Assembly (NCBI GenBank): GCA_033765235.1
Contig: JANRIG010000020.1
Coordinates: 56,105 to 120,104, forward strand
DNA: 64,000 nucleotides
Origin: Cytophagales bacterium
GTDB taxonomy: Bacteria > Bacteroidota > Bacteroidia > Cytophagales > UBA9547
Reading direction: 5' to 3'
How positions within the stretch are numbered: position 1 is the first letter of the stretch; each line of letters begins with the position of its first letter. The notes under the pieces are model-generated. The model worked only from the letters and a program-made list of their open reading frames with translations, had not been told where the DNA came from and ran no database searches. Made by a program: the position numbers and the translations under genes. Positions 1-64,000 of this stretch are shown here, piece after piece.

Positions 1-1
1 C

Positions 2-580
2 AGTGAACAGCTTCGCTTAACAATTGAAGTGGTTAAAGAACGACAGGAGAGTGAGTTGATTAATAATAAAGAGTATGGCTTAATCAGCAGCACACCCAAA
101 TCACAAATTATCAAAACCCGCACTGGTGCACCCACACCCGATGATTTGGATGAATTGTTGACCAAAGTGTGGAAACAACCAGGATTCTTTTTGTTACATC
201 CATTAACCGTTGCTGCTTTCGGAAGAGAGTGTACCCGTAGAGGCGTACCTCCTCCAACGGTATCTTTATTTGGTTCTCAATTTATCACTTGGAGAGGCAT
301 ACCTCTTATCCCGAGCGACAAAGTTCCGATAGCAAACGGCAAGTCTAAAATATTATTGCTCCGTACTGGAGAAGAACGCCAAGGTGTTGTAGGTTTGTAT
401 CAACCCAACCTTCCGGGGGAACAAACACCCGGTTTGTCGGTGAGATTTATGGGAATTAATGATAAGGCCATTGCATCTTACTTGGTTTCATTGTATTGTT
501 CCATCGCAGTGTTGGTGGATGATGCCATTGCGGTGTTGGATGATGTAGATATTACCAAATATCACGAATACAAATACTAG
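2..580 (+). CDS. srpI: Family 2A encapsulin shell protein (SrpI / major membrane protein I type), 5' part outside window
   Basis: Frame is open from base 2 (SEQLRLTIEVVKERQESELINNKEYGL...). Motifs GAPTPDDLDELLTKVWK, AAFGRECTRRGVPPPT, WRGIPLIPSDK and C-terminal YHEY are typical of family 2A shells; it lies directly upstream of a cargo desulfurase. Confidence 0.93.
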   Translation, partial: SEQLRLTIEVVKERQESELINNKEYGLISSTPKSQIIKTRTGAPTPDDLDELLTKVWKQPGFFLLHPLTVAAFGRECTRRGVPPPTVSLFGSQFITWRGIPLIPSDKVPIANGKSKILLLRTGEERQGVVGLYQPNLPGEQTPGLSVRFMGINDKAIASYLVSLYCSIAVLVDDAIAVLDDVDITKYHEYKY

Positions 581-594
581 ATTCTTAATTTCTT

Positions 595-629
595 AAGTAT
601 TCCTAAAGTCATACACTTTAGGAATATTT
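595..629 (+). promoter_or_regulatory. Intergenic stem-loop between encapsulin shell and cargo genes
   Basis: TATTCCTAAAGT-catac-ACTTTAGGAATA, a perfect 12-bp inverted repeat (598-626) extendable by three pairs. Confidence 0.6.
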
Positions 630-648
630 CCCAACTTTACAATTATTA

Positions 649-2559
649 ATGACAATGGATACCCCATCATTTTCAGATATACCGGATCTACAATCACTTG
701 AAAAATTAGCCAATCAGTTTTTTAAAAGTGTTCCTAATTCTGAGTCAAATTTACCAATTAATGAAAATGCAATTTCTGAGTCATATACAGCCTTAGATAG
801 CAAACCTGAATTTCCTCAAAATTTCAGCAAATCATCTTTTTCAAATCCTTTAGAATTTTCAAACAACCTTCCACAATCGGTAGCCGGAAGTGGCAAATCG
901 CCAAGCGTGAACGATCATCAAAATGATTTTAGCATCATTGACCCTCAAACGAGCTTGCCCGATCCACATTTTTATGACGGAAAAATACCGAAATCAGTTG
1001 CTGGTGGAGGCAAATCTCCTTCATTGGTAAGTAATTCAGGTGGTAGAATTGAAACTCCGAGTAAAGAACGAGCAGGTGTTACTCCATTTGCGTCTCCTTA
1101 CACAGGATTGCCTTTTGAAAGTATTCATTCGCACGACAAAGATCTACAGGAAGCATTGGGACAAATTTATTCATACGTTCCTACCTCACAAATACCCGTT
1201 GATTTACCGGTAGGCAGCAGTGATGCATCCTATTATTTCCTTGCCCATCCCAATCCTTTTCATGCGCTTGATAATATACATGTTGGGTCATTTCAACAAT
1301 CAAGAGCAACACACGGAATAACTAGTTTTGTAAAACCACCATTCGATATGAATTTGGTGAAAGCAGACTTTCCTATTCTCAAAGAAAAAGTGAACGGAAA
1401 ACCATTAATATGGCTCGACAATGCCGCCACAACCCAAAAACCCAAGCTGGTGATGGATAGAATAAATTATTTTTATGAACATGAAAATTCTAATATCCAT
1501 CGTGCCGCTCATGAACTAGCCGCACGTGCCACAGATGCTTATGAATCTGCAAGACAAAAAATACAACACTTTATCAATGCCAAATCAATCAATGAAATCA
1601 TATTTGTAAGAGGTACTACGGAAGGTATCAATTTGATAGCTCAAAGTTGGGGCGATCAGAATTTGAAAGAAGGCGATGAGATAATATTAAGTCATTTGGA
1701 ACATCATGCCAATATCGTTCCTTGGCAACTATTAGCTGCAAAAAAAGGTCTTAAACTAAGAGTTATTCCTGTTGATGATGATGGGCAAATTATATTAGAA
1801 GAATATGGTAAATTGCTAAATACCAAAACCAAATTAGTTTCTTTTACCCACGTTTCCAATGCCTTAGGCACGGTTACCCCTGCCAAAGCCATTATTGATA
1901 TGGCACATGCACAAGGGGCAAAAGTGGTATTGGATGGCGCTCAGTCTGTATCGCATATGCGTGTGGATGTGCAACATTTGAATCCTGATTTTTTTGTTTT
2001 CTCAGGTCATAAAGTATTCGGACCTACTGGTATAGGAGCTGTATATGGAAAAGAACATATATTGAATGAAACCCAACCTTGGCAAGGAGGAGGGAATATG
2101 ATTAAAGATGTAACCTTCGAACACACCGAATATCACAATGCTCCTGGCCGCTTTGAAGCAGGAACAGGCAACATTGCCGATGCAGTTGGGTTAGGTGCCG
2201 CATTGGATTATGTTGGCAAAATAGGCATAGATTTCATTAATCAATACGAGCACGCATTATTAGTATATGCAACTCATTTGCTCAAACAAGTGCCTGGTCT
2301 TAAGCTTATTGGTACCGCTCACGACAAAGCAAGCGTGCTTTCATTTGTGTTAGATGGATATAGCAATGATGAGGTAGGAAAGGCTTTAAATCAAGAAGCA
2401 ATAGCTGTTAGAACCGGTCACCATTGCGCACAACCTATTTTGAGAAGATTTGGTTTGGAAAGCACAGTAAGACCTTCCTTGGCTTTTTACAACACCTGTG
2501 GCGATGTAGATGTATTAGTTAGCACCCTTCACCGCTTGGCTGAAACGAAAAAAAGATAG
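649..2559 (+). CDS. Family 2A encapsulin cargo cysteine desulfurase (SufS-like, group II) with long disordered N-terminal cargo-loading domain
   Basis: About 230 aa Ser/Pro-rich N-terminus with LEKLANQFF and YYFL motifs, followed by WLDNAATTQKP, the PLP-lysine motif FSGHK and catalytic RTGHHCAQP. Confidence 0.93.
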   Translation: MTMDTPSFSDIPDLQSLEKLANQFFKSVPNSESNLPINENAISESYTALDSKPEFPQNFSKSSFSNPLEFSNNLPQSVAGSGKSPSVNDHQNDFSIIDPQTSLPDPHFYDGKIPKSVAGGGKSPSLVSNSGGRIETPSKERAGVTPFASPYTGLPFESIHSHDKDLQEALGQIYSYVPTSQIPVDLPVGSSDASYYFLAHPNPFHALDNIHVGSFQQSRATHGITSFVKPPFDMNLVKADFPILKEKVNGKPLIWLDNAATTQKPKLVMDRINYFYEHENSNIHRAAHELAARATDAYESARQKIQHFINAKSINEIIFVRGTTEGINLIAQSWGDQNLKEGDEIILSHLEHHANIVPWQLLAAKKGLKLRVIPVDDDGQIILEEYGKLLNTKTKLVSFTHVSNALGTVTPAKAIIDMAHAQGAKVVLDGAQSVSHMRVDVQHLNPDFFVFSGHKVFGPTGIGAVYGKEHILNETQPWQGGGNMIKDVTFEHTEYHNAPGRFEAGTGNIADAVGLGAALDYVGKIGIDFINQYEHALLVYATHLLKQVPGLKLIGTAHDKASVLSFVLDGYSNDEVGKALNQEAIAVRTGHHCAQPILRRFGLESTVRPSLAFYNTCGDVDVLVSTLHRLAETKKR

Positions 2560-2568
2560 TTTTAAAAA

Positions 2569-3417
2569 ATGAGAAATGAGATAAACCAGCGGTTCATTCA
2601 TTTTTTATACAAAAATCATCATGAAGAATGGGTGCCTACGCCTTTTCCTGCCGATGCCATCAAGTGGCTTAAGGATTTGTTAGAATATCTTTTTCCAAAT
2701 ACTTTTTTACCAAATATTTCACTTTATGAAGGGTTGTTGAAAAAAAACCAAATTGATATTGAAAATATTTTGCTGAGCTATCTCAATCATAAAAATTTTG
2801 AAATTGAAAAAACCGTAGATGATTTTTATGCTTCTCTGGAACAGATATATATCAACTTAAGAAATGATGCAGAAGCTACGGTAAACAGCGACCCTGCCGC
2901 TACGAGCATACATGAAGTAATTGTGTCATATCCGGGTTTTTTTGCAACTGCGGTATACCGTATAGCACACAAGCTAGCAAACTTAGGCGTTCCCATATTA
3001 CCCAGAATACTTTGCGAATATGCCCATGCAAATACAGGAATTGATATTCACCCCAATGCAGTTATTGGTGTACCTTTTGTGATTGACCACGGTACAGGGG
3101 TTGTAATTGGCGAAACCAGTATTATTGGTAACAATGTCACTATTTATCAAGGGGTTACATTAGGGGCATTGCATGTAGAAAAAGGACTTTCTGATACCAA
3201 ACGACATCCAACAGTTGGCGACAATGTCATTATTTATGCAAGAACTACTATTTTGGGGGGCAATACCGTTATTGGCGATAATTACATTATTGGAGGAAGT
3301 GTATTTTTAACCAAAAGTATTGAAGCCAATTCCAATGTGTTTAATACCCACCAACTGCGCATCAGTTCCAAAGACCGCAAAGTGCAAGATTACGATTTGA
3401 CGATTCAGGCTTCGTAG
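2569..3417 (+). CDS. cysE: Serine O-acetyltransferase (EpsC/CysE type)
   Basis: DPAA, YPGF, TGIDIHP, IDHGTGVVIGET, YQGVTLGA and KRHPT motifs with hexapeptide repeats. Confidence 0.9.
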   Translation: MRNEINQRFIHFLYKNHHEEWVPTPFPADAIKWLKDLLEYLFPNTFLPNISLYEGLLKKNQIDIENILLSYLNHKNFEIEKTVDDFYASLEQIYINLRNDAEATVNSDPAATSIHEVIVSYPGFFATAVYRIAHKLANLGVPILPRILCEYAHANTGIDIHPNAVIGVPFVIDHGTGVVIGETSIIGNNVTIYQGVTLGALHVEKGLSDTKRHPTVGDNVIIYARTTILGGNTVIGDNYIIGGSVFLTKSIEANSNVFNTHQLRISSKDRKVQDYDLTIQAS

Positions 3418-3649
3418 TGCGTTTATACTTAATTTAACGCAAGTACCCATTTTTTATTCTAGCTGTTAACAATTTTGTTTTAAATATATCAAGTCAACCT
3501 TGGCATAATATTGCAAGTTTAAACCAGATTTACATCCGGTTATATTCATATTTATAAGTAATCTTGTTAAAATAACAATTTGACAACTCATAAAAAAACA
3601 GAATATTATTCTGATATAAATAAATATTTTAAAAAATATAAAATTTTAT

Positions 3650-3679
3650 TTTGTATATAAAATAAAAATGCTATATTTG
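3650..3679 (+). promoter_or_regulatory. Bacteroidota housekeeping-sigma promoter (-33 TTTG / -7 TAnnTTTG) for the NTF2-sulfatase unit
   Basis: TTTG at 3650-3653, 18-nt spacer, TATATTTG at 3672-3679. Confidence 0.55.
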
Positions 3680-3681
3680 TA

Positions 3682-3765
3682 ATGCCTAATTGAAATACTT
3701 TATACGCCACCCAATAAAGTTTAAGAATATACTCACGCCACCTGCTATATTACTATTTTGGGCAT
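3682..3765 (+). ncRNA. Putative structured 5' leader RNA: basal stem enclosing two hairpins with identical ACGCCACC loop motifs
   Basis: P1 ATGCCTAA(3682-89)/TTGGGCAT(3758-65); P2 ACTTTAT(3697-3703)/ATAAAGT(3714-20); P3 AATATA(3726-31)/TATATT(3746-51); ACGCCACC at 3704-11 and 3735-42. Confidence 0.45.
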
Positions 3766-3786
3766 AATTGTACTTAACTTTTAAAG

Positions 3787-3876
3787 ATGCTCAAATATTC
3801 TTTATTCAGTCAGTACTTCATTATTATCTGTTGTTTCATTAAAAAATTTATTTGGTTTAGACCATTTTATAAATAG
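3787..3876 (+). CDS. Putative leader peptide (29 aa) with tandem Cys codons: MLKYSLFSQYFIIICCFIKKFIWFRPFYK
   Basis: ATG 3787 with A at -3, TGT-TGT at 3829-3834, TAG 3874-3876; lies between the predicted promoter and the sulfatase unit. Confidence 0.35.
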   Translation: MLKYSLFSQYFIIICCFIKKFIWFRPFYK

Positions 3877-3979
3877 AAAAAGTGCTTAGCTATTACAGGC
3901 TCTGTACTAATAATACATGATTTATGCAACCTCAAAACACAACTTATTTAGTTAATAATTAATTGTAAACTCAAATTTT

Positions 3980-4435
3980 ATGACAAAAATCATTCTTCAT
4001 TTTTCAATATTTATTTTGCTGACTTCTTGTGTAAGGGAAAGTAATACCAACCAAGAGTTAGAAGAAAGCAACAAAAAAGTGATCCTACAATTTTACCAAA
4101 AAGCTTTCAACGAGTTAGATACCAATGCCGTTGATGAATTTATTTCAGAACCTTACATTCAGCACAATCCTAATGTGCCCAATGGCAAAAAGCCAGTGAA
4201 AGAGTTGATAAGTTGGCTTGCCACCAATCAACCAAAAGGTGTAAACGAGTTTAAACGAATAATAGCAGACTCAGATTATGTGGTACTCCATGTTCGATAT
4301 GTACCCAATGATTCGGCAAATGTAGAACTGGCCTGTGTAGATATTTTTAAACTTAAAAACGGAAAGATAACCGAACACTGGGATGTTCAGCAAAATGTAC
4401 CAGCTAAGTCAGCAAATACAAATACTATGTTTTAA
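3980..4435 (+). CDS. NTF2-like / SnoaL-like lipoprotein
   Basis: Lipobox LTSC; YIQHNP and DIFKLKNGKITEHWDV motifs. Confidence 0.8.
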   Translation: MTKIILHFSIFILLTSCVRESNTNQELEESNKKVILQFYQKAFNELDTNAVDEFISEPYIQHNPNVPNGKKPVKELISWLATNQPKGVNEFKRIIADSDYVVLHVRYVPNDSANVELACVDIFKLKNGKITEHWDVQQNVPAKSANTNTMF

Positions 4436-4471
4436 AATCAATTTCAATTAATTAATTAATCTGTACCAAAA

Positions 4472-6793
4472 ATGAAAAAACTTAATCTATTCAGTGCCTC
4501 CTTGCTTGGGGTGAGTACGCTCTTTGCACAATACGACCCCGTCCAACCCTGGAATGGCAAAAACGGCAAAATTTTAGCCGAATCTACCCCTTACAAAGCC
4601 GAGCCAGCGGTAAAAACACCACAAAATGCTCCTAATGTGGTCTGGATATTGCTAGATGATATAGGATATGGTGTAATCTCTCCTTTTGGAGGAGCTGTAA
4701 ACACCCCTAATTTGCAAAAACTGGCTGACGAAGGCTTGCGATACACCAATTTTCACACTACAGCTATTTGTTCGCCCACTCGTGCCTCTTTGCTTTCAGG
4801 TCGAAATCAACACTCGGCACACATGGGCTTGTTTCCTGAAACCGCCATTGATTTTCCAGGCTACGATGCCAAAATTCCTTTCGAAAAAGCACTTATTTCG
4901 GAAGTATTACGTGAAAATGGCTACAACACTTTTGCAGTAGGCAAATGGCATTTGACTCCTGTAAATGAAGCCACACAAGCTGGTCCGTTCAACCGTTGGC
5001 CTACAGGTAGGGGATTTGATAAATACTTCGGCTTTCCTTACGGACAAGTCTCACAATGGGAACCCTACCTTTGGGAAGGAACGGATGTGGTAGAACCTGA
5101 TACCAAAAATCCGGTACACTTCACCACCTTGATTACTAATAAAGCGATCAAATACATTTCTAATCAAAAATCAGTTAATCCTGACAAACCTTTCTTTTTG
5201 TATTACACACCAGGGGCAGGACACGCTCCGCATCACGTAGACAAAGAATGGATTGAAAAATACAAAGGCAAGTTTGACAATGGCTGGGATGTGTATCGCA
5301 ATGAAACACTTGAGCGTCAAAAAAAGTTAGGCATAGTACCTCAAAATGTACAGTTACCCTTAAAAACTCCGAATGTAAAACCTTGGGATTCGCTTTCGGT
5401 AGATGAAAAGAAAGTATACGCACGTTTTTTTGAAGTATATGCCGGATTTGTAGAACATACTGACTTTGAAATAGGACGCTTAATCAATCACTTGAAAGAA
5501 ATTGGCCAGTACGAAAACACCATTTTTGCTGTGGTGGTAGGCGACAACGGTTGCTCTAAAGAAGGTACTGCCAATGGGGTAATCAATGGATATATTCAGA
5601 ATTTGCCTGAGAAAGAGCGTATTGCAGAGCTGTTGAAAAACATAGACAATATAGGAAATATCAACACGCATACCAATTTCCCCTTTGGCTGGGCATCGGC
5701 CGGAAACACCCCTTTTCGCTACCTCAAGCAAGATGCCAATGCCGAAGGCGGTACTCGCAACCCGTTGATATTGAGCTGGCCAAAAGGTATTAAAGACAAA
5801 GGTACACTTCGCCATCAGTATTCGCACGTAAACAGCCTTTGGCAAACCACTGTGGATTTGACAGGCTCCAAAGTGCCAGAATACATCAATGGCTACAAAC
5901 AAGAACCTACTGAAGGTACAAGTTTGGCTTATACCATCGACAACCCCACTGCCCCAGGCAAACATACCGTTCAATATTTTGAAATAACAGGCTCACGCGC
6001 CATATACAAAGACGGCTGGAAAGCCTCAGTATATCACAAGCAAGGTGCGCCTTTTGAAACAGACGTGTGGGAACTGTATGACTTAAACACTGACTTTAAT
6101 GAGCGAGTGAACTTGGCATCTAAAAACCCTGCAAAATTGAAAGAGCTTCAAGATCAGTTTGATACAGAAGCCAAAAAGTATAACGTATATCCGCTCAAAG
6201 ATTGGAGTGCCTCGTCTTTTGGTACCAACAAAAACAGTGCCTATGTGGGCAGAAAACAAGTAGTATTATACCCAGGATTATCTCAAACATTTGGTTTGGC
6301 AGGTCCTACTTTTTGGAATGCAAGTTTTACAATTATCAGCGATGTAGAAATTTCAAATACCAACAACGAAGGGGTATTGTTTGCCTTGGGAGGTAGATTT
6401 GGGGGCTTGAGTTTGTTTATCAAAGACCATAAATTTCAATTGGCGCATAATTTGGGAACCAAAATATTCCATGTAGAATCCTCCAAAACCATACCTGCGG
6501 GTAAAGTACAATTGAAGTATGAATTTAATTTTACTGCCACACCTAAGCCACGCGGCTCATCAGTTTTTGCCCTTGACCCTAAAGAAGCCTTAGAGCCTGC
6601 AGGAAATGAAATTTTGTATATAAATGGTGAGAAGGTAGCAGAATCGCCCATTATACGTGCTCATGGTTATATATTTGGCTATGATGAAGGATTGGATATA
6701 GGTCAAGACAATGCCAGCCCTGTTTCAGATAAATACAAAACGCCTTTTGCATTTACAGGAAGTTTAAAAAAAGTAACAATTGATTTTAAATAA
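4472..6793 (+). CDS. Secreted arylsulfatase (Cys-type, formylglycine-dependent, AtsA-like long form)
   Basis: Signal peptide; PNVVWILLDD, CSPTRASLLSGR (CxPxR), GKWHL, HAPH and DNG motifs; C-terminal beta-sandwich extension. Confidence 0.93.
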   Translation: MKKLNLFSASLLGVSTLFAQYDPVQPWNGKNGKILAESTPYKAEPAVKTPQNAPNVVWILLDDIGYGVISPFGGAVNTPNLQKLADEGLRYTNFHTTAICSPTRASLLSGRNQHSAHMGLFPETAIDFPGYDAKIPFEKALISEVLRENGYNTFAVGKWHLTPVNEATQAGPFNRWPTGRGFDKYFGFPYGQVSQWEPYLWEGTDVVEPDTKNPVHFTTLITNKAIKYISNQKSVNPDKPFFLYYTPGAGHAPHHVDKEWIEKYKGKFDNGWDVYRNETLERQKKLGIVPQNVQLPLKTPNVKPWDSLSVDEKKVYARFFEVYAGFVEHTDFEIGRLINHLKEIGQYENTIFAVVVGDNGCSKEGTANGVINGYIQNLPEKERIAELLKNIDNIGNINTHTNFPFGWASAGNTPFRYLKQDANAEGGTRNPLILSWPKGIKDKGTLRHQYSHVNSLWQTTVDLTGSKVPEYINGYKQEPTEGTSLAYTIDNPTAPGKHTVQYFEITGSRAIYKDGWKASVYHKQGAPFETDVWELYDLNTDFNERVNLASKNPAKLKELQDQFDTEAKKYNVYPLKDWSASSFGTNKNSAYVGRKQVVLYPGLSQTFGLAGPTFWNASFTIISDVEISNTNNEGVLFALGGRFGGLSLFIKDHKFQLAHNLGTKIFHVESSKTIPAGKVQLKYEFNFTATPKPRGSSVFALDPKEALEPAGNEILYINGEKVAESPIIRAHGYIFGYDEGLDIGQDNASPVSDKYKTPFAFTGSLKKVTIDFK

Positions 6794-6800
6794 ATACCAA

Positions 6801-6842
6801 TTCCATACCTACTAAGTTTTTTAAAACTTGGCAGGTATGGAA
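6801..6842. repeat. 20-bp-arm palindrome resembling Bacteroidota REP-like elements
   Basis: TTCCATACCTACTAAGTTTT-tt-AAAACTTGGCAGGTATGGAA (one G-U, one mismatch), 8 nt after the sulfatase stop and 5 nt before the tRNA. Confidence 0.6.
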
Positions 6843-6847
6843 CTAAA

Positions 6848-6919
6848 GTCCCCTTGACCGAGTGGTTAGGTAACTGTCTGCAAAACAGTGTACATCGGTT
6901 CGAATCCGATAGGAGGACT
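6848..6919 (+). tRNA. tRNA-Cys (GCA) with an extra, bulged nucleotide in the 3' strand of the acceptor stem; CCA not encoded
   Basis: D-arm ACC-GAGTGGTTA-GGT; anticodon arm ACTGT-CTGCAAA-ACAGT; T-arm ATCGG-TTCGAAT-CCGAT; acceptor GTCCCCT / AGG(A)GGAC; discriminator T6919. Confidence 0.85.
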
Positions 6920-6940
6920 CTAACATTTTACTTAAACTTT

Positions 6941-7348
6941 ATGATTATGACAAAGATTAACACTAAATTTAGTTTTCCTGATTATTTGATAAACCTCATG
7001 GTAGGTTTGGTATTTCTTTCAGAAGGAATACAAAAGTGGATACTCCCCAACGAAAGAGGAGTAGGACGATTTGCTAAGATAGGAATTCCCTATCCTGAGT
7101 TTACCGGTTATTTTGTAGGAGTTACAGAAATAGTATGTGGTTTACTTGTACTGGCCACATTTAAAATCAGGTATTCAATTATTCCTCTACTCATCATTAT
7201 TGTGGTAGCCATCATTAGCTCCAAAATCATACCCTTTCCCGAAAAAGGATTGTGGGAAACCCTACATGCTTCAAGAAATGATTTTTGTATGCTCTTAGGG
7301 CTTATATACTTGGCATATAATGCCTTTTCAGTAAAAAAAATTGCTTAA
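6941..7348 (+). CDS. DoxX family membrane protein
   Basis: VGLVFLSEGIQK, GRFAKIGIP and FVGVTEIVCG motifs, about 4 TM segments. ATG 6941 (or 6947) is preferred over the TTG at 6854, which lies inside the tRNA. Confidence 0.85.
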   Translation: MIMTKINTKFSFPDYLINLMVGLVFLSEGIQKWILPNERGVGRFAKIGIPYPEFTGYFVGVTEIVCGLLVLATFKIRYSIIPLLIIIVVAIISSKIIPFPEKGLWETLHASRNDFCMLLGLIYLAYNAFSVKKIA

Positions 7349-7482
7349 TCAAATATAAATTCTGCACCAAAGTACTTAATGATTACATTCTTATATTAGG
7401 TAAGCTCCTTGCTATTGATTGATTATTAAAATATATGGCTACTAAACGTCTTAATACCATACAATCATATCATAAATGAATT

Positions 7483-7490
7483 TATATTTG
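7483..7490 (+). promoter_or_regulatory. -7 promoter element for the TonB-dependent receptor gene
   Basis: TATATTTG ending 35 nt upstream of ATG 7525. Confidence 0.45.
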
Positions 7491-7524
7491 TCGAAAATTT
7501 AAGTTGTTGAGCATCATTACAATA

Positions 7525-9969
7525 ATGAAAATCATATCAATATTTCTAATCTGTTTTGCTTCATCCCAAGTTTTTTCTCAAAGCCAAATAAAAGGAAAAA
7601 TCACTGATACATTAAGCTCCAAACCACTGGAATATGCCATAGTGAGTATTTTTAATACAAGTGATGATAAACTTGTTAACGGTAAACTCACTGACTCAAC
7701 AGGTACTTTTGTGTTTGACAAAATAGATGAGGGCAATTATTATTTGAAAATAGATCTGATTGGCTACCGAACTTCATACGTTAGGGGCATATTGATTGAT
7801 AAATCAAAAATGGTAAATCTGGGAAACATTAATATGAATGTATCATCTGCCATGCTCAATGAGGTAGAAGTTAATGCTGTGAAAGACCCAAATCAGGTGA
7901 AAATAGATAAGCAAACCTACAAGGCCGACCAATTTGAGTCTGCCAAAGGAGGCACAGCTATAGATGTATTGAAAAATCTGCCTTCTTTTACTATAAATGC
8001 GGAGGGCGATATACGACTGCGAGGCTCCGGTGGTATTTTGGTTTTAATCAATGGCAAACCTGTAAATGCTGATATCCAAACGGTTCTAAATCAAATACCT
8101 GCCAACTCTATCGAAAACATAGAACTCATCACGGCTCCTACCGCCAAATATGATGCTGATGGAAAATCAGGTATTATCAATATTACTACAAAAAAAGGCA
8201 CTACAGATGGGCTCACATTTATGGTAAATGGTCAATATGGTTTGCCAAGCGTAGACATGTACAACAACAAAGAACAACCCAAAAGATACGGTACTGATAT
8301 CACCCTCAACTATATCAAAAACAAATGGGACTTTACTTTTGGTGCAGGCTATTTGCAAAATGACATACAAGGGCTCAGAGACGGAGATGTAAATACTACT
8401 TTCAACAGCCGCTATACCACTTTTCCATCTATAGGCGAGCGAAGTTTTGACCGCAAAACCTACTCTGTAAGAGCCTCTATTACATATAATGTGAACAAAA
8501 ACAATAGCTTTAACTTTGCGGTATATCATGGGCAAAGGCAGCAGTTTCGCTTGGCCGATATTGATTACACCACTACCCGTTACATAAACGGATTGCCTGT
8601 AAGCAATTATCAATATTTCAATAACAATCTTGTCAAAAAGCAAGGCGAATTTTCGCTTGTAAATCTAGATTATACCTACACTTTTGCCAACAAATCTACC
8701 CTTAATCTTTCTGGATTGTATGAATATGCTTTTCTTGATGGATTTACTAAGAACAAAGATTTTGCTTTGGGAACCAATACTAACCCTATCAATGATATTC
8801 TAAATACAGGTACAAGCCCAATACATGGGCTGAGAGCCAAAACAGATTACACTATTAATATTGGCAAAGGCAAATTGGAAAGTGGCTACCAAATTCGTTA
8901 CCAAACCCAAACAGGAAGCTATGTATATAAAGATGTAATATTGAATTATACGACTGTAAACCAAACTGTTGATGCATATAGTGCAGACATACGCATCGAA
9001 AATCTCATCCATGGACTTTATTCTCAATATTCGGGCAAATTAAAAAAATTGGAATACACAATTGGTATGCGCTACGAACATGCACAGAGGCTCTTTACTT
9101 CAAGCAAAGGAGATAATTTTCCACTCACCTTAAACAATCTGTTTCCATCTGCCAACTTACTCTATGGCCTTAAAGAAAACGTAAAACTCAAAGGTGGTTT
9201 CAGCCGCAGGGTACAACGGTCTACCAACAATGAACTCAATCCTTATCCTGAGCGCGAACATGCCGAAACACTTGAACGTGGCGACCCTGATATCAAACCA
9301 GAATTTGTCAATCTTTCGGAATTGGGCCTCATATACGAATATAAAAAAGGCTCCGTGTTTTTTACTTTTTACAATCAATATATTGAAAACGTAGTAAACC
9401 GTGTGAACAATGTGTACAACGACACCATATTGAACAGAATATATACCAATGCCGGCAATGCTGCTATATGGGGCATAGAAGCAGGGTTTAACTATAATCC
9501 CATTAAATGGTGGAAAATATACATAGGAGGCAATATATACAATTATAATATCAGAGGCAGTTTGTTTGACAATGCAGTAACTGTAAAAAATAGTGGGTTG
9601 GCTTATTCCTTCAATACCAACCAAAATTTTCAACTCTTAAACACATTGAGTTTACAATTAAATATGAATTACCTGTCATTGAGACCTACAGCCATAGGTG
9701 AAGATTCTCGGTTTTTAAGTCCAAATATTTCTGTGAAAAAAACATTTTTAGGCGGTAAATTATCTGCTATGCTTCAATGGCAAAATATTGGATTAGGTAT
9801 ATTGCCCAGCAATGAACAGCGCATTACCACACGAGGTGCCAATTTTTATACTACCACCAATTATATCCAAGAAAAAGACGTGTTATGGATACATTTGAGC
9901 TACAACTTCAAGCAGTCCAATAAGAAAGTGAAATTGCCCGGCAGTGAATTTGGAGAAAAGGAATTTTGA
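7525..9969 (+). CDS. TonB-dependent receptor / outer-membrane beta-barrel protein with N-terminal carboxypeptidase-regulatory-like domain
   Basis: Signal peptide from ATG 7525; plug motif IENIELITAPTAKYDADGKSGIINITTKK; amphipathic beta-strands; C-terminal FGEKEF. Confidence 0.88.
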   Translation: MKIISIFLICFASSQVFSQSQIKGKITDTLSSKPLEYAIVSIFNTSDDKLVNGKLTDSTGTFVFDKIDEGNYYLKIDLIGYRTSYVRGILIDKSKMVNLGNINMNVSSAMLNEVEVNAVKDPNQVKIDKQTYKADQFESAKGGTAIDVLKNLPSFTINAEGDIRLRGSGGILVLINGKPVNADIQTVLNQIPANSIENIELITAPTAKYDADGKSGIINITTKKGTTDGLTFMVNGQYGLPSVDMYNNKEQPKRYGTDITLNYIKNKWDFTFGAGYLQNDIQGLRDGDVNTTFNSRYTTFPSIGERSFDRKTYSVRASITYNVNKNNSFNFAVYHGQRQQFRLADIDYTTTRYINGLPVSNYQYFNNNLVKKQGEFSLVNLDYTYTFANKSTLNLSGLYEYAFLDGFTKNKDFALGTNTNPINDILNTGTSPIHGLRAKTDYTINIGKGKLESGYQIRYQTQTGSYVYKDVILNYTTVNQTVDAYSADIRIENLIHGLYSQYSGKLKKLEYTIGMRYEHAQRLFTSSKGDNFPLTLNNLFPSANLLYGLKENVKLKGGFSRRVQRSTNNELNPYPEREHAETLERGDPDIKPEFVNLSELGLIYEYKKGSVFFTFYNQYIENVVNRVNNVYNDTILNRIYTNAGNAAIWGIEAGFNYNPIKWWKIYIGGNIYNYNIRGSLFDNAVTVKNSGLAYSFNTNQNFQLLNTLSLQLNMNYLSLRPTAIGEDSRFLSPNISVKKTFLGGKLSAMLQWQNIGLGILPSNEQRITTRGANFYTTTNYIQEKDVLWIHLSYNFKQSNKKVKLPGSEFGEKEF

Positions 9970-9999
9970 TTACAATATTTTAACAAGAATAGAAAACCT

Positions 10000-10782
10000 A
10001 TGAAAAAAGCAAGTTTTAATCTTAATATATTAGACGTATATATATTCATATTTTCCATTTCAATTATTCTTTTTTGTTCTGTAAATAATGCAATTGCCCA
10101 AAAAAATGTCACAAACCGCACCCAAAGTTGGGTTGGATACTTTAATCAAACCAGAATTTCTAACAAATTTGGCTTTTGGCTCGATGTTCATTTCAGAAAC
10201 TTAGATATTGCTCATCCACACCAAACCTTGGTAAGGCCTGCATTTATTTTTTATATCAACGATAATTTCAGACTCAATGCAGGATATGCCTATGTCTATA
10301 ACTTTGCACCTGAAGGCCGAAATTCTTCATTTCAAGAACATCGCCCGTGGCAGCAACTTTGGTGGCGCACCAAATACCCGGGTTTTGTAACCACCCAGTG
10401 GCTCCGTGCCGAGCAGCGTTTTGTAGAAAATGTGGTAAATGACCAACTCACAGGCGATTTTACATTTAATCACAGATTTAGGTATAATTTGTTTTTACAA
10501 GTACCTTTAATAGGTAAGGATATGAAAGCAAAAACACCTTATTTTGCCCTACAAAATGAAATATTCATCAATGCCGGCAAAAATATTGTTTACAATGTAT
10601 TTGACCAAAATAGGTTTTTTGTAGGGTTTGGATATTACTTCACCGACCACTTGCATATACAGCTGGGCTATATGAATATCTTTCAGCAAAGACCCTCAGG
10701 AAATGAATTTTACAACAATGATTGTATCAGGTTATTTGCATTTCATACACTTGATTTTCGCAAAAAAGAAGAAACACATTAA
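10000..10782 (+). CDS. DUF2490 family outer-membrane beta-barrel protein
   Basis: EHRPWQQ, RxEQRF, RFRY and FDQNRFFVGFGY motifs. Confidence 0.8.
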   Translation: MKKASFNLNILDVYIFIFSISIILFCSVNNAIAQKNVTNRTQSWVGYFNQTRISNKFGFWLDVHFRNLDIAHPHQTLVRPAFIFYINDNFRLNAGYAYVYNFAPEGRNSSFQEHRPWQQLWWRTKYPGFVTTQWLRAEQRFVENVVNDQLTGDFTFNHRFRYNLFLQVPLIGKDMKAKTPYFALQNEIFINAGKNIVYNVFDQNRFFVGFGYYFTDHLHIQLGYMNIFQQRPSGNEFYNNDCIRLFAFHTLDFRKKEETH

Positions 10783-10793
10783 GGAATCTAACA

Positions 10794-10828
10794 AAAAACC
10801 TATACTATTATTGGTACTATGGGTTTTT
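10794..10828 (+). terminator. Probable intrinsic terminator after the DUF2490 gene
   Basis: AAAAACCTATA ... TATGGGTTTTT stem ending in a T run. Confidence 0.5.
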
Positions 10829-11014
10829 ATAAATTTTTGAATGGAAAAGAAAAAGAGAAAACAGAGAAAAATATGATGAAAAATATAAAAGTACCCTAAA
10901 GATTAATACTTCTGATTGTTACTTCTCTATAGATAATCAAAAAACTATTTATAATAGCTTTAACCCAAAATACAACTTATTCCATAATATTGCACCTCAA
11001 AAATATACATTCAA

Positions 11015-12487
11015 ATGGCAAAACTTCCAAAACGAAGTGAAGACTACCCCATGTGGTACAACGAACTTGTAAAATCAGCAGACCTGGCCGAAAACTCAGC
11101 CGTGAGAGGCTGTATGGTCATAAAACCATACGGATACTCCATCTGGGAAAAAATGCAGGCTGCACTCGACCAAATGTTCAAAGATACCGGGCATACCAAT
11201 GCCTATTTTCCACTCTTTATTCCCAAGTCATACCTCAGCAAGGAAGCAAGCCATGTGGAGGGTTTTGCCAAAGAGTGTGCCGTAGTCACCCACTATCGCC
11301 TCAAAAATGCCCCCGACGGCAGTGGGGTCATTGTAGACCCTGATGCTAAGCTCGAAGAAGAACTCATCGTAAGACCCACCTCCGAAACAGTGATTTGGAG
11401 CACCTACAAAAACTGGATACAATCATACCGCGACCTTCCCTTGCTCATAAACCAATGGGCCAATGTGGTACGCTGGGAAATGCGCACCCGCCTTTTTTTA
11501 CGCACAGCAGAGTTTCTATGGCAGGAAGGCCATACTGCACATGCCACTGCACAAGAAGCCATAGAAGAAACACTCAAAATGCTTGATGTATATACCCACT
11601 TTGCCGAAAAATATATGGCAATGCCGGTGATAAGAGGTGTGAAAACCCCCAATGAACGGTTTGCAGGGGCGGTAGACACCTACTGTATAGAAGCCCTTAT
11701 GCAAGATGGAAAAGCTCTACAAGCAGGTACATCTCACTTTTTAGGGCAAAATTTTGCCAAAGCATTTGATGTAAAATTCCTCAACAAAGACAACAAACAA
11801 GATTTTGTATGGGGCACATCTTGGGGTGTGAGCACACGCCTGATGGGTGCACTCATCATGGCACACTCCGATGACGATGGACTGATTTTACCTCCAAAAC
11901 TTGCACCAATTCAGGTAGTTATAATCCCTATATATAAAACTGACGAACAAAAATCTAATATCGAAGCCGTAGCAGATACACTATGCAATAGTTTAAAAAA
12001 TCAAGGAATTAGTGTAAAATATGACCAAAGAGATACCCACACACCTGGCTACAAATTTGCTGATTATGAGCTCAAAGGCATACCTCTGCGAATAGCCATA
12101 GGGCCAAGGGATATAGAAAATAGTACCATAGAGCTTGCACGCCGCGATACAAAAGAAAAAATGGTGGTGAGTATAGACAATGCTGTACAAATTATATCCA
12201 ACTTATTAATTGATATTCAGCAAAATATATACAATAAAGCACTTGCCTACCAAAAAGCCAATACCACCATCACCAATACTTGGGATGAATTTAAAGAGGT
12301 AATACTCAATAAAGGAGGCTTTGCACTCGCTCATTGGGACGGCACCACAGATACCGAAGAAAAAATAAAACAAGAAACCAAAGCCACCATTCGTTGCATA
12401 CCCTTAGCAAATGTTATCGAATCGGGCAAATGTATATACTCAGGAAACCCATCTACACAAAGAGTATTATTTGCAATAAATTATTGA
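11015..12487 (+). CDS. proS: Proline--tRNA ligase (archaeal/eukaryotic-like type)
   Basis: [41 protein letters not shown] motifs; C-terminal Tyr. Confidence 0.97.
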
Positions 12488-12507
12488 ATATGACAAATTG
12501 AGATTAA

Positions 12508-12541
12508 TATTGATTAACTTTACACAAAAATGTAATCAATA
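12508..12541. promoter_or_regulatory. Inverted repeat, candidate autoregulatory operator of the DeoR regulator
   Basis: TATTGATTA-N16-TAATCAATA, perfect 9-bp arms ending 3 nt before the ATG. Confidence 0.45.
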
Positions 12542-12544
12542 GTT

Positions 12545-13309
12545 ATGACACAAGTACATCGTCATAGGTTAATATTGGAGCGCATTCATTCTCACGGAGC
12601 TATCAGTGTAGATGAAGCCTGCGAAATGTACAACACCTCACCTGCCACCATACGAAGAGATTTTAACCAAATAGTATCCGATGGAAAAGCCGACAAAACG
12701 TGGGGAGGCATTATAAAAAAATCAGATGAATTGTACACCATCAATGGAATGCTGCCTGTATCATACCGCAAAGAACAAAATATTACTGAAAAAATACTTA
12801 TAGCACAAAAAGCAGCCTCACTCATTCAAGATGGCGATGTAGTCATGATAGATGGTGGCACTACTACCTACTATATGGCACCCTATATTGCCGCAAAAAA
12901 AATACGTATCATTACAAATTCTATCATTATAGCCATGCAAATTGATATTGAGCGTAAACAAAGCAATGGTGCAGAAGTATTTCTTACAGGCGGCATGCTG
13001 TATCCTGAGTCTGGGCTACTCATAGGGCCTCAAACCAATATTAGTATCAAAAATTATTATGCTAAATATACGTTTTTATCTGCCGGAGCCATAGATGCAG
13101 ATGGCCCTTCAAACTCTAACCAAATGGTAGTAGAAACCGAAAAAGCCATGATACAAAACTGCAAAAATGTAGTACTACTGGCAGACCATAGCAAATTTGG
13201 TCAAAAACACATGTGTAGCGTATGCGAATGGAGCGATATTACTTTTCTAATATCAAACACATATGACGGTACAGAAAAAATTGTACCATCATATGTAAAT
13301 AAAATCTGA
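12545..13309 (+). CDS. DeoR/GlpR family transcriptional regulator
   Basis: HTH SPATIRRDF; DGGTTT, ITNS and LADHSKFG motifs of the DeoRC sensor domain. Confidence 0.93.
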   Translation: MTQVHRHRLILERIHSHGAISVDEACEMYNTSPATIRRDFNQIVSDGKADKTWGGIIKKSDELYTINGMLPVSYRKEQNITEKILIAQKAASLIQDGDVVMIDGGTTTYYMAPYIAAKKIRIITNSIIIAMQIDIERKQSNGAEVFLTGGMLYPESGLLIGPQTNISIKNYYAKYTFLSAGAIDADGPSNSNQMVVETEKAMIQNCKNVVLLADHSKFGQKHMCSVCEWSDITFLISNTYDGTEKIVPSYVNKI

Positions 13310-13357
13310 ATGTGAATGAATAACAAAAATTAGATTAGAAATACAAATCTTTAGGTA

Positions 13358-14341
13358 TTAAAACTCCCAAAGATTGTGTTCATACTCCATGATATCTACC
13401 GAAGCCTTTTCAGAGCCGTATCTGCCGGCTTTAGGATCTCCACCATATGTATCTACTATGAGCTCATCATAAGGATTTGACACTTTGATGATAAAAGATG
13501 AAAATAATCGTAAGTCAAAAGCATCCACAAAGTTTTTGTGTTCGGCATCATTCTCACGGTTAAACCATATCGCTCTACCATCTTTTCTAAATTGCTCACA
13601 CAAATCTTTGTATTTTATCACAGCTACAGGTTGGTTAAATCCTCGAGGGTTTATGGCAGCCGGTATATACAGGGTAAAAGCTATGATATCATAATACATA
13701 CGTGAACGTTTTTTGTCAAATATCACGTCTTCTTTTATATCTATCAATGTGAGCAACTTAGGATCTATATCCCTTGATTGTGATAACAATTGCTTTTTTT
13801 CCTCTTCAGACATACCTGTAGTATCAGGCATTATATTGTTAGGGTCTACCAAGTTGGCTTTGAACTGTTCTTCAGTAAGTGATTTACCTTCATCCAAAGA
13901 GTCTGTAGCATAAGCTTTAAGTTTGCCCATTTTCAAATATTCTATAATGAGTACAGGCAACTCCTTGCTAGATGACATGAAGCCTTTATTTTGCTTTTCT
14001 TTCATGTCAAGCCTACGCCATACAGTTTTTCTGAACATTATATCCTTATCTAAAATAGGGTGTATTGAGTATTTATTGTATTTATCAGGAGAAACAACTC
14101 TTTTGATTTTGGCTTCATATTCAGCCAATTTTCTAGTTCTTTCTTCTTCTGCAGCTGCTTTCTTTTTGTTTTCTTCCTCTAATGCAGCTGCTTTAGCAGC
14201 ATCTTGCTCAGCTTTTAATTGCTCCGCAGATTTTACAGGTGTTGCCGGTGCAGCGGGAACAGCCTTTTTTTTGCCTTTTTGCGCGTATCCTGCAGTGGCA
14301 AATATGGCTAATACGATAATAAATAAATACTTTCTGTTCAT
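13358..14341 (-). CDS. gldN: Gliding motility / T9SS protein GldN (PorN)
   Basis: KTVWRRLD, KEDVIFDKKRSRMYYDI, RLFSSFIIK, EYEHNLWEF; last gene of gldKLMN. Confidence 0.93.
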   Translation of the reverse strand: MNRKYLFIIVLAIFATAGYAQKGKKKAVPAAPATPVKSAEQLKAEQDAAKAAALEEENKKKAAAEEERTRKLAEYEAKIKRVVSPDKYNKYSIHPILDKDIMFRKTVWRRLDMKEKQNKGFMSSSKELPVLIIEYLKMGKLKAYATDSLDEGKSLTEEQFKANLVDPNNIMPDTTGMSEEEKKQLLSQSRDIDPKLLTLIDIKEDVIFDKKRSRMYYDIIAFTLYIPAAINPRGFNQPVAVIKYKDLCEQFRKDGRAIWFNRENDAEHKNFVDAFDLRLFSSFIIKVSNPYDELIVDTYGGDPKAGRYGSEKASVDIMEYEHNLWEF

Positions 14342-14351
14342 TATTTTATAT

Positions 14352-15980
14352 TTAATCTACAATTGGTACAGTATATATAACTTGAGTAATTTTTACTTCT
14401 TCTGTTTTATCATAGAAGTTTGTACGAAGTACTTGTTTTATCTCAAGAGTAATCCTGTCATTGGCTTTAGCTTGGCTGGCAAAGTCAGATAAGTCTAATA
14501 CTTCTGCCACAGCATCTTTTTGTTTTATCAACCTTGAGCCACGAAGTAAGTATGCAGTCCATTTTGTAATTTTGTAGCGTGCATCTTTGGGGTTTGAAGC
14601 TGCAAAATCTGCAAGGGGTACCGCTTTTACTTGGAGTGACCTGGGACCAGGAGCTTTAATACCATTTTTCATATCTACAGGTTTGCCATTATATATGATG
14701 TTTATATCCGGCTTAGGTACAGGTTTTACAGGAAAGTTTACATCTCCAATGTAGTTTCCGCTGCTGCTTACTTTTATGGTAACATTTTTGGTGTTAGGCA
14801 CTACATATATTTCGCCTTTTTGTTGACCGTTTTGTATATCGGCACCTGTTGCCACAAATGATGGGTTATAAACAGAACCTAAAGCAGGAACGTTGATTTG
14901 AAGAGGGTTACCGCAGTTCATGTACAAGGCACTTACTGCACCTGATTGTACTTGTATTACAGGTTTGGCTACAACGTATTCTCCTTTTACTATAAATGTA
15001 GTATCATTTCCTTTGTTTTTGAAAGTTACAGATCCTGACCATGTTTTTTTGCAAAGACCATCTTTATCGTAGCTTCCACCGGTAGCCACAAACTCAAGTT
15101 TACCCATACCGCTTTTGTCAACTTGAAGTTGACGACCGTCTACTTTTATTTGAGGTTTGATAGCGGATGATGAAGCAGACAAAAATACTTCTGCAAGATA
15201 TTTAGTTCCGGCAGCTACTACTCGAGAGTCTGCGCGATACATGGCAAATACTTGGTCGAATTTTATATCTGTAGCACCCAATTGCACAGCCAAAAGATTA
15301 AGAGCATCTGCTTCATATTTAAGCACTTCAGATTCCAAATTGCTCATTACAGCCATACTGGCACACATGGGAGTTTGACCAAAGTTAAGTGCAGCAAAAT
15401 CTTTGCGTTTTTGCTCACTACTTTTAGGTATCCTTTTGTCATCTTTAGCATCCATAGCTATATTTGGAAACCTACGTATGATAGCACTGGGTCCTTCACC
15501 TTCTTTGAGTTTCATGTCATCCAAATAATCGCAAAACTTTTTTACTTTAGCTTGTAGTTCATATGCTTTACCTTTTTTGGAGCCTTCCGGACCTATCATG
15601 AATACTTCAACAGCAGTTTCTTCTTTGGCACCTTTCCAACTGCCGTCTTCTTCCAAACCACCTGTCACTTTCACGATGTCTTCGCGTACTTTATCAATGA
15701 AATCTTTGATTTCTTGAGCTTCTTTTCGCACCTCTTTTGCACGTGTAAGTACTTGTATATCAGACGGTTTATTTCCAGCATCTGCTACAGCTTTTTCAAT
15801 AGTTTTTTCTGTATCAATATTGTTTTTATCCATCTCATCGTTTGAGTATTGCAAACTATCGTCAAGCATTTTAAACTTTTCCATGATAGCTGAACTCACC
15901 TGTAGGGCAAGTAGTGCCAGTAGCACCAAATACATGAGCCCAATCAGTTTTTGCCTTGGGGTTTCTTTACCTCCTGCCAT
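14352..15980 (-). CDS. gldM: Gliding motility / T9SS motor protein GldM (PorM)
   Basis: N-terminal ETPRQKLIGLMYLVLLALLALQVS; LYMNCGNP motif. Confidence 0.96.
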   Translation of the reverse strand: MAGGKETPRQKLIGLMYLVLLALLALQVSSAIMEKFKMLDDSLQYSNDEMDKNNIDTEKTIEKAVADAGNKPSDIQVLTRAKEVRKEAQEIKDFIDKVREDIVKVTGGLEEDGSWKGAKEETAVEVFMIGPEGSKKGKAYELQAKVKKFCDYLDDMKLKEGEGPSAIIRRFPNIAMDAKDDKRIPKSSEQKRKDFAALNFGQTPMCASMAVMSNLESEVLKYEADALNLLAVQLGATDIKFDQVFAMYRADSRVVAAGTKYLAEVFLSASSSAIKPQIKVDGRQLQVDKSGMGKLEFVATGGSYDKDGLCKKTWSGSVTFKNKGNDTTFIVKGEYVVAKPVIQVQSGAVSALYMNCGNPLQINVPALGSVYNPSFVATGADIQNGQQKGEIYVVPNTKNVTIKVSSSGNYIGDVNFPVKPVPKPDINIIYNGKPVDMKNGIKAPGPRSLQVKAVPLADFAASNPKDARYKITKWTAYLLRGSRLIKQKDAVAEVLDLSDFASQAKANDRITLEIKQVLRTNFYDKTEEVKITQVIYTVPIVD

Positions 15981-16032
15981 TTTTTTATCTTATTATATTG
16001 TTATACAAATAAATATTTTAATATTCTACAGA

Positions 16033-16854
16033 TTATGCTCTCATAGCACTGAGCATGTTGCCATACACAGTATTGAGTGATGAAAGGTTACCTGTAAGTT
16101 TTGAAAGTTCGCTTTTGAACGATTGAGTATCTTTGCTTGCTTCTGACATATTTTCCATAGCAGCGGACAAACTTGAATAAAACTTGTTCATTGATTTCAA
16201 GTGTACATTTACGTCTTGAAGTTCCATTTCATATACTGCATTGAGAGCACTTAAATTTTTGGTAATGCTTTGTACTTGCGTATGGTATTCTTTAGCATCT
16301 GTAGATGATTTAGCCATTTCAGACATTGCAGTCACTGTAGATGAATATACTTTGTTAAGTTCTTGCACGGTAGATGTAGCTGCTTTTACATTTTGAGCAT
16401 ATTCGTCTGATGCCACTGCAGCGGAAGCAATAGTGCCCATTTTATTCACAGTTTCTGTGAGAGAATTGAACCCTGTACCAAGTTTTTGGAGTGTTTCACC
16501 TGTAATGTTGGCATCGCTAAGCATATCATCCATTTTTTTGACGAGGCTTCCTTTGTCATCTTTCTTTTTGTCAACTTTATGTTGGGTGTGAGAATGTTGC
16601 TCTCCTAAGTCAGGATATACAATAGTCCAATCGGGTTCGGCAATGGGAGGTGCAAAAGCGAATAATAAGAAAAGTACAGCTTCTGTGCCCAACCCAACTA
16701 TAAGCATGGGTGCAGCACCCGGCCAGTGCATGATTTTAAAAAGTGCACCGAGGATAACTACTGATGCTCCTACACCTGTAATAACGGGGGCTATTTTTAC
16801 ATAAAATTTATCTTTGCCAGATAATGGATGCGAGGTTCTGTAAGGGATACTCAT
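16033..16854 (-). CDS. gldL: Gliding motility / T9SS motor protein GldL (PorL)
   Basis: GASVVILGALFKIMHWPGA, GLGTEA, DWTIVYP; C-terminal LNTVYGNMLSAM. Confidence 0.96.
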   Translation of the reverse strand: MSIPYRTSHPLSGKDKFYVKIAPVITGVGASVVILGALFKIMHWPGAAPMLIVGLGTEAVLFLLFAFAPPIAEPDWTIVYPDLGEQHSHTQHKVDKKKDDKGSLVKKMDDMLSDANITGETLQKLGTGFNSLTETVNKMGTIASAAVASDEYAQNVKAATSTVQELNKVYSSTVTAMSEMAKSSTDAKEYHTQVQSITKNLSALNAVYEMELQDVNVHLKSMNKFYSSLSAAMENMSEASKDTQSFKSELSKLTGNLSSLNTVYGNMLSAMRA

Positions 16855-16908
16855 AGTTTGGAGAAATTAATGGATGATGGTAAATAATTAAGTTATACAA
16901 AGATTAAA

Positions 16909-18003
16909 TTAAAATTCCTGACCAGATGATCGACCTAAGTAGGTCATAACACATCTAAATCCGATAAAAGATTTGGCAGTATCAGAATATTCGAAGGTAC
17001 GTGAGCCTAATTCAAGGAAATATGCTACATCTTTCCATGATCCTCCGCGTACTAATTTTCTTTTTTCGTTTTCATTATAATAAGTTGGATTCATATCCCA
17101 AACCAATGGAACTGAGGCTTCATAAAAAGCGTCTTCGCACCACTCTGATACGTTTCCTGACATATCATAAAGACCATAGTCATTAGAAAAATAAGATCCG
17201 GTAGGTGCAGTATACATAAATCCATCGTCGTAATAGTTGCCACGACCCGGCTTTAAGTTTGCAAGCATACAGCCTTTGGAGTTACGAATATAAGGGCCTC
17301 CCCAAGGATATTTGGTCATGTCTCTGCCTCCACGTCCGGCATATTCCCATTCTGCTTCTGACGGGAGTCTGAATTTAGGGTTAGCAAAAAGATTGAGACC
17401 ACTTAGTTCTGTACGCCACTCATTCATGTAACGTGTGCGCCAATCGCAAAACATGCGAGCCGATGACCAATCAACACCTACAACAGGATATTCGTCAAAA
17501 GCAGGGTGGTAGAAATAATATTCCATCATAGGGTCTCCCATGTGGTGTGCGAAATCTCTAACCCAAACTGTGGTGTCAGGGTAAAGCTCTCGCATGATAA
17601 ATTCATCTCCTTTGCTTTTGACAGTGGAGTCAAGATAGGCTTGTGTATTTTTCCAATCAGGGTACTCGTCGGGGCGAAGAAGGAAGTATATAAATTGGCG
17701 ATATTCGTTGTTAGTAACCTCAGTTTCATCCATATAGAATCCACCGATAGTGATTTGTTTGTTAAAATTAATTTGCGTAGCAGGCACGTCTTGGTCTGCT
17801 TGACCCATGTGGAAAGTACCTGATGGGCATACTACCATGCCATAAGGTGTACTTTGTGACCAACCTACTCTGTCAGGCACTCCAATTAAGTCACCTCCTC
17901 CTGTGTCGGTAGAACTTGCACCGCCGCAAGATTGAATAATAATAATGGCAAATAAGAGCGCTACTAAGTTAAGCGAATACTTATTAACAAGTTGTTTTAT
18001 CAT
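16909..18003 (-). CDS. gldK: Gliding motility / T9SS lipoprotein GldK (PorK), FGE-sulfatase fold
   Basis: Lipobox IQSC; DETEVTNNEY, YPDTTVW, RLPSEAEWEYA, RGGSWKD, IGFRCV; located between porP and gldL. Confidence 0.93.
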   Translation of the reverse strand: MIKQLVNKYSLNLVALLFAIIIIQSCGGASSTDTGGGDLIGVPDRVGWSQSTPYGMVVCPSGTFHMGQADQDVPATQINFNKQITIGGFYMDETEVTNNEYRQFIYFLLRPDEYPDWKNTQAYLDSTVKSKGDEFIMRELYPDTTVWVRDFAHHMGDPMMEYYFYHPAFDEYPVVGVDWSSARMFCDWRTRYMNEWRTELSGLNLFANPKFRLPSEAEWEYAGRGGRDMTKYPWGGPYIRNSKGCMLANLKPGRGNYYDDGFMYTAPTGSYFSNDYGLYDMSGNVSEWCEDAFYEASVPLVWDMNPTYYNENEKRKLVRGGSWKDVAYFLELGSRTFEYSDTAKSFIGFRCVMTYLGRSSGQEF

Positions 18004-18035
18004 AAAACCAAGTTTCCTTTAGTGTTTAAACTTTT

Positions 18036-18043
18036 CAAAACTA
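18036..18043 (-). promoter_or_regulatory. -7 promoter element for gldKLMN
   Basis: Minus-strand TAGTTTTG about 32 nt upstream of the gldK ATG. Confidence 0.45.
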
Positions 18044-18095
18044 TGCATTAAATTTTTAATATACAACATGATATTAAAAAAAAATGCATTTTTTT

Positions 18096-19142
18096 TTAAT
18101 ATCTATATCTTGGGGTACGAATTGGAGGTCTTGCCAATACGTCTGATACGGGTATATAATAGGATAAAAAGAGTTCATGGGAGGTGCCTGCCTTGGCTTG
18201 TGTGCCAATGACAGAGAGGTCGAATGCGTAGCCTGCACGCAGTGCATTGTTTTTGAGAAATCCTATTCCAAGTATAATGATGGCTGCATCGTTGTGCCTG
18301 TATGATAGCCCACCCCACAGCTTGTCATTATTATATTTGAGCATAAAATTGATATCAAAACTGGATGCGGCAAGTGGTGGGATATTAAGTTTGACAAATG
18401 TAGATGGCACGAGCGTGAAGTAGTCTGAAAGTTTTATATTGATGCCTGCGGTGAGGAAGTAATGCCTTACTTTTTGTGATGAATAATTAATATCATTGAG
18501 TGTACTATTAAATAGTGATGGGGAGAGGAGTCTATTTATGCCTAATCCTGCGAAGAAGCGCGGGTGTGCATAATATATTCCTGTATTAATATCTAAAGCA
18601 TTGGCAGAATTATTAGAGGTAAGGTTTTGTATTCTGAGATCGCTGGGGTCGTTGTACTTAAGTTTTTGGGCATCTATGCTGGTATTGACAATACCTATGC
18701 CTGCACCTATGCCGAGTGTGCCTTTGGCGATGTTGATATGGTAAGAGTAGTTGATTTTGAGGTCGATTGTTTGATAAATGGCTATTTTATCATTTTGCAG
18801 ATGTATGCCTATGCCGCTGTTGATGGACTTGATGGCTGTGGAGCCTGCAAACATGAGTGTTTGTGGTGCTGCATTGACCCCATCGTCGGGGGTTGATGAC
18901 AGACCCAGCCATTGGTATCTGTATAAAAGGTATAGTTCTGTTTGTTTATATATGCCGGAGTAGGCAGGATTGTATAAGTTGCCTGTAAACATGTATTGGC
19001 TAAAGTGTGCGTCTTGTTGTGGCAGTGCGGGTATTGTACATAAGAGCACTAAGAGTGATGTATATATATATATGTGTAGTTGCTTAAAATAAGAGCCAAA
19101 TTTTGGAAGTAAAAATACGTATAGGTTGTGGGATATAGGCAT
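18096..19142 (-). CDS. porP: T9SS membrane protein, PorP/SprF family
   Basis: QQDAHFSQY, NPAYSG, YRYQW, GYAFD, GTSHEL motifs; upstream of gldK. Exact start uncertain. Confidence 0.88.
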   Translation of the reverse strand: MPISHNLYVFLLPKFGSYFKQLHIYIYTSLLVLLCTIPALPQQDAHFSQYMFTGNLYNPAYSGIYKQTELYLLYRYQWLGLSSTPDDGVNAAPQTLMFAGSTAIKSINSGIGIHLQNDKIAIYQTIDLKINYSYHINIAKGTLGIGAGIGIVNTSIDAQKLKYNDPSDLRIQNLTSNNSANALDINTGIYYAHPRFFAGLGINRLLSPSLFNSTLNDINYSSQKVRHYFLTAGINIKLSDYFTLVPSTFVKLNIPPLAASSFDINFMLKYNNDKLWGGLSYRHNDAAIIILGIGFLKNNALRAGYAFDLSVIGTQAKAGTSHELFLSYYIPVSDVLARPPIRTPRYRY

Positions 19143-19148
19143 GATAAG

Positions 19149-19934
19149 TTAGAGGTTTTCTTTGATGTAAAGTTCGAGTGTGCCTGTCATGGAAGGTGCA
19201 TTGGGCATTGGTGCTTCAATATCCAGTCTGAGGCCTGCATCTTTTACGGCTTTGGCAGTAGTGGGTCCGAGTGCTGCTATTTTTGTAGTTTCTTGTTTGT
19301 AGCCCGGGAAATTGGATGTGAGAGAAGTGACACCTGAAGGGCTAAAGAATACAATAATATCATAGTTGCTAATATTGTCTATATCAGAAAGGTCGCTGGA
19401 TATGGTATTGTATATGACAGCTTCTGTGAAGTCAAAATCATTGGATTTGAGGAATGCCGGCAGTTCATCGTTACGAATATCGGAGCATGGGTATAGGAAT
19501 TTTTCGTTTTTGTGTTTTTTGAGTATTTCGAAAAGGTCTTGGGCTGTTTTGATGCCGGAGAATATTTTACGTTTGCGTAGTACTATGTATTTTTGAAGGT
19601 AGTTGGCAGTTTGCTCAGTGATACAAAAATATTTGGTGGTAGGTGCTATTTCTATTTTGCCTTCTTTACATATTTTAAAAAAATGGTCAATAGCGTTGCG
19701 ACTGGTCATGATAATGGCTGTGTAGTCGCTGATTTCGATTTTTTGTTTTCTAAACTCTTTGTAGGGAACGGTTTCTATCTCAATAAAAGGGCGGAAGTCT
19801 ATTTTTAAATTATAGTTTTTTGCTAAAATGTGATAAGGGGAGTTGTCATCGGTGGGTTTTGATTGTGTAACAAGCACTGATGATACTTTGGGCTTTTCTG
19901 TAACTAGGGTTTGTTTATTGAAAGTACTTTGCAT
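19149..19934 (-). CDS. hemD: Uroporphyrinogen-III synthase (Bacteroidota HemD-like)
   Basis: DFRPFI, TSRNAIDHFF, FFSPSG, PSMTG motifs; usual position before porP-gldK. Confidence 0.85.
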   Translation of the reverse strand: MQSTFNKQTLVTEKPKVSSVLVTQSKPTDDNSPYHILAKNYNLKIDFRPFIEIETVPYKEFRKQKIEISDYTAIIMTSRNAIDHFFKICKEGKIEIAPTTKYFCITEQTANYLQKYIVLRKRKIFSGIKTAQDLFEILKKHKNEKFLYPCSDIRNDELPAFLKSNDFDFTEAVIYNTISSDLSDIDNISNYDIIVFFSPSGVTSLTSNFPGYKQETTKIAALGPTTAKAVKDAGLRLDIEAPMPNAPSMTGTLELYIKENL

Positions 19935-19952
19935 GTGAATGATGGGGATATA

Positions 19953-21023
19953 TTAAGCTAATTTTAATAAGAATTTTAGTAGGAATACAGAAGTAAATAA
20001 CTCGGTAACTGCTATATATGCTATGAGATAATTTTTTCGGAATTGGAATGTATTGAAGAAATTGATAAGTTGTTTGATAAAAATTAATGCTGATAGCAAA
20101 CCCAAGGAGTAAATGATATGTGCGGGTTCCAGAGCCGGAAAGTTGAATTGCGGAAATGTCAATATAATACTTATAAAACTCAAAATACCAAGTAAAATGC
20201 AAAAGTACATAACAAAATCAAAAGAAACAAATCTTGCCACGTGCCATACATTAAAAATAAGTGCCCAAAGCCAATTGGACATGAGCTTAAGCAGTGTAAA
20301 AAGCAGCACCAGCAATAATGCATTGAGTATTATTGTTTTCATATTAAAAGGCATAATGATATCAAAGTAGTGAAAAAGTTGGAGGTTTATTCTATTAAGA
20401 TAAAGTACAATAAAAGCGAAGAAAACTGATAAAATTGAGTAAACTAATATATTGACAGCACCGGACTCTAAACTTTTGGATTTAATATCTTGCTCTCTGA
20501 CAAAAAGTGAGAGAGAAAATGATGGAAAATAGGCAACCCAACTTTTAAAAGTCATAAGGCTAATAAAGAATAGTAACATACCTGTGATATAGTTATTTTT
20601 TAATATTTTGATAATAGAAATATTTTTGATGGGGTTAAGAATTTTCTCGCTGAAGTATTTGTTATCATTAAGGTATAAATTGGGTTCTTTTGGATAAAAA
20701 TGAATGAGAAAACTTTTGTTGTTATTGACCCCGGAGTTTGTAAGCATTTGAATATCAATAGTATGAATTTTTTTCGCATTGGCTATGTACTTGCCATTGA
20801 TAAATACAGCAGTGCATTTATTTGGAATTTTGACAGGTAATAGTTTTTGAGCTTCGTATATGTCTTTAATGTATAGGTAGAGAGGCAACTTATTGTCATT
20901 GGTTTCAGGTGCAAAAGATTGTAGTGTAGGATAGTATTGAAAATAATACAGCGTATTTACGGATTGAGGCTGCGCAACTGATATAAATGTGAGGATGACT
21001 AAGTGCAGAATGACTATTTTCAT
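19953..21023 (-). CDS. DUF4271-type multi-pass membrane protein
   Basis: Several C-terminal TM helices ending in YLIAYIAVTEL; usual synteny upstream of hemD. Confidence 0.65.
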   Translation of the reverse strand: MKIVILHLVILTFISVAQPQSVNTLYYFQYYPTLQSFAPETNDNKLPLYLYIKDIYEAQKLLPVKIPNKCTAVFINGKYIANAKKIHTIDIQMLTNSGVNNNKSFLIHFYPKEPNLYLNDNKYFSEKILNPIKNISIIKILKNNYITGMLLFFISLMTFKSWVAYFPSFSLSLFVREQDIKSKSLESGAVNILVYSILSVFFAFIVLYLNRINLQLFHYFDIIMPFNMKTIILNALLLVLLFTLLKLMSNWLWALIFNVWHVARFVSFDFVMYFCILLGILSFISIILTFPQFNFPALEPAHIIYSLGLLSALIFIKQLINFFNTFQFRKNYLIAYIAVTELFTSVFLLKFLLKLA

Positions 21024-21142
21024 ATCTTAATCTTAAACCACGTATTGTCAAAAATTAACATTTGTGCAAAGTTAAGAGAAATAAATATTGGGTTTACAAA
21101 AAGTAATTGGCTTTTTATAAAAATGGTATAAAAAATAGATAA

Positions 21143-23248
21143 TTAACTGATTTTGCCCCAATTTGTGGTATTTTGGTGCAGAGAATCTATGTGTTGTTTT
21201 ATAAAAAGATTATCTTTTAGTAGAAAATCGGGGTCTGACTCTATTACTGCTTGAGCATATTGCCTTGCTGTTGATAGTATTTCGCCGTCTGTAGCAAGGT
21301 TGGCCACTATAAGGTCATGTACGCCGCTTTGCCGAGTACCCATCATATCGCCGGGGCCACGTAGTTTGAGATCTGTTTCAGCTATTTCAAATCCATTATT
21401 GGTGCGTACCATGGTTTGAATTTTTTCTCTGCTTTCTTGTGAAATTTTGTCTGAAGTCATTAGCACACAGTATGATTGCTCGCTGCCCCTGCCTACCCTG
21501 CCTCTCAATTGATGAAGCTGTGCCAAGCCAAACCTTTCGGCATTTTCAATGACCATGACCGTAGCATTTGCCACATTGATGCCCACTTCTATTACTGTAG
21601 TGGCTACCATGATTTGTGCTTTGTTTTCTACAAATAATTTCATGGCAAATTCTTTGTCTTCTTGAGGCAATTTGCCATGTATGATGGCAATTTTGTACTC
21701 TGGCAATGGAAACTCTTGCGAAAGATATTCGTATCCTGAGTATAGGTTGAGCAAGTCGCTTTTTTCTGACTCTTCTATGAGTGGGTACACTACATATATT
21801 TGCCTGCCGAGTGATATTTGTTGTTTCATAAATCCAAATAGCGCAAGCCTTTGACCTTCAATTTTGTGTAGTGTTTTTATGGGTATTCGCCCTGCAGGCA
21901 TTTCATTGATGACAGAGGCATCAAGGTCTCCATAAAATGTCATAGCCAGTGTGCGTGGTATGGGAGTTGCTGTCATCACTAAAATATGGGGCGTGAATTG
22001 TTCATTTTTTTTCCAAAGTCTGGCTCTTTGGGCTACCCCAAACCTATGTTGCTCATCTATGACACACAGTGCCAGGTTGTGAAATTGCACATCGTCTTCG
22101 AGCAGAGCATGAGTACCTATTAATATAAGCAGCTCACCGCTAAGCAAATATTGATGTATGAGTGCACGCTCACTTTTTTTGGTACTGCCTGTAAGCAAGG
22201 CTATTTTAATACCCAGCATTTGTGTCCATTCGCTTAAGTTATTATAATGTTGTTGGGCAAGTATTTCGGTAGGAGCCATGATACATGTCTGAAAATTGTT
22301 TGAAGTGGCCATGAGTATGGCAATGAATGCTACAATAGTTTTGCCGCTTCCTACATCGCCTTGCAAGAGCCTATTCATTTGCTTTCCTACTTTCACATCA
22401 TTGTGTATTTCACGAATGGCGTTTTTTTGTGCATTGGTAAGTTGAAACGGCAAAATATTGTTATAAAATGTATGTACATGTTGCATGTTAGCAAAAACTG
22501 CACCATCATTTTTGCTTTTGTTTATTTGCTTAGTTTTGAGTAATTTGAGTTGGTTATAGAATAATTCTTCAAATTTAAGTCTGTATCTTGCCATTTCAAG
22601 CGATGCTGCATCAGGTGGAATATGTATATATTGAATTGCTTGCTGCTTAGATATAAGCTTCAATTTTTGTATAATATATATAGGTATAGTCTCCTGAATA
22701 TTTGGTATAGCCTGCTCTAATAATATTTTCATACTATTGGCCAATCCCTTGCTGTCAAAGCCTGCATTTTTGAGTTTTTCGGTACTATGGTATATAGGCT
22801 GTAGGTATCCTTTGTGTTCGGCACTATCGTCAAAAATCTCAATTTCCGGATGTACTATGTTCCAAGCACTTTGAAAAGAAGTAGGTTTGCCATATACTTT
22901 ATATTCTACATTTTTCTTAAGTTTTTTTTCAATCCATTGCACCCCTCTGAACCATACCAGCTCTACCTCACCGGTATCATCGCGCAGGTATGCTGTAAAT
23001 CTTTTTTTGGCACCCTCACCTACAGTTTCCATGTAAGTAATTTTGCCCTTTACTTGTATGTACGGCAAGTCATGACTGATTTGGGCAATATCATATATTT
23101 TTGTACGGTCTTCGTATCTAAACGGATAGTGTTGCAAAAGGTCTGCGTAAGTAAATACATTGATTTCGGTATTCAATAGACGAGCTCTCTGCGGACCAAT
23201 ACCTTTTAAAAATTCTATTTTTGTGTCAAAATAACTATTTTTACTCAT
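21143..23248 (-). CDS. recG: ATP-dependent DNA helicase RecG
   Basis: LLQGDVGSGKT, DEQHRFG, MTATPIPRT, QLHQLRGRVGR motifs. Confidence 0.97.
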   Translation of the reverse strand: MSKNSYFDTKIEFLKGIGPQRARLLNTEINVFTYADLLQHYPFRYEDRTKIYDIAQISHDLPYIQVKGKITYMETVGEGAKKRFTAYLRDDTGEVELVWFRGVQWIEKKLKKNVEYKVYGKPTSFQSAWNIVHPEIEIFDDSAEHKGYLQPIYHSTEKLKNAGFDSKGLANSMKILLEQAIPNIQETIPIYIIQKLKLISKQQAIQYIHIPPDAASLEMARYRLKFEELFYNQLKLLKTKQINKSKNDGAVFANMQHVHTFYNNILPFQLTNAQKNAIREIHNDVKVGKQMNRLLQGDVGSGKTIVAFIAILMATSNNFQTCIMAPTEILAQQHYNNLSEWTQMLGIKIALLTGSTKKSERALIHQYLLSGELLILIGTHALLEDDVQFHNLALCVIDEQHRFGVAQRARLWKKNEQFTPHILVMTATPIPRTLAMTFYGDLDASVINEMPAGRIPIKTLHKIEGQRLALFGFMKQQISLGRQIYVVYPLIEESEKSDLLNLYSGYEYLSQEFPLPEYKIAIIHGKLPQEDKEFAMKLFVENKAQIMVATTVIEVGINVANATVMVIENAERFGLAQLHQLRGRVGRGSEQSYCVLMTSDKISQESREKIQTMVRTNNGFEIAETDLKLRGPGDMMGTRQSGVHDLIVANLATDGEILSTARQYAQAVIESDPDFLLKDNLFIKQHIDSLHQNTTNWGKIS

Positions 23249-23358
23249 GTAAACTGTAGTATTATTGGAGCAAAGTTATATATTGCTGACACTATTCACA
23301 CAGTACTAAGTTAATTTTTTGATTGACAATGTTCTTTGTTTGATAATTTATTATAATA

Positions 23359-23775
23359 TTGTATCACATTTTGGAGGAATTATTTTTGAATAGAAAACTT
23401 AAAAAATTCGGTATTTTTACATTTATCATCAGCCTATTTATATTGGTTTGTAATAGTTTTTTTGGAGAAACTGTAGTGAACCCATATGTATGGCATATAC
23501 TTATATTTATATGTGCTATGATGTTTGGCACCTATTTTCTCACATTTAGAGGTATGCAAAAAGACGTGTATGATGCACAAAACTACTTCTTGATAAGTAC
23601 AGCCATAAGACTGTTTTTGTCGGGCTTCACATTATTTTTGTATATATATTTTATACGTATTCACAGGTTCACGTTTGTATTAAATTTTTTTATTTTATAT
23701 TTTCTCTACACTTTTTTTGAAATAAAAACTCTTTTGTTAAGTTTGCAACCTAATAATAAGGGAAATAATCTCTGA
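23359..23775 (+). CDS. Four-TM membrane protein at the head of the atp operon (AtpI-like)
   Basis: Hydrophobic helices; stop overlaps the atpB ATG. Start uncertain (TTG 23359 or 23386). Confidence 0.65.
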   Translation: MYHILEELFLNRKLKKFGIFTFIISLFILVCNSFFGETVVNPYVWHILIFICAMMFGTYFLTFRGMQKDVYDAQNYFLISTAIRLFLSGFTLFLYIYFIRIHRFTFVLNFFILYFLYTFFEIKTLLLSLQPNNKGNNL

Positions 23776-24833
23776 TGCAGAAATACACGCTACAAATGTC
23801 GAGCAATTTTTACAGGAAAATAATTTTTATATTAACGCTATTAATTTCATTATCAGCATTTTCTGAAAATGTAGCAGAGGGGTCAAATGAAAAAGAAGGA
23901 GAAGAAAAATTTAATGCCATAGAAGTCATCATGCACCACGTGAGCGACTCTCATGAGTGGCATATATGCAGTATAGGCGAAAATCACATAACCATACCTC
24001 TTCCTGTCATACTTTATTCATCCACCAAAGGGTTAGTGTGTTTTATGTCAGACAATTTTCACAATGCAGCGCATAAATACCAAAGTTATAAGATAGAACA
24101 TGAGCATATACTATCAGAAGATACAGGCGAAACCATTTTTGATATATCCATCACCAAAAATGTAGCCTCTATGATGATGTCTGCATTGATACTTATCTTT
24201 ATATTTTGCACGGTTGCAGGCTCACTCAGGCGCAATGCAGGACAAGCACCACGAGGCATACAGTCATTTTTTGAACCTTTGGTCATATTTGTGCGAGACG
24301 AAATTGCAAAACCCTATATTGGTGACAAATACGCACGTTTTTTGCCCTATCTTCTGACAGTATTTTTCTTTATATGGTTAAATAATTTAATGGGTATCAT
24401 ACCATCAGGGGCAAACCTTACAGGAAACATTGCAGTGACGCTCACATTATCAGTATTCACCCTCATTATCACCAATGTATCGGCTAACGGTGCCTACTGG
24501 GGCCATATATTTGCCCCGCCCGTACCCGTAATGATATGGCCTATTATGATACCTGTAGAAATTATCAGTATATTTACCAAGCCATTTGCACTAATGATAA
24601 GGCTATTTGCCAATATTACCGCAGGGCACATCATCATACTCAGCATAGTGAGCATGATATTCATGTTCAAAAATTTATTAGTAGCCGGTGCTGCCATACC
24701 CTTTGCCATAGTAATGGATGTATTGGAGTTTGGCGTGGCTGCTCTGCAAGCATATATATTTACATTGCTCTCTGCGTTGTTTATCGGTCAGGCAGTTGCA
24801 GAACATGAGCATCATGACGATGACCACCATTAA
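23775..24833 (+). CDS. atpB: F0F1 ATP synthase subunit a
   Basis: KPFALMIRLFANITAGH, LQAYIF motifs; Bacteroidota-type long N-terminus. Confidence 0.97.
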   Translation: MQKYTLQMSSNFYRKIIFILTLLISLSAFSENVAEGSNEKEGEEKFNAIEVIMHHVSDSHEWHICSIGENHITIPLPVILYSSTKGLVCFMSDNFHNAAHKYQSYKIEHEHILSEDTGETIFDISITKNVASMMMSALILIFIFCTVAGSLRRNAGQAPRGIQSFFEPLVIFVRDEIAKPYIGDKYARFLPYLLTVFFFIWLNNLMGIIPSGANLTGNIAVTLTLSVFTLIITNVSANGAYWGHIFAPPVPVMIWPIMIPVEIISIFTKPFALMIRLFANITAGHIIILSIVSMIFMFKNLLVAGAAIPFAIVMDVLEFGVAALQAYIFTLLSALFIGQAVAEHEHHDDDHH

Positions 24834-24850
24834 TAATTTTACAAACTTAA

Positions 24851-25114
<264 letters not shown>

Positions 25115-25138
25115 TAGAAAAACCAAAAAAAATTATTA

Positions 25139-25171
25139 CATAAGATAGGGTATCTTTACCTCTGTCTTATG
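25139..25171 (+). promoter_or_regulatory. Stem-loop after atpE (probable mRNA stabiliser or partial terminator)
   Basis: CATAAGATAG-GGTA-tctt-TACC-t-CTGTCTTATG. Confidence 0.5.
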
Positions 25172-25206
25172 ATTTATTATATTTATACACTAAAAATAAT
25201 ATTGGT

Positions 25207-25701
25207 ATGGAATTAGTAACCCCCAATCTTGGACTTATCGTGTGGACTACGATAATATTTTTGTCACTCCTGTTTTTGCTTTCGAGGTTTGCATGGTCGC
25301 CGATAGTAAAGGCACTGGAAGAGCGTGAGCACTTTATCGAAGATGCACTCAACGCAGCCCAAAAAGCAAAAGAAGACATGGAAAATCTAAAAGCAGATAA
25401 TGAAAAACTGCTATATGAGGCACGTGTAGAACGTGACAAAATGCTTAAAGATGCTGCATTGGTGGCATCTAATACCATATCCGAAGCCAAAGACAAAGCT
25501 GCTGTAGAAGCCGGCAAAATGATAGAAAATGCACGTTTGCAAATTCAAAATGAAAAAAATGCAGCCATAACCGAACTTAAAAATTTGGTAGCAAGTGCAT
25601 CGGTAGATATAGCTGAAAAAATATTGAAAAAACAGTTGACCTCCGATGAATCGCAAAATATACTGATAGAAGAATATTTAAAGGAATCAAAACTTAACTA
25701 A
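25207..25701 (+). CDS. atpF: F0F1 ATP synthase subunit b
   Basis: N-terminal TM (FAWSPI) followed by a coiled coil; operon position. Confidence 0.95.
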   Translation: MELVTPNLGLIVWTTIIFLSLLFLLSRFAWSPIVKALEEREHFIEDALNAAQKAKEDMENLKADNEKLLYEARVERDKMLKDAALVASNTISEAKDKAAVEAGKMIENARLQIQNEKNAAITELKNLVASASVDIAEKILKKQLTSDESQNILIEEYLKESKLN

Positions 25702-25703
25702 CC

Positions 25704-26240
25704 GTGTCTGAATACAGAGTAGCATCAGCATATGCAAAATCATTGATAGACTTGAGCATGCAACAAAATGTGCTTGACCAAATACACAATGACATGGTGT
25801 TGGCTGCCCGTGTGTGTAGCCAAAGTCGTGAACTTCGCAACCTGCTCTCAAGCCCTATTGTACATATATACAAAAAGCTCGAAATCGTAAAACAAATATT
25901 TGAGCATAAAGTACATACGCTTAGTTTTCAGTTTTTTATACTCATTACCAAAAAAGGCAGAGACAGATATTTATATGCTATCGTTAATGAATTTATAAGT
26001 CAATATCGCAAAATACAAGGGCTTGAAACACTCACTGTAACTACCGCTGTAAAAATTGACAAAAAATTGCAAAACAGCATATTGGATGCTGTAAAAAATA
26101 TTTCGGACAAAAAACTTGAAATCAATACCAAAGTAGATCCAAGCATATTAGGAGGCTTTTTGGTAAATGCAGGCGGGCGTCAATTAGATGCCTCTGTTCG
26201 AAAAAAATTAAACGACTATAAAAAAGGAATTATTAAATAA
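25704..26240 (+). CDS. atpH: F0F1 ATP synthase subunit delta
   Basis: GTG start; YAKSL and VDPSILGGF...LDASV motifs. Confidence 0.95.
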   Translation: MSEYRVASAYAKSLIDLSMQQNVLDQIHNDMVLAARVCSQSRELRNLLSSPIVHIYKKLEIVKQIFEHKVHTLSFQFFILITKKGRDRYLYAIVNEFISQYRKIQGLETLTVTTAVKIDKKLQNSILDAVKNISDKKLEINTKVDPSILGGFLVNAGGRQLDASVRKKLNDYKKGIIK

Positions 26241-26249
26241 ACAAATATC

Positions 26250-27842
26250 ATGGCAGCAGACATAAGACCTGATGAAATATCAGCAATACTCAGAGAGCAG
26301 CTTTCAAATGTAAAAACCGAAGCTGAACTGGAAGAGATAGGTACCGTGCTCAGCATTGGCGACGGTGTGGCACGCATATATGGTCTTACCCATATACAAT
26401 CCGGCGAACTTTTAGAATTTCAAAATGGCACCAAAGGGATGGCACTCAACCTTGAAGAGGATAATGTAGGTGCTGTGGTGCTTGGAAACTCATCAGGAAT
26501 AAAAGAAGGTGCTTCAGTGAAACGCACCAAGCAAATAGCCTATATCATGGCAGGTGAAGGTATGCTGGGGCGTGTGGTAGATATGCTGGGCAACCCCATA
26601 GATGGCAAAGGCCCGCTCACAGGCGAACTTTATGAAATGCCACTTGAACGCAGAGCCCCCGGAGTAATATTTCGCCAGCCGGTAAATGAGCCTCTGCAAA
26701 CCGGTATAAAAGCTATAGATGCTATGATACCCATAGGTCGCGGGCAGCGCGAGCTTATCATTGGCGACCGCCAAACAGGCAAAACTACGGTAGCCATAGA
26801 TACCATACTTAACCAAAAAGAATTTTACGACAAAGGACAACCTGTATATTGTATATATGTGGCAGTAGGACAAAAAGCTTCTACTGTGGCTCAGGTGCTG
26901 AATACTCTCGAAAAAGGAGGAGCTCTCAAATATACCGTGGTAGTGGCTGCCAATGCTTCTGACCCTGCCCCTATGCAGTTTTATGCACCATTCACTGGTG
27001 CTGCCATAGGCGAATATTTCAGAGACACCGGTAGGCCGGCGCTGGTAATATATGACGATCTTTCCAAACAAGCAGTAGCATATAGAGAAGTATCTCTACT
27101 GCTTCGTCGCCCTCCGGGTCGTGAGGCATATCCGGGCGATGTATTTTACCTCCATAGCCGATTGCTTGAGAGGGCTGCCAAAATCAATAATCAAGATGAT
27201 ATAGCACGCAGTATGAACGACTTGCCTCCATCGCTCAAAGGCAAGGTAAAAGGTGGCGGCTCGCTCACTTCACTACCTATTATTGAGACACAAGCCGGCG
27301 ATGTATCTGCATACATACCTACCAATGTGATATCTATCACAGATGGTCAAATATTTCTAGAGACTAACTTATTCAACTCCGGCATACGCCCGGCTATCAA
27401 TGTAGGTATATCCGTATCCAGGGTGGGTGGCAATGCACAAATAAAATCTATGAAAAAAGTGGCAGGTACACTCAAACTTGACCAAGCACAGTTTCGTGAG
27501 TTGGAGGCTTTTGCCAAATTTGGCTCAGACCTTGATGCAGCTACCAAGCTGGTGATAGAAAGAGGGCGTCGCAACCTTGAAATATTAAAACAAGCCAACT
27601 ACTCACCTGTGTCTGTAGAGTTGCAAGTAGCTATCATATATATATCTACCAACGGCTATCTTGATCGCATACCCGTGAATAGGATAAAAGAATTTGAAAA
27701 TGAATTTTACCGCATATTGAGCTCTACCCACAGAGCCACATTAGACACCATACGTTCCGGCAAAATAGACGATACGGTGACAGATGTGCTCAAAACTACC
27801 GCCAAAGATTTGGTAAAGTCTTTTATATCAACTAATCCATAG
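26250..27842 (+). CDS. atpA: F0F1 ATP synthase subunit alpha
   Basis: [31 protein letters not shown] motifs. Confidence 0.98.
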
Positions 27843-27857
27843 AAAACATAAAAGTAT

Positions 27858-28742
27858 ATGCCCAGCTTAAAAGAGGTACGAAACAGGATAAGGTCAGTGA
27901 CATCTACCCAGCAGATAACCAAAGCTATGAAAATGGTAGCTGCGGCAAAATTGCGCAAGGCGCAAGATGCTATGATGCAAATGCGCCCTTATGCCGGCAA
28001 GCTGAATGAGATACTTTCTAACCTATCGTCCAATCCTGATATACTGGCAGATAACCCTTATACCAAAATAAGACCGGAAGAAAAAATATTATTGATAATA
28101 GTGACCTCTGACAGGGGGCTCTGTGGACCATTTAACTCTAATGTACTGAAAAATACTGTAGCACTGCTATCAGACAAATATGCCGAACAGCATAAAAATA
28201 AAAATGTGACTTTTCTATGCATAGGTAAAAGAGGATATGAATTTTTTCATAAAAGATACCCTGACAAAGTGATTAGTGATTATGCCTATATCTTGCATGG
28301 AGTAACATTTGAAAAGGTAAAAGAAGCAGCCGAGAATGCCATGAGCGGCTTTGAAGCCGGACTATATGATAAAATTGAAATAATATATAACGAGTTTAAA
28401 AATGTAGCCACACAGATACTCAGGGTAGAACAATTTTTGCCTGTAATACCACAAGCGTCAACAGAAACAAAGCAAAACAACGATTACATTTTTGAGCCTT
28501 CGGCAGACTTAATAGTGAATGAGTTGGTACCTAAGTCTCTGAAAATAAAGTTTTATAGGGCTGTATTGGAGTCCAATGCCTCAGAGCAAGGTGCCCGAAT
28601 GACTGCCATGGACAAGGCCACGGACAATGCCGGAGAGCTCCTCAAAGAGCTCAAAATCATGTATAACCGCACGCGCCAAGCGGCCATTACCAAAGAAATA
28701 TTGGAGATAGTGGGCGGAGCTGAGGCTTTGGCAGCGAAGTAG
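27858..28742 (+). CDS. atpG: F0F1 ATP synthase subunit gamma
   Basis: QITKAMKMV, SDRGLCG, SEQGARMTAM, RQAAITKEILEI motifs. Confidence 0.97.
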   Translation: MPSLKEVRNRIRSVTSTQQITKAMKMVAAAKLRKAQDAMMQMRPYAGKLNEILSNLSSNPDILADNPYTKIRPEEKILLIIVTSDRGLCGPFNSNVLKNTVALLSDKYAEQHKNKNVTFLCIGKRGYEFFHKRYPDKVISDYAYILHGVTFEKVKEAAENAMSGFEAGLYDKIEIIYNEFKNVATQILRVEQFLPVIPQASTETKQNNDYIFEPSADLIVNELVPKSLKIKFYRAVLESNASEQGARMTAMDKATDNAGELLKELKIMYNRTRQAAITKEILEIVGGAEALAAK

Positions 28743-28785
28743 TATTAAAATATTCATACAAATTTTTACTTTTAAATACTTATAA

Positions 28786-29415
28786 ATGAGACACTTATAT
28801 GCCTTATGCTTTTTATATGTGATGCAATTGAGTGCACAAGACATATTACATTTTCAAAATGGCAAAAATGATACTGTGAAAGTGATTGAAATAAATACCT
28901 ATGAGGTAGTGTATAAAAAATTCAAATTACAATATGGACCTATTTATAAAATATCACTGATTGATATATCTAAAATTGTATATTACAATGGTCAAATTGA
29001 AGATTTTACAAATTTTATCAAAGCACATTCAAATCCTGCACAACCTCTATATCAAATAGTAGAGTAGCCATTACCGGATGAATATGCAAAAATGACGGCT
29101 GATGAATTGTATAATTTAGGTATTAAAGATTGTAAGTTGACCTATAAAAATTATAAAGATGCCAGCAATGCTACTTTGTTCACATCCATGTTTCTTACAA
29201 CGTTTGTGGCAGTAGGTACCTCTGCAACTCCCCCATCAAAAGATAGATACACCTATCCAAATGTGATATTATCCAAAAACCCACACTACGTGAGAGGATT
29301 TGACTATCAGGCATGGAAAACAAAAAGGACATATGTATGGACAAATTTTACGAGTGGCACTATTATTTCTCTATTTGCATATATGATATATGCATCTTCC
29401 GGAAGTACAAGATGA
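28786..29415 (+). pseudogene. Secreted/membrane hypothetical protein (209 codons) interrupted by one in-frame TAG at 29065-29067
   Basis: ORFs 28786-29067 and 29092-29415 share a frame (offset 306), and the 8 codons between them are open (PLPDEYAK). Signal peptide is in the first half and the TM anchor in the second. Confidence 0.7.
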
Positions 29416-29461
29416 TTTTTTTGGATAATATAATATTATTATTTTTAGTCTTAGACCAAGC

Positions 29462-29977
29462 TCAAAAAAAATGCCCCTGCTCATCATCACCAAATATATT
29501 GGTTTGGTATCCTGTGCCGCTGTATTTGCGCTCGTGGTTGAGCAGCCACCGCTTGCGCCATAGCTCCCATGCATACCCTGTAAGGCTGCCGCTTGATCCT
29601 ACTATTCTATGGCATGGCACCACTATGGCGAGTACATTTTGTGCATTGGCATTGGCTACAGCCCTCACCTTGTTTGCCATACCCATACTTGTAGCCAAAT
29701 CTGAATATGTAGCAGTGGTGCCATACTTCACATTAGATATATATTTCCACACATTTATCTGAAAATCAGTACCTTGTAAATATATTGGAATGTCAAATAA
29801 TTGGCGTGTACCTGCAAAATATTCTAAGAGCTGTGTTTTTGCATTTAATAGTATACTACTTTCATTTATTGCATGTGATGTAGGTTGTGACAAAAATGAT
29901 ATATTGATAATGTTATCTTCAAATTCTACTATTTCTAAATGTCCAATAGGAGTAGCAAATTGTATGGCTTTGCTCAT
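29462..29977 (-). CDS. ogt: Methylated-DNA--protein-cysteine S-methyltransferase
   Basis: GTDFQ, RAVA, VPCHRIVG motifs. Confidence 0.93.
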   Translation of the reverse strand: MSKAIQFATPIGHLEIVEFEDNIINISFLSQPTSHAINESSILLNAKTQLLEYFAGTRQLFDIPIYLQGTDFQINVWKYISNVKYGTTATYSDLATSMGMANKVRAVANANAQNVLAIVVPCHRIVGSSGSLTGYAWELWRKRWLLNHERKYSGTGYQTNIFGDDEQGHFF

Positions 29978-31383
29978 GGTATGACTTTGGTTTTGGCTAC
30001 TTCATACATGTATTGGAGCGCAGCTTCATATTCATTGGGCACAATACCATCTACAATAGCTTCTCTCACTATATTTTTTATTTCACCTACTATCTTGCCG
30101 GGAGGCAGTTGCAGTTTTTCCATGATTATTTCTCCTGTGATTACGGGCTGAAAATTGCGCAGTGTATCTATTGCTTCTACTTCTTTTATTTTTTGTGATA
30201 CTTTTTCAAAATTTTGTAAATATCGCGACACTTTATCTATATTTTTTGAAGTAATGTCGCATTTACAAAGCAGTAGCAGGTCATCAATTTCCGGTCCGGC
30301 ATCTACCATGAGGCGTCTAATGGCGGAGTCTGTCACATGCTCTTTGGTGAGTGCTATAGGACGCAGGTGCAGTTGTACTAATTTTTGCACATATTTCATG
30401 TGCTCATTAAGTGGTAATTTGAAATTTTTGAATATTTCGGGCACCCATTTGGCTCCTAAGTCTTCATGCCCGTGAAATGTCCATCCATGTGTGGGGTCGT
30501 ATCTTTTGGTGGCAGGCTTGGCTATGTCGTGCAGTATGGCAGCCCAACGCAGCCAAAGATTTGGGCTGAGTTTTGCAACATTGTCGAGCACCTGAAGGGT
30601 ATGAAAAAAGTTGTCTTTATGTCCTTTTCCGTCAACATACTCAGCACCTTTGAGGGCTACCAGGCGTGGAAAAATGATTTCGAGCACCTCGGCATAGTAT
30701 AGTAGTTTGAGACCGTAAGAGGGTACAGGTGAGAGTATTATCTTGTTTAGCTCCTCTGTTATGCGCTCTTGTGAGAGTATTTCTACCCTGTGTTTGTTAC
30801 GCTTCATAGCCTCAAAAGTATCAGGGTCTATGTCAAATGTGAGCTGACTTGCAAATCTGCAAGCACGCAATATGCGAAGTGGGTCGTCTCTAAAGGTAAT
30901 ATCAGGCTCTAAAGGTGTCTTGATGATATAGTTTCGCATATCCTCCAGTCCTCCGAATGGGTCTATCAGGCTGCCATAGTCGGGCTCATTAAGGCTTATA
31001 GCCAAGGCATTGATAGTGAAGTCGCGGCGGTTTTGGTCATCTTGCAAAGTACCGCTTTCTACGATAGGTTTTCTGGATTCGGCTCTGTATGACTCTGTGC
31101 GGGCACCTACAAATTCTATTTGTACGTCATCTATGTTAATCATAGCAGTGCCAAAATTTTTGTACACAGCCACTTTGGTATCAGCACCGGAGAGAGTCAC
31201 AAAAAGTTCGGCCATTTCTATTCCACTGCCTACACATACTATGTCTATATCTTTGTTATGACGTTGCAATAACAAATCGCGCACATAGCCCCCTATCACA
31301 TAAGTGGGTACTCCTGACTGTACTGTACATTTGCGCAAAATGTCAAAAATATGATTGGGTACAAGTTTGTCCGCATAATTCAT
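29974..31383 (-). CDS. cca: CCA tRNA nucleotidyltransferase with HD domain
   Basis: GGYVRD...DIDI, RRDFTINA, DDPLRILRA, LHDIAKP motifs. Confidence 0.88.
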   Translation of the reverse strand: MNYADKLVPNHIFDILRKCTVQSGVPTYVIGGYVRDLLLQRHNKDIDIVCVGSGIEMAELFVTLSGADTKVAVYKNFGTAMINIDDVQIEFVGARTESYRAESRKPIVESGTLQDDQNRRDFTINALAISLNEPDYGSLIDPFGGLEDMRNYIIKTPLEPDITFRDDPLRILRACRFASQLTFDIDPDTFEAMKRNKHRVEILSQERITEELNKIILSPVPSYGLKLLYYAEVLEIIFPRLVALKGAEYVDGKGHKDNFFHTLQVLDNVAKLSPNLWLRWAAILHDIAKPATKRYDPTHGWTFHGHEDLGAKWVPEIFKNFKLPLNEHMKYVQKLVQLHLRPIALTKEHVTDSAIRRLMVDAGPEIDDLLLLCKCDITSKNIDKVSRYLQNFEKVSQKIKEVEAIDTLRNFQPVITGEIIMEKLQLPPGKIVGEIKNIVREAIVDGIVPNEYEAALQYMYEVAKTKVIP

Positions 31384-31704
31384 ACCACAAATGTAGCAAG
31401 TTTTGATAGTTTGTTGTTAACTTAGCTATATGGTGCTATGGTATTTATTTAATATTTATATGGTAGCCGAGGATTAAATCAGTGACAGTATTATTGGATA
31501 AAAAAAAAGTAATCAGTAAAAATAATTAAATTCGCAATCTCGCTTCGGGTACATTACCTAATGTGTTGTGCCACGATACCTCACCACATTATATACATAG
31601 CAAAATAGTGAATAAAAATATAATATGTTTTCTATATTATCTGTCAGATATATTTCAAAGTTGATATCTTGTAACTATTATAACCTATATTTTGTTACTC
31701 TAAC

Positions 31705-32232
31705 ATGGAAAAAGAGATTATCAATAAGATAGCACAGAGTGCACTTATCAGTATAGACATGGAGGAGTGGTATGATGCTACGCCCAGGTTATATTTTGAT
31801 ATGAAAAAACTTCTTTTTCAAGAGTTGATACTCAGAGAAAAAGATTTGAGGGATTATATAAGCACACATAATTGGGAGCAATACAGAGGCAAGCATGTAG
31901 CAGTATTTTGCAGTGCAGATGCAATAGTGCCTACTTGGGCATACATGTTGCTCATATCCAAAATAGCTCCAATAGCCCAAAGTGTGGTATGTGGCACTTC
32001 CGAAAAACTCGAAGAAGCCATATGGGATAAAATACTACAAAATATAGATACAAGTAAGTATATTGATGCTAAAGTAGTGATAAAAGGATGCAGCCAAGTC
32101 CACATTCCTATATATGTATATTCAAAACTCACTGCTATGCTAGTACCGGTAGCAAGCAGCATAATGTATGGTGAGCCTTGCAGCACTGTGCCAGTGTACA
32201 AAAAACCAAAAAATGATGTACTTAACCTATAA
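31705..32232 (+). CDS. DUF2480 family protein
   Basis: CSADAIVPTWAYML, VVIKGC, MYGEPCSTVPVYK motifs. Confidence 0.85.
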   Translation: MEKEIINKIAQSALISIDMEEWYDATPRLYFDMKKLLFQELILREKDLRDYISTHNWEQYRGKHVAVFCSADAIVPTWAYMLLISKIAPIAQSVVCGTSEKLEEAIWDKILQNIDTSKYIDAKVVIKGCSQVHIPIYVYSKLTAMLVPVASSIMYGEPCSTVPVYKKPKNDVLNL

Positions 32233-32318
32233 CCCAAAAATCTCAATAAACTTTATATTACTGCCTTAAACTGCTTCTAAGTAATGTAATAATTGCCTGT
32301 TTATAAGCCAATTATCTA

Positions 32319-34379
32319 CTATGATAATCTTACTATCATAAAGGTATGGTCGTCTATAATTTCGCCTTTGGTACAAAATGCATGTAAATATTCCGTGAAT
32401 TTTGTTTTTATTTCAGAAATATGCAACTTATAATGGTTAGCCATGAAATCAGCCATGCGCTGCACTCCAAACTCTACATTGTCTATATTCTTTGCCTCCA
32501 TTATACCATCGGTATATAAAAATAGCATATCGCCGGGTCTATAGTCAAAGGAATAGGAGTGAATATTTTCCAAATATTTTTCACTCCTAATAATTCCCAG
32601 CCCTATTCCCTCTTGCTCCAATATCTTTGCTTTGCCTGTTTCGGCATTAATATATATGGTAGGGCAATGACCTGCACGCGAGGTTTCAAAGGTATAATTT
32701 TGCCTGTCTATCACCAATATAGTAAGGGTAACGAATGACGACTTGCGCATACACCTCGACACGGCATTATTAGCAAGTTCTATAAACCGAGAGGTATCTT
32801 GCTCCAATTGTATAAGGCTTTGGAATATCCCTTTGAGCTGTGCCATGTGAAATGCAGCTGAGGTACCTCTGCCCGATACATCACCTATCACTATTGCTAC
32901 CTTGCCATCGGAGTAAGGATAATAGTCAAAATAGTCGCCACCCACATCGCTGGCCGACTCTGCAAAACTCACTATTTGTATGCCATTGTAATTGATTTCT
33001 GATTTGGGCAGTAGGTCAGACTGCACACGCTTGGCTATCTCCAGTTCTTCTCTGTATTTAGCTGTTTGCACCGCTTCATGTATAAGCCTAAAATTGGTAA
33101 TGGCCGTACTAGCCTGATTGACATAGGTATTGGCAATGTCCAAAAGACCCTTTTCAAAAGCATTTTTTACCTCGCTGTATAGATAAATAGCACCTATTTT
33201 TTCGCCATGACTTATCAGGGGTATTATCAATGCAGACTCATATCTTAGCTCCTCTACCTCGTCATAAAATTTTAATTTTTTCAGGTCCGGAGCCACAGTT
33301 TGTAAATCAGAATATCTGATGCTATTTTTACGCAAAAATGTCTTGAGCATGTAAAATGTATCTTTGTCTAACCCTCTGTATATGATTTGCTTAGGTGAAT
33401 CTCCTTGGTCAAATATCTCAAGCCCCGCACCTGAGGCAAAGAGTGTATCGCAGCAGCTGTCTATCAGTATTTCAAATACCTCTTGCTCTGTTTTGCCCAT
33501 GTGAATGGAGTTGCTAAGTTTTTGCAGGTTGAGTGCTTCGTCAAATTTTTGCTCAAATACTGATGAGGTGGGCAGATTAAATATTAACACTAATATTGAA
33601 AAAGTACAATACAGCACTATGAATCCCATGAGAGATACAATAAATAAATTATTGGCAAGGTCTATATGTAGGGTAAATATTTTGGATTGGTTAAATAAAA
33701 AATATACAAAATACAGGCAAAACATCAATATCACTACCAAATAGGTCAAATTTTTAAGCTTTTGTTTAAAATCAAGGTAGGCTATCCATTTGAGGTTGAG
33801 AGATAATATTACCCCTATGGCAAATACTGGCACAAAACTCAAAGTAAATATGATGTCGTCATTTTTTACTTTCAAAAAGTTGAAAATAAGCGTAAAAAGC
33901 AGGAGATATTCAAATACATTCCAAAGATTGTTTACCTCTTTGGTCTTATAATATAGCAAAAGTTTTTTGAAAATATAAAATGTATTACTCACAAACACAC
34001 ATACAATAGCAATGGTGATGCAGTACAAAAAATTATTAATAAATAACTCATTTTGAGGAAATTGATAGTCTAAAAATTCATTTATTGCTCCGTTTGCAAA
34101 AAGTATTATAGCACTAATAGTGCCTGTCACTATAGCTTTCCACAGCAGTTCATTGAAGCCTTCGCTCTCATAATTATCAATTGTAAGCTTAAAAAACATA
34201 AGCACACAAAGCAAAAATCCGGTGAGAATGATGGCATTGATGGTATGATTTATGATAAACCCATATAGTGAAGAGTCTTCAAATACATGGTTGTTTATCA
34301 CTGTCAAGAGCATGAGCCACAGCAGTATACCTATAGATAAATATATGTATTGAGGCTTAGTTTTGAGCATATACTGCAA
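32319..34379 (-). CDS. Membrane-bound GAF + PP2C/SpoIIE (RsbU-like) Ser/Thr phosphatase
   Basis: About 8 N-terminal TM helices, a GAF-like region, then VGGDYFD, GDVSGRG, RAGH, LYTDG and DDHT motifs. Confidence 0.9.
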   Translation of the reverse strand: MQYMLKTKPQYIYLSIGILLWLMLLTVINNHVFEDSSLYGFIINHTINAIILTGFLLCVLMFFKLTIDNYESEGFNELLWKAIVTGTISAIILFANGAINEFLDYQFPQNELFINNFLYCITIAIVCVFVSNTFYIFKKLLLYYKTKEVNNLWNVFEYLLLFTLIFNFLKVKNDDIIFTLSFVPVFAIGVILSLNLKWIAYLDFKQKLKNLTYLVVILMFCLYFVYFLFNQSKIFTLHIDLANNLFIVSLMGFIVLYCTFSILVLIFNLPTSSVFEQKFDEALNLQKLSNSIHMGKTEQEVFEILIDSCCDTLFASGAGLEIFDQGDSPKQIIYRGLDKDTFYMLKTFLRKNSIRYSDLQTVAPDLKKLKFYDEVEELRYESALIIPLISHGEKIGAIYLYSEVKNAFEKGLLDIANTYVNQASTAITNFRLIHEAVQTAKYREELEIAKRVQSDLLPKSEINYNGIQIVSFAESASDVGGDYFDYYPYSDGKVAIVIGDVSGRGTSAAFHMAQLKGIFQSLIQLEQDTSRFIELANNAVSRCMRKSSFVTLTILVIDRQNYTFETSRAGHCPTIYINAETGKAKILEQEGIGLGIIRSEKYLENIHSYSFDYRPGDMLFLYTDGIMEAKNIDNVEFGVQRMADFMANHYKLHISEIKTKFTEYLHAFCTKGEIIDDHTFMIVRLS

Positions 34380-34535
34380 TTAGGCTACTAACATAATGGA
34401 TGATAGCCATATATCAAAGGATGAATATTAATATCTCACAAAAGTAAAATATATAAGGTATAACTTGGGGGTAGAATATTATCCTGAATATTTAAGATTA
34501 TAATTCAAGAAAAAATACAAATATGAATTATGATA

Positions 34536-37500
34536 TTATGCCCTCAAATCTACGGTATATACATGCTCATTGTCCATATCCTCATTAGGTATTTCAAATA
34601 CAACATTTTGTGGCGAGCCTTCGGGTACAAATGTCACCGCCGATGCCGGTCCTTGTGATACTTGCTGTATATCAGGAGTATGACCTATGTCCCAAAACCT
34701 ATTGATACGCCTTGACTCTGCCTCCATACTGTTTACAGGAAGTGTGTCATAAGACCTGCCACCAGGATGGCTCACAAAGTACTTGCACCCCCCTATAGAT
34801 TTTTTATTCCATTTATCCACTATATCAAATACTAATGGCGACTGTACCCCAATGGTAGGGTGCAAAGATGAATATGGGTTCCATGCTTTGTATTTTATAC
34901 CCGATACGTATTCACCTGTTTTGCCTGTGCTCTTTAGGGCTATCATTTTGCCGTTGCACATGAGTGCGTACCTATCTTTGGTGAGTCCTGTGAGTTTTAC
35001 CTGCACACGCTCGTGCGATGAGTCTACATATCTTGCTGTACCTTGGGTAGTAGCTTCTTCGCCCAGCACATGCCAAGGCTCTATAGCCATGTTCACATCT
35101 AATTGTATGCCTTGTGCTTCTATACTGCCATATTTTGGAAATCTAAATTCAAAAAAGGAGTCAAACCATCGCATATCAAAATCATAACCATTACTTTGTA
35201 AGTAGCTCACTACTTCCGTCATATCCGCATGGCAATAGTGGGGCAGCAAAAATCTATCGTGCAGTTCTGTGCCCCAGCGTATGAGCTTGCCTTGGTAAGG
35301 CTTTTGCCAAAATGTGGCTAATAGTGCTCTTATTAGTAGCAGTTGCAACATACACATGTGGTAGTGAGGGGGCATATCAAATGCCCTGAACTCCAATATT
35401 CCCAACCTACCCGATGTGGAGTCGGGAGAGTATAACTTATCAATACAAAACTCTGCCCTATGGGTGTTTCCAGTGAGGTCTGTGAGCAGGTTGCGCAGAA
35501 GTCTGTCAGTGAGCCAATATGGTATTTCGCCTTTTTCTGGAATTTTGCTGAGTGCTATTTCCAACTCATATAAGTTTTCTATTCGCCCTTCATCTACTCT
35601 TGGTGCTTGGCTGGTAGGTCCTATAAATGCCCCTGAAAATAGGTACGATAGCGATGGATGATGTTGCCAAAATATAATAAAACTCTTGATCAGGTCTGGT
35701 CTGCGAAGCAGCGGTGATGATGAAGGCTTTGCACCACCTATGGTGATATGATTGCCACCTCCTGTGCCTGTATGCCTGCCGTCGAGCATAAATTTTTGTG
35801 TGCCCAGTTTAGACAATTTAGCATTTTGAAACAGTGTGTCGTAATTATGTAATATCTCACCCCAGCTCGATGCAGGATGAATGTTTACCTCTATCACTCC
35901 GGGGTCGGGCGATACTACTAATTTTTCTATCCTATTGTCTGAGGGAGGTGTATATCCTTCTATTATCACAGGCATTTTTACTGCTTTTGCCACCTCATAC
36001 ACTGCGCTCAATAGTTGCAAATATTTTTCTATCACTGTCAATGGGGGTAAAAATATGTACAATTTGCCATTTCGAGCCTCTACGGTGAGAGCGGTGCGCA
36101 CAGTATATTTTTCTATAGTTTGTATATCAAAAATATGGTCATGATTCAGTAATGGCACTTCTGCAAAAAGGTCAGTTTCTACTACTATTTCCTCTTTATC
36201 ATTTTCTATCAGAGAGTCCAACGGAAGTCGCAATCCTACAGGTGAGTTTCCCGGTATAAGGTAGAGATTTTCTTTTCTTAATTTCCACTGGCAGGTTAGC
36301 CAAGCATTGCGTTCTGTGCTCCATTTCAGAGGCAGCACATAGGCTATGGGTTTATTTAGCCCTTTTACTAATAAATCTGCCAAGTATTGCCTCTCAATAC
36401 TACTTTTTAGGTCTTTTTGTAATACATTTATATTTGAAGGCACTTTCCCTTCGCTCCACAGATAGTAAAGCACATCTTCATATGCTGTATGAATATAGGT
36501 ACTCTTAACCCCAATTTTAGCAACCAGAGCTTCCATAAATTTAAGTGCATGCGTCGGTTCAAAGCCATAGTCTTTGAATGGATTTGCTTGGTAATTTTCG
36601 TCAGGGCATATAGGCACACCATCTTTGCGCCAATACAGCGAATATTGCCAACGAGGCAGCAGCTCGCCCGGGTACCACTTGCCCATGCCTACGTGCAGCA
36701 ACCCTTTGGGTGCAAAACTTTGTTTTAGTTTCAATATCAAGTCATAGGCCATTGTGCGCTTCTCTTCACCGTCGGCTGCGGTGTTCCATTGTGCACTTTC
36801 CATGTCTGTGGCAGACACAAAGGTAGGTTCGCCACCCATAGTGAGCTGTACATCATGGGTTTTAAGGTCTTGCTCTACTTTATACCCGAGTGCTACTGCA
36901 GCATTCCACTGACTCTCTGTAAGGGGTTTGGTCACACGTGGTGTCTCGTATATGCGCACTACTTCGTTGCGATAAGTCATTGTGCTTTCACAAGGGTCTA
37001 TAGCTCCGGTCACTGCAGCAGCACTATGGTAGTCTGGCGTGCAAGCAAGTGGTATGTGACCCTCACCTGCAAAAAGACCTGAGGTAGGATCCAACCCTAT
37101 CCATCCTGCGCCGGGTATATACACTTCACACCATGCATGCAAGTCTGTAAAGTCTTTTTCAGTACCCGCAGGACCTTCGAGTGGTTTTTCGTCAGCTGTT
37201 AACTGTACCAAGTATCCTGACACAAACCTAGCTGCCAACCCATAGTGCCTGCATATTTGTACCAATAGCCAACCTGTATCGCGGCATGAACCCAGTGCTG
37301 TGCCAAGGGTATGTTCACAAAGTTGCACCCCCGGCTCCATTCTTATAGTATAGTTTATGTCTTGCGACAGTTGTTGATTTATTTTTACCAAAAAATCTAC
37401 CATTCGCATTTTGGAAGTGATTTTGTGATCATTTATCCATTTCATTAGCAGAGAGCCTGACTCTGCGGGAGTGAGATAAGGTACAAGCTCACTTTTTAGA

Positions 37501-37826
37501 ACGGCATCGTAGGTGAATGGGTAGTATTCTGCATACTCTTCAAGAAAAAAGTCAAACGGATTTATTACTTCCATATTGGCAATAAGCTCTACCTCAAAAT
37601 ACAACTCGCGCGATTGCTCTGGAAATACAACCCTGGCTTGATAGTTGCCAAAGGGGTCTTGCATCCAATTGATATAATGATTTTTTGGACTAATATTAAT
37701 GGTGTATTTGTCAATCTTGGTACGGCAGTGCGGCGCGGGGCGCAGCCTGAATACATGTGGGCTGAGTGATACAGCTCTGTCATAAATATAATGGGTTTGG
37801 TGCCTTATGGCTACTTTCACTGACAT
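34536..37826 (-). CDS. Transglutaminase-like + DUF2126 putative amidoligase fusion protein
   Basis: RLRPAPH, GSCRD, DLHAWCEVYIPGAGWIGLDPTSG (Cys-His-Asp triad); LTMGGEPTFVS, PDPGVIEVN, GGGNH, EFRAF motifs of DUF2126. Confidence 0.92.
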   Translation of the reverse strand: MSVKVAIRHQTHYIYDRAVSLSPHVFRLRPAPHCRTKIDKYTINISPKNHYINWMQDPFGNYQARVVFPEQSRELYFEVELIANMEVINPFDFFLEEYAEYYPFTYDAVLKSELVPYLTPAESGSLLMKWINDHKITSKMRMVDFLVKINQQLSQDINYTIRMEPGVQLCEHTLGTALGSCRDTGWLLVQICRHYGLAARFVSGYLVQLTADEKPLEGPAGTEKDFTDLHAWCEVYIPGAGWIGLDPTSGLFAGEGHIPLACTPDYHSAAAVTGAIDPCESTMTYRNEVVRIYETPRVTKPLTESQWNAAVALGYKVEQDLKTHDVQLTMGGEPTFVSATDMESAQWNTAADGEEKRTMAYDLILKLKQSFAPKGLLHVGMGKWYPGELLPRWQYSLYWRKDGVPICPDENYQANPFKDYGFEPTHALKFMEALVAKIGVKSTYIHTAYEDVLYYLWSEGKVPSNINVLQKDLKSSIERQYLADLLVKGLNKPIAYVLPLKWSTERNAWLTCQWKLRKENLYLIPGNSPVGLRLPLDSLIENDKEEIVVETDLFAEVPLLNHDHIFDIQTIEKYTVRTALTVEARNGKLYIFLPPLTVIEKYLQLLSAVYEVAKAVKMPVIIEGYTPPSDNRIEKLVVSPDPGVIEVNIHPASSWGEILHNYDTLFQNAKLSKLGTQKFMLDGRHTGTGGGNHITIGGAKPSSSPLLRRPDLIKSFIIFWQHHPSLSYLFSGAFIGPTSQAPRVDEGRIENLYELEIALSKIPEKGEIPYWLTDRLLRNLLTDLTGNTHRAEFCIDKLYSPDSTSGRLGILEFRAFDMPPHYHMCMLQLLLIRALLATFWQKPYQGKLIRWGTELHDRFLLPHYCHADMTEVVSYLQSNGYDFDMRWFDSFFEFRFPKYGSIEAQGIQLDVNMAIEPWHVLGEEATTQGTARYVDSSHERVQVKLTGLTKDRYALMCNGKMIALKSTGKTGEYVSGIKYKAWNPYSSLHPTIGVQSPLVFDIVDKWNKKSIGGCKYFVSHPGGRSYDTLPVNSMEAESRRINRFWDIGHTPDIQQVSQGPASAVTFVPEGSPQNVVFEIPNEDMDNEHVYTVDLRA

Positions 37827-37842
37827 GGCGGGTTAGATTTTT

Positions 37843-37860
37843 ATGCCTAATTTGTGCCAA
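37843..37860 (-). promoter_or_regulatory. Candidate sigma54 (-24/-12) promoter of the DUF2126 gene
   Basis: Minus strand reads TTGGCACAAATTAGGCAT: GG-N10-GC spacing, perfect TGGCAC, degenerate -12 (AGGC for TTGC). Confidence 0.45.
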
Positions 37861-38056
37861 TTTGTAAAAAAAATGCATATATTGCTAATATTTTAATTAA
37901 ATATATGAAAAATAGGATAAAAAAAATCAAACTTAGCCTTATTTATTAATTAGTTTTTTGAACAGGTCCCATAGTGTCCACTTTAACGTACCAATTATCA
38001 ATATCAACATTACACAAAAAAAATAAAAAAAAATTTTTTATTTCAATACCTATTCA

Positions 38057-38064
38057 TACCTTTG
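38057..38064 (+). promoter_or_regulatory. -7 promoter element for rplA-rplJ-rplL-rpoB
   Basis: TACCTTTG(CA) ending 56 nt upstream of the rplA ATG, after an A/T-tract region. Confidence 0.65.
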
Positions 38065-38119
38065 CAGCCCGTTTATAAAAATAATAGTCTGAGAGCCTTA
38101 TTAAGTTCGTTAACAAGAC

Positions 38120-38818
38120 ATGTCAAAGATAAGTAAAAAATATAAAGAAGCGCTCACAAAGTATGATATAGGCAAAGAGTATTCATTGTCTGAAGCATCT
38201 AAAATTGTGAAGCAGATATCCACTGCCAAGTTTGATGCTTCGGTAGATGTGGATGTACGTTTGGGGGTAGACCCTAAAAAATCTGACCAAATGGTACGTG
38301 GCGTAGTAGCCCTACCGCATGGCACAGGCAAAACCTTAAAAGTACTCGTACTATGTACCCCGGACAAAGAAGCCGAAGCCAAAGAAGCAGGAGCAGACTT
38401 TGTAGGTCTTGATGAATACATTCAAAAAATTGAAGGAGGTTGGCTTGAGATGGATGTTATCATCACTATGCCCACGGTAATGGCAAAAGTAGGTAAACTT
38501 GGTAAAATACTGGGTCCGCGCAACCTTATGCCAAATCCCAAATCGGGTACAGTGACCCTTGAAGTAGGCAGAGCTGTCAAAGAAGTGAAACAGGGCAAAA
38601 TAGATTTCAAGATAGACAAAGCAGGTATCATACATACCAGCATTGGCAAAGTGAGTTTCTCACCCGAAAAATTGGCAGAAAATACCGGCGAACTTATACA
38701 GGTTATTTCAAAGCTAAAACCAAGCTCAGCCAAAGGTACTTACTTCAAAAGTTTGTACATATCCAGCACCATGAGCCCAAGTGTAAAAGTAGATATCAAC
38801 TCCATAGTAGGCATATAA
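38120..38818 (+). CDS. rplA: 50S ribosomal protein L1
   Basis: [30 protein letters not shown] motifs. Confidence 0.98.
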
Positions 38819-38819
38819 T

Positions 38820-39359
38820 ATGAAACGCGAAGATAAAGCAGAGATAATAGAAGAATTAGTCGAAAAATTTAGCAAATTCGATTATTTCTATATCACAGAT
38901 TCTTCGGCCTGCACGGTTGATGAAATCAATAAATTCAGGAAGTTTTGCTTTGCCAAAGACTTGTCATACAATGTGTTCAAAAACACGCTCATAGCCAAGG
39001 CATTAGAAAAAGTAAATAAGGCAGACTATGCAGAGTTCAATACCAAAGTACTTAAAGGAAGCTCCGGAATAATATTTTCCACATCAGGCAAGCAACCTGC
39101 ATTGGTTTTGGACGAGTTTAAGCGCACCACCAATATAGAGAAAATAAAATTCAAAGGTGCTTCCATAGATACTGCATTTTATATTGGCGAGCCATCATTC
39201 GATGATCTCAAAAATCTGAAATCTAAGCAGCAGCTTATTGGAGAAATTATTGGATTGCTCCAATCACCGGCCAAAACAGTACTCTCTTCATTATTATCAG
39301 GAGAGCGCAAACTGGCAGGATTGGTGAAAGCTATTGGCGAAAAAAAGGAAAAATCTTAA
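38820..39359 (+). CDS. rplJ: 50S ribosomal protein L10
   Basis: VFKNTL, LKSKQQLIGEIIGLLQSP motifs; position between rplA and rplL. Confidence 0.96.
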   Translation: MKREDKAEIIEELVEKFSKFDYFYITDSSACTVDEINKFRKFCFAKDLSYNVFKNTLIAKALEKVNKADYAEFNTKVLKGSSGIIFSTSGKQPALVLDEFKRTTNIEKIKFKGASIDTAFYIGEPSFDDLKNLKSKQQLIGEIIGLLQSPAKTVLSSLLSGERKLAGLVKAIGEKKEKS

Positions 39360-39415
39360 CAATAAATCAATCAATAAATTAGTAATATATACAAAAACAA
39401 TTAAATATCAATACA

Positions 39416-39814
39416 ATGGCAGCAGATTTGAAAGCATTCGCAGAGCAGTTAGTAAACCTTACGGTAAAAGAAGTAAACGAACTGGCCTCTATATTGAAAG
39501 ATGAGTACGGCATAGAACCCGCAGCAGGTGGCGCAGTAATGATGGCTGCTCCGGCAGCAGGCGGTGGAGCAGGTGCAGGTGCAGCAGCAGCAGCCCCTGA
39601 AAAATCTACCTTTGATGTAATACTTAAAAGTGCAGGTCCTCAAAAACTTAACATCGTTAAGTTGGTAAAAGATATCACCGGATTAGGCTTGAAAGAAGCT
39701 AAAGATTTGGTGGATGGGGCTCCAAAACCTGTAAAAGAAGGCATTTCCAAAGAAGATGCCGAAAACATCAAAAAGACGCTCACCGATGGTGGTGCAGAGG
39801 TAGAAGTAAAATAG
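39416..39814 (+). CDS. rplL: 50S ribosomal protein L7/L12
   Basis: [12 protein letters not shown], Ala/Gly hinge, [13 protein letters not shown] motifs. Confidence 0.98.
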
Positions 39815-39832
39815 TTTACTCAGTCCTTTATC

Positions 39833-39865
39833 ATAAGACCTGGCATCCGGCATGTCAGGTCTTAT
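39833..39865 (+). promoter_or_regulatory. rplL-rpoB intergenic hairpin (attenuator or processing site)
   Basis: ATAAGACCTGGCAT-ccggc-ATGTCAGGTCTTAT, 14-bp stem with one G-U. Confidence 0.6.
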
Positions 39866-39918
39866 CATATTTTAAGCCGGGTCACTCAAATTATATAATT
39901 CATTAAAATTTTCATACA

Positions 39919-42900
39919 TTGGCTACTAAATCTAACGAAAGACATAATTTTGCTCGTGTCAAAAATCAACTTGATTACCCCGACTTCTTAGATATACAAG
40001 TACAATCTTTCAAGGATTTTTTTCAACTCGAAACTGCTCCCGAGTACCGCACCAAAGAAGGTTTATACAAAGTATTTGCCGAGAATTTTCCCATTACAGA
40101 CTCTAGAGAAAATTTTGTTTTAGATTTTATAGATTACCATGTAGACCCTCCCAAGTATTCTGTAGATGAATGTATTGACAGAGGGCTTACTTACTCTGTG
40201 CCACTCAAAGCCAAGCTTAAGCTATCTTGCAACGACGAAGACAATGAAGATTTTAAAACCATTGAGCAAGAAGTATTTTTGGGCAACATCCCCTATATGA
40301 CCGAGCGTGGCTCATTCGTAATAAATGGTGCAGAAAGGGTAATAGTGTCACAACTTCACCGCTCACCCGGAGTATTTTTTGCACAAAGCAAACATACCAA
40401 CGGCACCAAACTATACTCTGCACGTATCATACCTTTCAAAGGTTCGTGGATAGAGTTTGCCACAGATGTGAACAATGTAATGTTTGCCTACATTGACCGC
40501 AAAAAGAAATTTCCTGTTACCACACTGCTACGTGCCATTGGTTTTGGCTCCGACAAAGAAATATTAGACCTTTTTGGTCTTTCAGAAGAATTTGAGATAA
40601 AAAATGGCATCAAAAAAATAGTTGGTCGCAAACTTGCTGCCAGGGTTTTGCGAACATGGACAGAAGACTTTGTAGATGAAGATACCGGTGAGGTGGTTTC
40701 TATAGATCGTAATGAAATATTACTTGAGAGAGACCATACTATAACAGATGATGATATACAAACCATACAAAACTCAGGTACCAAATCTGTTATATTGCAC
40801 CGCGAAGATGTAAATGTATCAGACTTTGCTATTATTTACAACACCTTACAAAAAGACAATTCCAACTCTGAAAAAGAAGCGGTAGAGCAAATATATCGCC
40901 AACTTCGTAATGCTGAAGCTCCTGACGAAGCCACCGCCCGTGAGATAATACAAAACTTGTTTTTCTCCGACAAAAGATATGACTTGGGCGAAGTAGGAAG
41001 GTATAGAATTAACAAAAAACTAAACCTTAATATAGGTATGGAAGTGAGAGTACTCACTACCGATGATATAGTGAGCATTGTAAAGTACCTAATTGGACTT
41101 ATTAACTCCAGGGCTATTGTAGATGATATAGATCACTTGAGCAACCGCCGAGTACGTACCGTAGGCGAACAACTATACGGTCAGTTTGGTGTAGGTCTCT
41201 CCAGAATGGCACGTACCATCAAAGAACGTATGAATGTACGTGACAATGAGGAGTTTAAACCTGTTGATTTGATAAATGCACGTACACTGTCATCAGTTAT
41301 CAACTCATTTTTTGGAACTAACCAACTCAGCCAGTTTATGGATCAAACTAATCCACTTGCTGAGATTACCCACAAACGCAGAATATCAGCACTCGGCCCG
41401 GGAGGTTTATCACGCGAGCGTGCAGGCTTCGAGGTACGTGATGTACACTACACACACTATGGCAGATTATGTACTATAGAAACTCCTGAGGGACCTAATA
41501 TCGGACTTATATCTTCGCTTTGTGTGCACGCCAAAATCAATAGTATGGGATTTATAGAAACCCCATACCGCAAGGTGATGGATTGCAAAGTAGATTTTTC
41601 TCAAGCACCTTCTTATCTATCAGCCGAAGAGGAGGACACACACTATATAGCGCAAGCTAATGCCCATGTAAATGAGGCGGGTAAGATATTGAATGACAAG
41701 TTGAAAACGCGCTATGAAGGAGATTTTCCTGTGGTAGAAGCCGACAAAATATCTTATATGGATGTTGCTAATAATCAAATTGTGTCTGTTGCAGCTTCGT
41801 TAATACCATTTTTGGAGCATAATGATGCCAACCGCGCACTCATGGGCTCCAACATGCAACGCCAAGCAGTACCTCTCATGGTGCCTGAGGCTCCTGTAGT
41901 AGGTACCGGCATGGAAAAAAGGGTGGCTACAGATTCACGTACACTCATAATGGCTGAGACAGACGGGGTGGTAGAATATGTAGATTCAAAAAAAATAACC
42001 ATTAAATATAACCTCACAGAGGAACAGCAATTTGTAAACTTTGATACAGATTATAAAACATATCACCTGATAAAATTCAGAAGAACCAACCAAGACACCA
42101 GTATCAATTTGCGACCCATTGTGTCAAAAGGCGACAAAGTAAAAAAAGGACAAGTATTGGTAGAAGGTTATGCTACACAAGGTGGCGAGTTGGCACTGGG
42201 CAGAAATCTACTGGTTGCATTCATGCCATGGCAGGGATATAACTTTGAAGATGCCATAGTAATCAATGAAAAAGTAGTACGTGAAGACATATTCACTTCG
42301 TTGCACATAGAAGAATTTGAACTTGAAGTAAGAGACACCAAACGAGGAGAAGAAGAACTTACCTCCGAAATACCCAATGTGAGCGAAGAAGCTGTAAAAC
42401 ACTTAGATGAAAACGGCATCATACGTATTGGTGCTGAGGTAAAAGAGGGAGATATACTGATAGGCAAAATTACTCCTAAAGGCGAGTCAGACCCTACACC
42501 TGAGGAAAAACTACTGCGTGCCATATTTGGCGACAAAGCCGGTGATGTAAAAGATGCATCGCTCAAAGCTCCACCATCACTAAAAGGAGTAGTGATAGAC
42601 ACTAAGCTTTTTTCGCGTACGCGCAAAGACAAAGAGATAAAAGGAAAAGGCAAAAAAGTAATAGATAACTTAAAAGACAGATATAGTAGTGATCTGACTG
42701 CTCTAAAAAATCAGCTTATAGACAAGCTGGTCACAGTGCTTGATGGCAAAACTTGTCAAGGTATAAAACATAAGTTTGGTGACGACATCATGTCTAAAGG
42801 AGTGAAATTTAACAGAAAAAATATTACTGAAAACTTATTTCCTGACAAAAACGTCTATCGCGATGAGAGCAACTATAATGTGCCGGAAGAGGTGAATCTT

Positions 42901-43788
42901 ATTTCTGACCTAATGCTCGATAATTGCACTACAGATGCTAATATTAACGCTATATTAGTAAAATTGGTAAAAAATTATAATGTCAAGCGCAACGAGATTG
43001 CCGGCAAATTTAAACGCGAAAGATTTGCTATTGAAGTAGGTGATGAATTGCCTGCCGGTATAGTAAAACTTGCCAAAGTATACATTGCCAAAAAACGCAA
43101 ACTCAAAGTAGGAGATAAAATGGCCGGAAGACACGGAAACAAAGGGGTGGTAGCACGTATAGTACGCGAAGAAGACATGCCATTTTTAGAAGACGGCTCT
43201 CCTGTAGATGTTGTACTTAATCCTTTGGGCGTACCTTCAAGGATGAATATAGGTCAGATATATGAAACTTTGCTCGGATGGGCAGGTAAAAGATTGGGCA
43301 AAAAATATGCAACCCCTATTTTTGACGGAGCCACAGAAGAAGAAGTATTCAACGAACTGAAACAAGCAGGCATATCCATGACAGGCAAAACCTATTTGTA
43401 CGATGGGCTTACCGGTCAGCGATTTGACCAACCTACCACAGTGGGTGTGATATATATACTCAAGCTTGGCCACATGGTAGATGATAAAATGCACGCTCGT
43501 TCAATAGGACCATATTCGCTCATCACCCAACAGCCTCTGGGTGGCAAAGCCCAATTTGGTGGTCAAAGGTTTGGTGAGATGGAGGTATGGGCGATAGAAG
43601 CATTTGGGGCATCGCACATTTTGCAAGAGATACTCACCGTAAAATCTGATGATGTTATAGGCAGAGCAAAAGCATATGAAGCCATAGTGAAAGGTGAAAA
43701 TCTACCTAAACCAAATATTCCTGAGTCGTTCAATGTATTGGTACATGAGCTCCGAGGATTGGCACTTGAGCTTACCATGGAGCAATAG
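39919..43788 (+). CDS. rpoB: DNA-directed RNA polymerase subunit beta
   Basis: TTG start; [40 protein letters not shown] motifs. Confidence 0.99.
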
Positions 43789-43817
43789 CATATATTCTAT
43801 ATCCATTCTCTGCCAAT

Positions 43818-43852
43818 GTATCAAGTATCTATTCACAATAGATACTTGATGC
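43818..43852 (+). terminator. Strong hairpin downstream of rpoB (terminator-like, no U tract)
   Basis: ATCAAGTATCTATT-cac-AATAGATACTTGAT, perfect 14-bp stem. Confidence 0.55.
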
Positions 43853-44017
43853 TATATCATCGCTGCCAACTCAGTCAACTTATTAATGGTAAAAATTTAA
43901 CCCATGAAGGAATCAAGACACATTAAGATATATCCTTAACTGCTCAATGGTAAAAATTATTCTTATGAAATTCTAAAAAAATGATTAGAATTGTCGTTGT
44001 AAGATGATTATCATAAG

Positions 44018-44815
44018 ATGAATGCTCCCCCAAAAACCCACCTGCTCGAAACCGAATTCCTAAGATTGGTACAAATCATGGACGATTTGCGCAGCCTGTG
44101 CCCATGGGATAAGAAGCAAACTATACAAAGCCTCAGGTATCTTACAATAGAAGAGGTGTATGAACTTTCAGAAAATATTGTAAGCGAAAATTATCCTGAG
44201 ATAAAAAATGAACTAGGCGATATATTATTACACATTCTTTTTTATAGTCGAATAGCTTCTGAAAATCAGCATTTCACACTTACTGAAGTTATAGAGGGTA
44301 TTTGTGAAAAACTCATCCGCCGCCACCCACATGTATATGGCAGCGTACAAGCACACGATGAAGATGAAGTGAAAAGAAACTGGGAAACCATTAAACAAGC
44401 AGAAAATAATGGTGAAAAAACAATACTTTCAGGAGTGCCCAGTACATTGCCTGCATTGATCAAGGCCATTCGAATACAAGAAAAGGCACGAGGAGCAGGA
44501 TTTGACTGGGAGCACAAATCGCAAGTATGGCAAAAAGTACAAGAAGAAATAAGTGAATTTCAATATGAAGAGTCGCAAAATGAACCTGATGTTGACAAAA
44601 TGGAGTTAGAGTTTGGCGATCTTTTGTTTTCTTTGGTAAACTATGCGCGCTTTGTAGGTATCAACCCCGAAGATGCATTAGAGAAAACCAACAAAAAATT
44701 TATCAAACGATTTACATTCATGGAAAATGAAGTAAAAAATGACGGCAAAAAATTAGAAAATATGACCTTAGACCAGATGGATGTGTACTGGAACAAAGCA
44801 AAAAGTATGAGCTAA
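44018..44815 (+). CDS. mazG: Nucleoside triphosphate pyrophosphohydrolase MazG
   Basis: CPWDKKQT, EEVYEL, ELGDILL, KLIRRHPHVY, EFGDLLF motifs (tandem MazG domains). Confidence 0.95.
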   Translation: MNAPPKTHLLETEFLRLVQIMDDLRSLCPWDKKQTIQSLRYLTIEEVYELSENIVSENYPEIKNELGDILLHILFYSRIASENQHFTLTEVIEGICEKLIRRHPHVYGSVQAHDEDEVKRNWETIKQAENNGEKTILSGVPSTLPALIKAIRIQEKARGAGFDWEHKSQVWQKVQEEISEFQYEESQNEPDVDKMELEFGDLLFSLVNYARFVGINPEDALEKTNKKFIKRFTFMENEVKNDGKKLENMTLDQMDVYWNKAKSMS

Positions 44816-44854
44816 TCTTTGTATATTCATAAAATATTATTACATTTACATTAT

Positions 44855-45280
44855 ATGAAATTCAAGTTGTCATTGTACTTACTTTTTATTATTTGCTCAT
44901 TTGGTATAGCACAAGACACCTTGGTGAATATGCTCACTACAAGGCATATATACCCTACAGCTACCATATCAGACAAAGATATACAACTGCTTGCTTACAA
45001 AAACATACTTCAAGCCATACAAGGTATGGTACCGGGTGTGAATGTGAGAGAAACCCATCTTGGTGCGGTACCTGTGGTAAATATTAGAGGCATAGCCTCT
45101 GTATTTGGCAGCAACCAACCTCTTTATGTAGTAGATGGTATGCCACTATACGACAACAATTTAGACTTCATAAACCCTCATGATGTAGAGAAGATTGAGG
45201 TACTCAAAGACCCATCATCCTGTGCAATGTATGGTGCAAGGGGGGGCAACGGGGTAGTGATTATTACGATGAAAAAATAA
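44855..45280 (+). CDS. Stand-alone SusC-type TonB-dependent receptor plug domain protein with signal peptide
   Basis: IRG, QPLYVVDG, INPHDVEKIEVLKD...MYGARGGNGVVIITMKK, then stop; no barrel follows. Confidence 0.85.
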   Translation: MKFKLSLYLLFIICSFGIAQDTLVNMLTTRHIYPTATISDKDIQLLAYKNILQAIQGMVPGVNVRETHLGAVPVVNIRGIASVFGSNQPLYVVDGMPLYDNNLDFINPHDVEKIEVLKDPSSCAMYGARGGNGVVIITMKK

Positions 45281-45292
45281 TATATTCATACC

Positions 45293-46210
45293 TTATTTTT
45301 GATTTATATATATTTCCTCTAAAGCACTTTCCAAAGTCCTATGTCTGAATTCAAAGCCTGTTTCTAATATTTTTTTGCATGATATATTGTTACTTTCCAG
45401 CACGATATCAGACATTTCACCTAACAGTATCTTTACTATGGCAGTAGGTATATATACTTTCAAGGCATATTTATTAACCTTGCGGGTGAGCGACAGCATA
45501 AATTCATAGTGTGTCACAGGATTGGGGGCCACAGCATTATACACACCAGCAAGAGTAGCGTTTTTGGCACACCTAATGTAAATATTATGTAAGTCATTTA
45601 TATGTATCCATGATATATATTGATGTCCTATACCTAATATAGGTGATATACCATACTTTACAGGCATGACCATTCGCTCCAAAGCCCCCCCATTATTGCC
45701 CAATACCATGCCTGTGCGCAAGTAGCAGCATCTTACCCCTGCCTCTTCAAACGGGCGTGCCGCCTGCTCCCATGCTTGCGATACCGTTGCTAAAAATGAA
45801 TGACCTTGAGGTGCATCTTCCTCGCAAGCTTTTTTATTATTACTTTCATATATGCCTACCCCTGATGCTGTTATATAACAATTTGGCATATACCCCAAGG
45901 TTTTGAAAGTATCATATAGTAATTTTGTACTGTTGGTCCTGCTTTCTAATATTTCACTTTTTGCAGTACTGCTCCACCTCTTAGAAGCCACATTTGCACC
46001 AGCAAGATGTATAACGGCATCTACGTTTTCAAATGCTGCTCTATCTGCATACCCACTTTTTACATCCCAATGAAAATATTTTTCACCGTATTTTGATATA
46101 GGTATATGCCTGCTGAGTACATGTACGGATATGCTGTCTGCTAAAAATTTTTGGATTAACGAGCCACCGATAAATCCTGTTCCTCCTGTGATAAGTACAC
46201 GATTATTCAT
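45293..46210 (-). CDS. TIGR01777 family NAD-dependent epimerase/oxidoreductase
   Basis: ITGGTGFIG, IHLAGA, SWIHINDL, YNAVAPNPV, GFEF motifs. Confidence 0.9.
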   Translation of the reverse strand: MNNRVLITGGTGFIGGSLIQKFLADSISVHVLSRHIPISKYGEKYFHWDVKSGYADRAAFENVDAVIHLAGANVASKRWSSTAKSEILESRTNSTKLLYDTFKTLGYMPNCYITASGVGIYESNNKKACEEDAPQGHSFLATVSQAWEQAARPFEEAGVRCCYLRTGMVLGNNGGALERMVMPVKYGISPILGIGHQYISWIHINDLHNIYIRCAKNATLAGVYNAVAPNPVTHYEFMLSLTRKVNKYALKVYIPTAIVKILLGEMSDIVLESNNISCKKILETGFEFRHRTLESALEEIYINQK

Positions 46211-46283
46211 AAATATTTTTATTAGAAAAATAATAATTATAATAAAAATGTTATAAATTTACCTAAAATATTAAACATCTATT

Positions 46284-47393
46284 ATGAAAAAAATAGTAAA
46301 ATATCTAGCAATCATTCCTTTATTAGTACTCTTATTCGCCTGTGGCGAAAAAACGCCTGCACCTTCCACTATTACCACCTCGGCAGGAAGTAACATGCCC
46401 GAAAAATTTAAAGTAGACATACCCAACTCTGTGAGCTACAGTACCTCCTCCAAAGTAGGAGCTCGGCTCGAGGCAAATGCCTCCGGCAAAATTGATGGAG
46501 GAGAGTCAATATATGACCCACTGCGTGCATATATTATGATAGGAGAGCAAGCTGCCAAAACTGTGGAAGAAATCATAATCGCCATAAGAAAAAACGGGCT
46601 AAACCAACCACTAAGTTTTGAGTTTCCGAGCGATGAAGACAAGCGTACAAAAGTCATCACAGTGGTAGAAAATGTTGTGTTTGAAGGCACTACTTACAGC
46701 TTTGGACTTACTTGTAAAGACAAAGCAGCCGACAAAGTAGCCATGCAGGTGTTTTGGAACAGCAAACCTATAAAAGGAACAGCCATGCTCAACTTATATG
46801 CCCTTGAAATGACAGATAAAAATAAAGCAGCTGACAAAACCACCTTCAGGGTAGACTACAGCGAAGCTGATCCGTCATACGATCAAACAATGCTTGTGCA
46901 AATAGCAGGGATAGATAACAGTACTGATAAGCAAGCACCCATTAACCTCAAAATGTTTGCCGGCAAAAAAGGTGATATTGTGAGCGTATATGGCAACTCG
47001 CATCATGAAAATGTGACCGGATTAGGTGCAGGAGCTATAAACTATGCATTTCGTGCCAAAGGCAATGTGAAAGATGACTTGGGAGTGGCCGAAGTATCAA
47101 TACCACCCTCATCACTCACAGGTACTACAGGCATGATGGATACCTACTCGGTAAAAAACATATTGATAAATTTGATAAAAAAACAGTACAACCTCACCGA
47201 CGTGCCCAATACACTGATAGGGACCTACCTTACCAACTTTGATGCACCCGGCTACTTCAAAAGTGATAAATTTGTAGGAGCAGGCAACTATCCCTCATCT
47301 ATCACAGGCTTTGCAGATATCAAAGATTTGAGTGCACTTACTCCCTATATACCTTCTGATATTGCGGCATTAAAACTTGAGTTTAAAAAATAA
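46284..47393 (+). CDS. Lipoprotein of unknown function
   Basis: Signal peptide with lipobox LFAC; 369-aa ORF followed by a terminator. Confidence 0.8.
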   Translation: MKKIVKYLAIIPLLVLLFACGEKTPAPSTITTSAGSNMPEKFKVDIPNSVSYSTSSKVGARLEANASGKIDGGESIYDPLRAYIMIGEQAAKTVEEIIIAIRKNGLNQPLSFEFPSDEDKRTKVITVVENVVFEGTTYSFGLTCKDKAADKVAMQVFWNSKPIKGTAMLNLYALEMTDKNKAADKTTFRVDYSEADPSYDQTMLVQIAGIDNSTDKQAPINLKMFAGKKGDIVSVYGNSHHENVTGLGAGAINYAFRAKGNVKDDLGVAEVSIPPSSLTGTTGMMDTYSVKNILINLIKKQYNLTDVPNTLIGTYLTNFDAPGYFKSDKFVGAGNYPSSITGFADIKDLSALTPYIPSDIAALKLEFKK

Positions 47394-47412
47394 TACCCCC
47401 ATATTCACGTAT

Positions 47413-47449
47413 AAATCAGTGTATCTCATAGGTGCACTGATTTTTTTTT
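47413..47449 (+). terminator. Intrinsic terminator
   Basis: AAATCAGTGTATCT-cat-AGGTGCACTGATTT running into T9. Confidence 0.8.
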
Positions 47450-47479
47450 GTTTAATTGCTTGCATGATAATGAGAAGCA

Positions 47480-48709
47480 ATGAAAACCAAACGCAAAATA
47501 CTCAATGACCCTTTGTATGGCTTCATCACTATACCAGGCGATCTTATTTTTGAGATTATAGAACATCCTTATTTTCAGCGTCTTAGGCGTATTCGTCAAT
47601 TGGGATTGGGCGATTTGGTGTACCCTGGTGCTGTACATAGCCGCTTTCATCACGCTATTGGAGCCATGCACTTGATGGAAAAAGTGTTGGAATCGCTGCG
47701 GCTCAAAGGTCATGAAATATCAGACCAAGAGTTTGAATCTGCACTCATAGCCATACTTTTGCATGACATTGGTCACGGTCCATTCTCACATGTGCTGGAG
47801 CATGCCATACTCAACAAAGTACATCATGAAGACATTTCACTACTCATTATCAAACATTTGAATATTATTTTTGATAATAAACTTGCCCTTGCCATCAAGA
47901 TATTTGAAGGCACCTATGATAGGCACTTTTTTCACCAACTGGTATCGAGCCAGCTAGACCTTGACCGAATGGACTATCTCAACCGTGACTCATACTTTTC
48001 CGGTGTCACAGAGGGCGTAGTGAGCAATGAGCGCATCACCCATATGTTTGACATAGTGCAAGATGAAATTGTGATAGAAGAAAAAGGGGTGTTCAGTGTA
48101 GAAAACTTTCTCAACTCACGCAGGCTCATGTACTGGCAAGTATATTTGCACAAAACCATAATAGCCGCAGAGGAAATGCTGATACAAATAGTGAAACGTG
48201 CAAAATACCTTTGTCAAAACCATGTAAACATAATTACTACACCATCATTACAATTATTCCTTCAAAAAAATATTTCTTTTACAGAATTTGACCATCAGGT
48301 ACTTGAGCACTTTACCCAAATGGATGATTATGACCTTTGGGGAAGTATCAAAATATGGCAACATCATTCAGATATAGTATTATCTATGCTATGTAAAAAG
48401 CTGCTAAACAGAGATTTGTTTAAAAACCATTTGTCAAACACCGAGTACGGCACCTTGTATATAGAAATGGTAGATGCTAAATTAAAACAACATTATAAAA
48501 TAAATGATGAGGAGCTTGCGTTTATACGCAGCACGGGTACATTGACAAATTTGGGGTATATATCATCGGGCAATAAAATAAAAGTAATGCGCAAAAACGG
48601 CGAAATTATAGATATATCAGAGATTTCAGACTTACCAAATATAAAAGCTATTAGCGAAATTGTAAAGAAGTATTATCTTTGTTGTCCAAAAGAAGGTTTA
48701 AGACAGTAG
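47480..48709 (+). CDS. HD-domain phosphohydrolase (dNTPase-like)
   Basis: FQRLRRIRQLG, HSRFHH, LLHDIGHGPFSH, DLDRMDYL, VYLHKT motifs. Confidence 0.92.
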   Translation: MKTKRKILNDPLYGFITIPGDLIFEIIEHPYFQRLRRIRQLGLGDLVYPGAVHSRFHHAIGAMHLMEKVLESLRLKGHEISDQEFESALIAILLHDIGHGPFSHVLEHAILNKVHHEDISLLIIKHLNIIFDNKLALAIKIFEGTYDRHFFHQLVSSQLDLDRMDYLNRDSYFSGVTEGVVSNERITHMFDIVQDEIVIEEKGVFSVENFLNSRRLMYWQVYLHKTIIAAEEMLIQIVKRAKYLCQNHVNIITTPSLQLFLQKNISFTEFDHQVLEHFTQMDDYDLWGSIKIWQHHSDIVLSMLCKKLLNRDLFKNHLSNTEYGTLYIEMVDAKLKQHYKINDEELAFIRSTGTLTNLGYISSGNKIKVMRKNGEIIDISEISDLPNIKAISEIVKKYYLCCPKEGLRQ

Positions 48710-48712
48710 ATT

Positions 48713-49765
48713 ATGCAATTTACAGTACAACAAATATCGCAAATACTTGATGGTGAAATTGTAGGTAATGGACATGGTACGGTAAATACATTATCCAAAA
48801 TACAAGAAGCTGCCGAGGGAGCTATCTCATTTTTATCAAACCCAAAATATGAAAACTATATATATACCACCCAAGCTTCGGCGGTGATTGTTGACAAAAA
48901 ATTCATTCCCAAAAGCAAGGTAAATACTACCCTTATCATGGTAGATGACCCATACACCGCCTTTTCTACATTGCTCGAAGAATATCACAAAATCAATTCA
49001 TTCAAGAAAAAAGGCATTGAAAATCCATCATTTATGGGCGAGGGCACTCAAATGGGCGATAGTGTATATCAAGGTGCATTCTCATATATAGGTACGCATT
49101 GCACCATTGGGCACAATGCAAAAATATATCCGGGAGTGTACATAGGAGACAATGTAAGTATAGGCAACAACTGTATCATATATGCAGGTGCCAAAATATA
49201 CAGCGGCACTCAAATTGGGCATTATTGCACCATACAGTCTGGCGCAGTGATAGGCAGCGACGGATTTGGATTTGCACCGCAGGCCGATGGCACATACAAA
49301 ACCATACCTCAGATAGGCAATGTAATACTCGAAGACCATGTAGATGTAGGAGCCAATACTGTGATAGATTGTGCTACCATGGGCTCTACAATCATAAAAT
49401 CGGGTGTAAAATTAGACAACCTGATACAAATAGCCCATAATGCAGAGATAGGCAAAAACACGGTAATAGCCGCACAATCAGGCATTTCCGGCTCTACCAA
49501 AATTGGCGAAAATTGTATAATAGCAGGGCAAGCAGGTATCATAGGGCACCTCACTATAGCCGACAAAACATCCATAGCTGCACAGTCGGGCATAGGCAAA
49601 TCTATATTGGAAAGTGGCAAAACTTACATGGGCAGCCCTGCATTTGATCACAAAAATTATCTAAAAACCTACACTGTGTTCAGAAAATTGCCTGAACTAT
49701 TAAAACGTATTGAAGAATTAGAAGAAAAAATTATAGCTTTGCAGTCAATAGAATCGAATGCTTAA
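48713..49765 (+). CDS. lpxD: UDP-3-O-acylglucosamine N-acyltransferase
   Basis: Hexapeptide repeats, GSDGFGF, KLDNLIQIAHN. Confidence 0.96.
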   Translation: MQFTVQQISQILDGEIVGNGHGTVNTLSKIQEAAEGAISFLSNPKYENYIYTTQASAVIVDKKFIPKSKVNTTLIMVDDPYTAFSTLLEEYHKINSFKKKGIENPSFMGEGTQMGDSVYQGAFSYIGTHCTIGHNAKIYPGVYIGDNVSIGNNCIIYAGAKIYSGTQIGHYCTIQSGAVIGSDGFGFAPQADGTYKTIPQIGNVILEDHVDVGANTVIDCATMGSTIIKSGVKLDNLIQIAHNAEIGKNTVIAAQSGISGSTKIGENCIIAGQAGIIGHLTIADKTSIAAQSGIGKSILESGKTYMGSPAFDHKNYLKTYTVFRKLPELLKRIEELEEKIIALQSIESNA

Positions 49766-51152
49766 TTCAAAACAACAAACCATAAAACGTGCAATCACCA
49801 TCTCAGGGGTGGGGTTGCATACAGGTGCAGATTGCAATATGACCTTTGTGCCCAAGGAAATAAACTATGGCATAAAATTTCAACGCACAGACCTAGACGG
49901 GCAACCTATTGTAGATGCCGATGTAGACTATGTAGTAGACCTGTCACGAGGCACTACCATAGAGCATAATGGAGCCCGTATCAATACTGTGGAGCATACA
50001 TTGGCAGCATTGTCAGGCTTAGAGATAGATAATGTACTCATACAACTTGACGGGCCTGAGCCGCCTATCATGGATGGAAGTTCACGATATTTTGTAGATG
50101 CATTACTGGAGGCAGGTCCGGAGGAGCAAAACGCTCTTAGAAACTACTTTGTAGTACCCGAAAACATCACCTACACAGACCCCTCTCGCAATGTAGAGAT
50201 TGCAGCATTGCCATTAGATGATTACAGGGTCACTGTAATGATAGACTACAACTCACCTGTACTGGGAAGCCAACACGCATCTATTACCGATATCAAAAAA
50301 TTCAGCAAAGATATAGCATCGTGCCGTACATTTTGCTTTCTTCATGAGCTCGAAATGCTCAAGTCACAAAACCTCATCAAAGGGGGCGACCTCAATAATG
50401 CCATAGTAATAGTAGACAGAGTGGTGAAAGATGAGGAGCTGGAGACTTTGGCCAAATTATTCAACAAACAAAAAGTAGAAGTAAAAAAAGAAGGTATTCT
50501 CAATAATATTGAACTCAGATATAATAATGAACCTGCCAGACATAAACTACTTGATGTAATAGGAGACCTCACATTGGTAGGCAGACCGCTTAAAGCGCAG
50601 ATATTGGCCGCAAGACCCGGTCATGCCGCAAATATAGCTTTTGCCAAAAAGCTCAAAAAGGTGATGCTGCAAAATCAGAAAAATCCAATACCTGTGTACG
50701 ACCCTAATGTGCCTCCTGTATATGACTCAAAGCAGATATACAAAATACTACCTCATGGCCATCCTTTTAAAATGATAGATAAAATCATTCATTTGGAAGA
50801 TACGTTGGTAATAGGTGTAAAAAATGTATCTATAAATGAAGATTATTTCACAGGGCACTTCCCTGATAATCCGGTGTTTCCGGGTGTATTTCAGCTGGAG
50901 GGCATGGCACAGACAGGTGGTGTACTTGCACTAAGCAATGTGGACGACCCTGAGAACTATTGGGCATATTTTTTGGGAATTGAAGAATGCAGGTTCAAAA
51001 AAATGATAGTGCCCGGCGACACTGTGATATACAGATGTGAGCTTTTGGCACCCATAAGACGTGGAATAATAAAAATGCAAGGACATGCCTATGTATCAGG
51101 TCAGTTAGTATGTGAGGCAGTGATGATAGCCAGTTTAGTACGAAAACCATAA
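49758..51152 (+). CDS. lpxC: Bifunctional LpxC deacetylase / FabZ dehydratase
   Basis: GVGLHTG, TVEH, HKLLD (LpxC) fused to LPH, GHFPDNPVFPGV, EGMAQ (FabZ). Confidence 0.96.
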   Translation: MLNSKQQTIKRAITISGVGLHTGADCNMTFVPKEINYGIKFQRTDLDGQPIVDADVDYVVDLSRGTTIEHNGARINTVEHTLAALSGLEIDNVLIQLDGPEPPIMDGSSRYFVDALLEAGPEEQNALRNYFVVPENITYTDPSRNVEIAALPLDDYRVTVMIDYNSPVLGSQHASITDIKKFSKDIASCRTFCFLHELEMLKSQNLIKGGDLNNAIVIVDRVVKDEELETLAKLFNKQKVEVKKEGILNNIELRYNNEPARHKLLDVIGDLTLVGRPLKAQILAARPGHAANIAFAKKLKKVMLQNQKNPIPVYDPNVPPVYDSKQIYKILPHGHPFKMIDKIIHLEDTLVIGVKNVSINEDYFTGHFPDNPVFPGVFQLEGMAQTGGVLALSNVDDPENYWAYFLGIEECRFKKMIVPGDTVIYRCELLAPIRRGIIKMQGHAYVSGQLVCEAVMIASLVRKP

Positions 51153-51154
51153 CA

Positions 51155-51934
51155 ATGATATCAAATTTAGCATCCATACACTCCAAAGCGAGAATAGGTA
51201 ATAATGTAACGATAGAGCCGTTTACCTACATAAGTGGAGATGTGGAGATAGAAGACGACACTTGGATAGGTCCTAATGTATCCATATTCGATGGGGCACG
51301 TATCGGTAAAAATTGCAAGATATATCCCGGCGCATCTATATCAGCACCGCCGCAAGACCTCAAGTATAAAGGTGAGCCAACCATTACACGAGTAGGAGAC
51401 AATACTGTAATTCGCGAAGCGGTAACTCTCAATAAGGGCACACTTGCCAATAATGAGACATCAATAGGTGCTAATTGTCTGCTCATGGCCTATGTACACG
51501 TAGCGCATGACTGCGTAATAGGCAACCACTGCATCATAGTGAATAATGTACAACTGGCAGGGCATATATATATAGACGAGTGGGCAATGGTGGGTGGCAC
51601 TTCTGCAGTGCAGCAGTTTGTACGCATAGGTGCTCATGCTTTTGTAACCGGAGGAGCACTGGTACGCAAAGACATTCCACCGTTTACCAAAGCAGCCAGA
51701 GAACCTCTCTCATATGTAGGGATAAACTCAATAGGACTCAGGAGGCGTGGCTTTAGCAACGACCAAATAAATGATATCGCAGAAATATACAGAGTACTGT
51801 ATCTCAAAGGATTAAATACTACTCAAGCACTCGACAAAATAGAACTTGAACTAAAACCCAGCAAAGAACGTGATGAAATTGTAAACTTCATTCGTGCATC
51901 TGATAAAGGCATACTCAAAGGGCCAGATTTATAA
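51155..51934 (+). CDS. lpxA: Acyl-ACP--UDP-N-acetylglucosamine O-acyltransferase
   Basis: PQDLKY, HVAHDC, GINSIGLRRRGF motifs. Confidence 0.96.
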   Translation: MISNLASIHSKARIGNNVTIEPFTYISGDVEIEDDTWIGPNVSIFDGARIGKNCKIYPGASISAPPQDLKYKGEPTITRVGDNTVIREAVTLNKGTLANNETSIGANCLLMAYVHVAHDCVIGNHCIIVNNVQLAGHIYIDEWAMVGGTSAVQQFVRIGAHAFVTGGALVRKDIPPFTKAAREPLSYVGINSIGLRRRGFSNDQINDIAEIYRVLYLKGLNTTQALDKIELELKPSKERDEIVNFIRASDKGILKGPDL

Positions 51935-51941
51935 CATAGTA

Positions 51942-53786
51942 TTAGAAAGCATACCCTACATTGAGTGCAAAGTTGAACACAGGGTATATCTTATTTTCGG
52001 ATACATCTGAAAACCTTTTATGTATTTCCATATTATTAATAAATTGTTTCTCAGGGTTTTTATATCCCATTCCCAGTGCAAACTGTATATCTATAGTAAA
52101 GCCACTTTTATTATATTTTTTAAAAAATCTATCCCCTGCAAGTATGAATACCTCTAAGGTGTTTCGCTCATCTACTTGATACACAATGGGTGTTATCAAT
52201 GTTACCATTGCGTTTGTATTTTCTGTCTGTGTGGTGGTATCCAAGGCATTAGTTTTGTAAACGCTGTTTTTCAAGGTTACACCACCTCCCAAGTATGGTC
52301 TTCCTATAAATTCTTCATTATATTGGTATCTTTTGTATCTGAATGTTTGTGAATACCCGTCCTGATATATGTCTAATATGGGTACATTGTCAAAATCAGT
52401 AAACATGGGTCGCCTCAGGTATGAAATACTAAACTCTACTCCCCATTTATCTTGCACATAGTATTCTAAATTAATAGGTATTTTTTGAGCAATAGGACCT
52501 AAAGCATCTATACTCACTATGAATGTTTTGTAAACCAAGGGGTTTGGGGTATAGAGTCTTAATCTTTTTCTTGGTCGTTTGGTTTCCTTGGCAGTGTTGC
52601 TGCTAATGGTATCTGCTTTGGTTTTTTGCGGTTCTTCTTTTTTGTTGTCATAGTCTTCGTAGTATGTTTTGTAGTATCCTGCTATGCCTCCGTCATTTTT
52701 GTACAGCTTCCATACACCTATCTTATTGCCTTCTTTAAGCAGCCCTTCCATTTTTTTTGCTCCATCTTGATAATATCCTGTGTACCAACCTTCTCCATTT
52801 GCATAAATACATTCGCCCTCCAGCACACCGTTGTCATAGTAGTAGGTCCATTTGCCATCATATTTGCCTTTGGTAAATATACCTTTTATCTTTATACTTT
52901 GATTTTCATAATACTCAGTATATACCCCATCGCCCTCGTTGAATATACCATCTCCCTTTACTTTGCCATTGGCATAGAACATGCGCCATTGCCCTTCTTT
53001 TTGTCCGTTTTTTTCGGCTCCCGTGGCACTTAGTGTGCCATCTGTGTTATAATATTTCCATTCACCGTTGGTTTGACCATCTTTGTATATACCCTCAGAG
53101 GCTAACTTGCCGGTGTCAAAAAAAAACTGCCATTTTCCCACCCGGAGACCATTATCTTCATACCCTCTTGCCTTAAGCTTACCATTGGGGTAGTAATAGC
53201 TCCATAGGCTGTCACTTTTGCCAAACTTGGTCATACCTTCCATTTTCAATGTACCATCTTCATAATATTCTGTGTATTTGCCTATTCCATTGTTATAATT
53301 GGCCTTGGCTTTTGTGACACCGTCGTCGTAGTAATATATCCAATCTCCATCATTTTTACCTTCATGTAAGTGGCCTTCACTTTTGGGCTTACCGTCTTCG
53401 TAGTAAAACCTCCAATAACCATCTTTTTTGCCTTTTACCATAGGTCCTATCATGCTTATGTTGCCATTTTCATAATAGTACCTCCAAATACCTGTTTGTA
53501 AAAAATTATCTATTTCGCCCTCCATTTTTTTATTACCGTTTTCATAATAATATACCCATGGACCTGTAGCAATGTTGTCTTTATATTGTCCTTGTGTTTT
53601 TATATTAAAATTTTGATAAAAGGTCATGTATTCGCCATGAAGTACTGTACTGTCTTCGTATTTTACATAATAGGTTTCCTTAATATACCTCCTATCGCCG
53701 TCATACCATACTTTGAATAGTCTAATATTTTGTGCATATACAGTAGCCAGGCTACTTACAAACAGTATGCTCCACAAATATTTCAT
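51942..53786 (-). CDS. Secreted MORN-variant (YwqK-like) repeat protein with probable C-terminal outer-membrane beta-barrel
   Basis: Signal peptide; many GxWxYYYxxG repeats; C-terminal alternating strands ending ALNVGYAF. Confidence 0.8.
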   Translation of the reverse strand: MKYLWSILFVSSLATVYAQNIRLFKVWYDGDRRYIKETYYVKYEDSTVLHGEYMTFYQNFNIKTQGQYKDNIATGPWVYYYENGNKKMEGEIDNFLQTGIWRYYYENGNISMIGPMVKGKKDGYWRFYYEDGKPKSEGHLHEGKNDGDWIYYYDDGVTKAKANYNNGIGKYTEYYEDGTLKMEGMTKFGKSDSLWSYYYPNGKLKARGYEDNGLRVGKWQFFFDTGKLASEGIYKDGQTNGEWKYYNTDGTLSATGAEKNGQKEGQWRMFYANGKVKGDGIFNEGDGVYTEYYENQSIKIKGIFTKGKYDGKWTYYYDNGVLEGECIYANGEGWYTGYYQDGAKKMEGLLKEGNKIGVWKLYKNDGGIAGYYKTYYEDYDNKKEEPQKTKADTISSNTAKETKRPRKRLRLYTPNPLVYKTFIVSIDALGPIAQKIPINLEYYVQDKWGVEFSISYLRRPMFTDFDNVPILDIYQDGYSQTFRYKRYQYNEEFIGRPYLGGGVTLKNSVYKTNALDTTTQTENTNAMVTLITPIVYQVDERNTLEVFILAGDRFFKKYNKSGFTIDIQFALGMGYKNPEKQFINNMEIHKRFSDVSENKIYPVFNFALNVGYAF

Positions 53787-53860
53787 GGAGTAAAAATAAC
53801 TATATTATGGAATATACTTTATAAAATGTGCTAATATTACATGAAATAATACATGCAGTA

Positions 53861-54964
53861 TCAGTCCCAGTCTATGATTACTTTAAGGCTGTCGGGGTCT
53901 GCTGCTCTATGTATTGCTTGCAGCAATTGCTCACTTTTAAACCTTTCTGTGGCATTGGTCATTTTATGAATGTTTGGCAATTTATTCTCACTCAGCATCT
54001 TGTGGGCTAAGTTTATACCATGCATACTTGATCCGTGTGTAGCTTGATAGCATTGCAACTTGTAGTGAATATCATTGTTCAAATCTACTTCATGAGCTAT
54101 TCGAGGTTTGCCTGATGCACCTTTTACTCCTGCATGTGCATCAAACACTGTGTTGTAGCCCATCAGCATTACTGCCAGTGTATAGCCTGCTTCTGCCGGC
54201 ACATTCATCATCACAAAGTGAGGCTCATTAAACGGTTTACATGCTTTAAATACATTGGCTACCACATCCTCATCCCATAATATGCCTACTGTACGCTCAT
54301 CGCCAAAATCTGCAAGCACTCTTTCCAATCTTTCTTTGCCTCTATTTATCATGATGATTTTGCGAGCACCCATAGCCTGTGCAGATTGCAGTGCATAAGT
54401 GCTTTGCGAACCTGCACCTATGAGCACTACTATACGGTCTGTGATACAGTTGTTTACCCTTGTCATCCCTTCCAGGCAGCAAGCGAGTGGCTCAAGCTGG
54501 CAAGCAAAGTCAGGGTCAAAGCCTTTTGGAAATTTTTTGATAGGTCCCAATTCTACAAACCAATCGGGAAGCAGCGCGTGTGTGCGTGCAAAACCCTGAT
54601 ATTCATGCCCTGTAGCCCATGTATTAGGGCAGCTTGTCCAGTCGCCTGTGCCATTGTCGCCACAGTATATGCATTCACGTTGGCTGCAAGGTATGTCGCA
54701 ACCCAGCCCTAACAAATCTCCCGGGCTAAATTTGGATACACCCTCCCCCACTTCTAATACTTCACAACATACTTCATGAAGTATGACTGCAGGCCACTTT
54801 TTGATACGCGGCAGACCATATTTGTATATAACCACATCTGACTGGCATACGGATGTGCGGCGTGTTTTTAGCAATATTTCACCTTTCCCGGGACTTTGGA
54901 TAAGCTCATTACTGAGTGTGAATGTACCTCCTGGCTTGTCAAGACTGTATAGAGTATTTTGCAT
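53861..54964 (-). CDS. Zinc-binding medium-chain alcohol/polyol dehydrogenase
   Basis: CQSD, xHE, VGEGV, Cys cluster, EPLAC and GAG motifs. Confidence 0.82.
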   Translation of the reverse strand: MQNTLYSLDKPGGTFTLSNELIQSPGKGEILLKTRRTSVCQSDVVIYKYGLPRIKKWPAVILHEVCCEVLEVGEGVSKFSPGDLLGLGCDIPCSQRECIYCGDNGTGDWTSCPNTWATGHEYQGFARTHALLPDWFVELGPIKKFPKGFDPDFACQLEPLACCLEGMTRVNNCITDRIVVLIGAGSQSTYALQSAQAMGARKIIMINRGKERLERVLADFGDERTVGILWDEDVVANVFKACKPFNEPHFVMMNVPAEAGYTLAVMLMGYNTVFDAHAGVKGASGKPRIAHEVDLNNDIHYKLQCYQATHGSSMHGINLAHKMLSENKLPNIHKMTNATERFKSEQLLQAIHRAADPDSLKVIIDWD

Positions 54965-55000
54965 AGATTAATTATTTTATATAAAAATGATTATTATTGA

Positions 55001-55008
55001 CAAATATA
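55001..55008 (-). promoter_or_regulatory. -7 promoter element for the dehydrogenase gene, flanked by TGATTA/TAATCA boxes
   Basis: Minus-strand TATATTTG; TGATTA at 54988-93; TAATCAAA at 55019-26 and 55029-36. Confidence 0.5.
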
Positions 55009-55140
55009 CAAGTAATTATAATCAAACTTAATCAAAATGTAAATTATTATACTATGAATAATTTGCGGTTAAATATATATGAGAGTATACAATATTTGTC
55101 AAATACGATATATAATTATATTTTTGAGAAAATATAATAA

Positions 55141-55671
55141 ATGCATAGTACAAAACTTATACTCTACAGTATAGGGCTGCTCATGGTAGCTTCGCTTATT
55201 TTTTATTTTTTTAATTCAGAAACAGGCGATGCTAAAAAAAATGCTACCACATTTGATGACGAATTGCAACGGTGTAATGAAGAATATAATGGCATTAACA
55301 AGATATTTGACTACGCAAAATACAATTTCGGCATAGGCACAAGGGGCAAATATACCTATGCAAACGGAGTACTTCTCAACTCTAAAACAGGACGCACCAT
55401 ACGCTCTTGGCACAAAAAAAGTGAAATCATAAACTATGCTCAAACCAGAGTGATACTCACTACCGAAGCCGGGCTTATCACCATATACGAAGATACAGAA
55501 GGTATATTTATCAAAGAAGGCTACAAAATATCGGCAGTAGAAAAAAAAAACATGAAAATACCTGATTTTACTAAAAAAAAATATCCGTTGGTGACCAAAG
55601 CATTATACCAAATATACATGTATGACACTGCCAATGTACCTGTAAAGCAATATTATCAAAAGTTATTATAA
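55141..55671 (+). CDS. Membrane-anchored hypothetical protein
   Basis: N-terminal hydrophobic helix; 176-aa ORF filling the gap before purQ. Confidence 0.7.
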   Translation: MHSTKLILYSIGLLMVASLIFYFFNSETGDAKKNATTFDDELQRCNEEYNGINKIFDYAKYNFGIGTRGKYTYANGVLLNSKTGRTIRSWHKKSEIINYAQTRVILTTEAGLITIYEDTEGIFIKEGYKISAVEKKNMKIPDFTKKKYPLVTKALYQIYMYDTANVPVKQYYQKLL

Positions 55672-55693
55672 AAATAAATTTACAAAAACAATT

Positions 55694-56389
55694 ATGAAAT
55701 TTGGAGTGGTAGTTTTCCCGGGGTCAAACTGTGACGAAGACATGGTGTATGCGCTGCGTGACATAATGAGGCAGCAAGTAGTGAAACTTTGGCACAAAAA
55801 TACTTCACTCGAAGGCTGCGACATGGTGATATTGCCGGGTGGCTTTTCGTACGGGGACTATCTTAGGTCTGGTGCCATTGCAAGGTTTTCGCCCATTATG
55901 ACCGAAGTGGTAAATCATGCACAAAAAGGTGGCTATGTTTTAGGCATATGCAACGGATTTCAAATATTGGCAGAAACCGGGCTGGTACCGGGTGCACTTA
56001 TTAGAAATATAAACTTACAATTTATCTGCGATAATCAATATATAAAACCTGCTAATAATACTTTGATAAACAGAACAATGCAAAAAGATACCGCTTACAA
56101 AATACCCATAGCGCATGGCGATGGCAGATACTATATAGATAGTGAAGGTCTTAAAAAAATTACAGACAACGAACAAATTATTTTCAAATATTGCGATGAA
56201 AATGGTGATATTACTTATAATAGCAACCCCAATGGCTCACTATTGCACATTGCAGGGGTGTGCAATACAGGCAGAAATGTATTTGGCATGATGCCTCACC
56301 CGGAGCGTGCCATAGACCCTGATTTGGGCAATACCGATGGCAGATTGATATTTGAGAGTATTATTGAGCAGGTGCTGGTGAGTGAATGA
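55694..56389 (+). CDS. purQ: Phosphoribosylformylglycinamidine synthase glutaminase subunit
   Basis: FPGSNC, PGGFSYGDYLR, GICNGFQ, MMPHPER motifs. Confidence 0.97.
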   Translation: MKFGVVVFPGSNCDEDMVYALRDIMRQQVVKLWHKNTSLEGCDMVILPGGFSYGDYLRSGAIARFSPIMTEVVNHAQKGGYVLGICNGFQILAETGLVPGALIRNINLQFICDNQYIKPANNTLINRTMQKDTAYKIPIAHGDGRYYIDSEGLKKITDNEQIIFKYCDENGDITYNSNPNGSLLHIAGVCNTGRNVFGMMPHPERAIDPDLGNTDGRLIFESIIEQVLVSE

Positions 56390-56393
56390 GATA

Positions 56394-58637
56394 TCACTTG
56401 AATAATAAGCTACCCGTGTACACATCTATGATAGCAGTAGTAGATTTAGTAGGCAATTCTATCGTAATTTTTGTACCTGATGGCATTGTAATTGACTTAC
56501 TGCCACCAGATTTGGTATGATAAGTGAGTGTGCCATTGCCTCCATACACTACATCATTTACAGTACTATATTTTTTGGCTGGAGTGAGCGATAATATTGC
56601 ACGCACTAAGTCAGAGTTCATAATAGGATTGGCAATGTAGTATGAAGTGAAATCTTTATTTTTTTTCATGGCCATACCTACCAAACTGTTGGCAATATAC
56701 CTACCTAATACTTTAGCCTCTTTATCATCTACATAAAACACGGGGGATACCTGCCCCCAAGGACCAAAAGTGCCGTATTTGTCAAAATCAGGCGCTGGTT
56801 TTATAGCTTGGTCGCCACTTATCTCAGTTTTTTTTATTTTTATGCCCGATATTTGCGATATATAATTCACATCCAGCTTTTTGCCATCGGCATAGGCAGG
56901 TGCATAAAAGTATAGTACATGCTTATTGTTTTTGCATATATTATTAATGATAAATGTACGCTTTTGCTCATCCATCAAAAATGTATTCACAAATATCACG
57001 GTACTGTATTGCGATAGATTTGCCTTGGGTATATCATCTATATGAATAGGGTCAAATATTATTCCTGATTTGTAAAATCCTACTAAAGTCCAGTCTATTA
57101 GCGGCATACTAAGAGGGTCTCCGTTTCCTAAGCTCATCAGGTGATAATATACATCTGTATCATATACTATGAGCACATCTGCCACAGGTTTATGATTTAC
57201 TTCTATATTTTGAGTAGCTATACCCAACACAGTTTTTATCACCTCATAGTATAGCGGATGGTCCCACCAGCCGCTGTTGTTGCCTGATTGGGTAGAATAT
57301 TCGCTTCGCTCTTCTACTACCTGTGTGCCCGGACCAAAGTCATACAGCCAAAAGCCCATACCTTTGCTTATGGTAAACATAAGGCTTCGTGTCAGTTCAG
57401 AACGGTTGTTGCTCATCACGCTGTCAAATTTTTTGCGGTTGTCGGTAGTGCCATTGGCCCATGGGAATACCCTCACTGGTTGCTGGTCATACTCATCGAG
57501 CCATAGTTTGCCATTGAGCAATACAGAATTTATGAGGCTTCGAGAGCGATAGGGGTCGCCTGAGTTTTTTACATCAGGGTAATAGGCTTGCGGACCGGCA
57601 AGAAAATCTATATATGGAGATTTGAGTACTTTTTGTACTGCTAAGTGCCCTCCGGCAGCGTGCCTTCCAAATACTGAAAAATAATATCCGTAAAATGCCC
57701 CAGTGATGATAGGACGAGGCCAATTGTCTTTCACTGTTTTGCAAAAGTGTATGATATTGTCTGCCACCATGTGGTGCTGGCAGGTGTAGTAGTCTATCAC
57801 TTTTTGGTCGGTGGCGGGGTCTCTGAATATGCCTGCGCCAAGTTTTTTACGCTCTGCTACGCTTGGCACATTCACTTTGTCATAGGTGATAGAAGCATCG
57901 TTCCATGCTTTTTGCAATAGTGCTTCGGTAGTATATTTTTGCATTACCCATTCTTTGAAATAGCTTTGCATAGGTATGCTAAAGTCGGGCTCGCCGCTTG
58001 TAAAGCCCCAATAGTGCCACTCGCCATATACTCCACCTACCATTTGCAATCCTATGAGAGCACGGCTTTCAGGTGTTTGAGAAAATTCTTTGCAAAATTG
58101 TACTATCTTTTCAGTAGATTCTTTTTTCCATTTTCTGGAGGCTAAGCTGTAGCGACGGGTAGTGCGAGCATCGCCATCGAGTATGCGATTGAGTCCGTAG
58201 TCTAAGTCTTCTTGTGGCTGTATGCCTTCCCATACTGTGTTTTCTTCGGGATATTTTTTTTGCCACCATTTGGGTGGGTTTGTATGAAATCTGAATACTA
58301 TTTTGGCACGCGGGCACACTTGCAATACTCCATTTATTTGTTTTTTGGCAATATCATAATTTACAGACCCGTCTTCAAACCAAATGTGATCTAAAAATAT
58401 ATCAAGCTGGTAAAGTTGCACCCCTGCTTCGCACATTTTTTTGATACAGTGTTGGGGCATTTCATCATAGCTCCATCTGCCTCCGGGTACATCTGTAAGT
58501 GCATAGAATACTGGTGCATAGGGTTTGTCATTGACAAATATGACAGGCTTGCCATTGTACATTTTCACGGCAGAGGCTGTCTGTGAATGCACCCTGCCCA
58601 TGATGCAAAAGAGCGATAATATGTATATAAAACGCAT
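56394..58637 (-). CDS. Secreted glycoside hydrolase, clan GH-A / GH42-like fold
   Basis: Signal peptide; YSLAS, GEWHYWG, YxTxxxLQxAW, GAFYGY, LWLDEYD motifs; C-terminal trimerisation-like domain. Confidence 0.65.
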   Translation of the reverse strand: MRFIYILSLFCIMGRVHSQTASAVKMYNGKPVIFVNDKPYAPVFYALTDVPGGRWSYDEMPQHCIKKMCEAGVQLYQLDIFLDHIWFEDGSVNYDIAKKQINGVLQVCPRAKIVFRFHTNPPKWWQKKYPEENTVWEGIQPQEDLDYGLNRILDGDARTTRRYSLASRKWKKESTEKIVQFCKEFSQTPESRALIGLQMVGGVYGEWHYWGFTSGEPDFSIPMQSYFKEWVMQKYTTEALLQKAWNDASITYDKVNVPSVAERKKLGAGIFRDPATDQKVIDYYTCQHHMVADNIIHFCKTVKDNWPRPIITGAFYGYYFSVFGRHAAGGHLAVQKVLKSPYIDFLAGPQAYYPDVKNSGDPYRSRSLINSVLLNGKLWLDEYDQQPVRVFPWANGTTDNRKKFDSVMSNNRSELTRSLMFTISKGMGFWLYDFGPGTQVVEERSEYSTQSGNNSGWWDHPLYYEVIKTVLGIATQNIEVNHKPVADVLIVYDTDVYYHLMSLGNGDPLSMPLIDWTLVGFYKSGIIFDPIHIDDIPKANLSQYSTVIFVNTFLMDEQKRTFIINNICKNNKHVLYFYAPAYADGKKLDVNYISQISGIKIKKTEISGDQAIKPAPDFDKYGTFGPWGQVSPVFYVDDKEAKVLGRYIANSLVGMAMKKNKDFTSYYIANPIMNSDLVRAILSLTPAKKYSTVNDVVYGGNGTLTYHTKSGGSKSITMPSGTKITIELPTKSTTAIIDVYTGSLLFK

Positions 58638-58670
58638 TTAATTTATTATCAAATTTTTTATCAAAAATAG

Positions 58671-59030
58671 TTATTTGTTTGATACAAATACTAAAGTCAT
58701 AGGAACGGTTTCAGAAATGCCTGTTAATATAAGTTTAGTGTCTGTTAACGCTGTCATTTTGTACGCATTGCTTATCTTACCACCTGTTTTAGCCAATATC
58801 AGCGAGTCATTGGAAAGGTACCAGTTGCCCGACTCAGTTTCCATACCTGTGAGTTTGTAGCTCCCGGCACTTTCGAGTATAAGTGAGAAGCCTTTTACTT
58901 GATCACCTTCTACTTTTTGCCCTGCAATGTCCATATTCAGCAACTGCCATTTTTTGGATAGTTTTTGCTTCATATTTGTACATGACAAGAGTATAAGCAA
59001 AAGTATGGTGATAAAACTAATATTTTTCAT
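58671..59030 (-). CDS. Small lipoprotein, lipocalin-like
   Basis: Lipobox LLSC; KKWQL and GNWYL motifs; upstream minus-strand TATATTTG at 59050-59057. Confidence 0.7.
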   Translation of the reverse strand: MKNISFITILLLILLSCTNMKQKLSKKWQLLNMDIAGQKVEGDQVKGFSLILESAGSYKLTGMETESGNWYLSNDSLILAKTGGKISNAYKMTALTDTKLILTGISETVPMTLVFVSNK

Positions 59031-59315
59031 AAATAATATAAGATGCTTACAAATATAGAAAATATAACAGCTTACAACTTATTTGCTCATTACATTATTG
59101 TAAAAGCTGATAGAAAAAAAATAATACAGCTCCTGACGATTAAAATTTTTGCCATACTATTATATGTATTATTTGCCATTCATAGCCTTTTATGTAGCGC
59201 ATATTTTGAGACAATGTAAGTTAGTAATATATATTTTTTTAAAAATAGATGTTTATTTCCTGTATGTTGATTATTTGTATTTTACAAATCACATTTTTAA
59301 TGCAAAAAATGTATT

Positions 59316-60620
59316 ATGGCATCGTTTGAAATAAAAGGCGGGAATAAGCTAAAAGGTGAAATTATAGCGCAAGGCGCAAAAAACGAAGCACTGGAAGTAA
59401 TAAGTGCTATATTGCTCACACCATATACTGTCACTATCCGCAATATACCTCATATACGCGATGTGCTCAAACTCATAGAGCTGCTGCAAGACCTTGGTGT
59501 ACAGGTACATAAAATGGGCGACCATGATTATACATTCACCGCCAAAAATATTAACCTCGACTACCTTACAAGCACAGATTTTAAGCAAAAAGGTGGTGCA
59601 CTTCGTGGCTCTGTTATGATCATAGGACCATTACTTGCCAGATTTGGCAAAGCCAAAATGCCAAAGCCGGGAGGTGACAAAATAGGACGCAGAAGGCTCG
59701 ACACACACTTTCTGGGCTTTGAAAAACTCGGCGCAAAATTTGACTTCGATACCAAAGAAGAGTTTTTCAGCATAGATGCCAAAGAGCTCAAAGGCTGCTA
59801 TATGCTGCTCGACGAAGCTTCCGTAACCGGCACTGCCAATATCATCATGGCGGCTGTGCTTGCCAAAGGTACTACCACCATATACAACGCTGCTTGCGAG
59901 CCATATGTGCAACAGCTATGCAAAATGCTCAACCGCATGGGTGCCAAAATATCAGGTATAGGGTCTAACTTATTACAAATAGAAGGGGTGAAAGAGCTGG
60001 GAGGCACTGATCATACCCTGCTGCCCGACATGATAGAGATAGGCAGCTTCATAGGTATGGCAGCCATGACAGAGTCAGACATTACTATCAAAAATTGCAG
60101 CATACATGAATTAGGACAAATACCCACTATTTTTCAACGATTGGGGATAAATATGACACTCATACAAAACGATATAAGGGTATATGATAATGAAAAATAC
60201 AAACTTGACACATTTATAGATGGCTCCATACTCACTATTGCAGATGCACCATGGCCGGGTTTCACACCTGACCTTATCAGCATAGTGCTTGTCACTGCCA
60301 TACAGGCCAAAGGTACGGTGCTTATTCACCAAAAAATGTTTGAAAGCAGACTATTTTTTGTAGATAAACTTATAGAAATGGGTGCCCAAATCATTCTCAA
60401 TGACCCACATAGGGCTACAGTGATAGGGCTTGGGCGCAGCATGCCTTTGCGTGGCATTACCATGACCTCTCCCGACATTAGAGCAGGAGTATCTCTACTC
60501 ATTGCTGCTATGAGTGCTGAGGGTACAAGCACCATTCACAATATAGAACAGATAGACCGTGGCTATCAATATATAGACACACGACTCAACAATTTGGGTG
60601 CTAAAATTACTAGAATATAA
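59316..60620 (+). CDS. murA: UDP-N-acetylglucosamine 1-carboxyvinyltransferase
   Basis: GAKN, PGGDKIGRR, ASVTGTAN, PGFTPD, PDIRAG, IDRGY motifs. Confidence 0.97.
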   Translation: MASFEIKGGNKLKGEIIAQGAKNEALEVISAILLTPYTVTIRNIPHIRDVLKLIELLQDLGVQVHKMGDHDYTFTAKNINLDYLTSTDFKQKGGALRGSVMIIGPLLARFGKAKMPKPGGDKIGRRRLDTHFLGFEKLGAKFDFDTKEEFFSIDAKELKGCYMLLDEASVTGTANIIMAAVLAKGTTTIYNAACEPYVQQLCKMLNRMGAKISGIGSNLLQIEGVKELGGTDHTLLPDMIEIGSFIGMAAMTESDITIKNCSIHELGQIPTIFQRLGINMTLIQNDIRVYDNEKYKLDTFIDGSILTIADAPWPGFTPDLISIVLVTAIQAKGTVLIHQKMFESRLFFVDKLIEMGAQIILNDPHRATVIGLGRSMPLRGITMTSPDIRAGVSLLIAAMSAEGTSTIHNIEQIDRGYQYIDTRLNNLGAKITRI

Positions 60621-60655
60621 AAAAAAAATGCGCCATGGTATTAGCCATGAGCGCA
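60619..60655 (-). terminator. Intrinsic terminator between convergent murA and DUF1573 genes
   Basis: A10 tract, then TGCGC-CATGG-tattag-CCATG-a-GCGCA. Confidence 0.7.
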
Positions 60656-60674
60656 CATTATTATTTTGATAAAA

Positions 60675-61118
60675 TTATTTTTTGGGGGCAGCAGGCTCTG
60701 CAGGTGCGGCTGCAGGAGCATCGGCAGGCACTACATTGCACACTATAGATATCTGAGCTTGAGGATTTTTAGCATTGCTAAATACGGTAATTACTTTATT
60801 TTGCATGCCCATTTTGCCGGCACTGTTAAAGGTAGCATTTATTTCGGCAGATTTGCCGGGTGCTATAGGCTCTTTGGGCCATGCCGGCACAGTGCAACCG
60901 CAAGTTGTTTGCACATTGCTGATTATGAGAGGCTCTTTGCCCGTATTTTTAAATTTGAAACTGGCATTCACTACTTGACCTTGTTTTATATCTCCAAACT
61001 CTTGTGAAGATTTCTCAAAAACTATATCAGCTCCTGATCCGGGTGCAGGCTGAAAGGTGAATGATGACAAGAATATTGCAACACTTAGAATAGTAAGTAA
61101 ATAAAATATTTTTTTCAT
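60675..61118 (-). CDS. DUF1573 domain protein
   Basis: Signal peptide; FKNTGKEPLII, TCGCTVP, PIAPG motifs. Confidence 0.92.
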   Translation of the reverse strand: MKKIFYLLTILSVAIFLSSFTFQPAPGSGADIVFEKSSQEFGDIKQGQVVNASFKFKNTGKEPLIISNVQTTCGCTVPAWPKEPIAPGKSAEINATFNSAGKMGMQNKVITVFSNAKNPQAQISIVCNVVPADAPAAAPAEPAAPKK

Positions 61119-61189
61119 GGGTATATTTATTTTTATTTGTAAATGTAAATGTATAGAAATTATTATTCAAATAAAATTATAAAAAAAAT

Positions 61190-61630
61190 ATGGCAAGTCA
61201 AAATTTTACGGATATACAGCAAAAAACCATTATCTCAGCCATAAAAAAAGCAGAACTCAACACTGGCGGAGAAGTGAGGGTGCATATAGAAAATCATTGT
61301 AAATTGCCCAACGTGCTCGACCGTGCCTCGGAGGTATTTGCCATACTCAAAATGCACAAGACCAAGCTCAGAAATGGGGTACTGTTTTATTTGGCACTAA
61401 AAGATCATAAGTTTGCTATTTTGGGCGATGCGGGCATCAATAAAGTAGTGCCACCGGACTTTTGGGACAAAATTAAAGACCACTGCATTGCCATGTTCAA
61501 AGAAGGCAAATATACTGAGGGGCTGAGTGATGGCATACTTATGGCCGGTGAGCAACTCAAAATACACTTTCCCTATATGAGCGATGATGTAAATGAGCTT
61601 TCGGACGAAATATCATTTGGAAATAATTAG
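61190..61630 (+). CDS. TPM domain protein
   Basis: AELNTGGEVRVHIE, RNGVLFYL, GDAGI, NELSDEIS motifs. Confidence 0.9.
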   Translation: MASQNFTDIQQKTIISAIKKAELNTGGEVRVHIENHCKLPNVLDRASEVFAILKMHKTKLRNGVLFYLALKDHKFAILGDAGINKVVPPDFWDKIKDHCIAMFKEGKYTEGLSDGILMAGEQLKIHFPYMSDDVNELSDEISFGNN

Positions 61631-61708
61631 CGTTGCCTAATAATTTTAGGAATGTGATAATCCAGATTTTAGCATTTTTGCCGAAATATTATAGGGCATA
61701 CGCCAAGT

Positions 61709-63781
61709 TTATTTTTTATGGTTTGTTTTAGAATATTTTTTGCTTATATCGTCTTTGAGTATAGTCATTTCTACCCTACGGTTTAGTTTTCGTCCATCTT
61801 CACTGTCGTTGGGGGCTATGGGTACTTGCTCGCCATACCCTTTGGGTTTGAGCCTCCATGGGCGCACCCCGTGCGATACCAAATACTCTACCACACTGGT
61901 AGCTCTGTGTTGTGATAGTGACAGGTTAAATTCATCAGCACCTATGTCATCAGTATGGCCGCTTATTTCTATGACAGATTTATTTTGCTGTGCAAGTTGT
62001 GTAGCCAGCTTATTAAGTTCTATGTAGGAGGTAGAGTCTTTGATGGCCGATGTGCCAAACTCAAAGAGCAGGTTTGACAATACTGATACTTGACCTGAGT
62101 CTAAATAGGGTTCTATAGCGTATTTTTTTATATATCGTGCTAATATGGTTGTGTCTGTAAGGTCTATTTTATCCGTCACTTTAAAGTAGTTTGGAGCTTC
62201 CATTACTATATCATATTTTTCGCCTCTTTTGAGGGCAAAGGTATATATGCCTTTATCATTGTTGTACACGGTGGGGTAGTTGTAGCTTTTATCATTTTGA
62301 TTTTTGTACCTTAATATTCCCTTTACCGGCTTTTGGTCTCTTGCACTGAGCAATGTGGCTTTTACCAATACATATCCTTTTTGGTGCAGTTTGCGAGGGA
62401 TATTTATGGAGTATATATCTATATCGTTTTTTGCCGAGTCTATAGTTACGGTATTAAAATATGCCTCTGTACCAGTTCCTGATATGTAAAATCCGAAATC
62501 GTCTGTTTTGCTATTTACCTTAGCGCCTAAGTTTATGGGTTTGCTCCATTTTGTCCAAGTATCATCAAGGCGCTTCACCATGAATATGTCAAATCCTCCG
62601 TACCCCTCGTGGCCATTTGATGCGAAATATAGGGTGCTGTCATCAGAGGCAATATATGGAAAATCTTCTGCTTGCTCAGAGTTGATAGACAAGCCCATGT
62701 CTATGGGAGGTTCCCATGTTTTTTTAATTTTATTGTACAATGACACATACAAGTCTCTGTCGCCTTCGCTATCACTATCTTGCATAGATATAATGACAAC
62801 ATTTTCATTGGTATTGATACAGTAGTTTTCAAAGTCACTTTTGTTGTTGTGCAGTCGAGGTATTTTCACTTCTGTGGGTATAGACCAAGATCCGTCATTG
62901 TCTATTGCTGATACAGACAAACCCATGTCTGCAATTTCACCGTTTGGCTTGTAGGTATTGCCTACATACACTCTCTCCAAGTTAGGACTTATACCACATA
63001 CAAAATTTGTGCCTGCATTGTTGAGCGGCTTACCTATATTCACTGCCTCTTGCCATGATTTGGTACTGGCATTATAGTCTGAGTAATATATTTCTTGGTT
63101 GTTTTTACCGTTTTCTTCTCTCACAAAATACATCCTGCTATTATCTATAGCAATGATAGGGTTAAATTCGTAGGCGTTTTTGGAGTTTATGGTAGCCGGC
63201 AGCATTGTTTTGTCTTTGTAGAATATCAATGTACTATCTGTATTAGGCAATAGGCTCACTTTATCTGTACCGTTGTATATACCTACGCCTTTGATGAGAT
63301 TCCATTGATTTACTTTGCTGTGGTCTAATACTATGCGTATTCCATATACAGTTTCTAACCCTATGGGTATGTAAGTGTTCACATATTTTTGCCTGTTGTT
63401 ATCTCCTTTATAGGTATATACTTGTTTGTAAGACTTGTCTTTGAGTTGCACATATACTTTTTTTATTACCCCATCGTTCAATACTCCACCTACTATAAGT
63501 TGCTTTGCAGGTATCACTTTTTTGAAATAAAAATCTATAGTGTTGTTTTTTAGTTTATTTTTATAAAGAATGTAGCCTTCACAAAAATCGTCGGGCAGTG
63601 GTGTGTCAAGGTTATCCTTAGGGTACACTTTAGGAAACCCTATAATCATCTCAGGATAATTATCTTCGTACACCACATATTCGTTGGGTTTATATACTAC
63701 TTTATCTGCCCATTCAAAGGTAGTTTGTGCATACAACGGCACTACAACTATAATGAATAATATATACAACGCAACCTTCAT
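61709..63781 (-). CDS. OmpA-family peptidoglycan-binding protein with PD40/WD40-like repeats (PorE-like architecture)
   Basis: LYFASNGHEGYGGFDIF repeats; EISGHTD, NLSLSQHRA, GYGE, NRRVE motifs. Confidence 0.9.
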   Translation of the reverse strand: MKVALYILFIIVVVPLYAQTTFEWADKVVYKPNEYVVYEDNYPEMIIGFPKVYPKDNLDTPLPDDFCEGYILYKNKLKNNTIDFYFKKVIPAKQLIVGGVLNDGVIKKVYVQLKDKSYKQVYTYKGDNNRQKYVNTYIPIGLETVYGIRIVLDHSKVNQWNLIKGVGIYNGTDKVSLLPNTDSTLIFYKDKTMLPATINSKNAYEFNPIIAIDNSRMYFVREENGKNNQEIYYSDYNASTKSWQEAVNIGKPLNNAGTNFVCGISPNLERVYVGNTYKPNGEIADMGLSVSAIDNDGSWSIPTEVKIPRLHNNKSDFENYCINTNENVVIISMQDSDSEGDRDLYVSLYNKIKKTWEPPIDMGLSINSEQAEDFPYIASDDSTLYFASNGHEGYGGFDIFMVKRLDDTWTKWSKPINLGAKVNSKTDDFGFYISGTGTEAYFNTVTIDSAKNDIDIYSINIPRKLHQKGYVLVKATLLSARDQKPVKGILRYKNQNDKSYNYPTVYNNDKGIYTFALKRGEKYDIVMEAPNYFKVTDKIDLTDTTILARYIKKYAIEPYLDSGQVSVLSNLLFEFGTSAIKDSTSYIELNKLATQLAQQNKSVIEISGHTDDIGADEFNLSLSQHRATSVVEYLVSHGVRPWRLKPKGYGEQVPIAPNDSEDGRKLNRRVEMTILKDDISKKYSKTNHKK

Positions 63782-64000
63782 AATACATTAATACTGCAAA
63801 TTAATACGAAGTAACCTAAAAAATGTTTATATTAAATTAATATAAAAATCAGACTGTTAATATATTAGAACCAAGTGATTAAAGTGCCATGTGGATAAAA
63901 TATATGTATAAATAACTGACTATTAATATATTACAAAATTTATACTTATATAATACTTAAATATAAAAAAGTACATTACACCTAAAAAAATTAACACAAA

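Follow-up and report, generated by a model that had tools for sequence, protein, structure and literature searches.

What is a family 2A encapsulin operon doing among sulfatases, an additional tRNA-Cys gene and outer-membrane proteins? The question is raised by positions 2-10828 of the window (that is, the entire 64,000-nt stretch of Cytophagales DNA that was analysed), where eight protein-coding genes and one tRNA gene lie co-directionally on the plus strand. All these genes, as listed in a preliminary description of the locus, were confirmed by profile matches, ARAGORN and Rfam, and the connection to sulfur that it drew is stronger than the window alone could show. A co-directional cluster spans about 23 kb in all (G000:C8:43,986-66,886), and its right-hand part falls within the window; the cluster extends approximately 12 kb further upstream, beyond the window start, and there encompasses FGE, SusC/SusD, a second sulfatase (512 aa), FA_hydroxylase, DUF4395 and YeiH. 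The queries used brought up only three sulfatase loci in the genome (3.36 Mb), two of which flank the shell operon, less than 5 kb away. It is plausible that the locus combines a known core with a sulfur-scavenging island.

The shell gene enters the window with its C-terminal 192 amino acids (2..580; PF19307, 270 bits). The full gene (306 aa, G000:C8:55764-56684) starts 341 nt before the window and scores 530.2 bits against NF041162 (encap_f2a), above the curated cut-off of 380 for family 2A, the fragment inside the window reaching only 356.6 bits because it is truncated. The Pfam content of the full gene is the SrpI-like domain alone (residues 57-299), and Pfam detects no cNMP-binding insertion, the marker of 2A versus 2B. 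Judging by the family models and 82-90% identity to family members, the shell is predicted to assemble into an icosahedral compartment around the cargo, a 636-aa cysteine desulfurase (649..2559; NF041166, 890 bits, cut-off 800) whose SufS-like domain (Aminotran_5, residues 254-623) follows some 250 aa of N-terminal extension. Ten nucleotides past the cargo stop codon and in the same direction begins the gene for serine O-acetyltransferase (SAT; 2569..3417), which scores below the cut-offs of the CysE equivalog (TIGR01172, 152.2 bits versus 210.65) and the EpsC model (137.9 bits versus 150) but, having SATase_N and hexapeptide-repeat domains, is a member of the SAT family, with 63-73% identity to the SATs that adjoin other Bacteroidota shells. 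This shell-cargo-SAT arrangement is a known operon type (Enc-CD-AT; Benisch et al., 2024), which the window matches in the shell, the long N-terminal extension of the cargo and the adjoining SAT. Four types have been reported, all with Enc and CD, to which rhodanese, SAT, both or neither are added, the named examples including SrpI/CyD of Synechococcus elongatus and the Rhd-AT-Enc-CD operon of Acinetobacter baumannii (PMC10836720, PMC8346489, PMC8049743).

Downstream of SAT, the sequence reads as a 562-nt AT-rich spacer (3418..3979), with a promoter-like element of the Bacteroidetes type, TTTG-N18-TATATTTG, at 3650-3679 and two occurrences of ACGCCACC (3704-3711 and 3735-3742), a motif picked post hoc, of which the genome has five copies outside long ORFs, three of these in the locus. 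The spacer is followed by the gene for a 151-aa SnoaL-like lipoprotein (3980..4435; PF07366 and PF12680, about 54 bits) with a signal and lipobox-like N-terminus, which the preliminary description had left unnamed. Next comes a 773-aa secreted sulfatase of the formylglycine type (4472..6793; PF00884, 196.5 bits) that possesses the S1 features, namely a CSPTR motif at residue 100 and a signal-like N-terminus; its C-terminal region of about 200 aa carries no domain assignment. The sulfatase stop codon and the tRNA-Cys(GCA) gene (6848..6920) are separated by a 20-bp hairpin (6801..6842; inverted repeat I20, MFE -22.3 kcal/mol). The gene for a DoxX-family membrane protein (~6941..7348; PF07681, 48.3 bits against a gathering score of 23.6) starts 20 nt after the tRNA and precedes those for a TonB-dependent-receptor-like outer-membrane barrel (7504..9969; CarboxypepD_reg, Plug and OMP_b-brl_3, the last being PF14905 with 230.9 bits) and a DUF2490 protein (10000..10782; PF10677, 162 bits), probably an outer-membrane beta-barrel. 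The Atlas cluster name of the latter, 'outer membrane beta-barrel', serves as no more than a lead. A hairpin with a U-run (10794..10836, RNAfold -10.7 kcal/mol) fits the terminator that had been proposed ahead of proS (11015-12487), although it is absent from the list of the terminator consensus scan. Given the spacer and the strong hairpin after the sulfatase gene, co-transcription of the two halves as one unit is unlikely, and the modules seem to be transcribed separately. Neither did the suggested cysteine-sensing control fare well: no Rfam family matched in the spacer, none supported a cysteine sensor, no Rrf2 regulator scores above the cut-off in this genome, a palindrome found upstream of many other shells is missing from it, and no shared regulator of the modules was identified.

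So could these genes nevertheless serve one physiological task? We lean, with moderate confidence, towards the view that the cluster consists of modules for obtaining, assimilating and buffering scarce sulfur. The first module, comprising SusC/SusD, FGE, the 512-aa sulfatase, FA_hydroxylase, DUF4395 and YeiH, would provide a route for the uptake and desulfation of sulfate esters; this sulfatase contains CSPSR at residue 85 and a signal-like N-terminal sequence, and FGE (PF03781, 210.7 bits), the sulfatase maturation enzyme, is encoded in the same cluster. The second module is the published family 2A operon, with SAT serving cysteine synthesis and the encapsulated desulfurase delivering sulfur into the shell; the third, the SnoaL-like protein and the 773-aa sulfatase; and the fourth, the non-canonical tRNA-Cys, DoxX, the TonB-receptor-like barrel and DUF2490, apparently the local form of a recurring 'TBDR - tRNA-Cys - DUF2490' unit. 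The released sulfate may be assimilated via CysD/CysH/sulfite-reductase-like genes elsewhere in the genome, where PAPS_reduct and NIR_SIR genes and a CysK-SAT pair are present. Sulfur limitation would be expected to induce the modules together, with the extra tRNA-Cys presumably expressed along with them.

The cluster resembles the PULs for sulfated glycans in its SusC/SusD pair, secreted S1 sulfatases and FGE. However, whereas a glycan PUL joins SusC/SusD with glycoside hydrolases or lyases, no GH or PL family was found here among the genes of the cluster or of its counterparts in G195 and G229; rhodanese, thioredoxin, YeiH, TauE, CysK and SAT appear instead. Moreover, the sulfatase module also occurs alone, accompanied by sulfur-handling genes and without a glycoside hydrolase, as in the shell-less G229 (SusCD, sulfatase, FA_hydroxylase, rhodanese-thioredoxin, sulfatase, YeiH, sulfatase, with TauE nearby). 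Under sulfate starvation, Proteobacteria employ the arylsulfatase ats, ssu and tau scavenging genes, which are co-regulated with cysteine synthesis. The common idea is that sulfatases free ester sulfate when sulfate is scarce, but the present cluster uses the Bacteroidota SusC/SusD and TonB-receptor uptake, encodes FGE, and is associated with a compartment for storing sulfur as well as with a tRNA gene.

The same genes might be construed as an island of reactive-sulfur or thiol-redox homeostasis rather than starvation scavenging, which would counter persulfide, sulfite and thiosulfate stress: the shell would lock sulfur away, YeiH and TauE would export sulfite, DoxX and peroxiredoxins would guard thiols, and the sulfatases would be incidental. 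We regard this as unlikely, notwithstanding the recurrence, next to shells or extra tRNA-Cys genes, of 1-Cys peroxiredoxin (L017, G143, L112, G543 and G528) and TauE (G011, L007, L069 and G543), with YeiH, Rrf2, rhodanese and thioredoxin being recurrent neighbours as well. YeiH is reported to be an exporter that confers sulfite resistance (bioRxiv 10.1101/2025.07.27.662810), a role that suits detoxification no less than it suits uptake. What homeostasis leaves unexplained is FGE, SusCD and the two secreted sulfatases, together with their orthologues in G195, G229, G501 and L112; furthermore, the SAT and CysK neighbours indicate cysteine synthesis, and the reported response of family 2A systems, in Synechococcus and Acinetobacter, is induction by sulfur starvation (PMC10836720, PMC8346489). 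The homeostasis and scavenging readings in fact overlap, considering that in Pseudomonas sulfur starvation itself is reported to induce antioxidant genes (PMC12581299).

Less probable still is chance juxtaposition, whereby a three-gene encapsulin operon happens to lie beside a group of outer-membrane and sulfatase genes that have nothing to do with it, and beside a spare tRNA, with no functional coupling among them. The apparently separate transcription units are compatible with this possibility, as is the state of most shell loci, where the core stands alone. All 14 order-level genomes have the identical order shell-CyD-SAT and lack the extension, and most of the 75 non-redundant metagenome shell clusters are without any accessory gene (SAT in 27, SusC in 10, DUF4395 in 9, YeiH in 6, FA_hydroxylase in 6 and sulfatase in 2; DUF4395 and/or YeiH in 14/75). 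Gene order is fluid in the host family, too, the synteny around proS being kept in 0/19 same-family loci. Against chance, however, orthologous pieces of the extension recur next to shells in G195, L110/L112 and G788, even if this is a minority state. In G195, the shell neighbourhood runs through FA_hydroxylase (62%), rhodanese, thioredoxin, a homologue of the 512-aa sulfatase (43%), SusCD, two homologues of the 773-aa sulfatase (48-55%), YeiH (55%), SusCD, arylsulfotransferase (ASST), sulfatase, CysK, shell and CyD. The L110/L112 metagenome contig carries sulfatase, an RND efflux pair (HlyD and AcrB), a homologue of the barrel (60% identity) immediately upstream of the shell, CyD and SAT, with tRNA-Cys, Prx, MetY and YeiH (58%) on the opposite strand, and then an adjoining homologue of the 773-aa sulfatase (48%). 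The closest homologues of this sulfatase in a 400-genome sample of the class are the two G195 copies by the shell (55% and 52%), and, as noted above, two of the three sulfatases found in the genome itself adjoin the shell. Additionally, L011 has a SnoaL homologue (38% identity) at a distance of 2.3 kb from its cargo gene, and DUF2490 homologues (36-47%) follow a TBDR with a nearby tRNA-Cys in L007, L183 and L184, where the TBDR partners are not orthologues of the window barrel; the pairing of TBDR-DUF2490 with a tRNA-Cys is seen again in G788, G057 and G501. Recurrence of the modules in differing orders and combinations is the expected outcome of selection for joint function or joint regulation, and not of a frozen accident.

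The tRNA gene argues in the same direction. Of about 110 shell loci, 9 have a tRNA-Cys next to the shell, representing some four lineages by our estimate, the related loci being kin such that the counts overstate independence; in the 921 kb of flanks of 80 metagenome shell loci, tRNA-Cys accounts for 6 of the 15 tRNA genes, the other 9 being other tRNAs. Of the associations that the preliminary description had anticipated around family 2A shells, those with tRNA-Cys and, in G195 and 2/75 metagenome loci, with sulfatase were recovered, but a DoxX homologue was found in none of the other related loci searched. An independent scan of 151 genomes of the order with a tRNA-Cys covariance model led to the same gene families: among the matches listed, divergent tRNA-Cys (74-88 bits) occur only in G000 and in four shell-less genomes (G501, G057, G543 and G528), and each of these four copies adjoins SusCD-sulfatase orthologues (55-58% identity), Rrf2, TBDR-DUF2490, ChrA, 1-Cys peroxiredoxin or TauE. 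Canonical tRNA-Cys genes did not lead there; all five used as a control have housekeeping neighbours (S1, FolB, GlnRS and DapF) and no sulfur-metabolism genes, although the G788 copy does adjoin an OMP_b-brl_3 barrel.

What kind of tRNA is this? The gene scores 45 bits against the Rfam tRNA model (threshold 29) and has the GCA anticodon, U73 discriminator, U33, a 5-bp T-stem and a 4-nt variable loop. In the acceptor stem, a single A bulges out of the 3' strand, past its third nucleotide and ahead of its fourth, and breaks the series of seven Watson-Crick pairs; the bulge is seen both in the MFE fold and as an insert column of the structure-fitted alignment; ARAGORN offers an alternative 8-bp stem with a C/A mismatch. 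A canonical second tRNA-Cys, 60% identical to the cluster copy, is located on contig C12, and canonical copies are present elsewhere in 4/4 genomes amenable to checking. The cloverleaf of the linked genes is kept, with 97.1% of cells paired, double changes in 15/20 pairs and 0/500 shuffles reaching this level, in an alignment that had been fitted to the model. The selC* and allo-tRNAs are likewise additional to a canonical tRNA-Cys and have a non-canonical acceptor branch and a bulged A. However, selC* are reported with an 8/4 branch, a long variable arm and bulge 51a in the T-stem, and from anaerobes with selenocysteine genes and in some cases their own CysRS (Mukai et al., 2017, PMC5389517), whereas the window tRNA is 7/5, with the bulge in the 3' acceptor strand, and belongs to a Bacteroidota genome with a single CysRS gene; the T-stem, the variable loop and the sulfur-gene context led us to reject a selC* identity. 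That a mobile island with the encapsulin genes integrated at the tRNA gene, whose odd stem would be a recombination scar or the mark of a functionless, decaying duplicate, is very improbable: despite the patchy distribution of the shell (2/21 same-family genomes and, above cut-off, 3/400 in the class sample), its 82-90% identity between families, the transposases adjoining the G011 operon and the lower scores of linked tRNAs on the Rfam model (mostly 45-53 bits versus 55-60 for canonical copies), there is no integrase in the fetched flanks of any tRNA-bearing locus, no 3'-end direct repeat or other copy of any segment of this tRNA in the rest of the genome with up to 4 mismatches allowed, and no atypical composition, which had been proposed as a check (tetranucleotide distance merely at the 80th-87th percentile), while the bulge shared at the same position by the window, L112 and L089b, with compensatory changes in differing stems, and the A1/G72 mismatch common to G020, G788 and L069 indicate selection, not decay.

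The recurrent link between family 2A sulfur loci and a non-canonical tRNA-Cys is new; in the texts of PMC10836720, PMC8346489 and PMC8049743, tRNA (0, 0 and 1 occurrence) is not treated in connection with these operons and 'sulfatase' does not appear, although supplementary neighbourhood tables (eLife supplementary file 2) may list some of the Pfams. Whereas the accessory genes named in these texts are rhodanese and SAT, the operon here, like those at a minority of Bacteroidota loci, is surrounded also by SusCD, sulfatase, YeiH, DUF4395, TBDR-DUF2490 and tRNA-Cys genes, a combination that points to a sulfur-limitation gene set without prior description.

The eight co-directional protein genes and single tRNA gene that the preliminary description listed between positions 2 and 10828 of the window (G000:C8:56105-120104, in contig C8 of its own genome, G000) are all borne out. 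The series opens with the family 2A encapsulin shell, of which the C-terminal 192 aa lie inside the window, followed by the cargo cysteine desulfurase (NF041166, 890 bits against a cut-off of 800) and a serine O-acetyltransferase (SAT) that begins 10 nt after the cargo gene. Beyond an AT-rich spacer of 562 nt (3418-3979) lie a SnoaL-like lipoprotein, a secreted sulfatase of 773 aa with a CSPTR motif (4472-6793), a 20-bp hairpin (6801-6842, -22.3 kcal/mol) that lacks a U-run and ends 5 nt before the gene for tRNA-Cys(GCA) (6848-6920, + strand), a DoxX gene 20 nt after the tRNA (PF07681, 48 bits), a TonB-receptor-like OMP_b-brl_3 barrel and a DUF2490 protein, after which a hairpin with a U-run (10794-10836) precedes proS. 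The hairpin at 6801-6842 is a possible terminator of the sulfatase gene or a processing signal of the tRNA. Because the spacer carries a promoter-like TTTG-N18-TATATTTG and a hairpin stands before the tRNA, the modules are probably separate transcription units. Reading of the upstream contig sequence places the start of the cluster about 12 kb upstream of the window, in the order PBP-like protein, FGE, SusC, SusD, 512-aa sulfatase, FA_hydroxylase, DUF4395, YeiH (PF03601) and shell; the genes farther upstream of the PBP-like protein are unrelated. On the other side, 3' of proS, positions 12545-14341 hold a DeoR-family regulator and, on the opposite strand, gldN/porN, a type IX secretion ring gene; a fragment of another FGE-like gene (32% identity across 191 aa) is found at G000:C8:73055-73606 (window ~16951-17502).

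When both sulfatases are used as tblastn queries, only three sulfatase loci are recovered from the 3.36-Mb genome, two of which flank the shell operon, while the third is surrounded by carbohydrate and purine genes. Elsewhere the genome encodes sulfate activation and reduction and a CysK-SAT pair, so ester-derived sulfate could be assimilated. In the main texts of the papers on family 2A operons (Andreas and Giessen 2021; Benisch et al. 2024; Nichols et al. 2021), four types of operon are distinguished, in which Enc+CD may or may not be joined by rhodanese and by SAT, and sulfur starvation is reported as an inducer; the shell-desulfurase-SAT arrangement of the window is one of these four types, and the word 'sulfatase' is absent from the same main texts. 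The three-gene core has been described before; its extension is real and recurs, but as a minority arrangement.

The family 2A shell itself is rare and patchy in distribution, being found in 2 of 21 other genomes of the same family, in 18 of 400 genomes sampled from the order (14 of these 18 in one family) and, above the cut-off, in 3 of 400 genomes sampled from the class. We compared about 110 non-redundant shell or cargo loci, comprising 14 from genome contigs, those of the genomes G011, G036, G020, G114, G143 and G195, 14 further order-level genomes and 80 metagenome contigs that form 75 clusters. Shell and cargo occur together in every contig that reaches both, and SAT is frequent. Among the 75 metagenome clusters, SAT is present in 27, a SusC-like gene in 10, DUF4395 in 9, YeiH in 6 (DUF4395 or YeiH in 14), FA_hydroxylase in 6, and a sulfatase and the barrel in 2 each. 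The extended encapsulin operon of the preliminary description thus recurs, but as a minority state, all 14 order-level genomes possessing the three-gene core only; its DoxX component is not conserved, no homologue being found at any other of the ~110 shell or cargo loci. Orthologous sets are seen beside the shell at two further loci. In G195, a genome from a different family, FA_hydroxylase (62%), rhodanese, thioredoxin, a gene like that of the 512-aa sulfatase and SusCD are followed by two homologs of the 773-aa sulfatase (48-55%, by two methods), YeiH, a second SusCD, an arylsulfotransferase, a sulfatase, CysK, shell and cargo. The metagenome contig L110/L112 encodes a sulfatase, an efflux pair, an ortholog of the barrel (60%), shell, cargo and SAT, and, on the other strand, tRNA-Cys, a 1-Cys peroxiredoxin, a Cys/Met PLP enzyme and YeiH, and then an ortholog of the 773-aa sulfatase (48%).

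The family of the 773-aa sulfatase is represented in 16 genomes of the 400-genome class sample (one of the 3 shell-positive and 15 of the 397 shell-negative genomes, numbers too small for a test), and its two closest members are the copies beside the shell in G195. A sulfatase module without a shell occurs in G229 and G284, together with rhodanese-thioredoxin, YeiH, TauE or FGE. The lack of glycoside hydrolases in these sulfatase clusters (the window's own and those of G195, G229 and G284) argues for a role in sulfur metabolism over glycan catabolism. Around proS, nothing is conserved among 19 loci of the same family. The ABC transporter beside the shell of G143 was not counted as a sulfate transporter, its binding protein being PstS-like (PBP_like_2). 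Directly 5' of the family 2A shell of a Treponema MAG (L016, 5866-8689) are genes for CysK, a JAB peptidase, ThiS and a ThiF-rhodanese fusion.

The most surprising part of the extension is the tRNA. A tRNA-Cys gene is present in the fetched shell flanks at nine loci: the window; G020, a genome from the same family, with the co-directional gene ending 48 nt before the start codon of the shell; G788 (shell locus L007), between a TonB-dependent receptor (TBDR) and DUF2490 at a distance of 1.5 kb 5' of the shell; G143, after an Rrf2 gene; and the metagenome loci L069, L081, L089 (two copies), L110/L112 and L093 (partial, at a contig end). The 80 metagenome loci (921 kb) contain 6 tRNA-Cys genes versus 9 tRNA genes of every other kind (ARAGORN), and in G000 tRNA-Cys(GCA) accounts for 2 of 39 tRNA genes. 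A rough binomial estimate by hand puts the association at the order of 1 in 500; the tRNA-bearing shell loci are kin and represent about four lineages, so that the association is real but not overwhelming. All four linked-copy genomes that could be checked (G000, G788, G143 and G020) encode a canonical tRNA-Cys elsewhere, and the shell-positive genomes without a linked copy, G036 and G535, have one tRNA-Cys. Canonical tRNA-Cys sequences are 85-92% alike between genomes, whereas linked and canonical copies share 60-88% identity, mostly 60-76%, and most linked copies score 45-53 bits with the Rfam tRNA model versus 55-60 for canonical ones. The cloverleaf is nevertheless kept: in a structure-fitted alignment of 16 related sequences, itself fitted to the model, pairing holds in 97.1% of cells, both partners have changed in 15 of 20 pairs, and 0 of 500 shuffles equal this. 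The 3' acceptor strand has one additional A behind its third nucleotide in the window copy, L112, the second copy of L089 and, probably, the truncated L093, and the stems around it differ by compensatory pairs; an unpaired A1/G72 is found in G020, G788 and L069, the only sequences in which pair 1:72 fails. No CysRS paralogue dedicated to the odd tRNA was found, G000 yielding a single CysRS. In L089 (8602-11420), the two cysteine tRNAs, the second with the bulged A, bracket a PIG-L-family deacetylase (BshB-like) and a 341-aa protein without a Pfam family, possibly a thiol-biosynthesis pair, and Rrf2 comes after the second tRNA; and a third, odd tRNA-Cys of G143 (L159, contig C55) belongs to a series of unusual tRNAs (Gln, Phe, Asp).

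A tRNA-Cys covariance model was run on 151 genomes of the order with encapsulins left out of consideration. Nearly all of these genomes yield one match of at least 89 bits; divergent copies of 74-88 bits are seen, among the matches listed (99 weaker ones fall outside these), only in G000 (the window copy), G501, G057, G543 and G528, in the last of which the divergent copy is the best match of the genome. No shell was found in the order sample for any of the latter four. In G501, the tRNA heads SusC (58%), SusD (55%), a sulfatase and an ortholog of the 512-aa sulfatase (55%), and divergently oriented on its opposite side are Rrf2, ChrB/AraC, TBDR, DUF2490 (47%) and a ChrA-type transporter; in G057, TBDR, tRNA-Cys and DUF2490 follow each other on one strand, in the same order as in G788; in G543, the series is TauE, 1-Cys peroxiredoxin, tRNA-Cys, flavoprotein and TBDR; and in G528, the tRNA follows a 1-Cys peroxiredoxin. 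Three of these four copies (G543, G528 and G057) lack U73, and G543 and G528 also lack U33. As a control, five canonical tRNA-Cys genes have as neighbours ribosomal protein S1, FolB, GlnRS, DapF and the like, and none of them adjoins a sulfur-metabolism gene, though the G788 copy is next to an OMP_b-brl_3 barrel. Taken together, these contexts and the control indicate that the extra tRNA-Cys accompanies a recurrent set of thiol and sulfur-uptake genes, of which the encapsulin operon is one member, and the right half of the cluster (tRNA-Cys, barrel, DUF2490) is the local form of a conserved unit. None of 19 shell-less loci of the 773-aa sulfatase family has a tRNA-Cys. The ChrA-type chromate/sulfate-analogue transporter of G501 (L183:15106-16437) stands after TBDR-DUF2490 beside the extra tRNA-Cys; srpC, a ChrA homologue, is sulfur-regulated and is carried on the Synechococcus plasmid that bears srpI. 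Four tandem identical copies of tRNA-Cys occur in G055 (C29:97290-97848), and G521 likewise has identical multiple copies.

Could the cluster be under cysteine-sensing control, as was initially suggested? No such sensor was found in G000: with Rfam at E<=1, the tRNA is the sole match in positions 1-13000, with no riboswitch in the 562-nt spacer, and no Rrf2/CymR-type regulator scores above the cut-off. In other genomes, Rrf2 adjoins several shells (L005, L008, G143, L089) and also the extra tRNA-Cys of the shell-less G501. Within 220 nt upstream of shell genes, the palindrome CTAY-N5-11-RTAG is present 5' of 33 of 106 distinct other shells (mean 10.2, maximum 24 in mononucleotide shuffles), with the long form (G)TCTAY-N5-11-RTAGA(C) often placed just before a TAnnTTTG-like -7 box (e.g., L076, L069, L090, L027, L071, L122). 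The palindrome may be a repressor operator; it is absent from the intergenic regions of the window's cluster. There, the GC-rich word ACGCCACC (36 copies in the genome, 5 outside long ORFs, 3 of those at this locus) occurs 79-86 nt upstream of the shell start, outside the window (G000:C8:55678-55685), and in the spacer preceding SnoaL-sulfatase (3704-3711 and 3735-3742), all three copies being flanked by TATAC or TATATTA-like sequence, with weaker (G/C)CCACC sites 5' of SusC and of the 512-aa sulfatase. If real, this word, chosen post hoc, would be a candidate cis-element common to both halves of the cluster. Another word picked post hoc, TTTTAAAAAAT, has 39 genomic copies, of which 4 fall within 4.1 kb of the encapsulin operon (G000:C8:55626, 55748, 58664 and 59731, the last two at 2560 and 3627 of the window); as two of these lie just before or overlap the start codons of shell and SAT, a translation-start context is likelier than an operator.

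Most likely, then, the cluster is a composite island for sulfur acquisition and buffering. Given the observed gene identities and recurrence, we infer that SusCD and the TonB-type barrel with DUF2490 would move organosulfur compounds inward across the outer membrane, FGE-matured sulfatases would free the sulfate, the assimilation pathway of the cell together with SAT would make cysteine, the encapsulated desulfurase would store sulfur, and YeiH and DoxX might handle sulfite or thiosulfate-type by-products, the parts presumably being co-induced. The presence of peroxiredoxin, TauE, YeiH, Rrf2 and DoxX is compatible with an island that may instead serve against reactive sulfur or thiol stress, a reading that overlaps with starvation. 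The possibility that the modules are juxtaposed by chance is weakened by the recurrence data and the tRNA scan. Similarly weakened is the notion of a mobile island at a tRNA, or of a decaying tRNA duplicate: there is no integrase in the fetched flanks of the tRNA-Cys-bearing shell loci and no att-like repeat of the window tRNA in the genome, the region is not alien in its tetranucleotides (80th-87th percentile among 5-kb windows), and the tRNA stems show compensatory changes.

Within this sulfur-acquisition island, the tRNA might be an isoacceptor used in starvation, a tRNA mimic that senses cysteine charging, or a carrier in a non-ribosomal reaction. Irregularities conserved at the acceptor end and the loss of U33 and U73 in some relatives make us lean away from an ordinary elongator. 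A tentative, and so far rather doubtful, proposal is that, in Bacteroidota of the Cytophagales/Chitinophagales type, non-canonical tRNA-Cys-like genes are a regulated, non-elongator part of the response to sulfur limitation, acting as sensor or carrier. Such genes would come in at least two conserved shapes, one with an A bulging from the 3' acceptor strand and one with the A1/G72 mismatch, along with more deviant forms without U33 or U73, and would sit co-directionally within operons for sulfur uptake, cysteine synthesis and encapsulins. As a sensor, the tRNA mimic would set the expression of flanking genes through its charging or processing, a role played by T-boxes in Firmicutes; as a carrier, it would deliver cysteine to a dedicated non-ribosomal reaction. 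Either way, the cysteine-sensing control envisaged at the outset would be realised by the tRNA gene itself.

Family 2A encapsulins store sulfur, and the two questions addressed here are where this sulfur comes from under starvation and how the store is wired into the cell. The locus and its relatives suggest a supply line in Bacteroidota that leads from SusCD/TonB-type uptake through FGE-matured sulfatases and cysteine synthesis to storage in the shell. The recurrent odd tRNA-Cys outweighs this supply line in significance, as it offers an inexpensive way to learn how these bacteria perceive or manage a shortage of cysteine. A full-text literature search found no published bacterial tRNA-Cys linked to sulfur starvation and, as far as that search reaches, a recurrent, non-canonical extra tRNA-Cys near sulfur genes is not in print. 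If its role turns out to be that of a sensor or special-purpose carrier, this would be a new kind of tRNA-based regulation beyond T-boxes.

Follow-up and report, generated by a model that had tools for sequence, protein, structure and literature searches.

Three copies of the 8-mer ACGCCACC, each held in a hairpin-like inverted repeat and each on the gene strand, lie within 4.2 kb at the heads of two adjacent operons, and judging from their sequence and arrangement these repeats are probably an undescribed regulatory signal. Two of the copies belong to an element at 3682-3765, directly past a promoter-like site, and the third precedes the neighboring encapsulin operon. We tentatively regard the element as a lineage-specific cis-regulatory leader hairpin motif, an assignment to which we give slightly less than an even chance of being correct. 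The motif is known from this one genome only.

The sulfur island and its three boxes

The window, by which we mean the whole 64-kb stretch of DNA that was analyzed, is part of contig C8 of a genome of 3.36 Mb with 38% G+C. The element is located in a 562-nt AT-rich gap (12-31% G+C) that separates two operons, both on the + strand. The upstream operon (window 1-3417, + strand) encodes a type 2A encapsulin shell, with its ATG at C8:55764 before the window and the rest of the gene at window 1-580, followed by a cysteine desulfurase (649-2559, + strand), the first ~250 residues of which have no Pfam match, and the serine acetyltransferase CysE (2569-3417, + strand). The downstream operon contains genes for a SnoaL-like putative lipoprotein (3980-4435, + strand; Pfam PF07366 / PF12680) and a sulfatase of 773 amino acids (4472-6793, + strand; Pfam PF00884), with a tRNA-Cys (GCA) gene (6848-6920, + strand) directly 3' of the sulfatase gene on the same strand, and then genes for a DoxX protein and a TonB-dependent receptor. 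Farther upstream are genes for SusD, a second sulfatase, a fatty-acid-hydroxylase-family protein, a DUF4395 protein, and a PF03601 transporter. The locus is a sulfur-acquisition and sulfur-storage island. Desulfurase encapsulins have been published as compartments for sulfur storage (PMC10836720), and the cyanobacterial encapsulin homolog SrpI is reported to be induced under sulfate starvation (PMC8049743).

Just 5' of the element is a promoter-like site of the Bacteroidota type (3650-3679, + strand), composed of TTTG at 3650-3653 (-33), an 18-nt spacer, and TATATTTG at 3672-3679 (-7). We take TTTG and TATATTTG to be the Bacteroidota -33 and -7 consensus sequences, with transcription expected to start a few nucleotides downstream. 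Of three matches to TTTG-N16-22-TANNTTTG within the 10-kb locus L051, the one at 3650-3679 is the sole full consensus match that is both intergenic and on the + strand, in agreement with an initial annotation of this DNA that had placed the element directly past a promoter. That annotation had also described a basal stem enclosing two hairpins, and all of these parts are present where it had placed them. The 5' half of the basal stem (ATGCCTAA, 3682-3689, + strand), which may lie at or 5' of the transcription start, pairs with the 3' half (TTGGGCAT, 3758-3765, + strand) in both the MFE and centroid folds, forming 8 pairs that include one U.G. Hairpin 1 (3697-3720, + strand) has a 7-bp stem, ACTTTAT at 3697-3703 and ATAAAGT at 3714-3720, and a 10-nt loop, ACGCCACCCA, with the ACGCCACC box at 3704-3711. 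Hairpin 2 (3726-3751, + strand) has a 6-bp stem, AATATA at 3726-3731 and TATATT at 3746-3751, and a 14-nt loop, CTCACGCCACCTGC, with the box at 3735-3742. The two boxes, which start 31 bp apart, are the same at 8/8 positions, while the stems differ in sequence and in length (7 vs 6 bp, around loops of 10 vs 14 nt), each being perfectly complementary.

The third copy of the box was found in a search of the whole genome. It is the center of a hairpin, GTATAC-TACGCCACCTT-GTATAT, on the + strand at C8:55671-55693 (L051:5567-5589), 412-434 nt 5' of window position 1 and ~70-90 nt 5' of the encapsulin ATG, on the same strand as the genes. Together with the 8/8 identity of the first two boxes despite their different stems, this third box before the neighboring operon strengthens the earlier idea of twin binding sites. 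The intergenic regions of the two operons align over more than 100 columns, and are therefore paralogous promoter-plus-leader modules. Both modules contain AAAGTTTA, TATACT(C), and the box followed by T, two variable letters, and TATATTA, with scattered identity on either side. Hairpin 2 is nearly a copy of the third hairpin, and because of this the two count once as hairpin evidence; hairpin 1 is an extra unit of the SnoaL module. In a MAFFT alignment of the three hairpins the stems are out of register. The box starts 25 nt past the last G of TATATTTG in the SnoaL module and 26 nt past the last G of TAATTTG in the encapsulin module, and the layout is therefore equal in both. TAATTTG is one letter short of the consensus, so that the encapsulin module lacks a full consensus promoter. 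The same region can alternatively be viewed as TTTG-N17-TATATTAA, with the box inside the promoter spacer, in which case the third hairpin would not be transcribed whole.

The number of boxes in the window is unexceptional, with 2 copies of ACGCCACC against 0.64 expected and at least 2 copies in 18 of 100 shuffles, but 0 of 100 shuffles had two copies at a distance of 15-35 nt. The whole genome contains 36 copies of ACGCCACC, including one at C10:197583 that falls within an ORF. When we scanned the genome for the 7-mer CGCCACC in the loops of hairpins with a stem of at least 5 pairs and at most 1 G.U, 13 of 229 occurrences were in loops, and 4 of these 13 contained the full 8-mer, namely hairpin 1, hairpin 2, the third hairpin, and a hairpin at C33:44689. 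This fraction of CGCCACC shows no genome-wide enrichment in loops when compared with five control 7-mers (16-25 of 182-352), and the signal is therefore local rather than a genome-wide family.

Folding of the leader and comparison with RNA families

Whether 3675-3775, 3682-3765, or the complete 319-nt leader is folded, the MFE and centroid structures both contain the basal stem and two hairpins, and the element remains a separate folded domain within the folded leader. Against a structured RNA, the stems are weak and the folds are no more stable than those of shuffled sequence, with z scores of -0.03 for 101 nt, -0.69 for 84 nt, and +0.77 for the whole leader. Folded alone, hairpin 1 has an energy of -2.5 kcal/mol, which 0 of 200 shuffles of the 28-mer matched, hairpin 2 has -0.3 kcal/mol (z +0.35, with 96 of 200 shuffles as good), and the third hairpin has -2.8 kcal/mol (9 of 200 shuffles as good). 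In the 104-nt encapsulin leader, the MFE structure uses other pairings and does not include this third hairpin.

The element had been called unrecognized and unlike SAM-I, SAM-II, or T-box RNAs, and Rfam 15 bears this out. At the gathering threshold the only match in the window is the tRNA. With E values up to 10, the region 3400-4000 gives one unrelated snoRNA (E 1.7, 17 bits vs a gathering score of 85). The region of the third copy, at a permissive threshold, gives five matches of 7-16 bits vs gathering scores of 39-285. The element is thus outside all Rfam 15 families, including SAM-I, SAM-II, T-box, Flavo-1, and the Bacteroides motifs.

Between 3300 and 4100 there are 0 terminator-like sites, and the stems of the hairpins, which are A/U-rich with energies of -0.3 to -2.8 kcal/mol, are not the G+C-rich stem with a U run that marks a terminator or attenuator. 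On the + strand, no TANNTTTG occurs in 3680-4000 (L051 9680-10000). With no terminator-like site and no further TANNTTTG, the element is most simply the start of a ~300-nt leader, the remainder of which (3766-3979, + strand) is long and AT-rich and contains a 29-codon upstream ORF at 3787-3876. These observations weigh against a different possibility, that the promoter at 3650-3679 produces a separate small RNA of ~85-100 nt whose C-rich loops would be seeds for G-rich targets, resembling RsaE and RoxS, which are small RNAs with C-rich loops. A consensus promoter directly 5', a basal stem that closes the domain, and two identical C-rich loops would all suit such an RNA. However, in addition to the missing terminator, the downstream genes need the 3650-3679 promoter because the + strand offers no other TANNTTTG before them, the perfect complement of the box, GGTGGCGT, is absent from the window, and the third copy sits ~70 nt before a start codon, as a leader would; we therefore consider a separate small RNA very unlikely. 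Targets for the loops were also looked for closer to hand. For a pseudoknot or other loop target, neither GGTGG in the leader (by eye) nor GGTGGCGT in the window was found, and a 7/8 complement of the box, GGTGACGT, at the encapsulin coding start was taken as chance.

The presence of tRNA-Cys in the downstream operon brings up another alternative, in which the element, as a T-box-type leader or by mimicking the tRNA 3' end, would sense the neighboring tRNA. This alternative can draw on the identity of the operon's tRNA as tRNA-Cys, on a second genome of the family in which tRNA-Cys is directly 5' of the encapsulin gene, and on GCCA in the loops. Complementarity between the loops and the tRNA D-loop had been suggested, but tRNA-Cys offers only 4 nt, CCAC to GUGG (by eye), which is at chance level, and the suggestion is not upheld. 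A UGC codon is beside the box in hairpin 2 only. T-box RNAs are defined by a specifier codon in a stem-I loop, a sequence that pairs with the NCCA end of the tRNA, and a terminator / antiterminator switch. The element has no terminator / antiterminator pair, and Rfam gives no T-box match even with E values up to 10, making a tRNA-sensing function hardly credible.

Relatives and other encapsulin leaders

Searches of related genomes did not recover the element. BLAST of 3560-3860 against 60 relatives gave AT-rich, promoter-like matches at query positions ~1-140 and left the hairpins unmatched. The exact twin box, searched in 400 genomes of the order, matched 37 other genomes, all in sequences that are GC-rich and coding- or tandem-repeat-like, and none resembling the element. 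Within the family, 0 of 21 other genomes contain the element; an encapsulin gene is present in 2 of these 21 and a SnoaL homolog, with 41% identity, in 1, and no box was seen at the loci of the family genomes with either homolog. A metagenome scan with the SnoaL protein yielded 37 loci, with a best identity of 47%. We searched 80 encapsulin loci, of 558 relatives found, for the 8-mer and for a 7-mer and a 6-mer, and ACGCCACC is absent from the 400 nt 5' of the encapsulin gene in all 80. Box-like matches near +3400 in Dyadobacter were rejected as a KRHP codon run within the acetyltransferase gene. Across these 80 loci, which come from several orders, the encapsulin shell is 82-90% identical and the upstream regions are lineage-specific. 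The patchy occurrence of encapsulin in the family, combined with this high identity across orders, suggests horizontal transfer and recent assembly of the island.

Such a history could also have left the repeats behind as a relic of duplication with little or no function, if assembly of the island involved the copying of a promoter-leader segment whose repeats were inherited without selection. Copying would fit the long alignment of the two modules, which exceeds 100 columns and takes in AAAGTTTA, the box with its T, and TATATTA. Within the element there are direct repeats as well, TGCTATATT at 3669 and 3743 and GCCTAATTG / GCATAATTG at 3684 and 3762, with periods of 74-78 nt, and local duplication therefore produced part of the region. 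The initial annotation had held that the element is not a simple tandem duplication; this view, which was based on the different stems of hairpins 1 and 2, must be qualified by these direct repeats and by the likeness of hairpin 2 to the third hairpin. The patchiness of encapsulin in the family despite its identity across orders, and the lack of conservation of the element in the 400 genomes of the order and at the 80 encapsulin loci, fit a relic too. However, hairpins 1 and 2 share the box at 8/8 positions between flanks that mostly differ, which argues for selection on the box, both pairs of flanks are still perfectly complementary, and the distance to the -7-like box has been retained at 25 and 26 nt. 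A functionless relic is, in our judgment, distinctly unlikely. A reading of the repeats that flank the encapsulin operon as att sites or as the ends of a mobile cassette was also rejected, with no integrase nearby and a tRNA-Cys 3' end that is unlike them (by eye).

An independent parallel to the element is found in Chitinophaga, where encapsulin leaders contain ACCCACCAGCAGG followed by a hairpin, AAATG-A[G/C]CCAC[C/T]ACA-CATTT, with a AGCCACCACA loop. Across 12 loci this hairpin has 12 pairs with 91.7% of cells paired, and its covariation score of 0.287 compares with 0.195 in shuffles, 0 of 500 of which reach it, and with at most 0.177 when the partners are slid. There are 17 G.U cells vs 4 A.C cells, an excess that points to a sense-strand RNA. 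These data argue with moderate strength that Chitinophaga encapsulin leaders form a sense-strand RNA hairpin whose loop contains GCCACC; the sequences are related to each other, and the structure was derived from the same data. The hairpin is single-copy. Of 41 Chitinophaga genomes 9 have it, compared with 0 of 150 from the rest of the family, and an Rfam scan of a Chitinophaga leader gave nothing. Like the hairpins described here, it is in the leader of a type 2A encapsulin gene on the same strand and has an A/U-rich stem and a 10-nt loop with GCCACC; there is a second CCACC box ~22 nt upstream. In contrast, its stem, AAATG / CATTT, is invariant and present in single copy, whereas the ACGCCACC stems vary. 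A covariance model of the Chitinophaga hairpin (R1) gave a single match in the genome studied here, at E 4.8 and elsewhere than the element, and when R1 was run against the 10-kb locus with filters off and E up to 10 the three hairpins were not among the 20 best matches. Because R1 misses the ACGCCACC hairpins, the likeness to Chitinophaga is one of design, and not demonstrated homology.

Encapsulin leaders of other lineages carry a variety of signals. In Mucilaginibacter and several others, a TTCTATAGAA-type palindrome is inside the promoter-like encapsulin site. Dyadobacter has a conserved GGCTGGTGGCAGG and copies of GGTGGC in the opposite orientation 5' of a TATGTTTG box, and a GC-rich leader hairpin. 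The leader of locus L054 contains the hairpin AGAGCAA-UACCACAAU-UUGCUCU with an energy of -8.3 kcal/mol, which was picked by eye afterwards, and C-rich loops or boxes, likewise picked by eye, are an AGCCAC loop in L087, ACCACC directly after TATATTTG in L056, and CCACC in genome G020. The leader in genome G011 has two weak hairpins with TACCAG loops (z +0.31 and -0.97), and a third TACCAG past the operon is outside any hairpin.

A predicted loop-displayed signal and its known counterparts

Short GC-rich boxes in the AT-rich promoters of co-located, related operons are mostly binding sites for transcription factors, and the general frequency of such sites in promoters is one reason to consider ACGCCACC as a DNA operator. 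A transcription factor would then bind the box as a monomer or at direct repeats, and the inverted repeats would be incidental or inherited. The boxes would lie 20-60 bp past the SnoaL promoter and, at the encapsulin operon, within the promoter or immediately 3' of it, so that the factor would repress, or would activate from the spacer. At 31 bp, or about three helical turns, the distance between the boxes of hairpins 1 and 2 puts them on the same face of the helix, the third box can be read within the 17-nt spacer from TTTG to TATATTAA, and the hairpins alone fold too weakly. The encapsulin promoters of other lineages contain clear palindromes of the DNA type, such as TTCTATAGAA, and the GGTGGC copies of Dyadobacter are in the opposite orientation 5' of the TATGTTTG box. 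However, the ACGCCACC box is not palindromic, and where a dimeric operator would have inverted half-sites at a fixed spacing, here the arms vary and only the asymmetric center is constant, a comparison that bears on dimers and not on a monomer or direct-repeat binder. The arms of hairpins 1 and 2 differ, and the arm spacings of the three hairpins, 10, 11, and 14 nt, would not be tolerated by a fixed dimeric DNA binder. A DNA operator also does not explain why the arms are complementary, for which a rough estimate from base composition gives ~0.02-0.05 per site. The island contains no regulator gene, the nearest being a DeoR-type gene ~9 kb away, and in the same genome neither cysH nor cysD has ACGCCACC upstream. 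A DNA operator is for these reasons somewhat unlikely, but we regard it as a serious alternative. The box was also compared, by eye, with the consensus sequences of sigma-54 and ECF promoters, and the spacings and second elements do not fit.

A constant center between variable but complementary arms fits a site displayed in a loop and not a dimer operator. The G.U pairs in the hairpins, at the base of the third hairpin and one in the basal stem, are possible on the sense strand only. We favor a reading at the level of RNA because it best explains the variable complementary arms, the variable spacing, the sense-strand G.U pairs, and the Chitinophaga parallel. In this leader-hairpin model, the two neighboring sulfur operons would share a promoter-proximal cis-regulatory module, of which the element would be the second copy. 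Its working part would be the invariant ACGCCACC box, presented on the sense strand in the loops of short A/U-rich hairpins that would start ~12-18 nt into the transcript. A single trans-acting factor, which might be a protein or a complementary RNA, could recognize the loops, and this factor would decide the fate of the leader transcript through read-through, stability, or translation. Both operons would thereby be co-regulated, presumably by the supply of sulfur or cysteine.

To our knowledge, how Bacteroidota sense the supply of sulfur or cysteine is poorly known. A box common to the encapsulin operon and to the sulfatase and tRNA-Cys operon would provide a handle on the regulator, with the box as bait and the operons as the read-out. 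In the titles and extracts that a literature search returned, no paper dealt with how desulfurase encapsulin operons are regulated in Bacteroidota or described a motif at encapsulin operons, whether in RNA or in DNA; the supplements of RNA-motif catalogs may list one. A broader proposal would be that the leaders of Bacteroidota operons for desulfurase encapsulins and for scavenging of sulfate esters carry an undescribed class of RNA signal, an A/U-rich hairpin with a (G/C)CCAC(C) box that an RNA-binding factor or small RNA would read, coupling the storage and scavenging of sulfur to sulfur status, with the ACGCCACC and Chitinophaga hairpins as two lineage versions. We consider this proposal speculative and unlikely. 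If the cross-lineage parallel is true, the hairpins would represent a new class of cis-regulatory RNA for sulfur metabolism; if it is false, they would be another lineage-specific promoter-proximal motif, from a single uncultured genome.

Several known systems resemble parts of this arrangement. The upstream ORF at 3787-3876 has two neighboring Cys codons (..IIICCFIKK..) and could be either an independent second device or a product of chance. In mycobacteria, short polycysteine ORFs are reported to be cysteine-responsive upstream ORFs (bioRxiv 10.1101/834739). The 3787-3876 ORF is similar in having Cys codons before sulfur genes and tRNA-Cys, and differs in having just two Cys codons, in not being leaderless, and in being apart from the hairpins. 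The TTCTATAGAA promoter operators of Mucilaginibacter and others share with the element a conserved promoter-proximal box at the same type of operon. Unlike ACGCCACC, which is asymmetric, ~25 nt past -7, and flanked by variable complementary arms, they are true palindromes between -33 and -7.

CsrA and RsmA bind GGA in the loops of leader or small-RNA hairpins. Their targets are similar to the element in having several weak hairpins with varied stems and one loop motif near the 5' end of the transcript. The loops ACGCCACCCA, CTCACGCCACCTGC, and TACGCCACCTT contain no GGA, and the element differs further from CsrA / RsmA-type targets in that the loop motif is ACGCCACC and does not overlap a ribosome-binding site, and in that there are only three copies, all in one genome. 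On its sequence features, the element is one that is predicted to work like the loop-displayed repeat motifs, while standing outside the Rfam families, T-box RNAs, terminators, CsrA-type targets, the Chitinophaga hairpin, and dimer operators.

Distribution and promoters of the encapsulin gene

Among Cytophagales, Chitinophagales, Sphingobacteriales and Flavobacteriales, encapsulin shell proteins share 82-90% identity (loci L052-L131), yet of 21 other genomes in this family only 2 have the gene. Such a combination of cross-order identity and patchy presence suggests that the gene has either spread horizontally or been held under very strong constraint. A few of the records carry the labels Burkholderiaceae, Herbaspirillum or Bifidobacteriaceae, and the upstream sequence of L071 is identical to that on contig C21 of the same-family genome G011. 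In two genomes of the family, the encapsulin island is linked with tRNA-Cys(GCA), which follows the sulfatase gene in the genome studied here (6848-6920) and in G020 precedes the start codon of the encapsulin gene by ~50 nt (L134:917-988).

Encapsulin operons of Mucilaginibacter, and of several members of the Cytophagales and Chitinophagales, have a promoter-like site that contains a TTCTATAGAA-type palindrome, located ~60-150 nt before the encapsulin start (L060-L068, L094, L098, L114, L054, L057, L058, L066, L072). This palindrome is probably the operator of a putative repressor.

Hairpins in encapsulin leaders of relatives

A conserved element occupies the encapsulin-operon leader of Chitinophaga (L069:5878-5950 and 11 other loci, alignment A10), where ACCCACCAGCAGG is followed by a hairpin of ~12 bp. 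The loop of this hairpin, A[G/C]CCAC[C/T]ACA, is invariant, and the 12 loci show compensatory changes. The element occurs as one copy per genome in 9 of the 41 Chitinophaga genomes searched and has no match in Rfam. It may represent a new cis-regulatory RNA.

In Dyadobacter (L107:5850-5975 and 12 other loci, alignment A1), a conserved GGCTGGTGGCAGG precedes a TATGTTTG box by ~45 nt, and some species carry additional GGTGGC copies. The leader also contains a GC-rich hairpin whose stem varies in a compensatory way (GCGCT / GGCGC versus GCGTC / GACGC). In G011, the encapsulin leader (L172:10030-10150, minus strand) holds two 6-bp hairpins, GUACCAGCU and AAUACCAGAAUC, with TACCAG common to both loops; this hexamer is over-represented across the 12.5-kb locus, with 13 copies observed versus 4.4 expected.

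Repeats, an upstream ORF and neighboring genes in the window

Within the twin-hairpin element and the sequence immediately before it, TGCTATATT is directly repeated at 3669 and 3743, and GCCTAATTG at 3684 recurs as GCATAATTG at 3762. These direct repeats (3669-3770) show that part of the -7 box region and of the element's beginning has been duplicated 3′ of hairpin 2. Approximately 10 kb downstream, a minus-strand gliding and type IX secretion cluster (13358-19142), with Pfam matches to GldN, GldM, GldL, an FGE-sulfatase-domain protein and PorP/SprF, looks ordinary.

Past the hairpins and ahead of the SnoaL-sulfatase-tRNA-Cys genes, the leader contains a 29-codon upstream ORF with an ATG start (MLKYSLFSQYFIIICCFIKKFIWFRPFYK; 3787-3876, plus strand), which may be a chance product of AT-rich DNA. 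The ORF carries two Cys codons side by side; for mycobacteria, a preprint describes short ORFs with Cys codons as cysteine-responsive attenuators (bioRxiv 10.1101/834739).

Follow-up and report, generated by a model that had tools for sequence, protein, structure and literature searches.

The acceptor helix of bacterial elongator tRNAs is generally regarded as strictly 7 bp long, because it is read by RNase P, the CCA enzyme, the synthetases, EF-Tu and the ribosome alike. A tRNA-Cys gene of a Cytophagales bacterium departs from this rule by one additional nucleotide in the 3' strand of its acceptor stem, and it lies between a sulfatase gene and a DoxX-family gene on contig JANRIG010000020.1. 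Two questions are raised by this locus: whether the irregular gene is a genuine and selected tRNA gene, and, if it is, what it does among genes for the acquisition of sulfur. The window analyzed here is a stretch of 64,000 nucleotides of that contig, and all positions refer to it.

Structure of the gene and its canonical counterpart

The gene occupies positions 6848-6919 of the forward strand, as indicated by ARAGORN, Rfam RF00005, the sequence itself and its place in the alignment described below. The single tRNA call of ARAGORN in the window was tRNA-Cys(gca) at 6848-6920, and the Rfam match (6849-6918) scored 45 bits, above the gathering threshold of 29 for tRNA. G1 is located at 6848, the anticodon GCA at 6880-6882 and the discriminator U73 at 6919, and CCA is not encoded. 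The D stem is ACC/GGU with G13.A22, an arrangement common to the canonical tRNA-Cys of the genome; the anticodon stem is ACUGU/ACAGU (5 bp) with the loop CUGCAAA, the variable loop has 4 nt, and the T stem is AUCGG/CCGAU (5 bp). The 5' acceptor strand reads GTCCCCT (6848-6854), followed by U8 and G9, and is faced by the 8 nt of the 3' strand, AGGAGGAC (6911-6918). Both pairing and alignment place A6914 of the forward strand, between tRNA positions 68 and 69, as a bulged adenosine: when it is left out, 7/7 acceptor pairs are Watson-Crick, full pairing is obtained in that register only, and all four stems are paired. Because ARAGORN cannot model a bulge, it drew an acceptor stem of 8 bp that contains a C.A mismatch and a U.G pair and consumes U8. 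The uninterrupted 7-bp acceptor stem (7/5 branch) of a bacterial tRNA-Cys is thus not formed, and the GCA anticodon and U73, the main identity elements for CysRS (PMC5389517), are both present. The bulged-A register, U73 and GCA, as well as the distance of 21 nt between the end of the tRNA and the DoxX ATG at 6941, had been read from this DNA in an earlier note and were all borne out.

A search of the whole genome for a housekeeping tRNA-Cys, which the earlier note had proposed, revealed a second, canonical copy on contig C12 behind rpsA; the window's gene is therefore not the genome's sole tRNA-Cys. Here the irregular form is called tRNA-Cys*. A canonical tRNA-Cys was also present in 9/9 tRNA-Cys* carriers checked, and in 5/5 carriers checked for CysRS there was one CysRS gene each and no dedicated second one. 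The canonical copy lay behind rpsA in four genomes scanned, and 0/34 neighbours of canonical tRNA-Cys were related to sulfur. As a separate observation, G189 mirrors G217 at the canonical locus and would be a fifth rpsA case, outside the scanned set. The two kinds of tRNA have in common the cloverleaf, the CUGCAAA loop with GCA, U73, the lack of an encoded CCA, a 3-bp D stem with a 13:22 purine mismatch, the 4-nt variable loop and the 5-bp T stem, whereas tRNA-Cys* has the extra A in the 3' acceptor strand and faster-evolving stems and, unlike the canonical copy behind rpsA, sits in sulfur-poor, conditionally controlled operons. In this genome the two copies are 60% identical over their whole length, with a G+C content of 50.7% in tRNA-Cys* and 58.3% in the canonical copy. 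The 29 tRNA-Cys* loci scanned with Rfam RF00005 scored 34-51 bits, compared with 54.9 for the canonical copy of this genome.

Recurrence of the bulged acceptor stem

The tRNA-Cys* class was defined by an additional A that follows base three of the 3' acceptor strand, by seven compensated pairs around it, by GCA and U73, and by the presence of a canonical copy at another place in the genome; the window's tRNA shows the structural features and its genome contains the canonical copy. The search patterns fixed the length from the T loop to 'TC' and left free both the pairing and the identity of the extra base. They were narrow, with the letters of the D arm and the T loop fixed, and the class may therefore be wider than counted. 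An extra A at the identical place was found in 15 reference genomes (14 besides this one), which represent at least three families, as well as on 15 metagenome contigs (among 120 metagenome loci). Six different acceptor sequences occurred among the carriers, each fully compensated, and GCA and U73 were present in all. The bulged form was detected in 8/401 genomes of the order sample, 7/41 of family f16, 2/401 of the phylum sample and 5/201 of family f25, and a further case was seen in a Ferruginibacter MAG. A pattern in which U73 was fixed and the anticodon and D loops were left free recovered it in 6/201 genomes of family f25, with the CUGCAAA loop in 6/6.

When 14 sequences were aligned, the bulged model paired 98.8% of cells, the acceptor helix and the T stem (5 bp) were each 100% paired, and both sides had changed in 6/7 acceptor pairs; these pairing values were reached by 0/500 shuffles, a statistic that overstates since related genomes were counted as if independent. 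The extra base was invariably A, in 14/14 aligned sequences and in all 15 metagenome sequences. An 8-bp (tRNA-Sec-like) acceptor register was rejected, as it paired 63.5% of acceptor cells across the class. The window copy is the most divergent member, with 60-74% identity to other tRNA-Cys* and to canonical tRNA-Cys alike. Its acceptor sequence had no other record among the genomes and metagenome loci searched, so that a descent shared with the other members would be conjectural, and an exact 33-nt stretch of the gene gave 0 matches on metagenome contigs. BLASTN of the tRNA and its flanks against 61 relatives matched 40 genomes; of the 29 loci inspected besides that of this genome, 28 held a regular tRNA-Cys and one held none. 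A scan of viral contigs gave 9 matches, all of them tRNA-Cys with regular acceptors and none bulged.

An assembly error in the extra A, or the decay of the gene to a pseudogene, would agree with the use of only one assembly of the species and with the lower Rfam score relative to the canonical copy (45 against 54.9 bits). However, the insertion lies outside any homopolymer, the stems are all intact, and the identical feature is found with compensatory changes in 29 other independent assemblies. Because the feature recurs in other assemblies and lineages, chance or error is excluded for the extra A, and this explanation as a whole is hardly credible. The earlier note had itself named a sequencing error or a peculiarity of one strain, and an integration-site remnant, as ways in which its reading could fail; the former is contradicted by this recurrence and the latter by the full-length cloverleaf, a remnant being a 3' part alone beside a mobile element. 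True tRNA fragments, seen at L114 and L118, differ in appearance from tRNA-Cys*. From the comparison of sequences, the window gene is very probably a real and selected member of a conserved class.

The class was compared with the known irregular tRNAs. In the selC* tRNA-Cys the variable arm is long, the anticodon and acceptor stems are lengthened, the branch is 8/4 and the T stem bulges at 51a; it occurs in anaerobes with selenocysteine machinery, sometimes together with selB* and cysS* (Mukai et al., 2017; PMC5389517). As extra tRNA-Cys species that accompany a normal copy, the two resemble each other in U73, in GCA, in their irregular structure and in a single bulged A, but tRNA-Cys* differs by its 7/5 branch with an acceptor bulge, its short variable loop, its single CysRS and its occurrence in Bacteroidota. 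The likeness to selC* that the earlier note had drawn does not extend to membership, which was rejected both on the variable arm and stem lengths and on the 8/4 branch: in the window's tRNA the variable loop is 4 nt long, the T stem has 5 bp and the bulge lies in the acceptor stem. Neither selB* nor cysS* was found among the neighbours in the window. Allo-tRNA, which has an 8/4 or 9/3 branch, a long variable arm and a tRNA-Sec-like D arm, was likewise rejected on the structure of tRNA-Cys*.

Operons and leaders around tRNA-Cys*

The surrounding genes, all on the forward strand, belong to a sulfur island, which within the window includes a family 2A encapsulin shell, its cargo cysteine desulfurase and a serine acetyltransferase (2-3417). 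The cysteine desulfurase (649-2559) matched NF041166 at 890 bits and the serine acetyltransferase (2569-3417) matched TIGR01172; the shell is cut by the window start, and the part present scored 356.6 bits with NF041162 against a whole-protein cut-off of 380 bits. The combined Cys and Met contents (C+M) of shell, desulfurase and acetyltransferase lie at the 8th, the 4th and the 0.00 percentile, respectively. In Synechococcus a family 2A encapsulin is induced by sulfate starvation (PMC8049743). A SnoaL-like gene (3980-4435, PF07366) follows and is probably the first of the local transcription unit. The 773-aa sulfatase directly upstream of the tRNA (4472-6793, PF00884) has 2 Cys and 1 Met, at the 0.00 C+M percentile (two decimals) of 2095 genome ORFs. 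Downstream of the tRNA lie the DoxX-family membrane protein (6941-7348, PF07681), with ordinary sulfur content at the 61st percentile; a TonB-dependent-receptor-like outer membrane protein (OMP) of 821 aa (7504-9969, PF14905 and PF00593), with 1 Cys and 9 Met at the 3rd percentile and a TAnnTTTG at 7483; and a sulfur-poor DUF2490 protein (10000-10782, PF10677) at the 6th percentile, a homologue of which (37% identity by BLASTP) is encoded downstream of tRNA-Cys* in G382. The operon of the window thus bears marks of sulfur limitation in its sulfatase, OMP and DUF2490 protein. Of the island proteins in this genome, SusC has 0 Cys and 2 Met and the serine acetyltransferase (SAT) 1 Cys and 0 Met, and ProRS and DeoR, which adjoin it, have ordinary Cys/Met contents.

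The motif TAnnTTTG is taken here to be the Bacteroidota -7 element. An exact copy (TATATTTG, forward strand, 3672-3679), found by motif scan, is a candidate promoter for the SnoaL, sulfatase, tRNA-Cys* and DoxX genes. The spacer 6794-6847 has no exact TAnnTTTG, in agreement with the earlier note, which saw none there; the nearest copies on the forward strand are at 6670, inside the sulfatase gene, and at 3672. Co-transcription of the tRNA with the sulfatase, as proposed earlier, is a plausible arrangement. A small-ORF scan revealed a 29-codon ORF, MLKYSLFSQYFIIICCFIKKFIWFRPFYK, about 100 nt before the SnoaL gene (3787-3876, forward strand). Its two adjacent Cys codons lie in mid-ORF and fall short of the strict criterion for a Cys run, and it is a weak candidate for a Cys leader; much clearer Cys-run leaders occur in relatives and, within this genome, at the head of the sulfur island.

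The same features characterize the class elsewhere. The median C+M was 1.8% for 71 tRNA-Cys* neighbours in other loci versus 3.2% for 34 neighbours of canonical tRNA-Cys, with ORFs called crudely from ATG starts only. Low Cys/Met content has been described as a sulfur-sparing trait (PMC8557817). The leader ORFs near tRNA-Cys* are short and end in a run of 3-5 Cys codons. A loose genome-wide scan for Cys-rich small ORFs gave mostly noise, and strict criteria were used instead; these identified eight leaders on the same strand as the tRNA among 29 tRNA-Cys* loci (252 kb), none among the 105 canonical metagenome loci (457 kb), and two in 39 canonical Bacteroidota loci, both preceding another auxiliary tRNA-Cys. 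A SAM riboswitch (RF00162) was present upstream on the same strand in 3/29 tRNA-Cys* loci scanned, and at L235 the aptamer ends 51 nt before tRNA-Cys*; another heads the sulfur island of the present genome and is followed by a leader ending in FSCCCY. Such cognate-codon-rich short ORFs and aptamers ahead of the operons resemble leader attenuation and SAM-I control, but here the controlled unit includes a tRNA gene, and in L235 it consists of one. We know of no cysteine-codon leader among the textbook examples of attenuation.

The neighbours of tRNA-Cys* in other loci include sulfatases, NifS-like and encapsulin cysteine desulfurases, SfnG-like monooxygenases, OAH/OAS sulfhydrylase, MetNIQ, peroxiredoxins and an Rrf2 regulator. 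Not all contexts point to sulfur: in G317 and L251 tRNA-Cys* lies behind PstSCAB; in G825 it lies 12 nt behind a canonical tRNA-Cys; and its neighbours in G061, G825 and G775 are of ordinary Cys/Met content. The sulfur-scavenging setting claimed in the earlier note was strengthened by the sulfur-poor neighbours, the Cys-run leaders and the SAM riboswitches in relatives, and on these genomic associations tRNA-Cys* is probably tied to sulfur limitation.

The distribution of the gene among close relatives might suggest another origin. The sulfatase was followed through 19 loci of other genomes, with 0 tRNA genes, and its closest orthologues (G013 and G020) have no adjoining tRNA; in G013 the orthologous sulfatase and OMP genes are joined directly, and both DoxX and the tRNA are absent. 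Together with the ordinary Cys/Met content of DoxX, which sets it apart from its neighbours, the lower G+C of the tRNA than of the canonical copy and its acceptor sequence found nowhere else, this would fit a horizontally acquired or mobile-element tRNA-Cys that arrived with DoxX and is unrelated to sulfur metabolism. However, no integrase or repeat was found among the annotated neighbours, the viral matches all had regular acceptor stems, and the same oddity appears in similar operons of other lineages, including beside a sulfatase on metagenome contig L306 that is 49% identical to that of the window. Such an origin is very improbable.

An 18-bp hairpin predicted by RNAfold (6801-6842, forward strand) separates the sulfatase stop codon from the 5' end of the tRNA. 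It has -22.3 kcal/mol and z = -7.5 versus shuffles, is not followed by a U tract, and could serve in 3'-end protection or in transcription termination. Strong hairpins directly precede the tRNA in about one third of tRNA-Cys* loci, in some cases with U tracts; the hairpin was rejected as a feature that defines the element, being weakly enriched and absent from many loci. The tRNA might be mainly cis-acting punctuation, at which RNase P and 3' processing cut the operon RNA; the upstream message would then end in a protective hairpin, and the released RNA would have no role of its own. Genes on the same strand flank 10/14 tRNA-Cys* of the reference genomes on both sides versus 3/10 canonical copies, the gap to the upstream stop codon is often 10-50 nt, and 5' hairpins are somewhat commoner than at canonical copies (median z -1.5 vs -0.8, p = 0.015, kin not being independent). 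Yet a processing signal needs neither GCA nor U73, the CUGCAAA loop and tRNA-like D and T loops are kept in 6/6 copies found with the anticodon unconstrained despite changes in every stem, and the link is specific to cysteine and sulfur sensing. At L235 the tRNA is the only gene behind the SAM riboswitch, and therefore there is nothing to punctuate. We consider punctuation improbable.

Possible roles of the second tRNA-Cys

Taken as a whole, we lean towards a second tRNA-Cys that is functional and selected, is made with the scavenging genes and boosts the tRNA-Cys pool; the narrower statement, that it simply adds decoding capacity, has about an even chance. A starvation-induced auxiliary tRNA-Cys was one of four options offered in the earlier note and fits best among them. 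The tRNA would be transcribed with the sulfur-scavenging genes, not with the housekeeping rpsA-tRNA-Cys unit, so that its production would answer to a shortage of sulfur, cysteinyl-tRNA or SAM, an induction that we infer from DNA. Its expression would depend on read-through, RNase P and 3' processing would release it from the mRNA, CysRS would charge it through U73 and GCA, and it would be used on the ribosome. A larger tRNA-Cys pool may thereby allow the single CysRS to capture scarce cysteine for translation, while the cell would make scavenging proteins that are almost free of Cys and Met. The bulge may tune the handling by CysRS or EF-Tu, or shorten the lifetime of the tRNA; a simple demand for additional tRNA-Cys leaves its conservation unexplained.

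The conserved bulge, which needs a reason, is also the starting point of another explanation, namely that tRNA-Cys* is made under sulfur limitation but has its task outside bulk translation. It would be barred from EF-Tu or the ribosome by its altered acceptor stem and could serve as a sensor or decoy (for example uncharged, keeping ribosomes on the Cys-run leaders or acting in the stringent response) or as a donor or carrier of tRNA-bound cysteine. A further irregular class, whose acceptor opens with an A1.G72 mismatch, occurs in similar places, behind a 403-aa enzyme of Cys/Met metabolism (0 Cys, 1 Met) and behind a receptor fragment (0 Cys, 0 Met). Moreover, tRNA-Cys* adjoins the Cys-run leaders, twice between promoter-side genes and leader, and specialised non-ribosomal tRNAs are known from cell-wall synthesis. 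On the other side, the neighbours examined included no tRNA-dependent transferase, no second CysRS and no special elongation factor; the D-loop GG, the T loop and the anticodon loop match a working elongator, and most of these features were fixed by the search patterns; and genus g2 has an auxiliary tRNA-Cys without an acceptor defect in a similar leader-controlled unit. Work outside bulk translation is thus unlikely, and less so than punctuation.

Specialised tRNAs of several kinds offer parallels. The tRNA-Leu bldA of Streptomyces is specialised or conditionally expressed, and non-proteinogenic tRNAs serve cell-wall synthesis; like these, tRNA-Cys* is an extra isoacceptor with an odd structure or regulated expression for a particular physiological state, but no partner transferase was found, the trigger would be sulfur, and the distinguishing mark is a bulge in the acceptor stem. 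The bacterial initiator tRNA carries a 1:72 mismatch, a conserved acceptor defect that changes which factors accept it. Both tRNA-Cys* and its A1.G72 sister class resemble it in having a conserved acceptor-stem defect, but the anticodon is that of Cys and the defect of the window's tRNA is an internal bulge. That the acceptor defect, the bulged A or A1.G72 in the sister class, marks a regulatory or diverted tRNA is a tentative proposal. If so, the SAM riboswitches and Cys-codon leaders would switch on a tRNA that does more than add decoding capacity: a regulatory tRNA could feed back on sulfur sensing, for example by ribosomes locked on the Cys-run leaders or as an uncharged starvation signal, and a diverted one could keep its cysteine from EF-Tu in the service of sulfur sparing. 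It would then be the first nutrient-controlled regulatory tRNA of such a kind.

No description of an acceptor-bulged or sulfur-regulated tRNA-Cys in Bacteroidota was present in the openly accessible literature searched, and the class in Bacteroidota operons for sulfur shortage is apparently undescribed. If the reading of L235 is right, we know of no earlier riboswitch that governs a tRNA gene. A bulge that survives many compensatory changes indicates that a deviant acceptor helix can be selected, and offers a natural test of the tolerance of each partner of the tRNA. For annotation, bulged tRNA-Cys genes should not be discarded as pseudogenes, and sulfur-poor proteins, Cys-run leaders and tRNA-Cys* together provide marks by which the sulfur-limitation regulons of uncultured Bacteroidota may be recognized. 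The setting of the gene suggests that Bacteroidota match the supply of tRNA-Cys to their sulfur status via SAM riboswitches and Cys-run leaders, and this would be a new layer of the sulfur-starvation response in bacteria that are abundant in soil and water.

Structure of the bulged tRNA-Cys and its regular counterpart

A tRNA-Cys(gca) at 6848-6920 is the sole tRNA detected by ARAGORN in the 64-kb window, and its segment 6849-6918 was matched by the Rfam tRNA model with 45 bits (gathering score 29). Direct reading of the sequence gave a 5' acceptor strand G1-U7 of GUCCCCU followed by U8 and G9, a D stem of ACC/GGU plus a G13.A22 pair, an anticodon stem of ACUGU/ACAGU with the loop CUGCAAA, a variable loop of 4 bases, a T stem of AUCGG/CCGAU with the loop UUCGAAU, and a 3' acceptor strand of 8 bases, AGGAGGAC, ending before U6919. 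Seven Watson-Crick pairs and U73 are obtained when A6914 is omitted, whereas ARAGORN, which works without a bulge model, drew the stem as 8 bp, with U8 swallowed in a U.G pair and one C.A mismatch. The sequence and the pairing with A6914 bulged therefore bear out the earlier note, which had described a tRNA-Cys with this bulge, seven Watson-Crick pairs, U73 and the GCA anticodon; the gap of 21 nt before the DoxX start and the lack of an exact TAnnTTTG in the spacer were also as claimed there. By anticodon and discriminator the gene (hereafter tRNA-Cys*) is a tRNA-Cys, but one without an uninterrupted 7-bp acceptor stem.

The genome of the window (39 contigs, 3.36 Mb, 38% G+C) contains 39 tRNA genes according to ARAGORN on the whole assembly, two of which are tRNA-Cys. 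The second copy, on contig C12 directly 3' of the ribosomal protein S1 gene, has U73 and a regular acceptor stem (7/7), and the two copies share 60% identity. The whole-genome check proposed in the earlier note thus found a housekeeping tRNA-Cys, and the window copy is not the only one. A regular tRNA-Cys was also present in all nine tRNA-Cys* carriers checked, a single CysRS was found in 5/5 carriers, and the regular gene lies 3' of rpsA in four genomes. A further ARAGORN call, outside the window at C8:240281-240379, is a tRNA-Ser(cga) of 99 nt whose extra arm is very long and whose anticodon stem is rich in G.U pairs; it may be atypical or a false call.

The window tRNA was rejected as a selC* tRNA-Cys or an allo-tRNA, because the structures differ: the variable arm of those tRNAs is long, the branch is 8/4 or 9/3 and the bulge sits in the T stem (PMC5389517, PMC7609411), whereas the window tRNA has a 4-base variable loop and its bulge in the acceptor stem. 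Neither an acceptor-bulged tRNA-Cys nor a sulfur-controlled tRNA gene in Bacteroidota was described in the main texts of the openly accessible literature searched.

Recurrence of the bulge and selection on the acceptor stem

BLASTN gave matches in 40 of 61 relatives, and among the 29 loci fetched besides that of the window's own genome, 28 had a tRNA-Cys, all regular, one had no tRNA-Cys, and none had the bulged form. No tRNA was present in any of 19 loci fetched for orthologues of the upstream sulfatase in 13 other genomes. In one of the relatives (G013) the sulfatase directly adjoins the orthologue of the outer-membrane protein, so relative to it the tRNA and DoxX were either inserted in the window's genome or lost in G013. 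An exact 33-nt stretch had no match in the metagenome collection.

The first recurrence search, with a tRNA-Cys pattern keeping the same T arm and one genome per species, listed 80 loci of 89 stretches, among which a Ferruginibacter MAG had GGTCATG opposite CAT[A]GACC, with the extra A at the identical place. A full-length IUPAC pattern was then used, in which the conserved letters of the loops and the spacing between the T loop and 'TC' were fixed and neither pairing nor the extra base was constrained. With up to one mismatch, it matched 81/401 genomes of the order sample; read by string, 73 of these were regular tRNAs followed by CC and 8 had the extra A. With zero mismatches, every genome-survey match had the extra A, and matches were found in 7/41 genomes and 4/16 genera of family f16, in 5/201 genomes of family f25, which belongs to another order, and in 2/401 genomes of the phylum sample. 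A looser pattern, in which only five T-loop letters were kept and no constraint lay on the anticodon or D loop, found 6/201 in f25, all six with the loop CUGCAAA. The metagenome scan gave at least 120 loci, comprising at least 105 regular tRNA-Cys of other phyla and at least 15 with the bulged A, and no other bulge position or base occurred among the matches listed. All these patterns were narrow, and the window copy is the most divergent member of the set, so that a shared origin with the others is no more than possible.

Other irregular tRNA-Cys sequences were seen. In a Roseivirga pacifica record (L131:6842-6912), a tRNA-Cys within a tRNA cluster has GTCGGA(T) opposite TCCCGAC, so that the 3' strand again seems to be one base too long, here by a C. 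Two tRNA-Cys 3' halves without a matching 5' half (L114:57-89 and L118:6583-6615) are probable integration-site remnants.

In an alignment of 14 tRNA-Cys* sequences, the bulged model gave standard pairs in 98.8% of cells and an acceptor helix paired at 100%, with both-sided changes in 6/7 acceptor pairs, including all three below the bulge. None of 500 shuffles reached the observed pairing values, and the signal was destroyed when the partners were slid. The alternative 8-bp register was rejected, as only 63.5% of its acceptor cells pair. Six acceptor sequences occur (GTCCCCT, GGTCATG, GGTCCCG, GCTCCAG, GGTGGAG and GGCGGAG), each opposite its exact complement plus the A. These covariation patterns indicate that the structure is under selection. 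Sequencing error and decay are ruled out by the recurrence and the compensated pairing, and a pure processing signal is unlikely because the anticodon is kept.

Sulfur-poor proteins around tRNA-Cys*

The window tRNA sits within a run of genes on one strand. At the head of this island, about 12.5 kb before the window, a SAM riboswitch of 71.6 bits is followed after 9 nt by a 32-codon leader ORF ending ...FSCCCY (the pair at C8:43375-43596; L338:876-1097), and both precede a sulfatase-type SusC/SusD locus of sulfur-poor proteins running into the window. The order continues with a 67-aa ORF, a 321-aa protein, a formylglycine-generating enzyme, SusC, a SusD-like protein, an arylsulfatase, a hydroxylase-like protein, DUF4395 and a YeiH-like transporter. 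Window 2-3417 then encodes three sulfur-poor proteins: the shell of a family 2A encapsulin, truncated at the window start, the cysteine desulfurase that is its cargo, and a serine acetyltransferase (SAT). After a 560-nt gap with TATATTTG and a 29-codon ORF holding two adjacent Cys codons come SnoaL, a 773-aa sulfatase and tRNA-Cys*, and then DoxX, a TonB-dependent-receptor-like outer-membrane protein (OMP) and DUF2490, with ProRS and a DeoR regulator beyond. The desulfurase has a 250-aa N-terminal extension (NF041166, 890 bits). An exact TAnnTTTG lies at 7483-7490, 14 nt 5' of the TTG taken as the OMP start codon; the gene may in fact begin further downstream.

Sulfur amino acids are strikingly scarce in the island proteins. 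In comparison with 2095 crudely called ORFs of the same genome, SusC (Cys 0/Met 2), the SusD-like protein (1/1), the arylsulfatase (2/2), SAT (1/0) and the 773-aa sulfatase (2/1) all fall at or below the first percentile for Cys+Met. Five further proteins (OMP, DUF2490, desulfurase, encapsulin and YeiH-like) rank at the 3rd-8th percentiles, two (hydroxylase-like and SnoaL) rank at the 13th-14th, and DUF4395 reaches the 48th, while ProRS (59th), DeoR (90th) and DoxX (61st) have ordinary sulfur content. Proteins made under sulfate starvation have been described as low in Cys/Met (PMC8557817), and in Synechococcus sulfate starvation induces a family 2A encapsulin together with its desulfurase (PMC8049743).

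Elsewhere, the median Cys+Met was 1.8% in 71 tRNA-Cys* neighbours versus 3.2% in 34 regular tRNA-Cys neighbours of the same genomes (Mann-Whitney p 1e-5, with kin genomes counted as independent), and none of those 34 was sulfur-related. Many large tRNA-Cys* neighbours lack Cys altogether; among these, TonB receptors (845-856 aa) have 2 Met and an M14 peptidase (897 aa) has 1 Met. Two AhpC/TSA-family proteins of 204 and 213 aa (L204:7099-7713(-) and L211:645-1286(+)) have no Cys and no internal Met, which is odd, as the chemistry of this fold normally rests on cysteine.

Flanks were annotated at 12 other loci of reference genomes and at 13 of the 15 from metagenomes. Typical arrangements include Rrf2 regulator-TonB receptor-tRNA*; SusC-SusD-tRNA* or tRNA*-SusC-SusD; SusD-M14 peptidase-tRNA*-RimK-like-SfnG-like monooxygenase; NifS-like desulfurase-tRNA*-VIT1; desulfurase-thiol-disulfide oxidoreductase-tRNA*-SusC; AhpC-like-tRNA*-flavin oxidoreductase; and a sulfatase (49% identity to the window sulfatase) beside tRNA*-1-Cys peroxiredoxin-OAH/OAS sulfhydrylase. 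Non-sulfur settings also occur: two tRNA-Cys* lie behind the phosphate transporter PstSCAB, and one lies 12 nt behind a regular tRNA-Cys with the T loop UUCAAAU (tandem at L202:6916-7072, G825). A Flavo-1 RNA (RF01705, 59.7 bits) was found 3' of the SfnG-like gene in G792 (L203:3820-3903(-)).

Leaders, riboswitches and the proposed role

Strict Cys-run leaders were defined as intergenic ATG-ORFs no longer than 70 codons whose last six codons include three or more Cys codons in a row. The tRNA strand of 29 tRNA-Cys* loci (252 kb) had 8 of them; loci of regular tRNA-Cys had none in 105 from metagenomes (457 kb) and 2 in 39 from Bacteroidota (174 kb). Of the 8, four end in ...VMCCCR, ...VMCCCC, ...AMCCCCC and ...AMCCRCCCC, and the others in ...INCCC, ...SSCCCL, ...GCCCCSLH and ...ACCCCTFCQV; the ORFs lie at L204:7820-7894(-), L306:7212-7313(+), L302:968-1129(-), L315:7062-7163(-), L250:12621-12758(-), L239:4758-4835(+), L248:1293-1400(+) and L295:1574-1660(-). 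These ORFs, whose terminal stretches of 3-5 Cys codons often follow a Met, adjoin the tRNA or stand just 5' of sulfur-poor genes, and they look like cysteine-codon attenuator leaders. The two control leaders belong to mini-operons in a genus (g2) of the window genome's own family (L003:1081-1565 in G017 and L007:1082-1566 in G020), where a leader ending ...DFCCCCR or ...DSCCCCC precedes an 89-aa ORF that has neither Cys nor Met nor a Pfam match, and a second tRNA-Cys, with a regular, unbulged acceptor stem, comes 6 nt after that ORF. Of six strict matches in the window's genome, only the island-head leader lies <400 nt from a sulfur-poor gene.

Rfam detected SAM riboswitches (RF00162, about 72-86 bits) upstream on the same strand in 3/29 tRNA-Cys* loci and on the opposite strand in one more. 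At L235:1658-1890, tRNA-Cys* is the only gene behind a TAnnTTTG box and a SAM riboswitch (82.5 bits), from which it is separated by 51 nt containing a weak hairpin and a U tract; the arrangement resembles riboswitch control of a tRNA gene.

In its simplest function, tRNA-Cys* would be an extra acceptor for the single CysRS, drawing scarce cysteine into translation when the housekeeping tRNA-Cys behind rpsA would be turned down with growth, as ribosomal protein operons generally are. However, an extra acceptor leaves the bulge unexplained. A sister class of extra tRNA-Cys has an A1.G72 mismatch topping the acceptor stem (L051:917-988(-) in G020 and L156:906-977(+) in G061), and its genes lie directly behind a PLP enzyme of Cys/Met metabolism (0 Cys/1 Met) and a TonB receptor fragment (0 Cys/0 Met). 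Since this class stands in similar places, a weakened acceptor helix is probably the point of tRNA-Cys*; such a helix may change how CysRS or EF-Tu recognises the tRNA, target the tRNA for rapid turnover, or turn it over to sensing or to carrying cysteine. Taken from gene order and sequence, the most likely reading is that tRNA-Cys* is made when SAM or cysteinyl-tRNA is short, alongside scavenging proteins that need almost no sulfur.
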